Below are positions 1 through 64,000 of a stretch of DNA of 64,000 bases, piece by piece (position 1 is the stretch's first letter; each line of letters opens with the position of its first letter). Location: positions 50,128 to 114,127 of the forward strand of contig JAVXOZ010000002.1 of assembly GCA_036644995.1 (NCBI GenBank), written 5' to 3'. The DNA is from Clostridiales bacterium (lineage in GTDB: Bacteria; Bacillota; Dehalobacteriia; UBA7702). The position numbers were made by a program, and so were the translations under genes. A model generated the notes under the pieces. It was given only the letters and a program-made list of their open reading frames with translations. It did not search any database and was not told the origin of the DNA.

Positions 1-1298
1 CCCGGTTATTAAACTATTGCTCATACCGGATTTGGCGGCTATTGCCTTAATGGTGGTACTGGCTGTAATATTAAATGTGCCGCTGTATTTTTTTGAGCCG
101 GTGGTGGGATTAGAGCCATCTGTGGTGTAGTAAATAGTTGCACCCGGTGTAGCACAGGTAATGGCAATGGTTTTAGCTCCTGAAATATCGGTGTGGCTTA
201 TTGTTGGGGTAGCAACGGTGGATACCACCACAGGGTTATCAATAATATAAATAAAGCCTAAAAAGATTTTACTTTTATACATGGAGTTTATATTCCCTGT
301 TTTGGTTAAAAAATTAGTGCCGCCATAGTGAGATTCGGATATGGTTATGGTGCCATCGCCGTTTACTTTTTCAACCACAGCAACGTGGCCTTGGTTGTGC
401 TCACCGTTATTTGCCCACACCGCCACAGCACCAAGTTGGGGGCTTTGCCCATAAGGATAGCAGCCATTGTTTTTGTTATAATCAAACCATTTTCCAGCAT
501 TGCCTGTGCATAGATTTGGGGCTTTACCTAAAATTTCGTAGGCTCTGCCATAGGCATAGGCGGTGCAGTTTGGCATACCGTAGCCACTTGCCCAAAATAT
601 GTTTTTAGTGCTGTAAAAATAGGGGTTGTTGGCAGCTGGAGCTTCTAATCTTGGTGAGTAATTTGTGGTACTGAGTGTGGATTTGCCGCTGCTGATTTGG
701 GCGGCGGATGTAGATACTAATGTGGTTTTTTTGGTATTTATATCGTAATTGTAATAATTGCCTTGGGCACAATAGCTTATGGTGTTGTTTTGCTGTAAGG
801 CAAAGGAACTGATTGCTTTTTTGGTTAAAACTTTGGTATCGCCACAATAAACCGTATCACCTTCAAGATAAAATATTTCCTTATCTTTAATGGCAAATGA
901 TGTGATTTTTCCTTCTATGGCAGTGTTCAAGCTCCACTGGTTGGTAGTGGGGTTTAAGGTTAAAATATCTGTATTATCACCATTGGGCACTGCGATGTAA
1001 GGTGTGTTTTCATAAATGGCAAAAGCGGTTGCAAAACCATTATAAACCATGGTAGTTGCACCGCTTGAGGTATCTGTAGCTATTAAATTATTTTGTTGAT
1101 TCAATGTATAATTAAGCCCATTTAAAGTAAGTTCTGTGCCGCTGTTGGCAATTTTTGCAGTTTGGGTATAAGATTCTGTTTTTTCAGGGGAATTTTCATC
1201 AGATGCCAACAAGGGTGTGCAAATACACACTATTGCCATGGCTAAAGCCACAAAAAAGCCAAATAAATGGTAATATGACAATCTTGAGATATTTTTCA
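1..1298 (-). CDS. Secreted CHAP-domain (cysteine/histidine-dependent amidohydrolase/peptidase) protein; N-terminal signal peptide, central repeats, C-terminal chitobiase/FN3-like tail; 3' end lies beyond the window
   Basis: My own minus-strand translation from ATG 1298 (RBS GGAGTAATTTT upstream) is open to position 1. It is absent from the ORF track because no stop falls in the window. Signal peptide MKNISRLSYYHLFGFFVALAMAIVCICTPLLA. CHAP catalytic region ...GMPNCTAYAYGRAYEILG...GHVAVVEKVNGDGTITISESHYGG. C-terminal ATIYYTTDGSNPTTGSKKYSGTFNITASTTIKAIA motif. Confidence 0.7.
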
Positions 1299-1383
1299 TT
1301 AAAATTACTCCTTTTTTGGAATTATTGTATAAATTAACATAATTGCAAAATCAATTACAGTATAAAACAAAATTCCTTATTTT

Positions 1384-3066
1384 TCAAGTATTTGCGAAAA
1401 ACTTAGCAAAAGGAGAATCCGCTTTGGTTAATTCTTCAAGGTTTCCTTTTTGTATAATGGTGCCGTTTTCCATGTAAATTATTTCATCGTATTGTTTAAG
1501 TACGGCTTCACTTATGATATGGGTAATGGTTATGAGGGTAAGCTCATCTTTGGTTAAAAGTGCTGTTTCAATTTCCATAGCTGTTTGGCGGTCTATGGCA
1601 GATGTGCCTTCATCTAAAATTAAAATTGGTGTTTTTTTCATTAATGCCCTTGCCACGGCGATGCGTTGGCGTTGCCCACCCGAAAGGTTGGAGCCGTTTT
1701 CCCCCACCGGTTCTTTTAAGCCGTTTTTGGTTTGGGGTAAAAATAAAGATACACCACTGTATTTTAAGGCATCTGCCCATTCCGCCTTTGTGTAATCTCC
1801 AAACATGGCAATGTTTTCACCGATGGTGGTATCAAACATATAAATATTTTGGTGGATAACTGCGGATAATTCTTGGGTTTTTGCAATATCCAAGGTGTGT
1901 AGTTCGGCGTTATCGTAAGATATTGAGCCGCTGTATTTTGGTGAATAAGCGGTAAGAAGTTTTATAAAGGTGGTTTTGCCGCAACCGCTGGGGCCTAAAA
2001 TGGCGTATTTTTTACCTTTTTCAAAAGTAATGTTTAAATCTTCAACAGCTTTATGGTTTTGGGTATAGCTGAAAGTTAAATTCTTCACAGCGATGTTTTG
2101 GGTAAATTGAGGTTTGGCAGTACCTTGAAAATTCGTATCCTTATAGTCTGTAAAATCATTTAATCTGTTAATAATTGGGGCTACACCTTTTATTTTGGGC
2201 AATATTTCCATCAGCATGATAATGGGCATCATAAAAGTGCCGCTTAGTTGCACTAAGGCAATGAGGGTGCCCACGGTTATGGAATTTTGCAGCACCAAAT
2301 ATGCCGCCACAAAAACCACAATCACTGTTATTAAGGATGAAAGCATGCCCGAAAGTCCTTCGTTTAAGGCAAAAAGTTTATCTGCTGCCAGCTTGGTATT
2401 GGCTGCGGTGGTATTTTCTTTGGAAAATTCCGCTTTGGTGTATGGTAAAACTTGAAAACAGCGGATAACCTCATAGCCTGAGAATAAGTCTTTGGCTTTG
2501 GCGGTAAAAGTTGAAAGCTGCTGTGATACCTTATCTTGTCGTTTCTCCAAGGCTTTGCCCAAGGCTATTGGCACAATAAACATTATAGCCATGCCCAAAA
2601 TTAAGCACCCTGTAACAATGGGGCTTAAATAAAGCAAAATTCCCAAGGTGGCAAGGAACATAACAATTAATTCTATGGCTGATAGCAGAGGGATAAGATA
2701 ATTTTCTTCAACCATTTTCACATCATTGGTTAAAGCCGAAAGGTAATCTGCGGTGTTAACCTCAGAAAAATCTTCGGGGTTGCGGTGCATTATTCCGTTA
2801 AACACATTGCTGCGTATTTTTTGGATTATATTCCGCAAGAGATATTTTCCCACCAAAGAGGCTGCATAGGCAACCAAGCAGAGAACTACCATATAAATAA
2901 CGGTAAATATTAAAACTTTATAAAAACCACTTAAATTTCCGGCTAAGGCTATATCTATAATCTTTTGTAAAATTATAGATATAAAAGCAGATGCCACCGA
3001 TGAAAAAGCACCTAAAATTATTGCCACTGCCAAAAGTAGTTTGTTTTCTTTTAAGTATCGTAACAT
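1384..3066 (-). CDS. ABC transporter, fused permease/ATP-binding protein (exporter type, 6 TM + NBD)
   Basis: 560 aa with an N-terminal TMD, Walker A GPSGCGKTT, ABC signature LSGGQRQRIAVARAL, Walker B ILILDEGTSAID. Confidence 0.9.
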   Translation of the reverse strand: MLRYLKENKLLLAVAIILGAFSSVASAFISIILQKIIDIALAGNLSGFYKVLIFTVIYMVVLCLVAYAASLVGKYLLRNIIQKIRSNVFNGIMHRNPEDFSEVNTADYLSALTNDVKMVEENYLIPLLSAIELIVMFLATLGILLYLSPIVTGCLILGMAIMFIVPIALGKALEKRQDKVSQQLSTFTAKAKDLFSGYEVIRCFQVLPYTKAEFSKENTTAANTKLAADKLFALNEGLSGMLSSLITVIVVFVAAYLVLQNSITVGTLIALVQLSGTFMMPIIMLMEILPKIKGVAPIINRLNDFTDYKDTNFQGTAKPQFTQNIAVKNLTFSYTQNHKAVEDLNITFEKGKKYAILGPSGCGKTTFIKLLTAYSPKYSGSISYDNAELHTLDIAKTQELSAVIHQNIYMFDTTIGENIAMFGDYTKAEWADALKYSGVSLFLPQTKNGLKEPVGENGSNLSGGQRQRIAVARALMKKTPILILDEGTSAIDRQTAMEIETALLTKDELTLITITHIISEAVLKQYDEIIYMENGTIIQKGNLEELTKADSPFAKFFANT

Positions 3067-3077
3067 TTTTTACCTCG

Positions 3078-4181
3078 TTATTTTAAAATAAAAGGGAAAT
3101 TATAGGTGTAATCTGTAAAATATTGGGCAAATAAATAAGCCGAGGGGTAGTTTTTGCCAATGGTAAAAACTGTGTAGCCTATATGGGCTGTGCCATTATC
3201 TCTTTGGGCAATGGCGGCTAAATCTCCATTTTGGGGAAAGTTATTTTCTTGGGTATAGTTTAAAGTGCAGTTCATGGGGTATTGAGATGTTTGAAAAAAG
3301 TATATTTTATTGCCTTTTTGGCACTTGATAGCTGTGATTGCTCTGGTGTTGTTAAATTCATCTTGGGCGGGATTCAATTTTTTGCGGTTTAATTTAAAAA
3401 CAGGGGTCTTGGGTGTGTTATCCGAATATGTGTAGGAAATAACTGTATCGGTTTTTTTCACTTTGGGGCGAAATTTTTCAACGGCAATGGGATTGTAGGA
3501 GATTGTGTTATTTTCTGTGTTCAAGGTGCACCAGCGGTTTTGCCAAATGGTGTAGCTTTGGTTTTTGTGGGTAAAAAATTCACCTGTGGTTTCCGTGGCT
3601 TCCGCTGTGCTTAAAAGCCCTTCTTTATCTACCAAAACTTGGTGAATAACCGTGTATTCGGAGAGGGAATTTTCAATTATTTGGATAAAGGTATTTTGAT
3701 TTTCCACAGCCAAAGCTATGCAGGGTGTTTTGGGGCGATTTTCAAATGGTAAAATAGTGCCGTATTCTTTAAAATTTAATTTATCCTTGACAATTAGCTG
3801 AGGGTTTTTTTCACCTTTTAGGGTGATAACGGCTGTTAGTGGGGTTTTTATGTGGTCTGGGTCTTTGTCAGTATATATTAAACCGTAAATATAGGTGGTT
3901 TTGGCTATTTTTGTTTTTACCCCATAGCCCAAAAATTCCCCTTCTTTGAGATAGGGGGCAACGGCGGTTGATAGCTTTTGGCTATCCTCGGTGAATAATA
4001 CGGTGGTAGCTTGTTTATCCTTGGTTTTTACTGGGGTTGAGGTGTGATTTGGGGTTTGGGCAGAGCTGTGTTTTGCTTTGTTGTTTTCATGGTAATCCGT
4101 ATTTTCATCGGTGCAGGCAACGGTAAAAAATAAGGATACCCCAATAAATATTATCAAAATAAATTGGTAAACATTTTTCAT
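3078..4181 (-). CDS. Lipoprotein of unknown function (lipobox FTVAC)
   Basis: 367 aa; signal peptide with lipobox Cys (MKNVYQFILIIFIGVSLFFTVAC). Sits 12 bp upstream of the ABC exporter on the same strand. No recognisable catalytic motif. Confidence 0.7.
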   Translation of the reverse strand: MKNVYQFILIIFIGVSLFFTVACTDENTDYHENNKAKHSSAQTPNHTSTPVKTKDKQATTVLFTEDSQKLSTAVAPYLKEGEFLGYGVKTKIAKTTYIYGLIYTDKDPDHIKTPLTAVITLKGEKNPQLIVKDKLNFKEYGTILPFENRPKTPCIALAVENQNTFIQIIENSLSEYTVIHQVLVDKEGLLSTAEATETTGEFFTHKNQSYTIWQNRWCTLNTENNTISYNPIAVEKFRPKVKKTDTVISYTYSDNTPKTPVFKLNRKKLNPAQDEFNNTRAITAIKCQKGNKIYFFQTSQYPMNCTLNYTQENNFPQNGDLAAIAQRDNGTAHIGYTVFTIGKNYPSAYLFAQYFTDYTYNFPFILK

Positions 4182-4237
4182 TGCGATATCCTTTCATATT
4201 TAATTGATGTTTTATGTAACCTTAAAGAATTGATGGT

Positions 4238-5008
4238 TTATGTAACTTTAAATAGTCTTTGGGCATTTTCTGTGGTAATTTGAGCCGCTTCCTCTGGGGA
4301 AATATCCCTTAGTTCCGCTATTTTTTCCGCCACAAACCGCACATATGCAGGTTCGTTGCGTTTGCCCCGATATTGCTTTGGGGTGAGGTAGGGGCAATCG
4401 GTTTCTATCACCAGTCTATCCAAAGGCATTTTTTTAACAATTATCGGTGTTTTTTTGGAATTGGCATAGGTTAAAGGCCCATCTACACCTATGTAAAAGC
4501 CCATTTTTATAATGGTTAAGGCATCCTCATAGCTGCCTGAATAACAGTGAAAAACACCTTTGTAGTCGTTTTTTTGCCGCTCCTCTTTGAGGATTTTTAA
4601 GGTGTCCGCCATGGCATCTCGGCTGTGGATTACAATGGGTAAACCCAATTTGTGGGCGAGATTCAGCTGCCTTTTAAAAACTATGGCTTGGATTTCTTTA
4701 TCGGTATCATCATAATGGTAATCCAAGCCTATTTCTCCTATTGCCACAACTTTGGGATTTTTTGCCCATTCTATAAGGCTTTCCTCCAAATCATCGCAAT
4801 AGGTGTGGGAATCGTTGGGGTGAACCCCTACCACAGCGTAAATGCCCTGATATTTTTCGGCAATTTCCACAGCGGATTTTGAGGTTTCCCAGTCGCAGCC
4901 CACTATATTCATACGCTCCACGCCATTTTTATGGGCATTTTCAATTACCTGCTCCATATCTTGGGCAAAAGCTTTATCGTTTATATGGCAATGGGTATCG
5001 TAAAGCAT
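4238..5008 (-). CDS. tatD: TatD-family metal-dependent hydrolase/DNase
   Basis: MLYDTHCHIND... with HxH metal ligands and the conserved TatD motifs. Immediately downstream of metG, as in Bacillus (metS-yabD). Confidence 0.9.
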   Translation of the reverse strand: MLYDTHCHINDKAFAQDMEQVIENAHKNGVERMNIVGCDWETSKSAVEIAEKYQGIYAVVGVHPNDSHTYCDDLEESLIEWAKNPKVVAIGEIGLDYHYDDTDKEIQAIVFKRQLNLAHKLGLPIVIHSRDAMADTLKILKEERQKNDYKGVFHCYSGSYEDALTIIKMGFYIGVDGPLTYANSKKTPIIVKKMPLDRLVIETDCPYLTPKQYRGKRNEPAYVRFVAEKIAELRDISPEEAAQITTENAQRLFKVT

Positions 5009-6981
5009 TATTTTACTCTGCCTCCGCTTTGAACTGCGTCTAAGGTGAGAATTTGCAAGTTTTCGCTGTCCGAGGCGGCTAAAATCATGCCTTGACTTTC
5101 AATGCCACGGAGCTTTGCGGGTTTTAAATTGGCAACCACCACCACATTTTTCCCCACTAAATCTTCTGGTGCGTAGTGTTGGGCAACCCCTGCCACCAGC
5201 TGCCTTTGTTCCTCACCAATTTTTATTTGCAGTTTTAAGAGTTTATCTGCACCTTCCACCTTTTCGGCTTCTAAAACAGTTGCCACTCTTAAATCTATTT
5301 TGGCAAAATCCTCAATGGATATTTCTTCTTTTGGACCTTCACTTTTGGCTTTTTTGGCTGCCCGTTCCGCTTCTTTTTTCGCTTTCTTTTCGGCTTTTAA
5401 TTTCGCTGCCTCTGCTTTTTGGGCATCGGCTTCTTCATCTTTAATCACTTCCAAGCGTGGGAAAATGGGTTCGCCACGGTCTACGGTGGTGTTTTCGGGG
5501 ATTTTTCCGTATTCTAAGCTATCCCAAGTTTGAATTTCCGTCTTTTCGCTGATGCCCAGTTGTGCCCAAACTTTTGCCGGGGTTTTGGGCATAAAGGGTG
5601 ATAGCATAATGGTGGAAAAACGCAGGGCTTCTGCCATGTTGTAGAGCACCGTTGCTAATTTAGCGGTATCTCCGTTTTTGTTTAAAGCCCAAGGAGCGGC
5701 TTCATCTATATATTTATTGGCTTTGCTTACGATTTTCCAAATCGCTGCCAAAGCGTTGTTAAATTCCAGTTTTTCCATGGCATCTGCCATTTCTTGGGGT
5801 ACGTTTTTGAAAAGTTCCATGAGTTCATCGTCAAACTCTGTTTTTTCTTGGGGTTGCAGCACTTTGCCGCCTTGAAATTTTTCCAGCATAGCTGTGGTTC
5901 TGCTTAAAAGATTGCCAAAGTCGTTGGCTAAATCCACATTTATGCGGCTGATTAAAATATCCTCGGAATAGTTGCCATCGCTGCCGAAAACAAATTCACG
6001 GAGCAGAAAATAACGCAAGGCATCGGTGCTGTATTTATCCGCCAAAACCATGGGGTCTACCACATTGCCTTTGCTTTTGGACATTTTGCCTTCGTTAACC
6101 AAAATCCAGCCGTGGGCAAAAACTTTTTTGGGTAGGGGCAAATCCAAAGCCATAAGCATAATGGGCCAAATAATGGTGTGGAAACGCACAATATCCTTAC
6201 CCACCAAATGCACATCTGCAGGCCAATATTTTTTGAATTTTTCATCATCTTCTTTGGTGTATCCCAAAGCGGAAATGTAGTTGGTAAGGGCATCCAGCCA
6301 AACGTAAATTACGTGTTTGGGGTCTTTGGGCACAGGTATACCCCAAGAAAAAGTGGTACGGGAAATGCTTAAATCATCCAGACCTTGTTTTACAAAATTA
6401 ATCATTTCATTTCTACGGGAAACAGGCTGTATGAAATCGGGGTTTTTATCTATATAATCCAAAAGACGTTGGGCATATTTTTCCATTTTGAAAAAATAGC
6501 TTTCCTCTTTAATTAAATCCACATTGCCGCCACAGTCGGGGCATTTGCCTTGACTATCCTTTATTTGGGTATCGGTGAAAAAGGTTTCGCAGGAAACGCA
6601 ATAGTGCCCTTGGTAGGAACCAAGGTAAATATCGCCCTGAGCTTGGAGTTTTTCAAAAATAGCCTGTACCACTTCTTCATGGCGAGGCTGGGTGGTGCGA
6701 ATAAAATCGTCGTAATCTATATCAAATTTGCCCCAAAGTTCCTGAAAAGTGGCGATGATGCCATCCACATATTTTAAAGGTTCCATATTGGCGGCTTCGG
6801 CACTGCGTTGGATTTTTTGACCGTGCTCATCGGAGCCTGTTAAAAAATAGGCATCATAACCACGCATTTTTTTGTAGCGTGTCATGGTATCTGCTGCCAC
6901 GGTGGTATAGCAATGGCCAATATGCAGGGTGGCACTGGGGTAGTAAATTGGGGTGGTAATATAAAAAGTGGGTTTAGACAT
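5008..6981 (-). CDS. metG: Methionyl-tRNA synthetase with C-terminal tRNA-binding (EMAP-like) domain
   Basis: 657 aa with HIGH (TLHIGH) and KMSKS motifs, a zinc knuckle CVSCETF...CPDCGG and a C-terminal tRNA-binding domain. Confidence 0.97.
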   Translation of the reverse strand: MSKPTFYITTPIYYPSATLHIGHCYTTVAADTMTRYKKMRGYDAYFLTGSDEHGQKIQRSAEAANMEPLKYVDGIIATFQELWGKFDIDYDDFIRTTQPRHEEVVQAIFEKLQAQGDIYLGSYQGHYCVSCETFFTDTQIKDSQGKCPDCGGNVDLIKEESYFFKMEKYAQRLLDYIDKNPDFIQPVSRRNEMINFVKQGLDDLSISRTTFSWGIPVPKDPKHVIYVWLDALTNYISALGYTKEDDEKFKKYWPADVHLVGKDIVRFHTIIWPIMLMALDLPLPKKVFAHGWILVNEGKMSKSKGNVVDPMVLADKYSTDALRYFLLREFVFGSDGNYSEDILISRINVDLANDFGNLLSRTTAMLEKFQGGKVLQPQEKTEFDDELMELFKNVPQEMADAMEKLEFNNALAAIWKIVSKANKYIDEAAPWALNKNGDTAKLATVLYNMAEALRFSTIMLSPFMPKTPAKVWAQLGISEKTEIQTWDSLEYGKIPENTTVDRGEPIFPRLEVIKDEEADAQKAEAAKLKAEKKAKKEAERAAKKAKSEGPKEEISIEDFAKIDLRVATVLEAEKVEGADKLLKLQIKIGEEQRQLVAGVAQHYAPEDLVGKNVVVVANLKPAKLRGIESQGMILAASDSENLQILTLDAVQSGGRVK

Positions 6982-7026
6982 TTTTTCTATCTCCTTCTTT
7001 AATCTTAAAATTTAACTTTTAAAAAA

Positions 7027-7866
7027 CTAATCTTCAAAAGTTAAGGGATAAATTTCGTTTTTTTTCATCCCGTATTTATCGGCTATAATTTGAGCGGCTA
7101 TTTTAGCTTTAACACCTTGTTCTGTTAAGGTATTTAGCTCTGTTTTCAATTTTTGGGGTGAGGGGATTTCCAAATTTTCGTTTTTGGGGGGTGGGGCAAT
7201 TACCAAAACCATCTCACCTTTTAATTCTGTATTTTCTGCCATTTCTATCATCGCCCCAAGGGGCATTCGGTAGTAGCTCTCATGGATTTTTGTTAATTCA
7301 CGGCATAAGGTGGCTTCCCTGTTGCCCAAAGCCGCAAAAATATCCGCCAAGTCCTTTGCCAGAGCGTGGGGAGCGATATATAAAATTAAGGTTGTGGGAA
7401 TTTTTTCTAAAATTGTTAAGCGCTCTTTGCGTTCTTTTTTTTGCTTGGGTAAAAACCCTTCAAAGGTAAAATAGCGGCAATCCTGTGCCGAGGCAGTTAA
7501 AGCAGAAAGCACCGCATTGCCACCGGGAATGGGGTGAATAGCCAAATTTTCCATAGCTGCGGCTTTAACTAAATCTTCCCCGGGGTCTGAAATTCCGGGG
7601 GTGCCTGCATCGCTAATTAAGGCGATGGATTTTCCCTCTTTTAGCAAGGTTAAAAATTCTTCACGGCGTTTTGCTGCATTGTGTTGGTGGTAGCTTACCA
7701 TAGGTGTTTTAATATTAAAATGGTGTAATAATATACCGCTGTGGCGAGTATCTTCGGCACCGATGAGGTCTACATTTTTTAATATTTCAATACCTCTTAT
7801 GGTCATATCCCCTAAATTGCCAATGGGGGTTGCCACCAAATACAAGCCGGGGTCTAATTCCGCCAT
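7027..7866 (-). CDS. rsmI: 16S rRNA (cytidine1402-2'-O)-methyltransferase
   Basis: LYLVATPIGNLGDMTIRGIEIL...IGAEDTRHSG tetrapyrrole-methylase fold typical of RsmI/YabC. Confidence 0.9.
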   Translation of the reverse strand: MAELDPGLYLVATPIGNLGDMTIRGIEILKNVDLIGAEDTRHSGILLHHFNIKTPMVSYHQHNAAKRREEFLTLLKEGKSIALISDAGTPGISDPGEDLVKAAAMENLAIHPIPGGNAVLSALTASAQDCRYFTFEGFLPKQKKERKERLTILEKIPTTLILYIAPHALAKDLADIFAALGNREATLCRELTKIHESYYRMPLGAMIEMAENTELKGEMVLVIAPPPKNENLEIPSPQKLKTELNTLTEQGVKAKIAAQIIADKYGMKKNEIYPLTFED

Positions 7867-8594
7867 GCTTTCTCCTTTAAAATCCTTTGGGTTTGTGGGG
7901 TTAATTCCCCATTTTTACAGTGTATTATTAAAGTTTCCTCTGTTGTTTGTGTGAGAGCAGAGGTTTTTATATATTCTAAAATTACTAAATATGGCTTTTT
8001 TTCCGCTTTGGATTTTAGCCATAAACGGCGATTTTCGGTAAATCCGCATTTTTTTGCCAAAGCCGTTGTTTCCTCTAAGCGTTGGGGTGGATAAGCCAAG
8101 GTTAAAGTGCCGTTATCCTTTAAAATTGCCCCACATTGTTGAAAAAATGTAGGACTGTCCCACTCTATTTCCACCTTTGCCATGGCTATTTTGGGGTTTT
8201 TTGGCAAGCGGCATTGATTTTTTTTGTAGTAGGGTGGGTTGGCTATTATCCCATGGAAAGCATTTTTGCCAAAGATTTTTTCTGCCTCCATGGCATTGCC
8301 TAAAACTACTTGGATATCGGTGTTGTTTTCCGCCATGTTGAATGTTGCCAAAGCTACATTTTCTGCATCTATTTCCAAGGCTGTAATTTGGGATAATGGG
8401 CTTTTTCCCTGTATTAGCAGGGGTAAAATGCCGTTGCCCGTGCCTATATCCAATATTTTGGGGTGATTATTGGGGTTGAAAAAGCAAGCTAAAATCACCG
8501 CATCCAAAGAAAAGCAAAAGCCTTTTTTATTTTGATAAAGGCTAAAGCCGCCCCAAATGAGGTCATCTTTACGAAGATTTTCGTTATTCTTCAT
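7854..8594 (-). CDS. SAM-dependent methyltransferase, tRNA1(Val) (adenine37-N6)-methyltransferase-like (YabB/YfiC family)
   Basis: DIGTGNGILPLL SAM motif and NPPY motif; positional equivalent of B. subtilis yabB. Confidence 0.8.
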   Translation of the reverse strand: MKNNENLRKDDLIWGGFSLYQNKKGFCFSLDAVILACFFNPNNHPKILDIGTGNGILPLLIQGKSPLSQITALEIDAENVALATFNMAENNTDIQVVLGNAMEAEKIFGKNAFHGIIANPPYYKKNQCRLPKNPKIAMAKVEIEWDSPTFFQQCGAILKDNGTLTLAYPPQRLEETTALAKKCGFTENRRLWLKSKAEKKPYLVILEYIKTSALTQTTEETLIIHCKNGELTPQTQRILKEKAWRN

Positions 8595-8892
8595 CTTTGT
8601 GGTTGTTTTCGGTGTTTTTTTCTTTTAATTTTTCTTTTTCCATAAAGGAAACGCAAAATAGGCATTCGCCTTCACGGACTTCCCCAAAGTGACTGGGACA
8701 AACGTGAAACCCTGCATCAAACAAGGCAAGTAGGTTGCTTTTGCCCGATACCGCCATATTTTTTTTGCGTATTATCGCCTGCATGGAGATGTTATCCGCT
8801 TCTAATTGTTCAACATATTTTCTAATAGTTGCCAATTCATCACCCATGGCTTTGATTTTTTCTTCCAACTCTAAAAGTGCTTGACCCAGCAT
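8584..8892 (-). CDS. yabA: DNA replication initiation-control protein YabA
   Basis: 102 aa; N-terminal coiled coil and C-terminal Zn-binding Cys/His cluster (HVCPSHFGE...CLFC). Conserved position between yaaT and yabB. Confidence 0.8.
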   Translation of the reverse strand: MLGQALLELEEKIKAMGDELATIRKYVEQLEADNISMQAIIRKKNMAVSGKSNLLALFDAGFHVCPSHFGEVREGECLFCVSFMEKEKLKEKNTENNHKDEE

Positions 8893-8917
8893 GGATTATC
8901 CCCCCTGTGCACAGTTT

Positions 8918-9634
8918 TTATTTATCTTCTACAATCTCTTTATTTAAGATTTCTTCCACAGGTAAATCTGCTTCTTTTTTTCTGACCGGTGGTACTACGG
9001 AATCGTCGTTTTCATATTTTAAGCAGCACATGAGTCTGCCGCAAATACCCGATATTTTCCCCGGATTTAAGGAGAGATTTTGGTGTTTTGCCATTTTGAT
9101 GGAAACAGGCTGAAACTCATCTAAAACGCTGTGACAGCACAGTACACGGCCACAAGAGGCTATGCCACCCAGCATTTTTGCCTCATCACGGACACCAATT
9201 TGTCTAAGCTCAATACGGGTGCGGAAAATTCCTGCCAAGTCCTTAACCAATTCCCGAAAATCCACTCTGCCATCGGCGGTGAAATAAAAGATGATTTTGC
9301 TTACATCAAAGGTATATTCCACATCTATAAGCTTCATTTCTAAATTATTGGCACGTATTTTTTCCAAACAAACTTTAAAGGCTTCCTTTTCCTTTTCCTT
9401 ATTTTCTTTGTTGGTGGCTTCATCTTCTTCGGTGGCTTTTCTCAGCACATCTTTTAAGGGCTGCACTACTTTGTTTTCACAAACTTCTCTTGGTGGTATA
9501 ACCACATTGCCAAATTCCACACCACGGGCTGTTTCCACTATTACGTTGTCGTGGAGTGCGATGTTGAAATTAACAGGGTTAAAATAATAAATTTTACCCG
9601 CTTGTTTAAAGCGGACACCTACAATGGTTTCCAT
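8918..9634 (-). CDS. ricT: PSP1-domain protein (YaaT/RicT, stage 0 sporulation/RNase Y regulator family)
   Basis: METIVGVRFKQAGKIYYFNP... PSP1 C-terminal domain; conserved holB-yaaT-yabA synteny. Confidence 0.85.
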   Translation of the reverse strand: METIVGVRFKQAGKIYYFNPVNFNIALHDNVIVETARGVEFGNVVIPPREVCENKVVQPLKDVLRKATEEDEATNKENKEKEKEAFKVCLEKIRANNLEMKLIDVEYTFDVSKIIFYFTADGRVDFRELVKDLAGIFRTRIELRQIGVRDEAKMLGGIASCGRVLCCHSVLDEFQPVSIKMAKHQNLSLNPGKISGICGRLMCCLKYENDDSVVPPVRKKEADLPVEEILNKEIVEDK

Positions 9635-9667
9635 AAAAAATCCTCTTTTTTCTTTAGGGTAGTGTGT

Positions 9668-10507
9668 TTAGTTTACCCTATTTTTTTCTTTTATTGCCAA
9701 AAATAAATTCTCGGCAACAAGGCGGGTTGTTAATTGATATTCCAAGTACATCATAGCTTTATTGGTTTCTTCCCAAAGCTTAAGTAGAATATCATCCCCA
9801 AATTCCGAACTATTTAAAAGATAAGCTGCTTCCCCTGTGTGGGAAACTCTATATCCGTAATTTCTGCTTAAAATTTCTGCCATGGCGGCGATGATGGTTT
9901 TTAGTTTTTCACGGTCTGTTTCTTTGTTTTTTTCTTTGGCGTAGGTTTCTGCGGTTAAAAGCAAATAATCCATATTGTTTTGGGGTAAGGAGGTTAAAAG
10001 TTCAAAGGCTTCCTCCAAATTTTCGCTTTTTAGGGTTTTTGCCTCGCCATTATATCGCAAAATACGGCAGCGGCTTTCAATGGTGGCCAAAGTTTTATCC
10101 CCATTGGTGGAAAGGAGTAAAAAAACGGTATTTTCCACGGGTTCTTCCAAGGTTTTTAATAGGGCATTGGCGCAAACTTCGGTTAATTTATCTGCATCTA
10201 TAATCATAAAAATGCGAAATTCCCCTTCTTGGGCGGAGAACTGCACTGTTTTTATTAAATCTCTTATTTGTTTTATTAAATATGTGGTTTTTTCCGGACG
10301 AATTACAGTGAAATCGCTGAAGCATTCATTTTTTCCCAAGGTGCAGGGGCGGCATTTGCCACAAGGCATTGAATTTTTAGGGTTTTTGCAATTTAGGCTT
10401 AAAGCAAAATCCATGGCATCTTTTAAAATCTCATCTTTTTCGCCGTATAGCAAATAAGCGTGGCTGATATTTTTTTCTTTTAGGTCTGTTTTTAATTCTT
10501 GGTGCAT
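9668..10507 (-). CDS. holB: DNA polymerase III delta' subunit
   Basis: HAYLLYG... clamp-loader AAA+ fold with Zn module CGKCRPC; overlaps tmk as in the Bacillus tmk-holB operon. Confidence 0.85.
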   Translation of the reverse strand: MHQELKTDLKEKNISHAYLLYGEKDEILKDAMDFALSLNCKNPKNSMPCGKCRPCTLGKNECFSDFTVIRPEKTTYLIKQIRDLIKTVQFSAQEGEFRIFMIIDADKLTEVCANALLKTLEEPVENTVFLLLSTNGDKTLATIESRCRILRYNGEAKTLKSENLEEAFELLTSLPQNNMDYLLLTAETYAKEKNKETDREKLKTIIAAMAEILSRNYGYRVSHTGEAAYLLNSSEFGDDILLKLWEETNKAMMYLEYQLTTRLVAENLFLAIKEKNRVN

Positions 10508-11130
10508 AAAAAAGGCTCCAATTTTTCTGCTATTTCGCTAAATACTTTTTTCGGGGTATTTTCGCCGTTTACTGTGATAATATTTTCACTTTTGGCTGCA
10601 AGAGCCGAATATCCTTGACGAACATCATTGAAAAAAATATTTTGTTCCTGTTCTAAACGGTCGGGCTTTTCTTGGCGGTTATTATTTATCCGCTCTCTAC
10701 CCTTTTCCGGGCTGATATCTATAACAATGGTGATATTTGGCTCTAAGCCTTGGGTTGCTAAATCGTTGAGTTTTTCAATGGTGGCAATATCTAAATTCCT
10801 GCCATAGCCTTGGTAGGCAATGGTGGATAATGTGTAGCGATCCGATATTACAACTTTGCCCATATCTAAATTGGGCAGGATAATTTCTTTTATATGCTGT
10901 GCTCTGTCTGCGGCGTAAAGCAGCAGCTCTGTAAGGTAGCTCATCCCTTTATTATCCCCATCCAGCAGTAAATTGCGGATTTTTTCCCCCAAAGCTGTGC
11001 CACCTGGCTCACGGGTTACCACAACCTCATAGCCTAAGCTTTGGCACCATTCTTTAACTTTGGTTATTTGGCAGGATTTACCGGCGCCGTCTATTCCCTC
11101 AAAGGCAATAAAAATACCTTGTTTTGTCAT
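10492..11130 (-). CDS. tmk: Thymidylate kinase
   Basis: MTKQGIFIAFEGIDGAGKS P-loop plus a DRY/LID region. Confidence 0.95.
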   Translation of the reverse strand: MTKQGIFIAFEGIDGAGKSCQITKVKEWCQSLGYEVVVTREPGGTALGEKIRNLLLDGDNKGMSYLTELLLYAADRAQHIKEIILPNLDMGKVVISDRYTLSTIAYQGYGRNLDIATIEKLNDLATQGLEPNITIVIDISPEKGRERINNNRQEKPDRLEQEQNIFFNDVRQGYSALAAKSENIITVNGENTPKKVFSEIAEKLEPFLCTKN

Positions 11131-11360
11131 ATCTGATTTCCTTATACTTCTATATATAGTTACTTCTAATTATTATCTCACAAGTTGAAAAAAAAGGCAA
11201 TGTTTTAAAGCTATATAGTAGTGATAGATTGTGTCGAAACCCAAGAAATTGACTTGAAAAAAGATTTAATATGATTTTAGGCTGTTTTTAAGCATAAATA
11301 TATACTAAAATCACGGTTAAACCCCAAGAATAAATTTGCTTAGAGTTTTTTTTAAGCTCC

Positions 11361-11389
11361 TTGTTCTTAGAAGAAAAAATTGGTATAAT
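11361..11389 (+). promoter_or_regulatory. Sigma-A-type promoter (TTGTTC -17- TGgTATAAT, extended -10) for the radical-SAM/argA-like/argH unit
   Basis: TTGTTC at 11361-66, 17 nt spacer, TGGTATAAT at 11381-89. RBS GAGGAG and ATG 11416 follow. Confidence 0.5.
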
Positions 11390-11415
11390 AAAAAGATAAA
11401 CTGAGGAGATTTTAT

Positions 11416-12555
11416 ATGAAAATGGAAAAAGAGTTGGAACAGTATCTAACTGCATCTATGACCAAATTAGTTAAAGATGTGCTAAAATCAACCTTGAAAA
11501 ACCCCAAAGAAACGGCTTTTTTGATTAAGAGCACTAAAAATATGGAAATTATGCACCAACGGCGAAAAGATATGGGGGATCGGGGCAATAATATACCCGG
11601 GTTTTTAATTGCCAGCATTACCAATGCCTGTAATTTATTTTGCAGTGGCTGCTATGCCCGTGCCAATGGTATGTGCAATGATGATGAAGCTGAGGCACTT
11701 TTAACTGCTGAGGATTGGGAATCTATTTTTTCCCAAAGTGCCAAAGTGGGGATTGCCTTTATCCTTTTGGCAGGTGGCGAGCCTTTGCTGCGTAAAGATG
11801 TGATTAAAACCGCCGCAAAATTTAAAGAAATTGTTTTTCCTGTTTTTACCAACGGTACAATTTTAGATGATGATTATTTGCGGTTCTTTGATGAAAACCG
11901 CAATATGGTGCCGATTTTAAGCTTGGAAGGAAATCATAAAGAAACCGATGAACGCCGAGGTAAAGGTGTTTATCAACGGCTATACCATAGCATGAGCGGC
12001 TTGAAAACAAATAAAATATTATTTGCTGCTTCCCTTACGGTTACTACGGAAAATATTGATAAAATAACTGCCGTGGAGTTCATTGAGAATTTGCAAAACC
12101 ATGGTTGCCGTGGAGTTTTATTTATAGAATATGTAGCCGTTGACGGCAAAACCCAAACTTTGGAAATTGATGAAAAAGGCCGTGAAAAATTGGAAAAACG
12201 TCAAGAATCTCTGCGTAAAAAATTCCCCGCCATGGTGTTTATTTCTTTCCCCGGTGATGAAAAACAAATGGGGGGTTGTTTGGCAGCGGGGCGAGGTTTT
12301 TTTCATATCAGTCCCCAAGGCAATGCCGAGGCTTGCCCATTTTCTCCCTTTGCAGATTGTAATTTAAAAGAGGTTTCCCTGTTGGAAGCCTTAAAATCAC
12401 CTTTTTTTGATATGCTGCGGCAGAAGCATTTGGTGGGTGGTGAACATAGTGGCGGCTGTGCTCTGTTTCAAAGAGAAGCCGAGGTTAAGGAGTGTTTAAA
12501 GGTGGCAAAATTGAATAAAACGTTGGAGGTGGAGCATGATTTACAGAAAAGCTAA
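11416..12555 (+). CDS. Radical SAM enzyme with C-terminal SPASM/twitch-like Cys cluster; unknown substrate
   Basis: CNLFCSGCY (Cx3Cx2C) at residues ~72-79, GGEPLL, and a C-terminal GGCLAAGRGFFHISPQGNAEACPFSPFADC. A ~70 aa N-terminal extension precedes the cluster. The stop overlaps the next gene by 20 nt. Confidence 0.8.
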   Translation: MKMEKELEQYLTASMTKLVKDVLKSTLKNPKETAFLIKSTKNMEIMHQRRKDMGDRGNNIPGFLIASITNACNLFCSGCYARANGMCNDDEAEALLTAEDWESIFSQSAKVGIAFILLAGGEPLLRKDVIKTAAKFKEIVFPVFTNGTILDDDYLRFFDENRNMVPILSLEGNHKETDERRGKGVYQRLYHSMSGLKTNKILFAASLTVTTENIDKITAVEFIENLQNHGCRGVLFIEYVAVDGKTQTLEIDEKGREKLEKRQESLRKKFPAMVFISFPGDEKQMGGCLAAGRGFFHISPQGNAEACPFSPFADCNLKEVSLLEALKSPFFDMLRQKHLVGGEHSGGCALFQREAEVKECLKVAKLNKTLEVEHDLQKS

Positions 12556-13003
12556 AATAGATGATGTGGAACAGATTTATCAGCTTATTATGGATTATGC
12601 CAATGAAGGGCTGATGTTGGCAAGACCACGGCAAGGGATTTATGCAGGTATCCGTGAATATATTGTAGGGGAAAATTCCACAGGTGAGGTGGTTGCCATT
12701 GGTGCTTTGCGGATTTTGTGGAGCGATTTGGCGGAAATTTGCTCCTTAGCTGTGCGTGAGCCTTATTTGAAAAAAGGGATTGGCAAAAAAATAGTTGAAT
12801 TACTGGAAAATGAAGCCGAGGATTTACGGATTCCCCAAATTTTTGCTTTAACCTATCAACAAGGGTTCTTCTTGAAATGCGGCTTTAATTCCGTGGAACA
12901 CAGTGCCTTGCCCCAAAAAGTTTGGCGTGATTGCATAGATTGCCCTAAGTTTCCTGATTGTGATGAGAAGGCGGTATTAAAAAATACTTCCCATAATGGG
13001 TGA
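12536..13003 (+). CDS. argA: GNAT N-acetyltransferase, short-form N-acetylglutamate synthase (S-NAGS/ArgA-like)
   Basis: 155 aa. The block VVAIGALRILWSDLAEICSLAV...GIGKKIVELL...IFALTYQQGFF is colinear with my recollection of mycobacterial short ArgA (GALHVLWSDLGEI...GIG..IV..LL). Lies immediately upstream of argH. Confidence 0.6.
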   Translation: MIYRKAKIDDVEQIYQLIMDYANEGLMLARPRQGIYAGIREYIVGENSTGEVVAIGALRILWSDLAEICSLAVREPYLKKGIGKKIVELLENEAEDLRIPQIFALTYQQGFFLKCGFNSVEHSALPQKVWRDCIDCPKFPDCDEKAVLKNTSHNG

Positions 13004-13268
13004 TAGCAGGGAAACTCCCCAAACTGAGACCGCTTATGTATTATATATACACTGCACGTCCTCATTTTGGTGTGTTCCCCTGTTCTAACCCATTCTTGAA
13101 AGTATTTTTGTTGCCCATAGGAGATAGCAGGGAAACTTTTTTGAAAGTATTTGTAGTGCCCAAAGCATATAATAAGGAAACTTTTTTAGCAAGGTTAACT
13201 TGTTTTAAAAATTTCCATATAAAATTTAAGATGATTTATTGGACAAGTTGTAATAACGGAGGTTTGTG

Positions 13269-14669
13269 ATGAAATTATGGGGTGGCAGATTTGCCAAAAA
13301 TAACGATGCTTTAATGGAAGATTTTCATTCTTCCATCACTTTTGATAAAAGACTTTTCGAAGAAGATATTACCGGTTCTTTGGCACATAGTGCCATGTTG
13401 GCAAAACAGGGAATAATTTCCTCTGATGAAGGGGAATTAATCCGCAAGGGACTAAAAGAAATTTTAGCCGATATTGCCAATGGCAATGTGGAATTTGATG
13501 TTAAAGCAGAAGATATCCACATGAATGTGGAAACCATGCTCATAGCCAAAATTGGCGATGTGGGTAAAAAACTGCACACAGGCAGAAGCAGAAACGACCA
13601 AGTGGCTTTGGATATCCATTTATATTTAAAGCACGAAACCGATGGGGTGCTGGTGTTATTGCAATCTTTGGAAGAAACCATATTGGCAATGGCAGAACAG
13701 CACACTCACACTGTTATGCCGGGATATACACATTTGCAAAAGGCACAGCCCATTTCTTTTGCCCATCACTTAATGGCATATTTTGAAATGTTTTTAAGGG
13801 ATATGGGGAGATTGCAGGATAGTAAAAAACGTTTGGATGTAATGGTTTTAGGCTCAGGTGCTTTGGCAGGTACTGTTTTTCCTTTGGATAGAGAATTTGT
13901 AAAAGAACAGCTGGGCTTTGCTGAAATTTCTCAAAATTCCATGGATGGTGTTTCCGACCGTGATTTTGCCTTGGAATTTTTGGCGGCGGCTGCCATGATT
14001 ATGATGCACCTTTCCCGTTTTTCCGAAGAAATAATTCTTTGGAGCACAGGGGAATTTGCTTTTGTAACCATGGATGATGGTTACAGCACCGGTTCTTCCA
14101 TTATGCCCCAGAAAAAAAATCCCGATGCCGCAGAACTTGTCCGTGGGAAAACAGGGAGAGTTTACGGGGATTTAATGGCTTTACTTACGGTGATGAAGGG
14201 GATTCCCTTAGCCTACAACAAGGATATGCAGGAAGATAAAGAGGCTTTGTTTGATGCTGTGGATACGGTGAAAAAATCTCTGATGATTTTTAAGCCCATG
14301 ATAGCTACAATGAAAATTAATAAAGAGCGGATGAGAGCCGATGCCGAAGGTGGTTTTATCAATGCCACAGATGCTGCGGATTATTTGGCAGAGCACGGTG
14401 TACCCTTCCGTGAAGCCCATGGAGTGGTGGGTTCTTTGGTTTTATATTGCGAAAAAGTGGGCAAAGCCTTAGGCGAGCTTACCCTTGAGGAATGGCAAAA
14501 ATTTTCACCGGTTTTTAAAGAGGATATATACAAATTTGTAAAAATTGAAAACAGCTTAAGCCGCCGAGATATTCCCGGTGGCCCTGCACCTGTTCAATGC
14601 GGAAAAGCCATAGTAAATGCCAAGGAGCGTTTAGCATATATGGTAAATGAAAATAAAGGAGTTAAATAA
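13269..14669 (+). CDS. argH: Argininosuccinate lyase
   Basis: MKLWGGRF... fumarate-lyase signature GSSIMPQKKNPD. Start taken at ATG 13269 (RBS GGAGG 7 nt upstream) rather than the GTG at 13266. Confidence 0.97.
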   Translation: MKLWGGRFAKNNDALMEDFHSSITFDKRLFEEDITGSLAHSAMLAKQGIISSDEGELIRKGLKEILADIANGNVEFDVKAEDIHMNVETMLIAKIGDVGKKLHTGRSRNDQVALDIHLYLKHETDGVLVLLQSLEETILAMAEQHTHTVMPGYTHLQKAQPISFAHHLMAYFEMFLRDMGRLQDSKKRLDVMVLGSGALAGTVFPLDREFVKEQLGFAEISQNSMDGVSDRDFALEFLAAAAMIMMHLSRFSEEIILWSTGEFAFVTMDDGYSTGSSIMPQKKNPDAAELVRGKTGRVYGDLMALLTVMKGIPLAYNKDMQEDKEALFDAVDTVKKSLMIFKPMIATMKINKERMRADAEGGFINATDAADYLAEHGVPFREAHGVVGSLVLYCEKVGKALGELTLEEWQKFSPVFKEDIYKFVKIENSLSRRDIPGGPAPVQCGKAIVNAKERLAYMVNENKGVK

Positions 14670-15772
14670 TGGAAAAAGCAAAAGTATATTATACTAATTT
14701 TCGCACTACCAATACAGAAAATCAGCCCCAAAAATTAGCACGGCTGATAAAAACAGCGGGTATGGAAACCATGGATTTTAAAAACAAATTTACCGCTATT
14801 AAAATACACTTTGGAGAATTGGGCAATTTAGCTTTTTTACGCCCTAATTATGCCAAGGTGGTGGCGGATATGGTTAAAGCAAACGGCGGCAAAGTATTTT
14901 TAACCGATAGCAATACCCTTTATGTGGGTAGCCGCAAAAACGCTTTGGATCATTTGGATACCGCTTATGAAAACGGTTACAGTCCTTTTTCCACAGGGTG
15001 CCATGTGATTATTGCCGATGGTTTGAAGGGTACAGATGAAATACTTGTGCCCATAGATGGGGAATATGTAAAAGAAGCAAAAATTGGCAGAGCCTTGATG
15101 GATGCGGATATAATTATCTCCCTTAACCACTTTAAAGGTCATGAATTCACAGGTTTTGGCGGTGCGTTAAAAAATATTGGCATGGGGGGTGGCTCCCGTG
15201 CGGGAAAAATGGAAATGCACAGCAATGGCAAACCCGTGGTGAAAGAGGAGCTTTGCACAGGCTGTAAAACCTGTTTAAAAAATTGTGCCAACGATGGCGT
15301 GGTTATAGAAAATAAAAAAGCTAAAATTATTGAAGAAAAATGTTTGGGCTGCGGCCGTTGTATTGGGGTTTGTCCTGAGGATGCCATGGTAGCCAATCTT
15401 AATGAAGCTAACGATATTTTGAATTGTAAAATTGCGGAATATACCAAAGCGATTATTAAAGATAAGCCCCATTTTCATATATCTTTGGTGGTGGATGTTT
15501 CACCATTTTGCGATTGCCATTCAGAAAATGATGTTGCCATTGTTCCCGATGTGGGTATGTTTGCCTCCTTTGACCCTGTGGCATTGGATATGGCTTGTGC
15601 CCATGCTGTAAATGCTCAACCTGCTATTTTGGAAAGCCGCTTGGGTGAAATGAAACATGAAAGTGATGACCACTTCCATAATAATCACCCCAGCACAGAT
15701 TGGCGGGCTTGTTTAAAGCATGGTGAAAAAATTGGCATTGGCAGCCAAAAATATGAATTGATTGAGATATAA
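14669..15772 (+). CDS. DUF362-domain protein with 2x[4Fe-4S] ferredoxin insert
   Basis: CTGCKTCLKNC and CLGCGRCIGVCP motifs inside a DUF362 fold; start overlaps the argH stop. Confidence 0.75.
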   Translation: MEKAKVYYTNFRTTNTENQPQKLARLIKTAGMETMDFKNKFTAIKIHFGELGNLAFLRPNYAKVVADMVKANGGKVFLTDSNTLYVGSRKNALDHLDTAYENGYSPFSTGCHVIIADGLKGTDEILVPIDGEYVKEAKIGRALMDADIIISLNHFKGHEFTGFGGALKNIGMGGGSRAGKMEMHSNGKPVVKEELCTGCKTCLKNCANDGVVIENKKAKIIEEKCLGCGRCIGVCPEDAMVANLNEANDILNCKIAEYTKAIIKDKPHFHISLVVDVSPFCDCHSENDVAIVPDVGMFASFDPVALDMACAHAVNAQPAILESRLGEMKHESDDHFHNNHPSTDWRACLKHGEKIGIGSQKYELIEI

Positions 15773-15828
15773 AAATAAGTGGGTTTTACAATTAGTTATA
15801 TTTGAAATTAGATATTTAAGGTAGGAAT

Positions 15829-17007
15829 ATGGAATATAGAAAAAATCCCAAAAACGGTGATAAGCTTTCTGTTTTAGGTTATGGCTGTATGCGATATACC
15901 AAAAAAGGCGGCAGTATCGACCAAGAAAAAGCAGAAAAAGAGATGCTCTACGCCTTGGAGCACGGGGTAAATTATTTTGATACCGCCTATGTTTACCGTG
16001 GCTGTGAAGTGGCATTGGGGAAGTTTTTAGCCAAAGGACATCGTAAAGATGTTTATATAGCCACAAAATTACCCCATTATCAGCTTAAAACCTTAGATGA
16101 TGCCCAGCGGATTTTTCAAGAGGAATTAAGCCGCTTGCAAACCGACTATATCGACTATTATTTAATCCATATGCTCACCGATGTGGCTGCTTGGCGCCGT
16201 TTGGAAAAAATGGGATTGGGAGATTGGCTGGAGCAAAAGGTTAAAAACGGAGAAATCCGCAATGTGGGTTTTTCTTATCACGGGGGAACCAAAGGCTTTA
16301 TTGATTTAATAGATGCTCACCCTTGGGATTTTGTGCAAATACAGTTTAATTATATGGACGAACATAGTCAAGCAGGGCTTAAAGGCTTGAAATATGCGGC
16401 GGCTCAAGATATCCCTGTGATAATAATGGAGCCTTTGCGTGGTGGGCGTTTAACTGTGGATTTGCCCCCAAAAGCCAAAGATATATTTGCCCAAGCCCAG
16501 CCGCCCAAAACAGCGGCGGAGTGGGGTTTGCGGTGGATTTGGAACCACCCCGAAGTTACCGTGGTGCTATCGGGAATGAACGATATTTCCCAAGTTACGG
16601 AAAATGTGGCAGTGGCAGATGTTGCTTTAGCTAATTCTTTAAGTGATGAGGAATTGGCTATTTTTCCAAGGGTGAAAGAGGCTATTGATAAATCCGTAAA
16701 AATACCCTGTACAGGGTGCGGTTACTGTATGCCCTGCCCTAAGGCCGTGGATATACCCAATGCTTTTCGTAGCTATAATGTGAGTTATAGCGATGGCTGG
16801 TATCACGGTATTCGGGAGTATTATATGGCTACCACTATGCGTACTAATCCTACCAATGCCGGTCTTTGTGTGCAATGTGGCAAATGTAAAAAACATTGCC
16901 CCCAAAGTATTAATGTGCCCGAAGAAATTTTGAAAGTACAAAAGAGAATGGAAAATCCCCTATATAAATTAGTGGCTAAGTTTTCTAAATATTTTGTGAA
17001 ATTTTGA
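15829..17007 (+). CDS. Aldo/keto reductase fused to a C-terminal 4Fe-4S ferredoxin domain
   Basis: N-terminal AKR fold (GYGCMRY, catalytic Y/K) plus C-terminal CTGCGYCMPCP and CVQCGKCKKHCP. Confidence 0.85.
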   Translation: MEYRKNPKNGDKLSVLGYGCMRYTKKGGSIDQEKAEKEMLYALEHGVNYFDTAYVYRGCEVALGKFLAKGHRKDVYIATKLPHYQLKTLDDAQRIFQEELSRLQTDYIDYYLIHMLTDVAAWRRLEKMGLGDWLEQKVKNGEIRNVGFSYHGGTKGFIDLIDAHPWDFVQIQFNYMDEHSQAGLKGLKYAAAQDIPVIIMEPLRGGRLTVDLPPKAKDIFAQAQPPKTAAEWGLRWIWNHPEVTVVLSGMNDISQVTENVAVADVALANSLSDEELAIFPRVKEAIDKSVKIPCTGCGYCMPCPKAVDIPNAFRSYNVSYSDGWYHGIREYYMATTMRTNPTNAGLCVQCGKCKKHCPQSINVPEEILKVQKRMENPLYKLVAKFSKYFVKF

Positions 17008-17057
17008 CAAATTTTCCATAATGGCGGATATGGAGAAAACTTAAAAAATTTACGGGT

Positions 17058-17181
17058 AGGCTGTTGATAAAGTCTGATATTCGGTAAAATCCCTTCCCAT
17101 CCACTGCCTATGCACATATAGGTACACTGCACAGTGGCTGTTCAGGGAGTTTTACCGAATCTAAGGCTTTCTTAACAGCCT
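17058..17181 (+). repeat. Interspersed ~124 bp imperfect-palindromic repeat, copy A
   Basis: AGGCTGTTGATAAAGTCTGATATTCGGTAAAATCCC...GGGAGTTTTACCGAATCTAAGGCTTTCTTAACAGCCT; terminal inverted repeats with a palindromic core. Followed by GACAATCTG. Bracketed by the 17 bp direct repeat TTAAAAAATTTACGGGT (17041-57 and 17194-210). Confidence 0.9.
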
Positions 17182-17310
17182 GACAATCTGCACTTAAAAA
17201 ATTTACGGGTTTATCTGCATTAAAGCACATTGCATCTCCATATTTTTAGGTTTTAGTGAGTTTAAGCTTTCTTAAATCTTTGGAATTTATGGATTATTGC
17301 TAAATTAAAT

Positions 17311-17351
17311 AAAAAATCCCGAAGAACCGTTTTGGTTTTTCGGGATTTTTT
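17311..17351. terminator. Bidirectional intrinsic terminator hairpin
   Basis: AAAAAATCCCGAAGAACCGTTTTGGTTTTTCGGGATTTTTT: a 10 bp stem flanked by A-run and T-run. Lies between the convergent AKR and hydrolase genes. Confidence 0.65.
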
Positions 17352-17490
17352 GGCGGAAAATTGCCATGTATTTAATTTTATATTAAGTTAAGTGATAAAG
17401 TGATTTTTTTTTAAGTTATCGGTAAATATTACAAATTTGTTTGGCTTTAATATGTGAAAATTTTAGATTTTAAAAAGCTGTTAAAAGGCT

Positions 17491-18354
17491 TTACCATTTA
17501 TTAAACCAGTCTACGGTGAGGTCAAAAGCATCTTTACGGGCTTTGGCACAGAGCTCGGGGAATTTGCGTTCGTTTTTTTGGGTTCGTGCCCAAGCTGTTA
17601 CCGGGGTTAAATAGTGGCTTGCTATATCAAAATTAACGTGTTTATATTCATAGGGGAAATTATTGGCTTTTAATCTATCCACAATGTGTTTTGCTCCGTA
17701 TTCTGAAGGCCACATATCATCTGTGGTGGTGGATAAAACCAAAACGTTGCCGTGAATTTTTTCCACGGGAATAATGGCTTCTTCGGGGATGGGGTGGGTA
17801 AAAAGCTCATCATAGCGATAGAGCATTAAAAGTTTACGCCCTTTCCATACACGCTTTATAAAATTCCAGCCTGCACAGCCCTTCATGTGAAAATAGGGCA
17901 ATGGACGGTTTTTATAGCTCCAAGATGAGGTTCTTATAGGGAATTTATACCATGTTACCCCTTCATAAATATAGCAACTGGGTGTAACCCCCACTACGCA
18001 GGTAATATCAGGGAAAAGTGTGGCGGAGGTTAAGGTTAGTTCTGTGCCCTTTGACCAGCCGTACATTCCTATTTTTTTTATTGTGCCATTTTGGTATTTT
18101 TTTAGCCAATTAACGGCATTTTCAATGTATTCTATGGGAATATTGGAAAGTTTATAGCTTAAACCCTTAACGTACCAATAGCCCACTGCCAAAGCAAAAA
18201 AACCATTTTCTGCCAATAATTTTGCTATGGTTTTGGCATTTTCAATACCGCCATCGCTGCCTGTAACAACTATTATGGCTTTATTTGTTTTGGTTTTTGG
18301 GGTAAACAAGGTACCCATAAATCCCTCTTTTTTTAAATCTATATCAAGACTCAT
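17491..18354 (-). CDS. Alpha/beta hydrolase, BAAT/acyl-CoA thioesterase C-terminal-domain family
   Basis: GWSKG nucleophile elbow and dienelactone-hydrolase-like fold. True start is ATG 18354 (MSLDIDL..., RBS GGGAGGT). The track's upstream extension to 18519 reads through repeat copy B. Confidence 0.8.
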   Translation of the reverse strand: MSLDIDLKKEGFMGTLFTPKTKTNKAIIVVTGSDGGIENAKTIAKLLAENGFFALAVGYWYVKGLSYKLSNIPIEYIENAVNWLKKYQNGTIKKIGMYGWSKGTELTLTSATLFPDITCVVGVTPSCYIYEGVTWYKFPIRTSSWSYKNRPLPYFHMKGCAGWNFIKRVWKGRKLLMLYRYDELFTHPIPEEAIIPVEKIHGNVLVLSTTTDDMWPSEYGAKHIVDRLKANNFPYEYKHVNFDIASHYLTPVTAWARTQKNERKFPELCAKARKDAFDLTVDWFNKW

Positions 18355-18459
18355 GAAAACTTTACCTCCCAAAAATAGTAGCTTTAATAAAAAGTCAAAA
18401 ATATTATAACATATTTTGTTTAGTAAGGATAGATAAGACTTTTTAAAATAGAAATCTTT

Positions 18460-18573
18460 AGGCTGTTTATAAAGTCTGATATTCGGTAAAATCCCTTCCC
18501 ACCCACTGCTTATGTACATCTAAGTATACTGCATAGCCGCTGCTCAGGGAGTTTTACCGAATCTAAGGCTTTC
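18460..18573 (+). repeat. Interspersed palindromic repeat, copy B
   Basis: AGGCTGTTTATAAAGTCTGATATTCGGTAAAATCCCTTCCCACCCACTGCTTATGTACATCTAAGTATACTGCATAGCCGCTGCTCAGGGAGTTTTACCGAATCTAAGGCTTTCTTAACAGCCT, with the right-hand extension ATCTTGCCAAAAAACTATGTTTTT. Confidence 0.9.
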
Positions 18574-18668
18574 TTAACAGCCTTACATCTTGCCAAAAAA
18601 CTATGTTTTTCAAAAATCTTTTTAATCACTCATTATTGGCTTGGGTATTTGGTAAAAGCCAAAGGAAT

Positions 18669-18731
18669 ATTCAGTGTTCTATATCTAACATTCAGTGTTC
18701 TATATCTAACATTCAGTGTTCTATATCTCAA
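18669..18731. repeat. Tandem direct repeat, 21 bp x 3 (ATTCAGTGTTCTATATCTAAC)
   Basis: Two exact copies plus one variant copy in the spacer between repeat copy B and the end of arcC. Confidence 0.9.
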
Positions 18732-18825
18732 TATGGGGAATGGTTTTTGTTTGGTAAAAAATATGGAATACAGCCGTGTGTAAATTTTTAAGGAATACAC
18801 TTTGGTATAAAGCATGGTAATGGAA

Positions 18826-18880
18826 AACCGCACCAAATTGATGTTGCCTATGTTTTATAATCATTGGCAATTTGGTGCGG
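18826..18880 (-). terminator. Hairpin downstream of arcC (13 bp stem CCGCACCAAATTG/CAATTTGGTGCGG, 27 nt loop)
   Basis: Perfect 13 bp inverted repeat 25 bp past the arcC stop; short T-run on the minus strand. Confidence 0.4.
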
Positions 18881-18904
18881 CTTGTAATCTATTTTAATTT
18901 AGTG

Positions 18905-19849
18905 CTATTGGATAATGCGAGTGCCGGATTCCCCTAAAATTGCTGCGGGAGCTTTTTCTAAAGAGGCAATTACCGCCACTCTGTTCTTGCCGCTTTTGGC
19001 AAAATCTATGGCGGCTTCTACCTTGGGTAGCATACTGCCAGGGGCAAAATGACCTTGGGCTATGTATGCTTCAGCCTCGGCTACGGTTATTTCTTTTAGC
19101 TCTTTTTCATCGGGTTTGCCAAAATTTATGGATACTCTGTCCACCGCTGTTAGTATAAAAAAGTATTCCGCATCCACCAAGGCTCCAAGCTTTGCTCCGG
19201 CAAAGTCTTTATCTATAACTGCGGCTACGCCTTGGTAGTGGTCTATGCTTTCTTTAATCACCGGTATGCCACCGCCGCCACAGGCTATAACCACAAATTC
19301 GTGGTCTAAAAGATTTAAAATGGAATCTTTTTCCACTATATTTTGGGGCTTGGGTGATGGTACCATGCGGCGATAGCCACGCCCTGCATCTTCCTTAAAT
19401 ACCATATGTGGGTATTTTTTCATTAAATCTTCGGCTTGGCTTTGGGTGTAATAAGCCCCAATGGGCTTTTGGGGGTTTTCAAAGGCAATGTCGTTTTTAT
19501 CCACTTCCACTTGGGTTACCACTGTGGCAACGTGCCAAGGCATATTTTGATTCCGCAGCTCCGCTAACAAGGCTTTTTGCAGGTGATAGCCTATGTAGCC
19601 TTGACTCATGGCGGCGCATTCCGCCAGTTCCATAGGTGGGATTTTTTCGGAATTTTCGCTGCCGTAATCAAAGGCATTTTTAATAACCCCAACTTGAGGG
19701 CCGTTGCCGTGGGTAAGTACTATTTCATAACCTTGGGCAATTAAGCCCACCAATGCCGGAGCGGCTATTTTTAATTTTTCCTGCTGTTCTTTGCCATCGT
19801 TGCCCAAGGCATTGCCACCTAAGGCAATTACAATTCTTGGTTCTTTCAT
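18905..19849 (-). CDS. arcC: Carbamate kinase
   Basis: MKEPRIVIALGGNALG... amino-acid-kinase fold. Start ATG 19849 with RBS TAAGGAGAAA; the track's longer ORF to 19957 extends into repeat copy C. Confidence 0.9.
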   Translation of the reverse strand: MKEPRIVIALGGNALGNDGKEQQEKLKIAAPALVGLIAQGYEIVLTHGNGPQVGVIKNAFDYGSENSEKIPPMELAECAAMSQGYIGYHLQKALLAELRNQNMPWHVATVVTQVEVDKNDIAFENPQKPIGAYYTQSQAEDLMKKYPHMVFKEDAGRGYRRMVPSPKPQNIVEKDSILNLLDHEFVVIACGGGGIPVIKESIDHYQGVAAVIDKDFAGAKLGALVDAEYFFILTAVDRVSINFGKPDEKELKEITVAEAEAYIAQGHFAPGSMLPKVEAAIDFAKSGKNRVAVIASLEKAPAAILGESGTRIIQ

Positions 19850-19916
19850 GTTTCTCCTTAATGGTCTGAAAATTTCCCTTAGAGCAATATCCTTCAGATT
19901 GATGAAAATTGCACTT

Positions 19917-20039
19917 AGGCTGTGGATAAAGTTTGCTATTGGGCAAAATCCCTTCATCGTGACTGCTTATGTACATCTAAGTACATAAGCAGACGCTGCT
20001 CGGGGAGTTTTACCGAATCTAAGGCTTTCTTATCAGCCT
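19917..20039 (+). repeat. Interspersed palindromic repeat, copy C (inside the agmatine deiminase operon)
   Basis: AGGCTGTGGATAAAGTTTGCTATTGGGCAAAATCCC...TGCTTATGTACATCTAAGTACATAAGCAG...GGGGAGTTTTACCGAATCTAAGGCTTTCTTATCAGCCT. Extension ...TTTTTGACAATCTG runs to 20075. Bracketed by the 20 bp direct repeat AGATTGATGAAAATTGCACT (19896-915 and 20076-095). Confidence 0.9.
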
Positions 20040-20133
20040 AATATCTTGGCAAAAAACTATGTTTTTGACAATCTGAGATTGATGAAAATTGCACTAACGG
20101 CTTTTAAATCTGTTGATAGTAATTGGTGTTATT

Positions 20134-21225
20134 TTATGGTCTGGGAATTTGCTGGGTAATGCAGTGGATATTGCCGCCGCCCAAGAGAATTTCTCTGGCA
20201 TATATCCCCACAATTTCACGGTTGGGGAAGCATTTTTTTAAGGTTTCTGCGGCTTTTTCGTCGTTGGGGTCTTTAAATTTGGGATAAATAACAGCATTGT
20301 TGCAAATGTAAAAATTTACATAAGATGCCGCTAAGCGATCTCCTTCAACTCTGGGGAGTGTGCCGTTTACTGCATCTACACCTTGACTTTCTTCTTCGGT
20401 GATGAGGATGGGTTTGGGTAGGAGCATTTTGTGCACGTTTAATTTTCTGCCTTTGGCATCGGTGGAATTTTCCAAAACCTTTAAGCAGTTGGCGGAAATT
20501 TCATATTGAGGGTCGTTTTTATCCTCTGTCCAAGCTAAAATAACTTCACCCGGAGCGGCATAGGAAAAAATATTGTCCACATGGCCATTGGTTTCATCAT
20601 TGTAGATGCCGTTTTTAAGCCAGATGATTTTTTCCAGTCCCAAGTATTCTTTAAGTGTGTTTTCAATTTCTTCTTTGGACATATGGGGATTTCTGCCTTG
20701 ACTTAAAAGGCATTCCTCCGTGGTAATTAAGGTGCCTTCACCGTCTGTGTGGATGCTGCCGCCTTCTAAAATAAATTCATCTAAAGGGTAGTAATTTAGC
20801 CGCTCCGCTTCGCAAACTTTTTGTGCCAAGGCATCATCTTTATCCCAAGGAAAATATAGTCCGTCCACTAAGCCGCCCCAAGCATTAAAACGCCAATCTA
20901 CACCACGGGTTTCTTTGCCGTTTACCACACAGGTAGGGCCGCAATCACGTACCCAAGCATCGTCATTGGCAATTTCTAAAACTCTGACGTTATAGGGGAG
21001 CATTCCACGGGCATTGGCATATTGATCGGAATTTACCGCCACTGTAACTTCTTCAAATTTGCTGATTGCCGTTGCTACCTCTGTGAATACTTTTTGGGCG
21101 GGTTTGCCACCTAAACGCCAGTTATCTGTGCGTTGGGGCCAGATGATATAAGTGCTTTGGTGGGGTTCAAATTCCCCGGGCATACGAAAACCGTCTGCTT
21201 TGGGGCTTGTTTCAAATGCTCTCAT
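20134..21225 (-). CDS. aguA: Agmatine deiminase
   Basis: 363 aa; porphyromonas-type peptidylarginine deiminase fold; WVRDCGP and a C-terminal [13 protein letters not shown] catalytic Cys motif. Confidence 0.9.
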
Positions 21226-22599
21226 TTATTTATCTCCTTTTTCAAGTTTTTTTACGCTTTGGGCGGCTATTATTTCACCGATGACAACAGCCAAAACCGT
21301 GCCTGCTAAAATCGGAATTTTTAAGCCCAGCTCCTCGGGGTCTAAGCTTAAGGGCACTGCACTTAAAACCGTGGCAATGATGAGTAAACCAAAGGGTACC
21401 CATGTCATTAAGGATAGCTTTACTTTGCCGCCGCTGATTTTAAAGGGTCTGTGGATATCCGGCTCGGTTTTGCGGAGCTTTAAAAATGCCGGGAAAATTA
21501 AAATATAGGAAATTAAAAGGGTAATCATATTTAAGGAAAAGAAGCTCCAAAATAAATCTTCACTGGGGATTAACGGCGCAGCTAAAACCATAACACTGGC
21601 TATTACCCCATTCATGATATTGGCACCCAAAGGCATTTTGTTCTTTTTATTTTCCGAGGCAAAAACCTTGGGCATACTTTTATCTTGGGCGGCATATTGT
21701 GCCACATAGTTTACACCCAAAGACCAAGAAATTGGGTTGGCAATAATGGTGTAAAGAAATACCAAACCAAAAAGCAGCAGTAAAATTCCTGAGGTTTGCC
21801 CTGTTAGCATCATAAAGCTTTCAATTAAGCCGTTGGATGTGGTTAAATTCTCCACAGGGATGGCTACGCTGATGCCAAATGCTGTTAATATATAAAAACC
21901 TGCAATGAGGCAACCGCCAATTATTATGGCTTTTGGTATGTCCTTGGCAGGGTTTTTCATATCACCTGCAAAGGTAGTTACCACCTCAAAGCCCATGAAA
22001 TTAAAGAGGATAACGGCGATGAATGAAAGGCTCATAATATCAAAGGATGGTAACATGGATTGTACGGTAAATTCATTGGCTACACCTTTGGTTAATGCCA
22101 CGTAGATACCTAATCCACCCAAAAGCAGCATAATACCTGCTTTGAAAAAAGCGGCGATGTTTAAAATCCATTTACTTTCGGAAACCGGGTAAAAGCTTAC
22201 ACCTACCACCAGCCAAATATATAGTAGCTGTATGGCTAAAATCCAAAATATGGGGATATCCCAACCGGTAATTTGCAGTAAAATATCGGTGAAGAGCACT
22301 GCCAAAGAACCCATCCACAGGGGAAAGTTAATATAATAATACCAAGCTACTCTGGAGCCCCATTTGTGACCAAAGGCTCTTTTTACCCAATCGTAAATTC
22401 CCCCTTCATCTTCATAGGTGGTGCCCAATTCTGCGGATATTAAGCCATAAGGCAGAAAAAAGCCGATGAGGAGCACCAGCCACCAGAAAAATTGAGCGTT
22501 GCCTATTACCGCAGCAGGAGCCGCACTCTCCACCACCAAAACAATGCAAACTGCGGCTAATACTGCATCAAATAGGCGAAATTCTTTCTTTTTGGACAT
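21226..22599 (-). CDS. aguD: APC-family amino acid permease, putative agmatine:putrescine antiporter
   Basis: 457 aa, 12-13 TM APC fold; sits between ptcA and aguA. Confidence 0.75.
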   Translation of the reverse strand: MSKKKEFRLFDAVLAAVCIVLVVESAAPAAVIGNAQFFWWLVLLIGFFLPYGLISAELGTTYEDEGGIYDWVKRAFGHKWGSRVAWYYYINFPLWMGSLAVLFTDILLQITGWDIPIFWILAIQLLYIWLVVGVSFYPVSESKWILNIAAFFKAGIMLLLGGLGIYVALTKGVANEFTVQSMLPSFDIMSLSFIAVILFNFMGFEVVTTFAGDMKNPAKDIPKAIIIGGCLIAGFYILTAFGISVAIPVENLTTSNGLIESFMMLTGQTSGILLLLFGLVFLYTIIANPISWSLGVNYVAQYAAQDKSMPKVFASENKKNKMPLGANIMNGVIASVMVLAAPLIPSEDLFWSFFSLNMITLLISYILIFPAFLKLRKTEPDIHRPFKISGGKVKLSLMTWVPFGLLIIATVLSAVPLSLDPEELGLKIPILAGTVLAVVIGEIIAAQSVKKLEKGDK

Positions 22600-22611
22600 T
22601 CAAAAGCCCCC

Positions 22612-23622
22612 TTAGAATATTTCTGCCAATAAGGCGTCAATTTTATGTTTTGCGGTGTGAATGGCATATTCCGCAGGGTTGGCAACGCCCAAAAGATATA
22701 CAAGAATTGCCCGCATTGCGGTTAAGCGGTTTTCTGCTTGGTCAAAGGCAATGGAATGGGCACCATCCAAGGCTTCATCTGTAATTTCTTCCCCACGGGA
22801 GGCAGGCAGGCAGTGGAGCAATTTTACTGTGGGTTTGGCTTTTTTCAGCATATCCTCGGTAACTTGGAATTTTGGCATGAAGATGTTTAAGCGTTCTTCC
22901 TTGGATAATTCCGCATTGTAAAGCCCATACCAAACATCGGTGTATATGAAATCTGCACCTTCCAGTGCGGTATCTGCATTATCCGAAAGGGTAAAAGACC
23001 CACCGGAAATTTTGCAGTTTTCTTTGGCAATTTCTTGAAATTCATTATTTAATTGGTGGGTATTAGGGCCAAACTGGGTGAAGTGCATACCCATTTTAGT
23101 GGTAATCATTGCGGTGGAAGCACAAACCTGGGTGGCATCACCCACAAATACTATTTTTAAATCGTTAAACCGTGCATTGGCAGGTTTGTGCTCAAAAATT
23201 GTGGTGATATCCCCAATTTCTTGGGTGGGATGGTTGTAATCGGACATGGCATTTATCACAGGGATGGTGGCGTGTTGTGCTAAACCTGCCACTGTTTTAT
23301 GCTGATCTACCCTTGCCATGATGATATCCACCAACCGAGAGAGGACACGGGCGGTATCCTCCATGGTTTCGTGGCCCCCTAATTGGATTTGCCCCGGTGC
23401 CAGATATTGGGCATGGCCCCCTAATTGAGTCATTGCTGTTTCAAAGGAAACCCTGGTGCGTGTGGAGCTTTGCTCAAAAACCATGCCCAAAGTTTTGTTT
23501 GCCAAAAGTGGCGGATAGTAACCATCTTTTATGGATTTTTTTAAACCTACACCTAAATGAATCATTTTTAAAATGTCCTGCTTGGTGTAATCTTTTGTGG
23601 TGACTAAATCTTTTTGTTTCAT
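22612..23622 (-). CDS. ptcA: Putrescine carbamoyltransferase (ornithine carbamoyltransferase family)
   Basis: STRTRVSFE carbamoyl-phosphate motif, HPTQ and HCLPA motifs. Start ATG 23622 (MKQKDL..., RBS GGAGG); the track ORF to 23727 is an upstream extension. Context with aguD-aguA-arcC favours PTC over OTC. Confidence 0.65.
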
Positions 23623-23865
23623 AATAACCTCCAATTTCTTTTGGTTAATATACCCATAGAATTGTGGTTTATGTAAAAGAGAAGTGGGACTTTTTGACAA
23701 AAAATTAAAGCAAGAAAGACTTGCCAAGAAAAGTACTTTATGCTAAACTGTGTTTTGTAATGAGGCATACATGAAGTGTGCTCGATATAGTTTATAAATC
23801 CTTTTGATAGATAAACTTTGGTACCTATCTCGGAAAAGTTAAATATTGTATAAATATGTGAAGTA

Positions 23866-23900
23866 TGGAGCTTCCTCTTTTTGAGGGAGCTCTTTTTTAT
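23866..23900 (+). terminator. Intrinsic-terminator-like hairpin + T-run within the 5' leader of the ABC importer operon (candidate attenuator)
   Basis: GGAGCTTCCTCTTTTTGAGGGAGCTC followed by TTTTTTATT, 30 nt upstream of the SBP ATG. No upstream plus-strand gene. Confidence 0.45.
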
Positions 23901-23929
23901 TAATTAATGTAAATTTAAGGAGAGAAAAA

Positions 23930-25543
23930 ATGAAAAAGAAACTGTTACTTGTATTATGTTGTGTATTTGCCTTGGTGGCATTTACAGCTTGCGGTGGTGG
24001 GGGTAAGGATGCTGATACTGCCAAAAATGATGGTTCTACTGTTACCGTGGCTATGGGGGTTAATTCCGAGCCTACGGCAGGGTTTGACACATCTGCCAAC
24101 TGGGGATGTGCAGAACATTGCCATGAGCCATTGATTCAAAGTACCTTGGTAAACACCGATAAAGACATGAATATTGTTAATGATTTGGCAACGGAATATG
24201 GGGTTAGTGACGATTTATTAACTTGGACATTTAAAATCCGTGATGATGTGAAATTCACCGATGGGGAAGCACTCACCGCCAAAGATGTTGCTTTTACCTT
24301 TAACACCATTAAAAATTCCAAAAATTCCGAATTGGACTTGGAAATGATGGATAAAGCCGTGGCAGTGGACAATACCACCGTGGAATTGCAATTAAACAAA
24401 CCTTTTAACGCTTTACTTTATTCCGTGGCTGTGGTTGGGATTATGCCTGAACACGCTTATGGTAAAGATTATGCGGAAAATCCCATCGGTTCAGGGAGAT
24501 ATATGCTGGAACAATGGGATAAAGGGCAACAGATTATTTTAAAAGCCAACCCGGATTATTATGGTGAAGCACCTAAAATGAAAAAAGTTATAGTGGTATT
24601 TATGGCAGAAGATGCAGCTTTGGCTGCGGCTAAAAAAGGTGAAGTTGATATTGCCTACACTGCCGCCACATACAGCGACCAAAAAATTGACGGCTATAAA
24701 TTAGAAGCAGTAAAATCCGTGGACAGCCGTGGTATTTCCTTACCCACAGAACCAGCAGGTGGCACTAAAACAGAGGATGATGTAACCTATAAGGTGGGTA
24801 ATAATGTAACCTCAGATTTGGCTATTCGTCAAGCTATGAACTATGCTGTGGACCGTGAAGCTATGATGCAGAATGTGCTCAATGGCTATGGTACTGTGGC
24901 TTACAGCGTATCCGATGGTATGCCTTGGTCATCCCCGGATATGAAAGTGGAAACTGATGTGGAAAAAGCAAAAACTATTTTAAAAGATGGCGGTTGGGTT
25001 GATGGCGATGGCGACGGCATTTTGGAAAAAGATGGTCAAAAAGCTGAATTTACCTTGTATTACAGTGCCGATGATTCTGTGCGCCAAGGTATTGCCGCTG
25101 AATTTGCCAATCAAATGAAAAATATAGGTATAAATATTACATATAAAGGTGCAAGCTGGGATGATCTTTACCCCCATCAATACAGTGATGCCGTGGTTTG
25201 GGGTTGGGGTGCCAACTCCCCTGCGGAAACCTATAATCTTTATTACAGCAAAGGCTGGGGCAACTTCCCCTGCTACAACAGCGAAACTGTGGATAAATAT
25301 TTGAACCAAGCACTATCCACCAAAAATATTGAAGATTCCTATGAATTATGGCAAAAAGCACAGTGGGACGGAAAATCCGGTGTTGCTCCCCAAGGTGCGG
25401 CTACCTGGGTTTGGTTTGGCAATGTGGATCACCTGTATTTTACCCGTGAAGGATTAAATATCGGGGAACAAAAATTACATCCCCATGGTCATGGTTGGTC
25501 TTTGGTTAACAATGTGGATACTTGGACTTGGGAAACCAAATAA
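23930..25543 (+). CDS. ABC transporter substrate-binding lipoprotein, family 5 (Opp/Dpp/Nik type)
   Basis: 537 aa; lipoprotein signal MKKKLLLVLCCVFALVAFTAC; SBP_bac_5 fold. Confidence 0.9.
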   Translation: MKKKLLLVLCCVFALVAFTACGGGGKDADTAKNDGSTVTVAMGVNSEPTAGFDTSANWGCAEHCHEPLIQSTLVNTDKDMNIVNDLATEYGVSDDLLTWTFKIRDDVKFTDGEALTAKDVAFTFNTIKNSKNSELDLEMMDKAVAVDNTTVELQLNKPFNALLYSVAVVGIMPEHAYGKDYAENPIGSGRYMLEQWDKGQQIILKANPDYYGEAPKMKKVIVVFMAEDAALAAAKKGEVDIAYTAATYSDQKIDGYKLEAVKSVDSRGISLPTEPAGGTKTEDDVTYKVGNNVTSDLAIRQAMNYAVDREAMMQNVLNGYGTVAYSVSDGMPWSSPDMKVETDVEKAKTILKDGGWVDGDGDGILEKDGQKAEFTLYYSADDSVRQGIAAEFANQMKNIGINITYKGASWDDLYPHQYSDAVVWGWGANSPAETYNLYYSKGWGNFPCYNSETVDKYLNQALSTKNIEDSYELWQKAQWDGKSGVAPQGAATWVWFGNVDHLYFTREGLNIGEQKLHPHGHGWSLVNNVDTWTWETK

Positions 25544-25820
25544 ATTAACCAAATATATTACAGTAATTTGTGATACAATGGCATAATTATTAAGTAGACA
25601 TCTGAATTTAATCAATCTATAATAAACTTAAACTATGTTAAATTATTTTGAAAAGACTTTGGGCTTTTGAAAAATATGATAATAGGTAAATTCGCCAATC
25701 CCACCTTGCTTATGCACAATAAAGCACACAGCAAGTTTTAGGGTTGGCGTGTTTCCCTGTTTTAGGCTTAAGCCAAAACGCACCACTTGTATGATTGCAT
25801 TTTGTAGGACGAGGTTATTT

Positions 25821-26819
25821 ATGAATACCAAATATATTTTGGGCTTTGTGGGCAAAAACGTAATAAAGGCGATAACACTTCTTTTAGGGGTAAGTATTGT
25901 TGCCTTTATTCTCGTTTCCTTATCACCCATAGACCCTGTGCAAATGAATGTTGGCTCCACAGCTTATAATAATATGAGTGGGGAAAAAAAAGCACAGTTG
26001 GAATCTTACTGGGGGGTTGATACACCACCTGTGGAACGCTATGTTAATTGGGCTACGGATTTTATCAAAGGGGATATGGGGATTTCCTTGCGGTATAATG
26101 CCCCTGTTTCCGAGGTTATAGGGCATAAATTTTTAAATTCTATATTGCTAATGTCCATTGCTTGGGTGCTCTCCGGGGTATTTGGGTTTTTGCTGGGTAT
26201 AATTTCCGGGGTTTACCGAGGGCGGCTGCCTGATAAAATAATCAAGGGCTATGCCCTAACCTTGGCAAGTACCCCCACATTTTGGTTTGCCCTTTTGATG
26301 CTTATGGTATTTTCGGTATTTTTGGGGTGGTTTCCCTTTGGGATGAGTGTGCCCATTGGGGTAAGTGCCGCAGATGTAACTATATTTGATGGTTTGCAGC
26401 ATTTAATTTTGCCTGCTATTACTTTAAGTATTGTGGGGGTTGCCAATATTACCCTGCATACCAGAGAAAAAATGATTGATATTATGGAAAGCGATTATTT
26501 CCTTTTTGCTGTGGCTCGTGGTGAAAAAAAATGGAGCATTATCAAAAACCATGGTTTACGGAATATTCTTTTACCGGCAATGACCTTGCAATTTGCCTCT
26601 ATCAGTGAAATTTTTGGTGGTTCGGTATTGGTGGAACAGGTTTTTTCCTATCCCGGATTGGGTCAAGCTGCTATTACCGCAGGTTTGGGCGGGGATGTTT
26701 CCCTGTTATTGGGCATTGCGGTGGTAAGTGCGGCAATGGTATTTACCGGTAATCTCATTGCCAATGTATTATACGGGGTTATTGACCCCAGAATCAGAAG
26801 GGGGCAATTAAATGGCTAA
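25821..26819 (+). CDS. ABC transporter permease (OppB/DppB/NikB-like)
   Basis: 6 TM with the EAA-loop region. Start ATG 25821 (MNTKYILGF...) rather than the track's 25749. Confidence 0.9.
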   Translation: MNTKYILGFVGKNVIKAITLLLGVSIVAFILVSLSPIDPVQMNVGSTAYNNMSGEKKAQLESYWGVDTPPVERYVNWATDFIKGDMGISLRYNAPVSEVIGHKFLNSILLMSIAWVLSGVFGFLLGIISGVYRGRLPDKIIKGYALTLASTPTFWFALLMLMVFSVFLGWFPFGMSVPIGVSAADVTIFDGLQHLILPAITLSIVGVANITLHTREKMIDIMESDYFLFAVARGEKKWSIIKNHGLRNILLPAMTLQFASISEIFGGSVLVEQVFSYPGLGQAAITAGLGGDVSLLLGIAVVSAAMVFTGNLIANVLYGVIDPRIRRGQLNG

Positions 26820-27687
26820 TTCAACATTTGTTCCCTCTGTTCCCATTTTGGCGGAGGCAAAAAGACCTCGATTTAATCAGCGTAAAAAAACCATATTTAT
26901 ATTTAGTTTTGCCGTGGCGTTTTTGGCGTTTATTACTGTGGCAGGTCTTTTATTGAAAGAAACCGCAATGTTTACGGACTTTGCCCAAAAGAATTTGGCA
27001 CCTACTTTTTCCCATATATTCGGCACAGATAGAATGGGCAGGGATATGCTTGCCAGAACCATAAAAGGTTTATCCACCAGTATACTCATTGGTTTATTGG
27101 CATCTTCTGTTAGTGCTGTTATAGCTGCTATTTTAGGTACTATGGCGGCTACCATGGGTAAAAAGGTTGATGGTGCAATTACTTGGTTTATAGATTTAAT
27201 GATGGGGATTCCCCATATTGTGCTTTTGGTTTTAATTTCCTATGCTATCGGTAAAGGTTTTTGGGGTGTTACCATCGGGGTGGCAATTACCCACTGGCCA
27301 AGTCTTGCCCGTGTTATCCGTGGTGAGATATTGCAAATTAAAGAATCACCTTATGTTAAGGTTGCGGCTCGCTTAGGGCAAAATCCCTTAAAAATTGCCA
27401 TAAAACATATGATTCCCCATATTTTCCCTCAATTTTTAGTGGGCTTGGTGCTGTTGTTTCCCCATGCGATTCTCCATGAAGCCTCGGTTACTTTTTTAGG
27501 CTTTGGTTTATCACCGGAGCAGCCTGCTATTGGGGTTATTTTATCCGAAAGTATGTCCTATCTTTCCACAGGTATGTGGTGGTTGGCATTTTTCCCGGGT
27601 TTGGCTTTGATTCTTACCGTGGTGCTATTTGATATGGCAGGTGGCAGCTTGCGTAAGCTTATAGACCCATATAGTGCACAGGATTAA
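26812..27687 (+). CDS. ABC transporter permease (OppC/DppC/NikC-like)
   Basis: 291 aa; BPD_transp_1 fold; start overlaps the upstream permease stop. Confidence 0.9.
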   Translation: MANSTFVPSVPILAEAKRPRFNQRKKTIFIFSFAVAFLAFITVAGLLLKETAMFTDFAQKNLAPTFSHIFGTDRMGRDMLARTIKGLSTSILIGLLASSVSAVIAAILGTMAATMGKKVDGAITWFIDLMMGIPHIVLLVLISYAIGKGFWGVTIGVAITHWPSLARVIRGEILQIKESPYVKVAARLGQNPLKIAIKHMIPHIFPQFLVGLVLLFPHAILHEASVTFLGFGLSPEQPAIGVILSESMSYLSTGMWWLAFFPGLALILTVVLFDMAGGSLRKLIDPYSAQD

Positions 27688-27703
27688 GGGGAGGTAGATA
27701 AAA

Positions 27704-28714
27704 ATGAGTTGTTTGGACAAAAGACACGTTTTAGAAATAGAAGATCTTTCCATCTCCTTTACTCAATATGAAAAAGGTTTAAAACAAATAGATTTACAGG
27801 TTATTTCCAATCTTAATGTATCGGTGCATGAAGGGGAAATAGTGGCGGTGGTGGGTGCCAGTGGCTCGGGAAAAAGCTTACTTGCCCATGCGGTGCTGGG
27901 ACTTTTACCACCCAATGCCAATGTACAGGGAAAAATATATTTTGATGATGAATTGATGAGTGCGGAGCGGATAAAAGAGCTGCGTGGTGAAAATATCGCT
28001 TTGGTACCCCAAAGTGTTAATTATCTGGACCCTTTAATGAAAGTTGGCAGACAAGTGCGGAAAAGCAGAAGGGATAAGCAGTTTGTAAATGCCCAACAAG
28101 ATTTATTTAAACGCTATGATTTGGATAAACGCACCGATGAGCTGTTTCCCTTTGAATTATCCGGTGGTATGGCTCGTAGGGTGCTTTTATCCTCTGCTTT
28201 GATGGAAAGCCCACAGCTTATTATTGCTGATGAACCAACCCCAGGTATGCACCTTTCTTTGGCTAAAAAAGCCATGGCGGATTTTCGCAAATTTGCCAAT
28301 GAAGGCAATGGGGTTTTGCTCATTACCCACGATATTGAATTGGCTTTTGAGGTGGCGGATCGCATTGCTGTTTTTTATGCAGGAACCACTGTGGAAGAAG
28401 CAAAAATAGAAGATTTTAAAAGCGAAGAAACCTTGCGACATCCCTACACCAAGGCTTTATGGCGAGCTTTGCCCCAAAATGGTTTTCAGGCATTGCCGGG
28501 AAATCAACCCTATGTGAAGGATATGCCACGGGGTTGCCCTTTTGCGCCCAGATGCAGTGAATTTACCCCGGAATGTGAAGGGGAGATACCCTTAAAAATT
28601 GTGCGTTGCGGTACTGTGCGTTGTATTCATGGTGACCCTGCCGAGGTTCATCAGCATCATCAGCATGGAGATAAATTCCACCATCATCATGGAGGGGAGT
28701 GTCATTCAGAATGA
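27704..28714 (+). CDS. ABC transporter ATP-binding protein (OppD/NikD-like) with His-rich C-terminal tail
   Basis: Walker A GASGSGKS, signature LSGGMARR, and the C-terminal tail HGDPAEVHQHHQHGDKFHHHHGGECHSE. Confidence 0.9.
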   Translation: MSCLDKRHVLEIEDLSISFTQYEKGLKQIDLQVISNLNVSVHEGEIVAVVGASGSGKSLLAHAVLGLLPPNANVQGKIYFDDELMSAERIKELRGENIALVPQSVNYLDPLMKVGRQVRKSRRDKQFVNAQQDLFKRYDLDKRTDELFPFELSGGMARRVLLSSALMESPQLIIADEPTPGMHLSLAKKAMADFRKFANEGNGVLLITHDIELAFEVADRIAVFYAGTTVEEAKIEDFKSEETLRHPYTKALWRALPQNGFQALPGNQPYVKDMPRGCPFAPRCSEFTPECEGEIPLKIVRCGTVRCIHGDPAEVHQHHQHGDKFHHHHGGECHSE

Positions 28715-29334
28715 TTTTAGAAGCTAAAAATATTACATATGGCTATAAAAAAAATCAAGAGCCGGTGATAAAAAACTTTAACCTTGTGGCAAAAAGTCAA
28801 GAGCGGGTAGGGATTTTAGCTCCCAGCGGCTTTGGGAAAACCACACTTTGCCAACTGTTATCGGGATATTTGTATCCCAACAGCGGTGAGGTGCTTTTAG
28901 ATGGTAAACCATTGCCCAAAAAAGGTTATTGCCCTGTACAAATGATATGGCAACATCCGGAAAGAGTGGTAAATCCCCGTATGCGTATGGGGGATACCTT
29001 GGAAGAAGGCTTTGAAATTTCATCACGGATAATTGAAGGCTTGGGTATTGAAAAAGATTGGTATAATCGCTATCCCGGGGAAATTAGCGGTGGGGAAATG
29101 CAGCGGTTTTGTATTGCCCGTGCCTTGGGTGAAAAAACAAAATTTATCTTAGCAGATGAAATAAGCACCATGCTGGATTTGATTACCCAAAGCCAAATTT
29201 GGAATTTTTTACTCCAAGAAGTTGAAGAACGAGGTATTGGACTTATTGCGGTAACCCACAGCGATTCCTTAATGAACAGAGTGGCAACGAGAATAGTTAA
29301 TTTAGACAGCAATATTGAACAAGATTTGATATAA
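28711..29334 (+). CDS. ABC transporter ATP-binding protein (OppF/NikE-like, short form)
   Basis: Walker A APSGFGKTT, signature ISGGEMQRF. ATG 28711 with RBS GGAGGGGAG preferred over the GTG at 28699. Confidence 0.85.
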   Translation: MILEAKNITYGYKKNQEPVIKNFNLVAKSQERVGILAPSGFGKTTLCQLLSGYLYPNSGEVLLDGKPLPKKGYCPVQMIWQHPERVVNPRMRMGDTLEEGFEISSRIIEGLGIEKDWYNRYPGEISGGEMQRFCIARALGEKTKFILADEISTMLDLITQSQIWNFLLQEVEERGIGLIAVTHSDSLMNRVATRIVNLDSNIEQDLI

Positions 29335-29483
29335 AACCTCGGATTGTAAAAGATATGATGTGAAATTGTGTGGCAAAAAAATCCCTGAGGTTAAAATTGC
29401 TTATTATTGACTTTTTCGGGGAAAATTGATTTTATCCATAGTATTTACAGCTATTTACAGTATGTGCGAGGCTTTTTTGATAA

Positions 29484-29566
29484 GTAATTAAAATAATGCA
29501 ATATATCGTAATTAACAATATATCGTAATTAACAATATATCGTAATTAAAATAATGCAATATATCC
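29484..29566. repeat. Tandem direct repeat, 17 bp x 3 (CAATATATCGTAATTAA), flanked by TAATTAAAATAATG
   Basis: Three exact units at 29499-29549 between convergent genes; iteron-like. Confidence 0.9.
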
Positions 29567-29725
29567 CAAAATAGCAGAATTAAAATTTTATATGATAAAA
29601 AAATCCGAATAGGCATTGGTTTTCACCTTTGCTTATTTGGATTTTATTATATTTTTAGCCTTATAATTGAGAGGGAATTTTAGGATAAGTTATTTGATTA
29701 TGGCACTATATTTAAGTTTTTTAGG

Positions 29726-30616
29726 TTAATTTTTCGCTGTTTTTGCGGTGCTTGGGAATATTTGCAAGAGCACAACAGCGGCTATAATGGCAATACTGCC
29801 TAAAATTTGACTCACTGTGAGTATCTCTCCCAAAAAAACAGCGGCTAAAATAAGACCAAAGCCAGGTTCTGTGGATGCGGCAATACCTACTTGACCAGGG
29901 GTTAAAAATCTCAAGCCACGGGCATAAAAAATAAATGCCAAAATGTAAGGTACTATGGTTGAGGATATTTGCAGAGCTTCTGTGGCTGTGGGTAAACTTT
30001 GGGGCGGCTGAAAACACAACATAATAGTGTAACCCACAGCGGAACATAAAAAGCTGTAAAAGGTGATGGTGAAAGAGGAATATTTGGTGGTAATCCCCTT
30101 GATGGTAATGGCATATGCTGCGGCACCCACCGCTGCACCAAGAGCTAAAAGCACACCTATAAAGGATATTTGTCCCAAGGTGGCAGTGAAAATATTTAAG
30201 GTTAAAATAATCCCAAAAAAAGTAAGCCCCAAGGCTATGGCAATTATTTTGGTTATGGGTTCTTTAAACACAAATATAGAGGCAACCACTACCATGGAGG
30301 GGTAAGTATACAGTAAAATAATGGCAATGGAAATATCTAAATATACAAGGCTGAAAAAATAACCCGCAGAATATAAAAACATAACAATCCCTGCAAAAAC
30401 AATGGTTTTTATATCTTGGATTTCCACTTTAAAAAGTTTTTTGTTGATAATAAACACAACCAAGCCCAAAACCACGGCACAGCCTGTGTTTCTGAGAAAA
30501 ACTGTAAATAATGGTGCAAGACCGGAGTTTAACAGGGCTTTGCTTAAAATCCCTGTGAGGGCATAACAAAAGCTGGATGCTAAAACCAGACTGAGCCCCT
30601 GAAAATTTTTGTTCAT
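29726..30616 (-). CDS. DMT-superfamily (EamA) transporter
   Basis: 296 aa, 10 TM, two EamA domains. Confidence 0.85.
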   Translation of the reverse strand: MNKNFQGLSLVLASSFCYALTGILSKALLNSGLAPLFTVFLRNTGCAVVLGLVVFIINKKLFKVEIQDIKTIVFAGIVMFLYSAGYFFSLVYLDISIAIILLYTYPSMVVVASIFVFKEPITKIIAIALGLTFFGIILTLNIFTATLGQISFIGVLLALGAAVGAAAYAITIKGITTKYSSFTITFYSFLCSAVGYTIMLCFQPPQSLPTATEALQISSTIVPYILAFIFYARGLRFLTPGQVGIAASTEPGFGLILAAVFLGEILTVSQILGSIAIIAAVVLLQIFPSTAKTAKN

Positions 30617-31566
30617 AGTGTACTATTTGTAACCTTTCTGTTTTTAGGATTTATTTTATCTATAAGCCATTGCCCTTTTTCCATAAATACCACTCCGCCC
30701 AAAACTAAAATACAACCGCAAAATTGCCATGGGGTTAAGGTTTCACCTAAGATAACTATTGCCATGGTAACGCTGAATACAGGGTCTAAGGTAACTACCA
30801 AGCTGGCTTCTCCTGCCCCAATATATTGCATACAAACTATGTAAAGTGAATATGCAGTTAAGCCCACCAGTGCCACAATAAAAATAATACCCATGAGCTT
30901 GGGTGTCCAATTAAATGTAGCTATTTTGGGGATGCCGACCACAAAAAATATGGGGAAGGCGATGAAATAACCCCAAGAATTTACCGTCCATCCGGAATAG
31001 CTGCGGCTGAGTTTTGCTGCCACAATGGTAAATAATGAGCCAAAAAGACCCGAAGCCAACCCAATAATTAAGCCAAAAATAACCGAAGGAATCCCAAATA
31101 CTTTAAAGGTACTCCCCGCTGCAACACTGCCAATTTTAAATACTTCTATAATTAAAATTACACCCATAAATGCCATGAATGTGGCAATTATTTTAGGGGT
31201 GGTGAGTGGTTCTTTTAACATTACCCGAGAAAGCAAAACCGTGAAAACAGGTAATGTGTAAAGTAAAACCGTGGCAATGGCGGCATCTATATAATAAAGT
31301 GCACAATAGTTGGTGATGGAGGATAATGCTATACAAGAACCATAGGCAATAAATAAGGGCAAATCTTTTTTCTTGATATTAAAAACATCCCGAGCAAAAA
31401 ATATAGCGTATAATAGCACTAAAATTCCGGGTATCATCCCACGGCAACACACCACTACTTGCCAAGGAAAGCCCGTGCCGTAAAGGAGTTTACCCAGTAT
31501 GGGACCCATGGAATAAGCTAAAGCAGATAGCAAACAAAGCGTTATGCCTTTTTGTTTGTTTTTCAC
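30613..31566 (-). CDS. DMT-superfamily (EamA) transporter, tandem paralogue
   Basis: 317 aa, two EamA domains; 4 bp overlap with the downstream paralogue. Confidence 0.85.
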   Translation of the reverse strand: MKNKQKGITLCLLSALAYSMGPILGKLLYGTGFPWQVVVCCRGMIPGILVLLYAIFFARDVFNIKKKDLPLFIAYGSCIALSSITNYCALYYIDAAIATVLLYTLPVFTVLLSRVMLKEPLTTPKIIATFMAFMGVILIIEVFKIGSVAAGSTFKVFGIPSVIFGLIIGLASGLFGSLFTIVAAKLSRSYSGWTVNSWGYFIAFPIFFVVGIPKIATFNWTPKLMGIIFIVALVGLTAYSLYIVCMQYIGAGEASLVVTLDPVFSVTMAIVILGETLTPWQFCGCILVLGGVVFMEKGQWLIDKINPKNRKVTNSTL

Positions 31567-31722
31567 TGTAATTTCTCCTTTTTTTTTGCTTTTTTTAACT
31601 ACGAATTATAGTATATCACTTTATATATAAAATGGTAGATAAAAATGAAAATTTTCATTGAAAACCCAAGGAAATTTGTTTATACTTATATATTATAGAA
31701 ATAATTAAAAAGAGGTGTGTTT

Positions 31723-32466
31723 ATGAATCCCATTGCTTTTACCATTGGGGGTTGGCCTGTGCGTTGGTACGGAATATCAATTGCCACAGCATTATTGCTG
31801 GGGGTTTTTTTAGCTACTTATCTGGGAAAAAAGCGTGGTCTCAACGAGGATAACCTGTGGACTATGGTTCTTTGTGCCATACCTGTTGCAGTTATTGGCT
31901 CCAGAATATATTACGTTATTTTTGAATGGTCCCACTATGCTGATAATTTGTGGGAAATTTTTGCCATTTGGCACGGCGGTTTAGCTATCCACGGTACAAT
32001 TATTGGCGGCACTTTAGCGGTTATTTGCTGCTGTTTGTATTATAAAATGGACTTTTTTGAGGTTGGGGATTGCTTTGCCCCTGCCTTGGTTTTGGGCCAA
32101 GCTATTGGCAGGTGGGGAAATTATTTTAACGGTGAGGCACATGGCTATGCCACGGATTTACCCTGGGCAATTAATGTGGATGGGGTGATGGTGCACCCTA
32201 CATTTTTGTATGAATCTTTATGGGATTTGGGGATATTTATTTTGCTGATGGTTCTGTTTAAAAAGAATAAACAGCGGGGAAATTTGGTTTTGATTTATTT
32301 AATGCTTTATTCCGTTGGGCGTTTTTTTATAGAAGTTTTGCGTACCGATAGCTTGATGATAGGGTTTTTGCGTCAGGCTCAGGTTTTTAGCATTACTTTG
32401 TTTGTGGTGGCTTTGGCTGTTTATATTTACCGCAATTTTTATAAGGCAAAAAAAGGTTTAAAATAA
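31723..32466 (+). CDS. lgt: Prolipoprotein diacylglyceryl transferase
   Basis: MNPIAFTIGGWPVRWYGI... with the Lgt signature (GGLAIHG). Confidence 0.9.
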   Translation: MNPIAFTIGGWPVRWYGISIATALLLGVFLATYLGKKRGLNEDNLWTMVLCAIPVAVIGSRIYYVIFEWSHYADNLWEIFAIWHGGLAIHGTIIGGTLAVICCCLYYKMDFFEVGDCFAPALVLGQAIGRWGNYFNGEAHGYATDLPWAINVDGVMVHPTFLYESLWDLGIFILLMVLFKKNKQRGNLVLIYLMLYSVGRFFIEVLRTDSLMIGFLRQAQVFSITLFVVALAVYIYRNFYKAKKGLK

Positions 32467-32541
32467 ACTAAAAAGTGGAATAATCATTAAGGAAGTCGGC
32501 TTTTTATAATTTTTTATTGAAAAGTCGGAGTTTAATATGAA

Positions 32542-33036
32542 ATGTATAATATATATTTAATCGGATTGATGGGGTCGGGGAAAACTGCCATTGGCAAAAT
32601 TTTGGCAAAAAAAATTCACCGTCGCTTTGTGGATACCGATGGAAAAATAGAAAAAGAATATAACTTGCCTGTGGCAAAGATTTTTGCCAACATGGGGGAG
32701 GCTGCCTTTCGTGATAAAGAAACCGAGGTTCTGCGTGATTTATCTAAGCGGAAAAACCGAGTGGTTTCCACGGGTGGTGGTGCTGTTTTGCGTAAAGAAA
32801 ACATTGATTTAATGAGAAAAAGCGGCAAGGTAATTTGGCTGAAACGTCGCCCGGAATTAATATTAACCGGTACACGGATTCATTTGCGACCCCTATTGGC
32901 AAAAGACCCCAATAAAATTTACGATATTGCCATAGAGAGAGAGCCTCTCTATGAAGCAGCCTGCGATTTTGTGGTAATAAACGAAGGCGATAAACATAAA
33001 ACCGTAGCGGACATATTAAAAAAGCTGCGAAAATAG
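32542..33036 (+). CDS. aroK: Shikimate kinase
   Basis: LIGLMGSGKT P-loop; 164 aa SK fold. Confidence 0.9.
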   Translation: MYNIYLIGLMGSGKTAIGKILAKKIHRRFVDTDGKIEKEYNLPVAKIFANMGEAAFRDKETEVLRDLSKRKNRVVSTGGGAVLRKENIDLMRKSGKVIWLKRRPELILTGTRIHLRPLLAKDPNKIYDIAIEREPLYEAACDFVVINEGDKHKTVADILKKLRK

Positions 33037-33346
33037 GTTTAAAGAACCCTTATTCAGTAACTAAAACCGAAAAAGTATTAAATTAAATACAGAGATTAAC
33101 ATAGTACGAGTTCTATTTTAGTAAAGAAACCCAATCTCCTCCCACCGCAGCAGGGGGAAGTTTGAAGGGGGAGAAGCTCCCACCTTCATTATACTAATAG
33201 CAAAAATCTTCGAAATCGGCAAAAGAATTTTTTGGATTTTATTAAAAAAGCTGCGAAAATAAAAAGGAATTTTGTCGCTTTTTTAGGTCTTTTTTCCCTC
33301 TGATTTATATATAATTTATATAAACATAATTGGTCGGAGGGTGCTT

Positions 33347-33601
33347 ATGAATTGGGAAGATAGCTTTTACCCTTTGGTTGCCGGGAGTTTTCACCGATTG
33401 CCCGAAGAAATAAACGAAAATACTCGCTTTAAAAAAGATTTAAAAGTGGATTCCTTGGGCTTTTTGGAAATGATTTTAAATGTGGAATGCTATTATCACT
33501 GTGTTTTAGATGATGAGCTTTTGTCTTTGGTTATCACTGTGGGTGATTTAAAAAGACTTTTAGGTAGAAAAATAGCAGGAATGGTTGGAGTTTATGAGTG
33601 A
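33347..33601 (+). CDS. Acyl-carrier-protein-like small protein (DSL phosphopantetheine-attachment-like motif, Ser36)
   Basis: 84 aa; KKDLKVDSLGFLEMILNVE with Ser at position 36 as in ACP/DltC; RBS GGAGG precedes ATG 33347. Confidence 0.55.
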   Translation: MNWEDSFYPLVAGSFHRLPEEINENTRFKKDLKVDSLGFLEMILNVECYYHCVLDDELLSLVITVGDLKRLLGRKIAGMVGVYE

Positions 33602-34862
33602 TATTTTAAATAAAAAATACCATATAGCCATTATTGGCGGTGGTGCTTCGGGGCTGGCAGCGGCTATTGCTGCGAAAAAAACAGCCACGGCGGATTTATC
33701 CGTGGCTGTTTTTGAACGACAACTTAGAGTGGGGAAAAAATTGATAGCCACAGGCAATGGACGCTGCAACTATACCAATGTGAGTACCAAAGCCGAAAAT
33801 TATAATTTTTCTGCCCGAGAATTTGCAAAAATTGCCTTATCTAAATTTACACCGGAAAATAATATCTCCTTCTTTGAAAAATTGGGGATTTATCCTGATT
33901 ATGAGGAAAATGGCAAGGTTTACCCTTATAGTCACCAATCATCATCCTTCGTGGATGTGCTGCGGTTCAGTGCTGAAAACTTGGGCATTGAAATAATAAC
34001 CGAAACTGAGGTACAAGCTGTAAAACCCCATGGCATCTACTTTAAAGTCGCCACTGATATGGGGGATTTTGAAGCGAAAAAAGTTATTTTTGCCACAGGT
34101 GGCATGGCTTCCCCGGATTTGGGGGGCACCGTTAAAGGCTATAATTTGGCAAGGAGTATGGGGCACAGTGTTGGTGATTTATCACCTGCATTGGTTCAGA
34201 TTAAAACCGAAAATGATCTGCCCAAATCTTTAAAAGGTATAAAATTTTGGGGTAATGCCACTTTGAAATCCGCAGATAAAATTTTAGGAGAAGAACAAGG
34301 GGAAATATTATTTGCGGAATATGGGCTTTCGGGTTTGCCTATTTTGCAGCTTTCCTGCTATTTGGTGGGACAGCCCTTGGGGGATGTTTGGGTTTTTTTG
34401 GATTTTTTCCCTAAAATCAGTAAAAATGAATTAATCGAAATACTTAAGGAACGTCAAAAATTATTGGGACATTTGACTTTGGAAAATTATTTTACGGGAT
34501 TTATGAATAAAAAAACAGCCCAGCTTTTACTGAAACGCATTTTGGACAGGCAGTTGAGTTTTAAGGTTGAGGATTTATCTACAGAGGATATTTTCCGCAT
34601 AGCTTCAGGGGTAAAAGGGTTTAAATTAGCTGTGCAGGGTGTTACCGGTTGGAAAAATGCCCAAGTTACCGCCGGTGGTGTGGCAACCGCTGAGGTGTTT
34701 AATGAGAGTATGGAAAGTAAAATTGTACAGGGCATATATTTTTGCGGTGAATTGTTGGATGTTAATGGAGATTGCGGCGGCTTTAATTTGCAATGGGCTT
34801 GGAGCAGCGGTAGGCTCAGTGGAGAAAGTGCGGTAAAGGCATTGGGTATGGAAAATGATTAG
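33594..34862 (+). CDS. HI0933-family FAD flavoprotein (aminoacetone-oxidase-like NAD(FAD)-utilising dehydrogenase)
   Basis: IAIIGGGASGLAAAIAA Rossmann motif; HI0933-like fold. Start ATG 33594 overlaps the end of the ACP-like gene by 8 nt. Confidence 0.85.
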   Translation: MSDILNKKYHIAIIGGGASGLAAAIAAKKTATADLSVAVFERQLRVGKKLIATGNGRCNYTNVSTKAENYNFSAREFAKIALSKFTPENNISFFEKLGIYPDYEENGKVYPYSHQSSSFVDVLRFSAENLGIEIITETEVQAVKPHGIYFKVATDMGDFEAKKVIFATGGMASPDLGGTVKGYNLARSMGHSVGDLSPALVQIKTENDLPKSLKGIKFWGNATLKSADKILGEEQGEILFAEYGLSGLPILQLSCYLVGQPLGDVWVFLDFFPKISKNELIEILKERQKLLGHLTLENYFTGFMNKKTAQLLLKRILDRQLSFKVEDLSTEDIFRIASGVKGFKLAVQGVTGWKNAQVTAGGVATAEVFNESMESKIVQGIYFCGELLDVNGDCGGFNLQWAWSSGRLSGESAVKALGMEND

Positions 34863-36432
34863 AATAGATGAAATAAAGCTTCCTATAAATTATAGCGATG
34901 TTGATTTGTATAATGCCGTTGCCAAACGGCTTAAATCTAAAGTGGGACAATTTAAAAATGTAAAATTGGTGCGGAAGTCCATGGATGCCCGAAAAAAAGA
35001 GCAAATTCACTTTGTGGTAGGGGTAACCTTGGATTTTGTGGGAAATGAAGATAAAAAGATTAAGCAGCTAAAAGATAAGAAAATAACTAAAGCTGTAAAT
35101 TTCTCCTATAAAATGCCCATGGTGGATTATGGTGGCAGATATAGACCTGTGGTGGTTGGTGCAGGGCCATGCGGTATATTTGCCGCTTTGGTTTTAGCTG
35201 AAGCAGGGCTTAAACCCTTGGTGATTGAAGGTGGCAAAGATGTTGTTGAGCGTAAAAAAGATGTGGAAAACTTTTGGCAAAAGGGGCTTTTTTCACCTTC
35301 CAGCAATGTGCAATTTGGTGAAGGTGGTGCAGGGGCTTTCTCCGATGGGAAGTTAACCACAGGCACTAAGGATTTGCGGCATCGCCGTATTTTGGCGGAT
35401 TTTGTTAAAGCCGGAGCACCTGAAGAAATATTGTATTTAGCCAAACCCCATATAGGCTCGGATAATTTACCACATGTGGTGGAAAATTTGCGGCGGCGCA
35501 TAGAGAATTTGGGTGGGGAATATCGTTTTTCTACTTTGTTAAAGGACATAATTGTGGAAAAAAATGCCGTTACAGGTATTGTGGTGGAAAGTGATTTGGG
35601 TACGGAAACTTGGGATTGCGACCGCTTGATTTTGGCTTTGGGGCACAGTGCCCGTAATACATATGAAATGCTATACAGCCATGGTGTGGCTATGGAGCCC
35701 AAGGCTTTTTCCTTGGGAGTTCGTATTGAACACAGCCAAAGTGCAATAAATATTGCTCAATTTGGGGTAGATGAATTTGGGGCGGCGGATTATAAATTGG
35801 CGGTGCATTTGCCCAATGGTCGCTCCGCTTACACTTTTTGTATGTGCCCCGGTGGGGTTGTGGTTGGTGCAGCATCGGAAAATGGTGGTGTGGTAACCAA
35901 CGGCATGAGTGTTTTTGCCCGAGATGGAGTAAATGCCAACAGTGCTTTGTTAATTGGGGTTACGCCCCAAGATTTTCCCGGGGAGGAGCCTTTGGCGGGA
36001 ATGCGGTGGCAAAGGGATATTGAGGCAAAAGCTTTTTTGGCAGGGGGCGGTGATTTTGGGGCACCATGCCAAAGATTAGGGGATTTTATGGAGTATCGTC
36101 CCAGTTTGAGCTGTGGAAAAATTTTGCCTACATATTTACCACGGGTGCAAATGGGAGAGGTTGCTTCTTGTCTTCCTGATTTTATTGGCGAGAGCATTGC
36201 CATGGCTATACCGCTATTGGCAGCTAAGCTAAAAATATTTGATGACCCCGATGCTTTGCTTACCGCACCGGAAACACGCAGCTCTGCCCCTGTGAAAATT
36301 CTTAGAGATGAAGGTGGGGAAAGCAGTATAAAGGGGCTTTACCCAGCAGGGGAAGGCAGTGGCTATGCAGGTGGTATTATGTCCTCGGCGGCGGATGGCT
36401 TGAAAATTGGAGAAAATGTTTTAAAATTTTAA
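34855..36432 (+). CDS. COG2509-type FAD-dependent dehydrogenase
   Basis: N-terminal ~90 aa domain, then VVVGAGPCGIFAALVLAEAG FAD motif; overlaps the upstream flavoprotein by 8 nt. Confidence 0.85.
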   Translation: MIRIDEIKLPINYSDVDLYNAVAKRLKSKVGQFKNVKLVRKSMDARKKEQIHFVVGVTLDFVGNEDKKIKQLKDKKITKAVNFSYKMPMVDYGGRYRPVVVGAGPCGIFAALVLAEAGLKPLVIEGGKDVVERKKDVENFWQKGLFSPSSNVQFGEGGAGAFSDGKLTTGTKDLRHRRILADFVKAGAPEEILYLAKPHIGSDNLPHVVENLRRRIENLGGEYRFSTLLKDIIVEKNAVTGIVVESDLGTETWDCDRLILALGHSARNTYEMLYSHGVAMEPKAFSLGVRIEHSQSAINIAQFGVDEFGAADYKLAVHLPNGRSAYTFCMCPGGVVVGAASENGGVVTNGMSVFARDGVNANSALLIGVTPQDFPGEEPLAGMRWQRDIEAKAFLAGGGDFGAPCQRLGDFMEYRPSLSCGKILPTYLPRVQMGEVASCLPDFIGESIAMAIPLLAAKLKIFDDPDALLTAPETRSSAPVKILRDEGGESSIKGLYPAGEGSGYAGGIMSSAADGLKIGENVLKF

Positions 36433-36477
36433 AATGTCTCTTGTGTAAAACAAGAAACACGGTTACAATATATATAT

Positions 36478-36600
36478 AGGCTGTGGATAAAGTTTGATAT
36501 TTGGCAAAATCCCTTCCCACCCACTGCTTATGTACATATAGGTACACTGCACAGTGGCTGTTCAGGAGTTTTACCGAATCTAAGCCTTTCTTAACAGCCT
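36478..36600 (+). repeat. Interspersed palindromic repeat, copy D
   Basis: AGGCTGTGGATAAAGTTTGATATTTGGCAAAATCCC...GGAGTTTTACCGAATCTAAGCCTTTCTTAACAGCCT + GACAATCTGA. Confidence 0.9.
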
Positions 36601-36696
36601 GACAATCTGAATTATATAAGGTTACGCAAATTTTTTAGAAACCTAATAACTGTTTTAATTGCTAACTAAAACCAAATATTTGATATGAGGTGATTT

Positions 36697-36867
36697 TATG
36701 AAAAAATTTATTGGTATTCTCTTGGGAGTGTTGGCATTGTGTGTTTCTGTGGCGGCATTTATCTATGTTTTTAATGATAAGGAATGTTGCCCCTGTAAAA
36801 AGGTAAAAGAATTTTTCACCGAAAAAGATTTCACTGTTCTTCCTATGGAAGAGGATGCTGAGGTTTA
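36697..36867 (+). CDS. Small (56 aa) single-TM protein with CCxC motif
   Basis: MKKFIGILLGVLALCVSVAAFIYVFNDKECCPCKKVKEFF...; RBS GAGGTG 7 nt upstream. Below the track's length cutoff. Ends 8 bp before the K+ channel gene. Confidence 0.45.
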
Positions 36868-36874
36868 ATTTTAG

Positions 36875-37660
36875 GTGAATAATACATTTCCGTGGAAGCA
36901 ATTACAAATGCCCTATGAATTTTTAATGGCGGTTCTTGCTTTTATAAACTTATATTTTTATTATTTTGAATTTACCGGCGCATTGGATCCTCAAGGGGTT
37001 GAGGTGGCTCATGTTATTGATATTGCTACGATTGTGATTTTTTCCCTTGATTATTTAGTGCGGCTTTATTTAGCCAAAGATAAAAAACATTATTTACGGC
37101 ACAATGTTTTGGACCTTATTGCTTTGATTCCTTTAAATCCTGTATTTAGAGGGGCAAGGCTGTTTCGTTGTGTGGTGCTTTTTGCCAGATTTTTTAAAAG
37201 GCTCCGTTCTTTTAGTTCGGTAAATATGTTTCTTTATGTTTCTTTTGGCACTATTGTTGTGCTTTTAACCTCGGCTTTATTGGTGGCTCCCTTGGAAGGA
37301 ATGACTTTTTTTGAAGGAATTTGGTGGGGGGTTGTAACCATAGCCACTGTGGGATATGGGGATTTTATTCCTGTTACCACTCCGGGGCGGATAATTGCCA
37401 TGGTTTTAATGTTTACCGGTATTGGTTTTTTGAGTTTTTTAACAGGTACTGTTACCACCCATTATGTAAATGCCCGTATGGAAAGGGTGAGTATTCATTC
37501 CCAGCGTGGCATTATAAAGCATTATCAAAAACAACTTTATCATTTTGATGATATGACGGGTAAGGATATAGATGATATGTGCCATGCTTTAAATGCCTTG
37601 AAAAGCCAAGATTTAAAGGAAAAGGCGGCTAAGGAAAAGCCTAAAACCATTGGTGACTGA
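36875..37660 (+). CDS. Voltage-sensor-type 6TM potassium channel (TVGYGD selectivity filter, S4 with R every third residue)
   Basis: Pore VVTIATVGYGDFIPVT; S4-like RGARLFRCVVLFARFFKRLRS. Confidence 0.85.
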   Translation: MNNTFPWKQLQMPYEFLMAVLAFINLYFYYFEFTGALDPQGVEVAHVIDIATIVIFSLDYLVRLYLAKDKKHYLRHNVLDLIALIPLNPVFRGARLFRCVVLFARFFKRLRSFSSVNMFLYVSFGTIVVLLTSALLVAPLEGMTFFEGIWWGVVTIATVGYGDFIPVTTPGRIIAMVLMFTGIGFLSFLTGTVTTHYVNARMERVSIHSQRGIIKHYQKQLYHFDDMTGKDIDDMCHALNALKSQDLKEKAAKEKPKTIGD

Positions 37661-37881
37661 TTATTTTAGATTTTAACAAATTCTGGTATTGAGATAAAAC
37701 TTTGAGTTTTTTGAAATATAATATGGAAAAGATAAGGAAATTGCAGTTTTTGGGAATTTGTCGGTATATGTGATTTTATAAAGCTATGGGTAAAATATTT
37801 GGTTTATTGGTCTATATATAAGGAAGAAAAAAATAAATAATTATATTGGGGTTGCCCAGAGTCCACTTGAGTTTTTTATTG

Positions 37882-37946
37882 AAGTGAATCCTTTTCATTA
37901 GACATATGTTTTGTTTAACGAAAGGGATTCACTTTAATTTTTATTT
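37882..37946 (+). terminator. Intrinsic terminator-like hairpin (13 bp stem AAGTGAATCCTTT/AAAGGGATTCACTT) + T-rich tail
   Basis: Inverted repeat followed by TAATTTTTATTT; ~220 bp downstream of the channel gene. Confidence 0.45.
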
Positions 37947-38074
37947 AGGGGCTTTTTTATGGTTAAATAAAGGGTAAAGCCATATTTTTTAATATTAAGA
38001 AGTGATGCAATAATAGAGTAAGGCATATTTTTTATTTAAGGGTATAATTTGGCAATAATTGGAGAACATAATTT

Positions 38075-38445
38075 AGGCTTTGGATAAAGTCTGATATTCG
38101 GCAAAATCCCTTCATCGTGACCGCTTATGTACATTTAAGTACACTGCACGTCCCCGATTCCGTGAGTTTTGCCGAATCTAAGCCTTTCTTCAAAGCCTAT
38201 GATTAGGATAAAGTCTGATATTCGGCAAAATCCCTTCATCGTGACCGCTTATGTACATTTAAGTACACTGCACGTCCCCGATTCCGAGAGTTTTACCGAA
38301 TCTAAGCCTTTCTTCACAGCCTATGATTAGGATAAAGTCTGATATTCGGCAAAATCCCTTCTCAGCCACTGCTTATGTACATCTATGTACACTGCATAGC
38401 CGCTGCTCAGGGAGTTTTGCCGAATCTAAGCCTTTCTTAACAGTC
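38075..38445 (+). repeat. Three tandem copies (E1 38075-38198, E2 38205-38321, E3 38328-38445) of the interspersed palindromic repeat, immediately upstream of the rpoB promoter
   Basis: Each unit is ~120 bp (AGG(CTTTGG)ATAAAGTCTGATATTCGGCAAAATCCC...GAGTTTT(A/G)CCGAATCTAAGCCTTTCTT(C/A)A(A/C)AGCCT). Units are separated by ATGATT. The last is followed by GACAATCTGA. Confidence 0.9.
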
Positions 38446-38504
38446 TGACAATCTGAGAACATAATTTTGACTGTTTTATTTTTTTAAGTTTTTTAAGATT
38501 AAGG

Positions 38505-38533
38505 TTGACAATTTTGCTTAGTAATGGTATTAT
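38505..38533 (+). promoter_or_regulatory. Sigma-A promoter for rpoB-rpoC (TTGACA -17- TGgTATTAT)
   Basis: Perfect -35 TTGACA (38505-10), 17 nt spacer, extended -10 TGGTATTAT (38525-33); ~200 nt leader to the rpoB ATG. Confidence 0.6.
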
Positions 38534-38740
38534 ATTATAATGCCTTATTTATACAATAGGTACAATAGGCATTGAAATTTGATAATTTTCCATGAGGTGG
38601 CTGTCCGGTTTTATTAAGGCTAATTGCCAATGAAACAATTTCTCGGGCTTGCGGTAAGGCGAGAAATGGACACTTCGGGGTCTTGCGGTAAGGCTTTGAA
38701 AAGTCTCTCTTAATTAAATATTTGAGAGGTGGTTTGCTAC

Positions 38741-41700
38741 ATGTCTAATGACGGACTTGGAGTGATAAAGCGAAGAGATTATTCCAGAATCAAAGAAGTC
38801 CTGGAAATGCCTGATTTGATTGAGATACAAAAGCGATCATATCAGTGGTTTTTGGATGAAGGGCTGAAAACGATTTTTGAGGATATTTCTCCTATTCAAG
38901 ATTTTACGGGTAAAATGTCTTTGGAATTCATTGACTATGCCTTGGGCGAAGAAAAGTATAGTGTGGAAGAATGTAAAGACAGGGATTCTACCTATGCCGC
39001 ACCTTTAAAGGTTAAGGTTCGCTTAATCAATAAGGAAACAGGCGAAGTTAAAGAACAAGAAGTGTTTTTGGGGGATTTCCACCTGATGACAGACCGTGGC
39101 ACCTTTATTGTTAATGGTGCAGAGCGTGTTATTGTTAGCCAGTTGGTGCGTTCACCCGGTGTTTATTTAAGTCACAATAAAGATTCTAACAGTGGTGCGG
39201 ATATTTATGGTGCTACCATTATACCTAACCGTGGTGCTTGGTTGGAATATGAAACCGATGCTGCAGGTTCTATTTATGTAAGAATAGACAGAACCAGAAA
39301 ACTCCCTGCCACTGTTATTTTAAGAGCAATGGGTTTGGGTAGTGATGAAGAAATTTTGGCTCTATCCGGGGATAATCCCCATGTTATTGCTACTTTGGAA
39401 AAAGATAGCACCAATAACGAATCTGAAGCCTTGATTGAAATTTATAAAAAATTACGCCCCGGTGAGCCACCAACTGTGGATTCGGCTCGCAGTCTTTTAT
39501 ACACCCTTTTCTTTGACCCCAAACGTTATGATTTGGGCAATGTGGGTCGCTATAAATTGGATAAAAAATTAGGCCATGGCATTTTTAAAAGAATAAATGC
39601 CGAAGGCAAAGTTTGGGATGATGAAACCCAAGCATACCTTGATTATGAAGGCAATATCGAAAAAGTGCGGAATGATTATATTAAATATTTAACCCGTGCT
39701 GACATTTTTGAAACCTTTAAAAAGTTTTTACTCTTGATGGATGGTGTTTTAGAACCTGATGACATCGACCATTTGGGCAATCGCCGCTTACGTTGCGTAG
39801 GTGAGTTATTGCAAAATCAATTCAGAATCGGGCTTTCCCGTATGGAAAGAGTAGTTAAGGAAAGAATGACTATTCAAGATACTGAATCTATTACCCCTCA
39901 GGTTTTAATTAATATTCGCCCTGTGGTGGCAGCTTTAAAAGAATTTTTTGGTTCCAGCCAGTTATCCCAATTTATGGACCAAAATAATCCCTTGGCTGAA
40001 TTAACACACAAACGTCGTCTTTCTGCACTGGGCCCCGGTGGTCTTTCTCGGGAAAGGGCAGGGTTTGAGGTTCGTGACGTTCACCATTCTCACTACGGCA
40101 GAATGTGCCCCATTGAAACCCCTGAAGGTCCTAATATTGGGCTTATTGGCTCCTTGAGTACATTTGCTCGGATTAATACCTATGGCTTTATTGAAACTCC
40201 TTATCGTAAAGTTGATAAGGAACTAAATGTGGTTACAAAAACCATTGATTATCTTACTGCGGATGTGGAAGATAATTATGTTGTAGCCCAAGCCAATGAA
40301 CCTTTGGATGCCGAAGGTCACTTTGAACATGAAAGGGTTAATGTGCGTTTTGGGCATGAAATTACTTCTATGCCCCCGAACCGTGTTGACTATATGGATG
40401 TTAGTCCTAAGCAGGTTATTTCTGTTGCTGCTGGGCTTATTCCTTTCTTGGAACATGATGATGCCAACCGTGCTTTGATGGGTGCTAATATGCAACGTCA
40501 GGCTGTTCCCCTTTTGCGTACCGAAGCTCCTTTTGTGGGCACGGGGTTAGAAGGTAAAACTGCGGTTGATTCCCGTGTTGTGGAAGTGGCTAAAGAAGCC
40601 GGTGTTATCCATCGGGTTGATGGGGACACCATTGTGGTAAAACATGAAGATGGCTCTTTAGAGGAGCATCATCTTTCTAAATACAAACGCTCCAACCAAG
40701 GAACTTGCGTAAACCAACGTCCCATTGTGCACAAAGGTGCAGTGGTGGAAAAAGGGCAGGTTTTGGCTGATGGCCCTGCCACAGACCGTGGGGAGTTGGC
40801 ACTTGGACGCAATGTGGTTATTGCCTTTATGACATGGGAAGGCTATAACTATGAAGATGCTATACTTTTAAGTGAAAAATTAGTGAGAGATGATTATTTC
40901 ACCTCTATACATATTGAAGAATACGAGTGCGATGCCCGTGATACCAAGCTTGGCCCTGAAGAAATAACTCGGGATATTCCCAATGTTGGGGATGAAATTT
41001 TAAAAGATTTGGACGCCAGCGGTGTTATCCGCATTGGTACAGAGGTGCGTTCCGGTGATATTTTGGTAGGAAAAGTTACACCCAAGGGTGAAACAGAGCT
41101 TACTGCGGAAGAACGCTTGCTCCGTGCGATATTCGGTGAAAAAGCCAGAGAAGTTAGGGATACATCTTTACGTGTTCCCCATGGTGAAAATGGTAAAGTT
41201 GTTGATATTAGGGTATTTACCAGAGCCAATGGTGATGAGCTTTCCCCCGGGGTTAATAAGCTTGTTCGTGTTTATGTAGCACAGAAACGTAAAATTTCTG
41301 TTGGTGATAAAATGGCAGGTCGCCATGGTAATAAAGGGGTGGTATCACGTATACTTCCCGAAGCTAATATGCCTTTTCTTCCCGATGGTACCCCTGTTGA
41401 TATCGTGCTGAATCCTCTTGGTGTTCCCTCTCGTATGAACATTGGGCAGGTTTTGGAGTGTCACTTGGGTTGGGCTGCTAAAAATTTGGGTATCCATGTG
41501 GCTACCCCGGTGTTTGACGGTGCTAACGAAGAAGATATTGTGGGTGCTTTGGAAGAAGCCGGTTTGGATTACACCGGTAAAACTATATTGAGGGATGGCC
41601 GTACCGGTTTGCCCTTTGATAACCCCGTTACCGTTGGTATTATGTATATGCTGAAGCTTCACCATCTTGTGGATGATAAAATTCATGCTCGTTCTACTGG

Positions 41701-42313
41701 CCCTTATTCCCTCGTTACCCAGCAGCCATTGGGCGGTAAAGCTCAGTTTGGCGGACAGCGTTTCGGCGAAATGGAAGTTTGGGCTTTAGAAGCCTATGGT
41801 GCTGCTTATACCTTACAGGAAATTTTAACGGTAAAATCCGATGACGTGATTGGTCGTGTTAAAACTTATGAAGCCATTGTTAAAGGTGAAAATGTTCCCG
41901 AACCCGGTCTTCCGGAATCCTTTAAGGTTTTAATTAAAGAATTACAAAGCTTGTGCTTAGATGTTAAAGTATTATCTGCCAATGATGAAGAGATTGAAAT
42001 TCGTGACCTTGACGATGATTTAGATATTCCCAATGAACGTATGGATTATAATGAAGATTTGACCAAGGGGGGCGGTTCTCGTTTCCGTGCCGACGCTGCT
42101 GTTGTAGTAGATGAAACCGGTGAGGAAATAGGAAACTTTGAAAACTCTGATGATAATGACGCTGCTGATGAAAATATGTCCTTAAATGAAATGGAGGATA
42201 TTGATATTGACATTGACGCAGATTTGGATGTTTTAGAAGGATTGGGCCTTGACGACAGTGATTTGGATGAATTAGTTCTCGACGATATTGACACTGTGGA
42301 TGATGACCTTTAA
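38741..42313 (+). CDS. rpoB: DNA-directed RNA polymerase beta subunit
   Basis: [42 protein letters not shown] aligns with the Bacillus RpoB N-terminus. ATG 38741 after RBS GAGAGGTGG. Long acidic C-terminal tail. Confidence 0.97.
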
Positions 42314-42350
42314 TGCCGAGCTAATCCGGGAATGAAGGGAGATATGACCA

Positions 42351-45300
42351 TTGATAGATGTAAGAAATTTTGATCGTATGCGTATTGGCCTTGCCTCTAA
42401 AGAACAGATTTTAGAGTGGTCTTACGGTGAGGTTAAAAAACCTGAAACAATAAATTATAGAACACTAAAACCCGAAAGGGACGGACTTTTTTGTGAACGC
42501 ATATTCGGACCCCAAAAGGACTGGGAATGTCATTGCGGTAAATATAAAAGAGTTCGTTATAAAGGCGTTGTTTGCGAACGGTGCGGCGTGGAAGTAACCC
42601 GTGCCAAGGTGCGTAGAGAACGTATGGGCCATATTGAATTGGCCGCCCCTGTATCACACATTTGGTATTTTAAAGGTATTCCCAGCAGAATGGGGCTTTT
42701 ATTGGATATGTCCCCCCGTTCTTTGGAAAAAATTCTCTATTTTGTTTCTTATGTGGTTTTGGATAGCGGCGAAACTCCGTTGGTTAATAAACAACTCCTC
42801 ACAGAAACCGAATACAGAGAAGCCAGAGATGAATACGGTGATGGATTTAAAGCCGGCATGGGTGCTGAAGCCGTAAAAGATATGCTAAAATCCCTTAATT
42901 TGGAATCTTTGGCCAAGGAATTAAGAGATGAATTTAAGGAAGTTACCGGTCAACGCCGTATTCGTGCCATTCGTCGCTTAGAAGTGGTGGAAGCCTTTTT
43001 AAGCTCCGGGAATAAGCCTGAATGGATGGTTCTTGATGTGGTGCCGGTTATTCCTCCGGAAGTTCGCCCCATGGTGCAGTTGGACGGCGGCAGATTTGCC
43101 ACATCTGACTTAAACGACCTTTACAGAAGGGTTATTAACAGAAATAACCGCTTAAAAAGACTTTTGGATTTAGGCGCACCGGATATTATTGTGCGGAATG
43201 AAAAACGTATGCTTCAAGAAGCAGTTGATGCTTTGATAGATAATGGCCGCCGTGGTCGCCCTGTGACAGGCCCCGGGAACAGACCTTTGAAATCTTTGAG
43301 TGATATGCTTAAAGGTAAGCAAGGGCGTTTCCGCCAAAACTTACTGGGTAAACGTGTGGACTATTCCGGTCGTTCCGTTATTGTGGTTGGTCCGGAATTA
43401 AAAATGCACCAATGCGGTTTACCTAAGGAAATGGCTTTGGAGCTTTTTAAACCATTTGTAATGAAATGCTTGGTTAAAGATGGCTTGGCACATAATATTA
43501 AAAGTGCAAAACGCATGGTTGAGCGGGTTCGCCCCGAGGTTTGGGATGTTTTGGAAGAAGTAATTAAAGACCATCCCGTACTTTTAAACCGTGCACCTAC
43601 ACTTCATAGATTGGGTATTCAGGCTTTTGAGCCTACACTGGTTGAAGGCAGAGCTTTGCAGATACATCCTTTGGTTTGTACTGCTTACAATGCGGACTTT
43701 GACGGTGACCAAATGGCTGTACACGTACCTTTATCTGCGGAAGCCCAAGCTGAAGCTCGTTTGCTTATGCTTTCTTCTTATAATATTCTCAACCCCAAAG
43801 ACGGTCATCCCGTTGCTGTGCCTACCCAAGATATGGTTCTTGGCTCCTATTATCTTACGGCTTTAAGCGAAGGAGCTAAGGGTGAAAACAAATGCTATTG
43901 CAGCTTTGATGAAGCTTTTATGGCATATCAAAACGACGACCTTGACCTTCATGCTGAAATTGAAATCATTAAGCCCAAAGAATGGGATTATATGATGGTT
44001 AAAAAGCAAAGGGTTGAATTTGAAAAACGTGAAAACGGTTTATTTAACCGTGTGCGTACCACTGTTGGCAGAATGATTTTCAATTATAATATTCCTATCC
44101 CCAGAGAAATGGGTTACTATAATTGTGAGATTGATAAAAAGACTTTGGGTAATATCGTGGATCGCTGTTATCGCATTATGGGTATTTCCAAAGCCGCAAA
44201 TTTACTGGATGGGATTAAATCCATGGGTTATTCCACTTCTACCCAAGCAGGTATCACCGTTGGGTTGCAGGATATTAAAGTTCCAGCCAGAAAAAAAGAA
44301 ATTATGGCTACTGCGGATAAAGACGTAGCTGTGGTTGAAGATTTGTTCCGCCGTGGTTTAGTTACGGAAAATGAACGTTATAATAAAGTTATTGAAATTT
44401 GGACTGCTGCCACCGATGAAGTTACCGGCGAATTGATGGGAAGCCTTGATAAATTTAATCCTATTTATATGATGGCAAATTCCGGTGCCCGTGGTAATGT
44501 TCAGCAAATTCGACAACTGGCAGGTACCCGTGGTTTGATGGCTGACCCATCCGGAAAAATCATTGACTTACCAATTAAAGCTAACTTCCGTGAAGGCCTT
44601 AATGTTTTGGAATTCTTTATTTCCACACATGGTGCCAGAAAAGGGTTGGCAGATACTGCATTGCGTACCGCCGACTCCGGTTATTTAACACGCCGTCTTG
44701 TTGACGTTGCCCAAGAAGTTATTGTAAGGGAAGATGATTGCGGTTGCACAACGGGTATTTGGGTTGAAGAAATACCCAATATCGAACCCCTTTCCGAACG
44801 TGTGGAAGGCAGAGTTGCTGCGGCTGATTTGATTAATGAGCATACCGGCGAAGTTATTGTTGCCGCCGGTGAGGAGTTCTTGGATACTCATCTACCTATT
44901 ATTGATGCTTATATGGCAACCTTACCTCCGGAAAAACGCACTGTAAATATTCGCTCGGTGCTGACCTGCAAGAGCCGTTATGGTGTTTGTAAAAAATGCT
45001 ATGGCAGAAATCTTGCCACCGGTTCCATGGTTGATATCGGTGAAGCTGTTGGTACCATTGCCGCTCAATCCATTGGTGAGCCGGGTACTCAGTTAACCAT
45101 GCGTACTTTCCATACCGGTGGTGTTGCCGGTGATGATATTACTCAAGGTTTGCCCCGTGTTGAAGAATTGTTTGAAGCCAGAAAACCGAAATTCCAAGGT
45201 TTGCTAACGGAAGTTGACGGTACTGTGCATTTGGAAGATTATAAAAATCAACGCAAAATTATCATTATGGATAAAGGTGAAGAAAAAGCAGCTTATTTGG

Positions 45301-46037
45301 CTCCTTACAATTCCCGCATCAAGATTAAAGAAGGGGATTTTGTGGAAGCCGGTGATGTTTTGACCGAAGGTTCCATTAACCCCCATGATGTATTGAAGGT
45401 TAAAGGGGTAAAAGGTGTTCACCAATATTTATTACAGGAAGTTCAAAGTGTTTACCGTTTGCAAGGTGTTGATATCAACGATAAACATATTGAAATAATG
45501 GTTCGCCAAATGTTGAAAAAGGTGCGCATTGAAGAAACCGGCGATGGTGATATGCTACCCGGTGCTTTGGTGGATGCCAATGGCTTCGAAAAGAAAAATG
45601 AAGAACTCATTGCCCAAGGTTTGGAACCTGCCACTGCTTCCCCTGTTTTACTGGGTATTACCAAGGCGGCTTTGGCTACGGAATCCTTCCTTTCTGCGGC
45701 ATCTTTCCAAGAAACCACTCGTGTTTTAACCGATGCCGCCATTAAAGGCAAAGTTGATCCCTTAATCGGTTTGAAAGAAAATGTTATTATCGGTAAATTA
45801 ATTCCTGCGGGCACCGGTATGCATTGTTATCGTGATGTGGAAATTCAAAGTATCGAAGAAAGCTTGGCAGGCCCTGCTGTGGTTATTGAAGAAGAAGGTG
45901 CCCTTGGTGAAGTAATTCAGGAAGGTGCCCAAAGCGTGATATCCGAGAATATTGAGACTGTTGTACCCGAAAAAATAGGGGAAATAGGCGAGATTGATCC
46001 CGGTGAAATATTGCTTGACAATAAAACCTTAGAGTGA
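42351..46037 (+). CDS. rpoC: DNA-directed RNA polymerase beta' subunit
   Basis: TTG start; [54 protein letters not shown], Zn motifs, NADFDGD catalytic loop. Confidence 0.97.
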
Positions 46038-46097
46038 TATACTAATCCATGCGCCTTTTCTATGGTGGGTGAACTCTGCCATTTTAGGAGGTAAAAT

Positions 46098-46340
46098 ATG
46101 GATTATGATATTATTCGCACTGCCAAGAAGGTAGTGGGAACAAAACAAACCATGAAGATGGTTGAAAAACACCTGTGTAACAGGGTAATTATAGCGGATG
46201 ATGCACGGCCGGAAATCCTCGCTCCGTTGCTTTCACTTTGTGAAAAAAACGGAGTTGAGGTTCTGACTGTGGATAGCATGGATTTTTTAGGCGAGCTTTG
46301 TGGCATAAAAATCGGTGCGGCATCAGCCGGAATTATATAA
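46098..46340 (+). CDS. ybxF: Ribosomal protein L7Ae-family protein (YbxF-like)
   Basis: 80 aa L7Ae/L30e fold between rpoC and rpsL, as in Bacillus. Confidence 0.85.
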   Translation: MDYDIIRTAKKVVGTKQTMKMVEKHLCNRVIIADDARPEILAPLLSLCEKNGVEVLTVDSMDFLGELCGIKIGAASAGII

Positions 46341-46399
46341 ATTTTTGTCAATATTTAACAAATTATAAAATATTTAAACTATTGTGAGGAGGTGGAATT

Positions 46400-46789
46400 T
46401 TGCCTACAATTAGCCAATTAGTTCGGAACAGCAGAAAGGTCATAGAAAAGAAATCTACTGCACCTGCATTAAAAGAATGCCCCCAAAAACGTGGTGTTTG
46501 TACCAGAGTGTATACAACTACACCTAAAAAACCTAACTCTGCTTTGAGAAAAGTTGCCAGGGTTCGTCTTACCAATGCGATGGAAGTTACCGCTTATATA
46601 CCCGGCATCGGTCATAATCTCCAAGAGCACTCGGTTACCCTTATTCGTGGCGGCAGGGTCAAAGACCTTCCCGGTGTTCGTTACCATATAATTCGTGGTA
46701 CACTGGATACCGCAGGTGTTGCCGATCGTGGACATTCACGTTCTAAATACGGAACAAAACGTCCTAAAGCCAAAGCAGCAAAGAAATAA
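46400..46789 (+). CDS. rpsL: 30S ribosomal protein S12
   Basis: TTG start; [13 protein letters not shown]..., [11 protein letters not shown]. Confidence 0.97.
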
Positions 46790-46793
46790 GTAA

Positions 46794-47297
<504 letters not shown>

Positions 47298-47327
47298 ATC
47301 GGCGTCAGCGTAAGTTGGAGGAAATCA

Positions 47328-49394
47328 ATGAGACAGTATAGCCTCGAGAAAACGAGAAATATCGGTATCATGGCTCACATCGATGCCGGTAAAACGACTA
47401 CAACTGAAAGAATGTTGTATTACACAGGTAGAGTTCATCGTATTGGTGAAACACATGACGGTTCTGCCACCATGGATTACATGGCACAAGAACAAGAACG
47501 TGGCATTACCATTACCTCTGCTGCTACTACCTGTATTTGGAAAGATCATAGAGTTAACATTATAGACACACCCGGACATGTGGACTTCACCGTAGAGGTA
47601 GAACGTTCTTTAAGAGTTCTTGATGGAGCTGTTGCGGTATTTTGTTCTGTTGGTGGTGTTGAGCCCCAATCTGAAACAGTTTGGCGTCAAGCAGACCGTT
47701 ATGGAGTTCCCAGAATTGCCTTTATTAACAAAATGGATCGTGTTGGTGCGGATTTTTATCGTGGTGTCAACATGATAAGGGAAAGATTGGGAGCACACGC
47801 TGTGCCCATTCAGATTCCCATTGGTTCTGAAGAAGATTTTAGCGGAATTATTGATTTAATCAGTATGGAAGCCGATATTTTTGAAGGCGAAAAAATTGTT
47901 GAACATATGCCTATTCCCGATGATATGAAAGAAAAGGCAATGGAATCCAGGGAAGAAATGCTTGAATCTTTATCTGAATATGATGATGATTTAATGGAAA
48001 TGGTTTTGGATGAGAAAGAAATTTCTTCTGAAAAAATTATGGATGTTATCAGAAAAGCTACCATAGCTGTGCAGATGACTCCTGTTCTTTGTGGTTCTGC
48101 TTTCAAAAATAAAGGTGTTCAACCTTTACTTGATGCTATTATAGAATACTTACCTTCACCTTTGGATGTGCCCGCTATCACCGGTTTTGACCCCGATAGT
48201 GAGGAAGACACTGTGAGAGAAGCTTCAGATGATGAACCTTTCAGTGGCTTGGCATTTAAAATTGTGGCTGACCCCTTTGTTGGTAAGCTTACATTCTTCC
48301 GTGTTTATTCCGGCAGCTTAAAGAGCGGTTCTTATGTTTATAATTCCAGTAAGGATAAAAAAGAACGTATTGGTCGCCTTTTGCAAATGCATGCTGAAAA
48401 AAGAGAAGATATTGATGAATGTTTTTCCGGTGATATTTTAGCCGCAGTTGGCTTGAAATTCACCACCACAGGCGATACTCTTTGTTCATACGATCATCCT
48501 GTAATTTTGGAAAGTATGGATTTTCCTGAACCGGTTATCGATATTGCTATCGAACCTAAAACCACCGCAGATCAGGAAAAAATGAGTTTAGCTTTACAAA
48601 AATTATCTGAAGAAGATCCCACATTCCGTGTACATACAGATACAGAAACCTGTCAAACCATTATTTCCGGTATGGGCGAATTGCACTTGGAAATTATTGT
48701 TGACCGCTTACTGAGAGAATACAGAGTAGACGCCAATGTTGGTAAACCCCAGGTTGCTTATAGAGAAACCATTAGGAAAGTATCTAAAGCAAATACTAAG
48801 TTTGCTCGGCAGAGTGGTGGTCATGGTCAATATGGTCATTGCGTTGTGGAATTTTCACCCCAAGAACCCGGTGAAGGTTTCCTCTTTGAAAGCAAAATCG
48901 TTGGTGGTGTGGTTCCCAAGGAATTTATTCCCCCCATCGAAGCCGGGATCAAAGAAGCAATGCAGAATGGTGTTTTAGCAGGATTCCCTGTTGTAGATAT
49001 AAAAGCCACCTTGGTAGATGGCTCTTACCATGAAGTTGACTCTTCGGAAATGGCCTTTAAAATTGCAGGCTCTATGGCTTTTAAAGAAGCTGCTAATAAA
49101 GGTCAACCCGTTTTATTAGAACCCATATTCAAATTGGAAGTCGTTGTTCCTGAAGAATATATGGGTGACGTTATTGGTGATATCAATTCCCGTCGTGGAC
49201 GCCTTGAAGGTATGGAAGCATTGAATAATATGCAAACTATCCGTGGGTTTGTTCCTCTTTCCGAAATGTTTGGATATGCCACAGATTTGCGCTCTAAAAC
49301 TCAAGGTAGAGGCACTTATGTTATGCAGTTTGCACATTACGAAGAGGTACCCAAAAATATCGCTGAAACTGTTATCGAAAAATATAAAGGTTAA
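47328..49394 (+). CDS. fusA: Elongation factor G
   Basis: [16 protein letters not shown]-domain; 688 aa. Confidence 0.97.
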
Positions 49395-49446
49395 TTTTAA
49401 ACTTTCAATATTATTTTAAAAGAATTCCTTAAGGAGGAAAATTACA

Positions 49447-50649
49447 ATGGCTAAACAAAAGTACGAAAGAACAAAACCCCATGTAAACATCGGCACTATT
49501 GGTCACGTTGACCATGGTAAGACCACCTTAACCGCTGCAATCACCACCTGTATAGCAACAGCCGGTGGCGCAGAATTAAGAAGTTATGCCGATATTGATG
49601 CTGCTCCCGAAGAAAGAGAACGTGGTATCACAATTAACACAGCTCACGTTGAATATGAAACCGAAGCTCGCCATTATGCTCACGTTGACTGCCCCGGCCA
49701 TGCTGACTATGTTAAAAACATGATTACCGGTGCTGCTCAAATGGACGGTGCAATCTTGGTTGTATCCGCTGCTGATGGTCCTATGCCTCAAACCCGTGAA
49801 CATATCCTCTTGGCTCGCCAAGTTGGTGTTCATTATATCGTAGTATTCTTAAATAAAGCTGACCAAGTTGACGATGAAGAATTGATGGAATTGGTAGAAA
49901 TGGAAGTTCGTGAATTATTGAACGAATATGATTTCCCCGGTGACGATATTCCCATTGTATCCGGTTCCGCTTTAAAAGCCGGCGAATGTGCTTGCGGCAA
50001 AAGAGATTGTCAATGGTGCGGTCCTATCTGGAAATTAATGGACGAAGTTGATGCTTATATCCCCACACCCGAACGTGATATGGACAAACCTTTCTTGATG
50101 CCTATTGAAGACGTTTTCACCATTACCGGTCGTGGTACAGTTGTAACCGGTAGAGTTGAACGTGGTCAAGTTAAGATTGGTGATAACATTCAAATCGTTG
50201 GTTTATCCGAAGAACCCAAAGCTACTGTTTGTACCGGCGTAGAAATGTTCCGCAAAATGATGGATTACGCTGAAGCCGGCGACAATATTGGTTGCTTGCT
50301 CCGTGGTATTGAACGTAAAGAAGTTGAACGTGGTCAGGTATTGGCTAAACCCGGTACCATTCATCCTCATACCAAATTTGAAGGTGAAGTTTACGTATTA
50401 ACCAAAGAAGAAGGCGGACGTCATACTCCTTTCTTCAATGGATACAGACCCCAGTTCTATTTCAGAACAACTGATGTTACCGGTGTTGCAAACCTTCCTG
50501 AAGGCGTTGAAATGGTAATGCCCGGTGATAACATCAAAATGACCATTGAATTGATTACCCCCATTGCTATTGAAGAAGGTTTACGCTTCGCTATTCGTGA
50601 AGGCGGCAGAACCGTTGGCTCCGGTGTTGTATCCGGGGTTATCGAATAA
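49447..50649 (+). CDS. tuf: Elongation factor Tu (with a CxCx5Cx2C insertion in domain 1)
   Basis: [27 protein letters not shown]; the insertion is ...[33 protein letters not shown]... Confidence 0.97.
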
Positions 50650-50668
50650 TAGTATTGTAAAGAATTGG

Positions 50669-50700
50669 CCCGGAGAGGGCTTAGACCTTCTCCGGCATTT
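50669..50700 (+). terminator. Hairpin immediately after tuf (10 bp stem CCGGAGAGGG/CCTTCTCCGG); weak or absent U-tract
   Basis: Inverted repeat 20 nt past the tuf stop. Possibly a partial terminator or stabiliser ahead of the S10 operon leader. Confidence 0.3.
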
Positions 50701-50922
50701 CCCTGCTTGGGTATTGCCCTTGCAGATAATAAATAACCGCCTGATAAGCAATGATGTGAGAGATTGCGTTGCAAGTATCGTACCTGCACTTTTGAGCACC
50801 GCTGTTGGGAATTGATTCCTTGTTGAACTTACATGAACTTAATGGCATGGCAAAAGTAAACAACGGTAACTTTCACTGAGCGAGTCTGGCAATCGGGCGA
50901 AATAGGAGGTTAAGACTTTAAC

Positions 50923-51231
50923 ATGGCACAACAAAAAATAAGAATTAAATTAAGAGCTTTCGACCATAAGCTTCTCGACCAATCGGCAGAAAGAATTGTG
51001 GAAACCGCCAAAAAAACCGGTGCTACAATTTCCGGACCCATTCCGCTGCCTACCGAGAAGAGTATTTATACGATTTTGCGTTCTCCTCACGTTAACAAAG
51101 ATTCACGTGAACAATTTGAAATGAGAACCCACAAAAGATTAATCGATATTATGAATGCATCTTCCAAAACCGTGGATTCGCTTATGCGTTTAGATCTCCC
51201 CACCGGGGTAGATATTGAAATAAAGCTGTAA
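50923..51231 (+). CDS. rpsJ: 30S ribosomal protein S10
   Basis: [21 protein letters not shown]... Confidence 0.97.
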
Positions 51232-51330
51232 AAATCATGATGTTTGTCTAAGGGTATTTGAAAATGCCCAAAAATACAGGCGAGCAATGTCGGGAAACCG
51301 GCACCTACGAATGGAAAGAGAGGTGTAACC

Positions 51331-51960
51331 ATGACACAGAAGGTCATTATGGGGAAAAAAGTTGGAATGACTCAGATTTTCGCTGAAGATGGAAAAATCA
51401 TTCCCGTTACCGTTGTTGAAGCGGCCCCCAGTGTCATCGTACAAATCAAAAAAGAAGCCACTGATGGTTATCAGGCTATTCAGTTGGGTTTCGACACATT
51501 AAGAGCAAGCTTAGTAAATAAACCGCAAAAAGGTCATTTTGCTAAAGCAGACAAAGAACCTACCCGCTACTTGAGAGAGTTCCGTGTGGAGGATGCTGCC
51601 CAATATACTTTGGGTCAGGAGTTCACCTTGGAACAATTTGCAGAAGGCGAAAAAATTGACGTAACCGGCACCTCAAAGGGTAAAGGTTTTTGTAGTACCA
51701 TTAAAATATGGCATTTTGCCCGAGGCCCTATGAGTCATGGCTCCAAGAATCACCGTAGACCTGCTTCTGCCGGTGCAAAGGGTCCTGCCAGAGTTTTTAA
51801 AGGCAAAAAATCCCCGAAACGCCATGGTAATTACAGAGTTACCATACAAAATTTAGAAGTAGTAAAAGTGGTTCCGGAAAACAACCTTCTTTTGATTAAA
51901 GGTTCCATTCCCGGAGCGAAAAAATCCTTAGTCATCGTGAGAAATGCAGTAAAAGCATAA
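51331..51960 (+). CDS. rplC: 50S ribosomal protein L3
   Basis: [11 protein letters not shown]... 209 aa. Confidence 0.97.
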
Positions 51961-51988
51961 GTGATTAAGACGGAAAGGAGGAGAATAA

Positions 51989-52612
51989 ATGCCTAATATT
52001 AAGGTTTACAACATGGACGGCAATGAAGTTGGCGAAATGGAACTTAGCGCTGCTGTCTTTGAAGCTAAAGTTAATATTCCCTTAATGCACCAAGCCGTTG
52101 TTAACACATTGGCCTCGGAAAGAAGGGGAACCCACGAAACAAAAACCAGAAGCTACGTATCCGGTTCTACCAAAAAACCATGGAGACAAAAAGGTACAGG
52201 TCGTGCTCGTGTTGGTACTCGCACAAACCCTGTATGGACCGGTGGCGGTATTGCTTTTGGTCCTCATCCCAGAGAATATGGTTTCAAAATGCCGAAGAAA
52301 ATGCGTAAAGCAGCTTTGCGTTCGGCTTTGACCGATAAATTTAACTGTGGCGATATACTCGTTTTTGAGGATTTTGCTATGGAAGCTCCCAAAACCAAAT
52401 TTGTAACTGAAATTTTGAAGAAATTTGAAGTTAATAATGCACTTTTTGTTTTGGGTGAATTTGATGAAAATATTGTAAAAAGCGTAAGAAACATCAACGG
52501 TGTTTGCCCTGTGGAATTTACAGGGATAAATGTTTACAATGTTTTGGGTTCAAAAAAACTCATTATGACCAAGGCTGCCATAGCCAAGGTTGAGGAGGTG
52601 CTTGGTTCATGA
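51989..52612 (+). CDS. rplD: 50S ribosomal protein L4
   Basis: 207 aa L4/L1e family. Confidence 0.97.
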
Positions 52613-52893
52613 GAGAGTATGATATTTTAGTGAAACCTTTGGTTTCAGAAAAGTCCATGATGCTCATGGCTGAAAACAAGTATTCCTTTGAAGTTGCAAA
52701 GAATACTAATAAAATTGAAATTAAGAACGCCGTGGAAAAAATGTTTGATGTTAAGGTTGAAAACGTTACCACCAGGACTATCCGTGGCAAGATTAAAAAG
52801 CAAGGCCGTTATGAAGGTAAAAGACCCGATAAGAAAAAGGCCATTGTAACCCTGAAAGACGGCGACAAAATTCAAGTTTTTGAAGGCCTATAA
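52609..52893 (+). CDS. rplW: 50S ribosomal protein L23
   Basis: 94 aa; 4 nt overlap with rplD. Confidence 0.95.
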
Positions 52894-52911
52894 TTAAGGA
52901 GGAGTAAAAAA

Positions 52912-53736
52912 ATGGGAATTAAAAAATACAATCCGACTTCTCCGGGTCGCCGGGGAATGACGGTTTCCACCTTCGAGGAAATTACTAAGACAGAGCCTGA
53001 AAAAAGCCTGACTGTTCCCTTGAAAAACAAAGGTGGTAGAAACAACCAAGGTCGTATGACCATGCGTCACCAAGGTGGCGGACATAAAAGATTATATCGT
53101 ATAATTGATTTTAAAAGAAATAAAGATCAAATACCGGCAAAAGTTGCCGCCATCGAATATGATCCTAATCGTACGGCTAATATAGCATTATTACATTATT
53201 TAGACGGTGAAAAAGCATATATATTAGCTCCTCAAGGCTTAAAAGTTGGGGATACAATTATTTCCGGTGCCGGTGCTGATATTAAAGTTGGTAACGCAAT
53301 GCCGTTAATCAACGTTCCCGTTGGTACCTATGTTCATAATATTGAGCTTTACCCCAAAGGCGGAGCAAAAATGGTTCGTTCTGCAGGAGCAGGAGCTCAG
53401 TTAATGGCAAAAGAAGGCAATTATGCCACACTCCGTTTACCCTCAGGCGAAATGCGTATGGTGCGAGTTGAATGCAAAGCTACCATTGGTCAGGTGGGTA
53501 ATGAAGATCAGGAAAACATTACTATCGGTAAAGCCGGTCGCAACCGTTGGAAAGGCATTCGCCCTGCCAACCGTGGTGTTGTAATGAATCCCTGTGACCA
53601 TCCCCATGGTGGTGGTGAAGGTCGTTCGCCGGTTGGTCGTGCGCCTGTAACCCCTTGGGGCAAACCTGCACTTGGTGCTAAAACCCGCAACAAGAAAAAA
53701 GCTTCTAGCAAGTTAATTGTTAAGGCAAGAGGATAA
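52912..53736 (+). CDS. rplB: 50S ribosomal protein L2
   Basis: 274 aa; [17 protein letters not shown]. Confidence 0.97.
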
Positions 53737-53757
53737 TAGGAGGAAGGAGGCAAATAA

Positions 53758-54042
53758 ATGGCCAGATCACTTAAAAAAGGCCCTTATTGCGAAGCCAAAC
53801 TTTTGGCTAAGGTGGAGAAGATGAACGAAGACAATGACAAACAGGTCATCAAAACCTGGTCTCGTCGTTCCACCATCTTCCCTCAAATGATTGGGCATAC
53901 CATTGCAGTCCATGACGGCAGAAAACATGTACCCGTTTATGTAACCGAAGATATGGTGGGACATAAACTTGGTGAATTTGTTTCTACTCGCATGTTCAGA
54001 GGACATGGCAGTCATACGGAAAGGTCCACTGCTTTGAAATAA
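53758..54042 (+). CDS. rpsS: 30S ribosomal protein S19
   Basis: [16 protein letters not shown]... Confidence 0.97.
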
Positions 54043-54066
54043 GCCGTGCGAAGGAGGTAAGTATTC

Positions 54067-54405
54067 GTGGAAGTTAAAGCAATAGCGAAACACATTCGGA
54101 TTTCTCCCCGCAAGGTTAGATACGTTGCCGATTTGGTACGTGGTAAGCGTGTGGAAGAAGCCCGTGGTATTTTAAAATTAATCCCTAATCGTGGGGGAGT
54201 TCCCGTAATGAAAGTTTTGAACTCTGCCGTTGCAAACGCAGAGCATAATAATGATATGAGCGAAGATGATTTGTTCATTAAAAAGATTTTCATCGATGAA
54301 GGTGTTACCTGGAAGCGGATTAAGCCCCGTGCTATGGGTAGAGCCGATCGCATGTTTAAAAGAACCTGCCACATCACTGTGGTTGTAAGCGAGAAGGAGG
54401 ACTGA
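54067..54405 (+). CDS. rplV: 50S ribosomal protein L22
   Basis: GTG start; [18 protein letters not shown]. Confidence 0.95.
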
Positions 54406-54407
54406 GC

Positions 54408-55073
54408 GTGGGTCAGAAAGTAAATCCCAAAGGGTTTAGAATTGGCGTCATCCGAGATTGGGATAGCCGTTGGTATGCCCGTAAAGAATATTCTGATTAT
54501 CTTTTAGAAGATTATAAAATCAGAAAATATTTAAAAGCAAAGCTCTACACTTCCGGCATTTCCCGCATTGAAATCGAACGTGCCGCAGGTCGTGTCAAAG
54601 TAAACATCTTTACTGCAAAACCCGGTATTGTAATCGGTCGCGGTGGTACCGAAGTTGAAGCGTTAAAAGTTAAATTAGAAAAAATGACCGGCAAAAAGGT
54701 CAACATCTATATTAACGAAGTTAAAAAGCCGGAGTTAGATGCTCAATTAGTCGCTGAAAGCGTAGCATCTGCTTTGGAAAAGAGAATTGGTTTCAGAAGA
54801 GCTATGAAGCAATCTGTTGGTCGTACCATGCGTCTTGGCGCAGGGGGCATAAAATTGATGGTAGCCGGTCGTTTGGGCGGAGCAGAAATTGCTCGCAGCG
54901 AATGGGTGAGTGAAGGGAAAGTTCCACTTCACACATTAAGAGCAAACATTGATTATGCCACCGCAGAAGCTAACACCACCTATGGTAAAATCGGCGTTAA
55001 ATGCTGGATTTACAAAGGTGAAATTCTTCCTGAAAGGGTTGCTCCCAAAAAAGTGGAAGGGGGCGAAAGATAA
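54408..55073 (+). CDS. rpsC: 30S ribosomal protein S3
   Basis: GTG start; [14 protein letters not shown]... Confidence 0.97.
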
Positions 55074-55501
55074 TGTTGTTACCTAAAAGAGTAAAGCATC
55101 GTCGTCAGCACCGTGGCTCCATGAAAGGGAAAGCTACCAAGGGTAATTTCATTGCCTATGGTGAATATGGTATGCAGGCTGTTGAATGCGGATGGATTAC
55201 CAGCCGCCAGATAGAAGCAGCCCGTATTGCGATGACTCGTTACATGAAGAGGGGCGGAGATGTTTGGATTAAAATATTCCCTCACAAACCTGTAACCGAA
55301 AAACCCGCTGAAACCCGTATGGGTAGTGGTAAAGGTTCTCCGGAATATTGGGTAGCAGTGGTAAAGCCCGGCCGTGTTATGTTTGAAGTAAGCGGTATTG
55401 ATGAGGCTACTGCCAGAGAAGCTATTCGTTTGGCCCAGCATAAATTGCCTGTCAAAAGCAAATTTATTAAACGTGAAGAGATAGGCGGTGATGCAGAATG
55501 A
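55073..55501 (+). CDS. rplP: 50S ribosomal protein L16
   Basis: [15 protein letters not shown]... Confidence 0.97.
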
Positions 55502-55701
55502 AAATGAAAGAAATCAATGAGATGACCCAAGAGGAACTCGGTAGAAAAATTGAGGACTTAAAAAGTGAGCTTTTTAACTTACGTTTTCGTTTGGCAACCG
55601 GTCAGTTGGATAATCCCATGGTAATTAAAGAAGTAAAAAGAAATATAGCCAGAGTAAAAACAGTAATAAGAGAACGCGAACTCACCGGAAAAGAGTTCTA
55701 A
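55498..55701 (+). CDS. rpmC: 50S ribosomal protein L29
   Basis: 67 aa. Confidence 0.95.
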
Positions 55702-55721
55702 CGGAAGGAGGATAACACCGC

Positions 55722-55982
55722 ATGGAAAGAAATGGAAGAAAGGTGCGGATTGGGCAAGTGGTCAGCGATAAAATGGATAAAACCATTGTTGTACGTGTTG
55801 AAACTAAAATCCGGCATCCTCTTTACGGTAAAATCGTAAAAACCAGCAAGAAGTATAAAGCCCATGATGAAAATAATGAAGCCAGAATAGGCGACCTCGT
55901 TAAAATGATGGAAACCCGTCCTATGTCTAAAGACAAAAGATGGCGTTTAATTGAAATTACCGAGAAAGCCCCGATAGTCTAA
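55722..55982 (+). CDS. rpsQ: 30S ribosomal protein S17
   Basis: 86 aa. Confidence 0.95.
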
Positions 55983-56010
55983 GGGCAGAGAAGAAAGGGG
56001 GCAACCTGAA

Positions 56011-56382
56011 ATGATTCAACAAGAAACAAGACTCAAAGTCGGCGACAACACCGGCGCAAAAGAGCTTCTTTGTATTAAAGTTTTAAGCGGCGGCGGCGGA
56101 CATAGCTTTGCTACTGTTGGAGATGTTATCGTTTGTGCTGTTAAACATGCAACACCCGGTAGCGTTGTAAAAAAAGGCGAGGTAGTTAAAGCTGTCATCG
56201 TGAGAACCAAGAAAGAAATTCGGCGTCCTGATGGATCTTATATTCGTTTTGACCAAAATGCTGCTGTTATTATTAAAGATGACGGTCAGCCCAGAGGCAC
56301 ACGCATCTTTGGCCCAGTTGCCAGAGAGCTCCGGGATAAGAACTACATGAAAATTGTATCTTTGGCGCCGGAAGTACTGTAA
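56011..56382 (+). CDS. rplN: 50S ribosomal protein L14
   Basis: [18 protein letters not shown]... Confidence 0.97.
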
Positions 56383-56390
56383 TTTAGGAG

Positions 56391-56729
56391 GTGGACGCTT
56401 TGGCTTACGCCAAAACTCATATTCGTAAAGATGATAAGGTAATGATAATTACCGGTAAAGATGCCGGAAAAACCGGCAAAGTCATCCAAGTGCTTCCCGG
56501 AAAGGGTAAAGTGATTGTGGACGGTGTCAATATTGTAAAAAGACACACTAAGCCCACTCAGAGTAACCCCCAAGGTGGCATTATGGAGAAACCCGCAGCT
56601 ATAGACGCATCCAATGTGATGCTTTATTGCGGAAAATGTAAAAAAGTAACGAGAATACAGATGAAATCACTTAGCGATGCAGCAAACGTACGTGTTTGTA
56701 AACATTGCGGTGAAGTCTTCGATAAGTAA
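56391..56729 (+). CDS. rplX: 50S ribosomal protein L24 (the real start may be the in-frame TTG at 56400)
   Basis: KOW motif ...[19 protein letters not shown]; RBS AGGAGGTGG at 56386-94. Confidence 0.93.
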
Positions 56730-56752
56730 CTAAGGGAAAGGAGGCATTTTCA

Positions 56753-57295
56753 GTGGCAAGACTTAAAGACAAATATGCCAGCGATATTATTCCCGCTCTC
56801 AAAGAAAAGTTTGGTCATTCCAACGTAATGGAAGTTCCTAAACTTGCTAAAGTTGTTATCAACATGGGAATGGGCGAAGCTATTGCCAATCCCAAAGCTA
56901 TGGACGCTGCGGTTGCGGATTTAATGAAAATTACAGGTCAAAAACCTATTATTACCAAAGCAAAAAAATCCGTTGCTGCATTTAAAGTAAGAACCGGTAT
57001 GCCCATTGGCATTAAGGTTACTTTGAGAGGCGATAGAATGTATGAATTTACCGACCGTCTTGTATCCGTGGCATTGCCCCGTGTACGTGACTTTAAGGGA
57101 ATATCCCCTAAAGCATTTGATGGCCGTGGTAACTATACACTTGGTTTGAAAGAACAATTAATCTTCCCGGAAATTGAATATGATAAGGTAGACCGTTTAC
57201 GTGGCATGGAAGTATGCTTTGTAACATCTGCTAAAACCGATGAAGAAGCCAAGGAATTATTGAAATTGATGGGGATGCCCTTTGCGGCTAATTAA
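56753..57295 (+). CDS. rplE: 50S ribosomal protein L5
   Basis: GTG start; MARLKDKY... Confidence 0.97.
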
Positions 57296-57318
57296 TCCCC
57301 TACTTAGGAGGAACCAAA

Positions 57319-57504
57319 GTGGCGAAAAAATCAATGATCGCAAAACAAGGGCGTGAGCCCAAGTATTCTGTGCGTGGATATAACCGTTGTAAAATTTGCG
57401 GACGTCCCCACGCCTATATGCGTAAATTCGGTATTTGCCGGGTTTGCTTCAGAGAGTTGGCTTACAAGGGAGAAATTCCCGGTGTAACCAAGTCAAGCTG
57501 GTAA
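57319..57504 (+). CDS. rpsZ: 30S ribosomal protein S14 type Z (zinc-binding)
   Basis: 61 aa; CKICGRPH...CRVC. Confidence 0.95.
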
Positions 57505-57526
57505 GAACCGGAAGGAGGTAAAGTTA

Positions 57527-57925
57527 ATGGTCATGACAGATCCCATTGCCGATTTCCTTACCAGGATTCGCAATGCAAACACTGTTTATATGGAAAAGGT
57601 GGAAATTCCCGCCTCAAAAACTAAAATGAATTTGGCCAAAATCCTCAAAGAGGAAGGCTATATCAACGATGTTGAATACATCGAAGATGGAAAACAAGGC
57701 TTTATACGCCTCTATTTAAAATATGGCAACAATCGGGAAAGAGTTATTACCGGATTGAAAAGAATAAGCCGTCCCGGTTTAAGAGTATATGCTAAGAGCG
57801 ACGTCGTACCCAGAGTATTGGGTGGACTTGGAATTGCTGTAATTTCCACTTCTCGTGGTCTTATGACAGATAAAGAAGCGAGAGCTGCCGGAACCGGTGG
57901 CGAAGTTATGTGCTATATTTGGTAG
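57527..57925 (+). CDS. rpsH: 30S ribosomal protein S8
   Basis: [17 protein letters not shown]... Confidence 0.97.
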
Positions 57926-57960
57926 AATCAGTGATATAAACTCAATTTTGGAGGTGCAAT

Positions 57961-58506
57961 ATGTCTCGGATAGGCAAAATGCCGGTGGCAGTCCCCGCTG
58001 GAGTTAAAATCACTTTGGAAGATCACCACATTACTGTGGAGGGTCCCAAAGGGAAACTTGAAAGGGATTTTCACCCCAATATGGCCGTTAAAGTGGAAGA
58101 TGGGGTTCTTACTGTAGAACGTTCTTCCGAAAGCAATGAAGATCGTGCTTTGCATGGTTTGACCCGTGCTTTAATTAACAATATGGTCGTTGGTGTGGAC
58201 ACCGGATTTAAAAAAGATTTAGAATTGGTAGGCGTTGGTTACCGTGCCGCCAAACAAGGGAACAACCTGGTATTAACCGTAGGTTACTCCCACCCAGTTG
58301 AAATGACACCTGATGAAGGTTTGAACGTGGAAGTACCTGTTCCTACCAAAATCAGCATTTCAGGTGCTGACAAAGAAATGGTTGGAGCATTTGCTGCTAA
58401 CGTAAGAAAAGTCAGACCCCCGGAACCTTATAAAGGTAAAGGGATTAAATATGCAGATGAAATTATTAAACGCAAAGCCGGTAAAGCCGGTGTTAAAGGC
58501 GACTAA
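57961..58506 (+). CDS. rplF: 50S ribosomal protein L6
   Basis: [17 protein letters not shown]... Confidence 0.97.
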
Positions 58507-58523
58507 GGAAAGGAGAGCTTGTT

Positions 58524-58886
58524 TTGTATAAAGCATATAATCGTAGTGCTGTTCGGATTAAAAAGCATAGAAGTATCAGAATTAGATTATCAGGTACCGC
58601 AGAATGTCCTCGTTTGGCTGTATATCGCAGTGCAAAGAACATCTATGCTCAAATCATCGATGATGTAGCCGGCAAAACTTTAGTGGCAGCTTCTTCCTTG
58701 GATGCTTCACTTAAAGCAAATTACGGCGGCAATGTGGAAGCATCTGCTGCTGTCGGTAAACTCATTGGCGAGAAGGCTCAAGAAAAAGGTATTAAAGCAG
58801 TGGTTTTTGATCGTGGTGGAAACATTTACCATGGTCGTATAAAAGCCCTGGCTGATGGTGCCCGTGAAGCCGGACTCGAATTCTAA
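58524..58886 (+). CDS. rplR: 50S ribosomal protein L18
   Basis: TTG start; ...[16 protein letters not shown]... Confidence 0.95.
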
Positions 58887-58905
58887 GAGTATAGGAGGGA
58901 AATAG

Positions 58906-59415
58906 ATGTCCAGAATTGACGCCAGCAATCTCGAATTAACCGAACAAATCGTCAATATCAACCGTGTCGCAAAGGTTGTTAAGGGTGGTCGTCGTTTCAG
59001 TTTTAGCGCACTTGTTGTTGTTGGAGACGGAAACGGTCACGTGGGATTTGGCTTAGGAAAAGCCGGAGAAGTCCCCGAAGCCATCAGAAAATCCATTGAA
59101 GATGCGAAAAAGAATTTGATATATGTTCCTATTGTAAACTACACTCTTCCACATGAAACCATCGGCCGTTTTGGCGCAAGCAGAGTTTTATTAAAACCTG
59201 CTGCACCCGGTACCGGTGTTATCGCAGGCGGCCCTGTACGTGCCGTTTTGGAAGCAGTTGGTATACGTGATATTTTAACTAAATCCTTAGGCTCCAATAA
59301 TGCCATTAATATGGTATCCGCAACATTTGCCGGTCTTGCTGAAATGCGTACCGCAGAGCATGTTGCGAAATTGAGAGGCAAATCCGTCAAGGAAATCTTG
59401 GGTCAGGAGGAGTAA
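58906..59415 (+). CDS. rpsE: 30S ribosomal protein S5
   Basis: 169 aa. Confidence 0.97.
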
Positions 59416-59419
59416 TATC

Positions 59420-59605
59420 ATGGCAAAAATTAAGATTACCCTTGTTAAAAGTGTGATTGGTTATAGTGAACAGCAGCGTAGAACTGTTAAGTCTTTAGGA
59501 CTTAAGAAAACTAACAGCTCTGTTATTCAAGAAAATACCCCTGATATTGTAGGGAAATGTAATAAAATCAGCCATCTCTTGAAGGTTGAAGAAGTTGAGG
59601 CCTAA
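59420..59605 (+). CDS. rpmD: 50S ribosomal protein L30
   Basis: 61 aa. Confidence 0.95.
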
Positions 59606-59627
59606 GCAGCCGAGGAGGTAAGTAATT

Positions 59628-60065
59628 ATGAATTTAAGCGACTTAAAACCGGCTGCCGGATCTAAACAGGAAACAACACGTAAAGGTCGTGGTATCGGTT
59701 CCGGTTTAGGTAAAACCTCCGGTAGAGGTCATAAAGGTCAGAAATCTCGTTCAGGCGGCGGTGTTCGCCCGGGTTTTGAAGGTGGTCAAATGCCTCTTCA
59801 AAGAAGAATACCTAAAAGAGGTTTCACAAATATTTTCCGCAAGGATATTGCAACAGTATCTTTAGGTGATTTAAATATCTTTGAAGCTAATGCTGTAATT
59901 ACCCCGGAAACCCTTTGGGAAGCAGGCCTTGTAGGTCAATGTGATGGTGTGAAGATTCTTGCCAATGGCGAAATCGAAAAAGCACTTACTTTCCAATATA
60001 TTAAATGCAGCAAAAATGCATTGGATAAAATTGAAGCCGCAGGTGGTAAAGTAGAGGTGATGTAA
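59628..60065 (+). CDS. rplO: 50S ribosomal protein L15
   Basis: 145 aa; [19 protein letters not shown]. Confidence 0.97.
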
Positions 60066-60066
60066 T

Positions 60067-61317
60067 ATGCTTTCTACCATTAAAAACGCTTTTAAGGTAG
60101 AAGAAATCCGTGGTAAGATCATTTTTACATTGTTAATGTTTTTATTGTTCCGTATTGGTGCACATATTCCCGCACCCGGAATTGATGCCGCAGTTTTAGA
60201 AGATTTATTTAGCCAAAATATTTTTGGTTTTATTGATGTAATATCCGGTGGTGCGTTTAAAAATATTAGTATATTTGCCATGGGCATTATGCCATACATT
60301 AATGCTTCCATTATCATGAATTTATTGACCATTGTTATCCCTTACTTTGAACGTCTTTCCAAGGAAGGACCTGAAGGTAAGAAAAAAATGGCTCAAATCA
60401 CTCGCTATGGTTGTGTAGTTCTGGGCTTTGTTCAAGCTGTTGCCATGTCTTTCTATTTGAAACCTGCTTTATTAGATTACAATTTCTTTAGTGTATCTAT
60501 GTTGGTTATCTCATTGACTGCTGGTACTGCACTACTTATGTGGATGGGTGAAATGATTACTGAAAAAGGTATTGGGAATGGTATTTCCTTAATCATCTTT
60601 GCAGGTATCGTTTCTCGTTTACCATCGGGTATCACCTATATTGTTCAATCCCTTCGCTCCGGCGAAACTAATTTCTTTGCAGTTTTGGCATTTCTTGTTT
60701 TGGCTATTATCATTATTGTTGGTATTATCTATATTCAGGAAGGTCAGCGTAGAATACCGGTGCAATACGCCAAGCGTGTTGTGGGTAGAAAAGTTTATGG
60801 TGGTCAAAGCACCTTTATTCCCTTGAAAGTAAACCAAGCAGGCGTTATTCCCATTATCTTTGCCATGTCTTTATTGATGTTGCCGCAGTTGTTGGCATCG
60901 TTATTTCATGGTCCCGTGGGAACTACCATTGCCAGTTGGTTTAATAACAGTCACCCTGTATATATGATCCTTGACTCATTACTTATTTTCTTCTTTGCTT
61001 ATTTTTACACCGCTGTAACATTCAGCCCTGTGGATGTAGCAGATAATATGAAGAAAAACGGTGGATTTATTCCGGGTATTCGTCCCGGTAGACCTACTGC
61101 GGAATATATTGATAGGATTCTCACCAGATTAACTTTGGCGGGTGCATTTTTCTTGGCGTTTATCGCTTTATTGCCTAATTTAATGTCCGCGGCGACCGGG
61201 CTTAATGTAAGCTTTGGTGGTACATCTTTATTGATTGCCGTCGGTGTTGCCTTAGATACCATGAAGCAATTGGAAAGCCAGATGCTCAATCGTAACTATC
61301 AAGGATTTATGAAATAA
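60067..61317 (+). CDS. secY: Preprotein translocase subunit SecY
   Basis: 416 aa, 10 TM, SecY signature. Confidence 0.97.
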   Translation: MLSTIKNAFKVEEIRGKIIFTLLMFLLFRIGAHIPAPGIDAAVLEDLFSQNIFGFIDVISGGAFKNISIFAMGIMPYINASIIMNLLTIVIPYFERLSKEGPEGKKKMAQITRYGCVVLGFVQAVAMSFYLKPALLDYNFFSVSMLVISLTAGTALLMWMGEMITEKGIGNGISLIIFAGIVSRLPSGITYIVQSLRSGETNFFAVLAFLVLAIIIIVGIIYIQEGQRRIPVQYAKRVVGRKVYGGQSTFIPLKVNQAGVIPIIFAMSLLMLPQLLASLFHGPVGTTIASWFNNSHPVYMILDSLLIFFFAYFYTAVTFSPVDVADNMKKNGGFIPGIRPGRPTAEYIDRILTRLTLAGAFFLAFIALLPNLMSAATGLNVSFGGTSLLIAVGVALDTMKQLESQMLNRNYQGFMK

Positions 61318-61329
61318 GGAGGAGAACCC

Positions 61330-61977
61330 ATGAGATTAGTATTGTTAGGACCTCCGGGAGCCGGCAAAGGCACCCAGGCTGCTTCATTGGTTGATAAATA
61401 TAATATAGTTCACATCTCTACCGGAGATTTGCTTCGTGCAGCGGTTAAAGAGGGTACCCCTTTGGGCTTAGAAGCTAAAGGGTATATGGAATCGGGACAA
61501 TTAGTTCCCGATAGCCTTATCCTCGGACTGATGGAAGAAAGAATTCGGAAGGAAGATTGCCAAGAGGGTTTCCTTTTGGATGGCTTTCCCAGAACTCCGG
61601 CTCAAGCTGATGCTTTAGCTGAGATGTTAAAAAAATTGGGTCAAGAACTTGATGCAGTATTAAACATTGATGTTCCTTCAGAAAAATTGATGGAACGCTT
61701 GACCGGTCGTCGGGTTTGCAAAAGCTGCGGCGCAACATATCACAAGGTATTTAATCCTTCGGCAAAGGGTGAAAGCTGTGAAAAATGCGACAGTGCTCTT
61801 TACCAACGTGCAGACGACACCGAAGAAACAGTTAAAGCTCGTTTGGATGTTTACCAAAATCAGACTGCTCCCCTCATTGCCTATTATACAAATGTAAGTT
61901 TGATTAAAAATATCAATGGGGATCAGAATATTACAAAAGTTTTGGAAGATATTGCCAGTGCCTTAGGAGGCAAATAA
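61330..61977 (+). CDS. adk: Adenylate kinase (zinc-lid Cys4 type)
   Basis: GPPGAGKGTQA; CKSCGATYH...CEKCD. Confidence 0.97.
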   Translation: MRLVLLGPPGAGKGTQAASLVDKYNIVHISTGDLLRAAVKEGTPLGLEAKGYMESGQLVPDSLILGLMEERIRKEDCQEGFLLDGFPRTPAQADALAEMLKKLGQELDAVLNIDVPSEKLMERLTGRRVCKSCGATYHKVFNPSAKGESCEKCDSALYQRADDTEETVKARLDVYQNQTAPLIAYYTNVSLIKNINGDQNITKVLEDIASALGGK

Positions 61978-62726
61978 TGATCATCATTAAAAACAAGGAA
62001 CAAATTGCAAAAATGAGAGACGCAGGCAAAATAGTTGCTGAGGTCTTGGAACTGATGAAAGAAAGTGTAAAACCCGGCATTTCAACTTACGAGTTGGATC
62101 AAATTGCCGAGAAATACATTATTAAAAGCAAGGCGATTCCTACTTTTAAAGGCTATGGCGGTTTTCCCGGTTCTATTTGTGCTTCTTTAAATGAGGAAGT
62201 CGTTCATGGGATACCTCGTCCCGACAGAATTTTACACGATGGAGATATTATCAGTGTAGATGTTGGTGCAACCTTTCGCGGCTATGTGGGTGATGCAGCG
62301 AGGACTTTTCCTGTGGGCGTAATCACCCAAGAGAATGCTCGACTCATTGAAGTGACCAAACAATCATTTTTTGAAGGTTTACAAAAGGCAAAAGCCGGTA
62401 ATCGTTTAGGCGATATTTCCCATGCGGTTCAAAAATATGTAGAAAGACATGGCTATTCTGTTATTCGTGATCTTGTGGGCCACGGAGTTGGCGAAAACAT
62501 GCACGAAGATCCCAGTGTTCCTAATTACGGCAAAAGCGGAAGAGGAATTAGATTGGCATCAGGCTTAGTGCTTGCGGTGGAACCCATGGTTGCCGCCGGC
62601 CACTATGCACTTAACCAGCTTAGTGATAATTGGACTTATGTTACGATAGATGGCTCAATGACGGCTCATTACGAAAACACGTTTGCTATCACTGATGGCG
62701 AGCCCGAGATTTTGACTCGGCTGTAA
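61977..62726 (+). CDS. map: Methionine aminopeptidase type I
   Basis: 249 aa; metal ligands D/D/H/E/E. Confidence 0.95.
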   Translation: MIIIKNKEQIAKMRDAGKIVAEVLELMKESVKPGISTYELDQIAEKYIIKSKAIPTFKGYGGFPGSICASLNEEVVHGIPRPDRILHDGDIISVDVGATFRGYVGDAARTFPVGVITQENARLIEVTKQSFFEGLQKAKAGNRLGDISHAVQKYVERHGYSVIRDLVGHGVGENMHEDPSVPNYGKSGRGIRLASGLVLAVEPMVAAGHYALNQLSDNWTYVTIDGSMTAHYENTFAITDGEPEILTRL

Positions 62727-62739
62727 AGGAGTGGTTTTA

Positions 62740-63021
62740 TTGCAGTGGTTATTAGGTCAGATGGTTACTTCCAAACAAGGGAGAGATCATGGACACCACT
62801 ATGTCATCGTTAAAACAGAGGATAAATGCTGTTTTTTGGCAGACGGCAGGAAAGCTGCTGTTGTTAACCCTAAGAAGAAGAATTATAAGCATTTACAAGG
62901 AACTTTAACCTATTCAAAGGAAATTGGTGAGAAATTGATTTTAAATCAGTTGCCCACCGATGCTGAGGTTAGAGAATTCCTTAACAATCATTGGCCGAAA
63001 AACGGACAGAAGGAGGAGTAA
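62740..63021 (+). CDS. KOW-domain RNA-binding protein commonly found between map and infA in Firmicutes
   Basis: The track ORF begins at GTG 62731; TTG 62740 has better RBS spacing (AAAGGAG). Confidence 0.7.
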   Translation: MQWLLGQMVTSKQGRDHGHHYVIVKTEDKCCFLADGRKAAVVNPKKKNYKHLQGTLTYSKEIGEKLILNQLPTDAEVREFLNNHWPKNGQKEE

Positions 63022-63024
63022 ACC

Positions 63025-63243
63025 ATGTCTAAGCAAGATGCTATTGAAGTAGAAGGCAAAGTTATTGAACCGTTGCCCAATGCCATGTTTACTGTGGAGT
63101 TGGAAAACGGGCACAGAGTGCTCGCACATGTTTCCGGAAAAATCCGTATGAATTTCATTCGTATTCTGCCCGGAGATAAAGTTACTATTGAATTGAGTCC
63201 CTATGATTTAACCAGGGGACGTATTGTATATCGCTTTAAATAA
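63025..63243 (+). CDS. infA: Translation initiation factor IF-1
   Basis: [22 protein letters not shown]... S1-like fold. Confidence 0.97.
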
Positions 63244-63275
63244 ACATTTAAGCTAAGGGAAAAGGAGGCATTACC

Positions 63276-63389
63276 GTGAAAGTTCGCTCTTCGGTAAAAC
63301 CAATCTGCGAAAAATGCAAAATCATTAAAAGAAATGGGACTGTAATGGTCATCTGCAAAAATCCCAAGCATAAACAAAAACAAGGATAA
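63276..63389 (+). CDS. rpmJ: 50S ribosomal protein L36
   Basis: My translation from GTG 63276: [37 protein letters not shown] (37 aa, Zn-ribbon C..C...C....H). Below the track's length cutoff. Confidence 0.9.
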
Positions 63390-63430
63390 TTTTGAGTTTT
63401 TAGATATCGTATTGGAGGTGCATGGAATAA

Positions 63431-63799
63431 ATGGCACGTATTGCTGGAGTTGACTTACCCCGTGAAAAAAGGGTTGAAATTGGTTTAACTTATATTTTCG
63501 GAATTGGTCTTCCCACTTCTCAAAAAATATTGGCACAAGCCGGTGTTGATGGGAATATTCGGGTAAAAGACCTTACCGAAGAAGATGTTGACAATTTAAG
63601 AAATATTATCACTAACGGTTATATGGTTGAAGGCGATCTCAGAAGAGATACAGCTTTAAACATTAAACGTTTAATGGAAATTGGCTGTTATCGTGGTATC
63701 CGCCATCGTCGTGGTTTACCCGTTAGAGGTCAAAAAACTAAAACTAACGCACGTACCCGTAAAGGGCCTAAACGTACTGTTAGCAGTAAGCGTAAGTAA
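63431..63799 (+). CDS. rpsM: 30S ribosomal protein S13
   Basis: [26 protein letters not shown]... Confidence 0.97.
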
Positions 63800-63819
63800 G
63801 GAAAGGAGGACTTGATTCA

Positions 63820-64000
63820 TGGCCAGAAGACAAACGAGAAGAAGAAGAGAGAAGAAAAACATTGAATTTGGTGTAGCTCATATCAATTCTACTTTTAATA
63901 ATACAATTATCGTAATTACCGATAAAGCAGGGAATGCGATTTCTTGGTCCAGTGCCGGTAGTTCCGGGTTTAAAGGTTCCAGAAAAAGCACTCCTTTTGC
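63820..64000 (+). CDS. rpsK: 30S ribosomal protein S11 (5' partial; continues beyond the window)
   Basis: My translation from ATG 63820: [60 protein letters not shown]... Confidence 0.9.

Follow-up and report, generated by a model that had tools for sequence, protein, structure and literature searches.

The tandem array just upstream of rpoB in the 64,000-nt stretch analyzed here (the window) is probably a passenger—three tandem units of a lineage-specific, MITE-like mobile hairpin repeat. An insertion landed between a K+ channel gene and rpoB, about 40–50 bp upstream of the -35 element of the rpoB promoter, and the block now comprises three units, two of them nearly identical and one of another subtype, within a single 13-bp duplication. 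Mobilization may have taken place in trans, by a putative transposase, with a long and variable target stagger and coupling to replication. The array would lie outside the rpoB transcription unit and exert at most a minor influence on rpoB. Support for this view comes from promoters of the same class in 21/21 relatives, from a separate terminator-like hairpin, and from a contig of one strain that carries two units. A sequence-only reading of this region had raised the neutral passenger as the scenario opposed to its own; it is now the best-supported one.

Tandem Repeats Finder (period 124, 2.9 copies, 91% matches, 38082–38438) and a covariance model both bear out the triple array described in that reading: three 124-nt units run head to tail across 38075–38446, ending, as had also been noticed, shortly before a near-consensus promoter, at a distance of 59 bp (Table 1). 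Units 2 and 3 had been taken for 5'-truncated copies, which the alignment contradicts—all three are 124 nt long, and units 2 and 3 simply start with ATGATTAG instead of AGGCTTTG. Unit 3 shares 89% identity with the 18460 copy and with the one on contig L092, yet in its central 50 nt only 67% with units 1 and 2; this divergence, together with its greater nearness to the dispersed copies, argues against a simple recent triplication. Similar 8-nt linkers, TATATTAG and TGTATTAG, join the two units at the bioD locus, and simple insertion with subsequent local duplication accounts neither for the recurrence of such linkers nor for the composite nature of the array. A contig from a different strain (L086) carries units 1 and 3 only, a variant that could be an assembly collapse.

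Table 1. Coordinates of the array, related repeat copies, and features of the rpoB locus (window positions unless a contig is named; CM, covariance model)
Feature	Position	Strand	Basis or detail
Array, left duplication copy GAGAACATAATTT	38062..38074	+	Exact 13/13 match to 38455-38467; best non-cognate 9
Array unit 1, subtype B, full 124-nt hairpin, canonical 5' end AGGCTTTG	38075..38198	+	CM 145.2 bits; alignment
Array unit 2, subtype B, 95% identical to unit 1, first 8 nt ATGATTAG	38199..38322	+	CM 142.4 bits; identity matrix
Array unit 3, subtype C, 81-84% identical to units 1/2	38323..38446	+	CM 135.4 bits; identity matrix
3' tail of element, GACAATCTG, last G = first base of duplication	38447..38455	+	Tail also after other copies
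Array, right duplication copy GAGAACATAATTT	38455..38467	+	Exact 13/13 match to left copy
Diverged subfamily copy, compensated arms, conserved apex	12984..13105	+	CM 71.5 bits, E = 1.8e-17; fold -41.2 kcal/mol, z = -5.8
Dispersed copy, 19-bp flank duplication ACTTAAAAAATTTACGGGT	17058..17190	+	CM; flank comparison
Dispersed copy with optional 3' module, between arcC and BAAT-type hydrolase gene (both -)	18460..18610	+	CM
Dispersed copy with optional 3' module, aguA-arcC spacer (genes -), 20-bp duplication AGATTGATGAAAATTGCACT	19917..20075	+	CM; flank comparison
Dispersed copy upstream of small ORF and K+ channel gene	36478..36609	+	CM
Copy beyond window	L090:6181-6303		Same-species contig
Dimer adjoining bioD	L090:9663-9898		Same-species contig
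Copy downstream of rpsI	L092:20173-20296		Same-species contig
L092 copy, duplication about 20-22 bp			ATCA(TC)ACAACAAAGTTGTGATA-type, one indel
L090a copy, duplication about 22-24 bp			TAGCAGATTAACTACTAC core
K+ channel family gene, 261 aa	36875..37660	+	Pfam Ion_trans_2 + Ion_trans; NCBI name 'potassium channel family protein'
Terminator-like hairpin 37878-37938 + U-rich tract UUUAAUUUUUAUUU	37878..37947	+	RNA fold -32.4 kcal/mol, z = -8.1
rpoB promoter-like site: TTGACA, 17-nt spacer, TG-extended TATTAT	38505..38533	+	11/12 matches, best in region
Predicted rpoB leader, ~200 nt	38541..38740	+	Fold -57.7 kcal/mol, z = -2.9; 3' part -33.8 kcal/mol, z = -3.1
rpoB, 1190 aa, ATG at 38741	38741..42313	+	Pfam; identical protein in NCBI MAGs
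rpoC, then str/S10/spc operons, downstream of rpoB	42351-46037 (rpoC)	+	Pfam

The array belongs to a dispersed family. Two probes of 21–25 nt each matched the window seven times, always on the + strand, against an expectation of 0, and the seven units fall at five loci; three further loci lie in same-species contigs past the window ends. To these at least 8 canonical loci the covariance model adds 3 diverged copies, the one at 12984–13105 and two weaker matches (25661–25782 and L085:6776–6897), all within about 95–100 kb of this uncultured Clostridiales-like species, and every copy is intergenic. Full insertions have a 9-nt tail, GACAATCTG, also found behind the copies at 17182, 20067, and 36601 and behind the L090a and L092 copies, with an extra 3' module (ATCTTGCCAAAAAACTATGTTTTTT) ahead of it in some cases. 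Small ORFs within units are not conserved among copies, and a coding role for them was rejected on account of stops in other copies.

Outside the species the family left no trace in the collections searched. Exact-pattern scans for the repeat returned nothing from GTDB representative genomes, JGI metagenomes (two patterns), or IMG/VR, collections that do not include the source genome; neither the unit nor the array had a BLAST match among plasmids or phages; and the covariance model, run over 80 rpoB loci of relatives (1.35 Mb), had no match beyond the species. A protein search with the translated repeat recovered a single match, from the same species. No Rfam family reached its gathering threshold anywhere in the window, and Rfam at E ≤ 10 gave chance-level matches only for 37600–38800. 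Neither the window nor the fetched loci contain a RAYT (Y1 transposase) gene.

The flanks of the copies carry a signature of insertion. At 5/7 independent loci there is a direct duplication of flanking sequence, whose upstream copy always adjoins the hairpin start and whose downstream copy always follows directly on GACAATCTG, with cognate flanks scoring 13–20 and the best of 56 non-cognate comparisons reaching 9; the other 2/7 loci have candidate duplications of 8–10 bp only. These duplications show that the element has spread through the intergenic DNA of the species, duplicating 10–24 bp of target. Mobility is read from the flank duplications only, because neither an empty site nor a presence–absence polymorphism was seen: all same-species contigs spanning the loci carry the element, and the sole difference among them is the presence of two versus three units in the array. 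One exact 13-bp duplication brackets the whole array, and from this match on both flanks it follows that the channel side and the rpoB side were contiguous beforehand, as expected if one insertion entered a K+ channel–rpoB spacer that already existed.

All copies, at the 8 canonical loci and the 3 diverged ones, are co-oriented in window coordinates, the orientation of L085:6776–6897 depending on the L085 join, possibly an assembly misjoin. Covariance scores drop by about half when the copies are read on the - strand. Genes on the - strand flank four of the loci, including one inside the aguA–arcC operon spacer, and the orientation of the element is therefore independent of local transcription. 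The + strand is probably the leading one, given that it carries the ribosomal operons and that the whole window has a positive GC skew. In Firmicutes, insertion sequences commonly show an orientation bias with respect to replication, which has been connected with binding between transposase and the sliding clamp (PMC3971601).

Among described systems, the closest likeness is to bacterial MITEs (Correia/NEMIS in Neisseria, RUP and SPRITE in Streptococcus pneumoniae, bcr1 in Bacillus cereus), which are likewise ~130 nt, non-coding, intergenic, and species-restricted, with terminal inverted repeats forming one long hairpin and with dispersed copies flanked by target duplications. However, MITE duplications have a fixed length of 2–9 bp, whereas those described here are long and variable (10–24 bp), and the present element further differs in its co-oriented copies, its asymmetric 9-nt 3' tail, and its tandem arrays with specific 8-nt linkers. 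Also unlike the case for MITEs, neither a parent IS nor any autonomous element with matching ends was found in the about 100 kb covered. The only documented bacterial elements we found with long direct repeats of variable length on insertion are IS1634 and IS1549, for which repeats of 8–514 bp are reported without a mechanistic model (PMC2266710). The IS1634 family, however, consists of autonomous insertion sequences of 1.5–2 kb that encode a DDE transposase and typically duplicate 5–6 bp; its end consensus (C-----YT) has no obvious match in the ends of the present element, and no IS1634-type transposase was seen here. Variable duplications and orientation bias thus both have precedents among DDE elements, and we found no described MITE that combines long variable duplications with orientation bias.

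Other candidate families were considered and rejected. REP/BIME and REPIN–RAYT repeats are also extragenic hairpins that occur singly or in clusters with linker motifs and break assemblies, but REPs are 20–40 nt long with a GTAG head, alternate in orientation within clusters, and have no flank duplication, whereas the present unit is 124 nt long, starts with (T)AGGCT, and occurs in direct tandem with flank duplications. The IS200/IS605-derived PATEs share a strand-specific orientation relative to replication and a dependence on DNA hairpins, yet have a separate subterminal hairpin at each end and insert 3' of a 4–5-nt target without duplication; here there are duplications of 13–24 bp, and upstream flanks show only a weak T preference before AGGCT. 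An integron attC site (RYYYAAC / GTTRRRY) does not fit either, the arm polarity being opposite (5' GTTGATA ... TCTTAAC 3') and the bases varying between copies; the neighbors of the repeats are housekeeping genes. Intrinsic terminators were excluded by the lack of a U tract in the units.

The features that set the element apart from MITEs leave some room, though not much, for a different origin: an undescribed route that would move small hairpin DNA at the replication fork, always in one orientation on the leading-strand sequence, with a variable 10–24 bp duplication, and that would join units head to tail via an 8-nt linker, the array being a by-product. In such a route, the variable duplication suggests a gap-fill or target-primed step in place of a fixed staggered cut. 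We regard this account as rather unlikely and the MITE-like passenger as the probable one.

As the sequence-only reading stated, rpoB is not preceded by rplKAJL: its upstream neighbor is the K+ channel gene, before which lie FAD oxidoreductases, shikimate kinase, and lgt, and no ribosomal protein gene occurs in the annotated 9 kb upstream. The same reading had described the interval after the channel gene as about 1 kb of repeat-filled spacer, which is right as to the channel gene and wrong as to the filling—repeat makes up ~390 of 1,080 bp, and the rest is unique sequence that includes a strong terminator-like hairpin. The genome has been rearranged: the left part of the window has its origin-proximal genes inverted. 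Proteins of the window were found in identical form in several NCBI MAGs labeled "Clostridiales bacterium" and in Logan assemblies, but among GTDB species representatives even the nearest RpoB N-terminus shares only 75% identity (L001, a MAG whose L10 protein is closest to Dehalobacterium). The order nusG–rplK–rplA–rplJ–rplL–rpoB was present in 13/15 of the Clostridia-class or unclassified Bacillota relatives inspected, and rplL was likewise absent upstream of rpoB in the other two, both Peptococcaceae MAGs (L002 and L009); a Bacilli comparator, B. stercoris (L014), has the usual rplL–ybxB–rpoB order. The unlinking of rplKAJL from rpoB is therefore real and a minority state, one that occurs in other lineages too. 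A search for rplKAJL of the source species by way of L10 homologues found accessions of the species in 0/10 candidate clusters.

The near-consensus promoter proposed for rpoB (TTGACA-17-TGgTATTAT) holds up as a promoter-like site with 11/12 matches and an extended -10, and the ~200-nt leader with its duplicated motif is also there, the motif being an exact 13-mer, CTTGCGGTAAGGC, at 38648 and 38682. Its two copies form the apical halves of adjacent predicted hairpins (38638–38667 and 38668–38706), and a third hairpin (38707–38728) pairs with the GAGAGG ribosome-binding site. Each of the relatives scanned (21/21) has a promoter-like TTGAC-type -35 / TAnnAT-type -10 pair with 9–12 of 12 matches 110–370 nt ahead of rpoB, irrespective of whether rplL is upstream, and the top-ranked site has the extended TG in 19/21. 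The presence of such a site in every relative, rplL-linked ones included, argues that the predicted dedicated promoter and leader are ancestral. Where the sequence-only reading had rpoB come to rely on its own promoter and leader, then, the strong promoter-like site and the long leader stand, but their interpretation as a consequence of the rearrangement does not. The E. coli rplL–rpoB attenuator and the internal rpoB promoters of Firmicutes offer parallels in the form of a long hairpin leader and a dedicated promoter before rpoB, with the difference that the L10 operon is no longer upstream of rpoB here.

A terminator-like hairpin of the leader, GCRAGG-loop-CCTTGCTTT, is common to 11/76 relatives, at 53–119 nt before the start in ten of them and at 241 nt in L009; those 11 leaders account for 11 of only 18 pattern matches in 2.7 Mb, and the hairpin corresponds to no Rfam family. 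At the site of this GCRAGG...CCTTGCTTTT hairpin, the leader in the window has two tandem hairpins without a U tract, the second of which resembles the L049 hairpin (GGGTGATCTTGCGGTAAGAGCCTTG). As a widely conserved leader motif, CTTGCGGTAAG showed no enrichment (2 matches vs 1.06 expected), and blastn-short and nhmmer found nothing significant between this leader and the rplL–rpoB spacers of relatives. The leader is a lineage-specific version of an old arrangement and no innovation forced by rearrangement.

Against this background, we found no positive evidence for the roles that had been suggested for the array, namely those of insulator, terminator, or protein-binding platform. It is unlikely that the array insulates rpoB from, or terminates, read-through from the channel gene in replacement of control lost with the L10 operon. 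The array does lie between two co-directional genes, and each unit would fold as RNA at about -57 kcal/mol on either strand, but the units have no U tract, are followed by ATGATTAG or GACAATCTG, and were in no case flagged as terminator-like by the scan. A terminator-type hairpin with a U tract is moreover already in place 130 bp ahead of the array, on its channel-gene side; other copies of the element sit within the aguA–arcC operon spacer and upstream of other opposite-strand genes, and the contig of one strain has just two units.

A platform on which a nucleoid protein or a domesticated transposase modulates the rpoB promoter seems quite improbable. Such a role would be in keeping with the conservation of arms and apex (GACCGCTTATGTA...TACACTGCACGTCC) even in the diverged subfamily, with the position of the array ~50 bp from the -35, and with the analogy to REP/BIME elements, which in E. 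coli bind IHF and gyrase. However, elsewhere the copies keep to no particular place with respect to promoters, the A/T-rich stretch directly upstream of the -35 (38468–38504) lies outside the duplication and is native DNA, and no candidate binding protein was found. For the MITE-like passenger, the only candidate influence on rpoB would be TTAACA, a -35-like hexamer that faces outward from the element's 3' end and with CATAAT in the flank makes a promoter-like site with 10/12 matches (38437–38465).

The hairpin of the unit bears on a further possibility, that the array expresses a structured non-coding RNA, with the units as its genes or as pieces of it. Each unit forms one long imperfect hairpin (-57.5 kcal/mol, z = -9.3) whose arms pair over ~45 nt each, with a further 9 nt of unpaired tail at the right end. 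In the 13 copies taken together, the paired fraction of pair cells is 94.9%, versus 30–45% with partners slid, and 19 cells are changed on both sides, compared with 8.6 ± 2.0 in shuffles (0/500 as high); judged from these paired changes, the hairpin is kept by compensatory changes, and in the diverged subfamilies it persists with altered arms and a conserved apex. In favor of an RNA are this maintenance, the three conserved G-U pairs that favor the + strand, and a promoter-like site internal to the unit, on the - strand (TTGTCA-17-TAGATT, 9/12 matches). But the hairpin is almost equally stable on the - strand, there is no Rfam match even at E ≤ 10, promoters and terminators are not consistent, and the flank duplications and assembly breaks indicate a mobile DNA repeat, all of which makes an RNA gene very unlikely.

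The remaining two accounts have still less to recommend them. That the array is the scar of a repeat-mediated recombination that separated rplKAJL from rpoB, as had also been suggested, might be argued from the rearranged state of the genome and from the abundance and co-orientation of repeats that confuse assemblies—contigs L081 and L085 connect the array to other loci through repeats, joins that are most likely repeat-induced misassemblies—but it is contradicted by the intact and identical 13-bp duplication around the whole array, since a recombinant element would have unmatched flanks, and we consider it barely plausible. Least plausible of all is an assembly artefact in which a collapsed repeat was expanded: short-read MAG contigs do break or misjoin at the repeat, but the three units differ at diagnostic positions, and the junctions of units 1–2 and 2–3 are each supported by independent contigs of another assembly (L084 and L087).

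For rpoB regulation, the result is deflationary, and the array needs no regulatory explanation. For the repeat family, what emerges is a species-restricted hairpin element whose target duplications are long and variable and whose copies are strictly co-oriented, a combination that is atypical of described bacterial MITEs and hints at replication-coupled insertion. The repeat also fragments and misjoins short-read MAG assemblies of the species, which is relevant to users of those MAGs, and the array shows that one of the cell's most important promoters can tolerate such an element as close as about 50 bp.

Wherever units of the species-specific hairpin element lie in tandem, an 8-nt linker of similar sequence connects them (ATGATTAG, TATATTAG, TGTATTAG) and stands in place of the canonical 5' AGGCTGTG, and such linkers were seen at two independent loci. 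The element also carries an optional 3' module, ATCTTGCCAAAAAACTATGTTTTTT, which forms its own small A6/T6 hairpin; its flanks—GACATCTTG-like sequence and GACAATCTG—look as if the conserved 9-nt tail had been duplicated by a mini-insertion. Diverged subfamilies show compensated changes in the arms and an apex nearly identical to that of the main family (GACCGCTTATGTA...TACACTGCACGTCC in the copy at window 13 kb), and all copies share the main family's orientation, which for the copy in L085 depends on a possibly misassembled join. Directly 3' of the 13-kb copy, upstream of argH, lies a 45-nt repeat in two tandem copies (13093-13182, 78% identical). Elsewhere in the window, three exact or near-exact tandem copies of the 21-nt AACATTCAGTGTTCTATATCT (18666-18728) occupy the spacer between arcC and a BAAT-type hydrolase gene, just beyond the arcC stop, and are candidate operator sites.

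At its 3' end, the element bears an outward-facing, -35-like TTAACA that, together with A/T-rich flanks, creates promoter-like sites; judged by its motif (10/12 matches), the site at the array is a candidate that could act as a weak second promoter into rpoB. Two further Peptococcaceae MAG lineages (L002 and L009) have rpoB without rplL upstream, with leaders of 275-370 nt and TG-extended promoter-like sites, and loss of the L10-operon linkage therefore is recurrent in this group. In Peptococcaceae, Desulfosporosinus, and Negativicutes relatives, the rpoB leader contains a conserved hairpin resembling a terminator, GCRAGG-loop-CCTTGCTTT, in many cases with NNNTGT after it; it mostly lies 50-120 nt ahead of rpoB, but 241 nt ahead in L009. 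In a pattern search of 2.7 Mb, rpoB leaders accounted for 11 of 18 matches, and Rfam holds no family for this hairpin, possibly an rpoB leader attenuator not described before.

Features of the hairpin element, rpoB leaders and affected contigs
Feature	Location	Remark
Unit-unit linker junction	window 38191-38206
Unit-unit linker junction	window 38315-38330
Unit-unit linker junction	L081:4626-4640
Unit-unit linker junction	L090:9779-9795
Optional 3' module	window 18584-18610
Optional 3' module	window 20040-20066
Optional 3' module	L092:20297-20324
Optional 3' module	L090:9630-9662
Diverged subfamily copy	window 12984-13105
Diverged subfamily copy	window 25661-25782
Diverged subfamily copy	L085:6776-6897
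Promoter-like site from TTAACA	window 38437-38465	array
Promoter-like site from TTAACA	window 36589-36620
TG-extended promoter-like site upstream of rpoB	L002:8263-8291
TG-extended promoter-like site upstream of rpoB	L009:4103-4131
Leader hairpin	L005:9885-9925 (example)	carriers L003-L009, L012, L038, L042, L049
Contig joining loci through repeat	L081	K+ channel-repeat-bioD
Contig joining loci through repeat	L085	fab/collagen-like-repeat-rpoB
Contig ending inside repeat	L082-L084, L087, L090

Genes tmk, holB, yabA, rsmI, metG, and tatD, usually an origin-proximal, leading-strand block, lie on the minus strand at window 1-11130 and beyond (L088, L090); GC skew is near zero at 4-12 kb. Together these features point to a genome that has been rearranged, with an inversion of fairly recent date. 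The repeat has left its mark on annotation, with hypothetical protein RSC99_06990 being an ORF derived from it, and on assembly: short-read MAG contigs of this species join unrelated loci through the repeat or end within it. Synteny in public MAGs of this species is unreliable wherever the repeat occurs.
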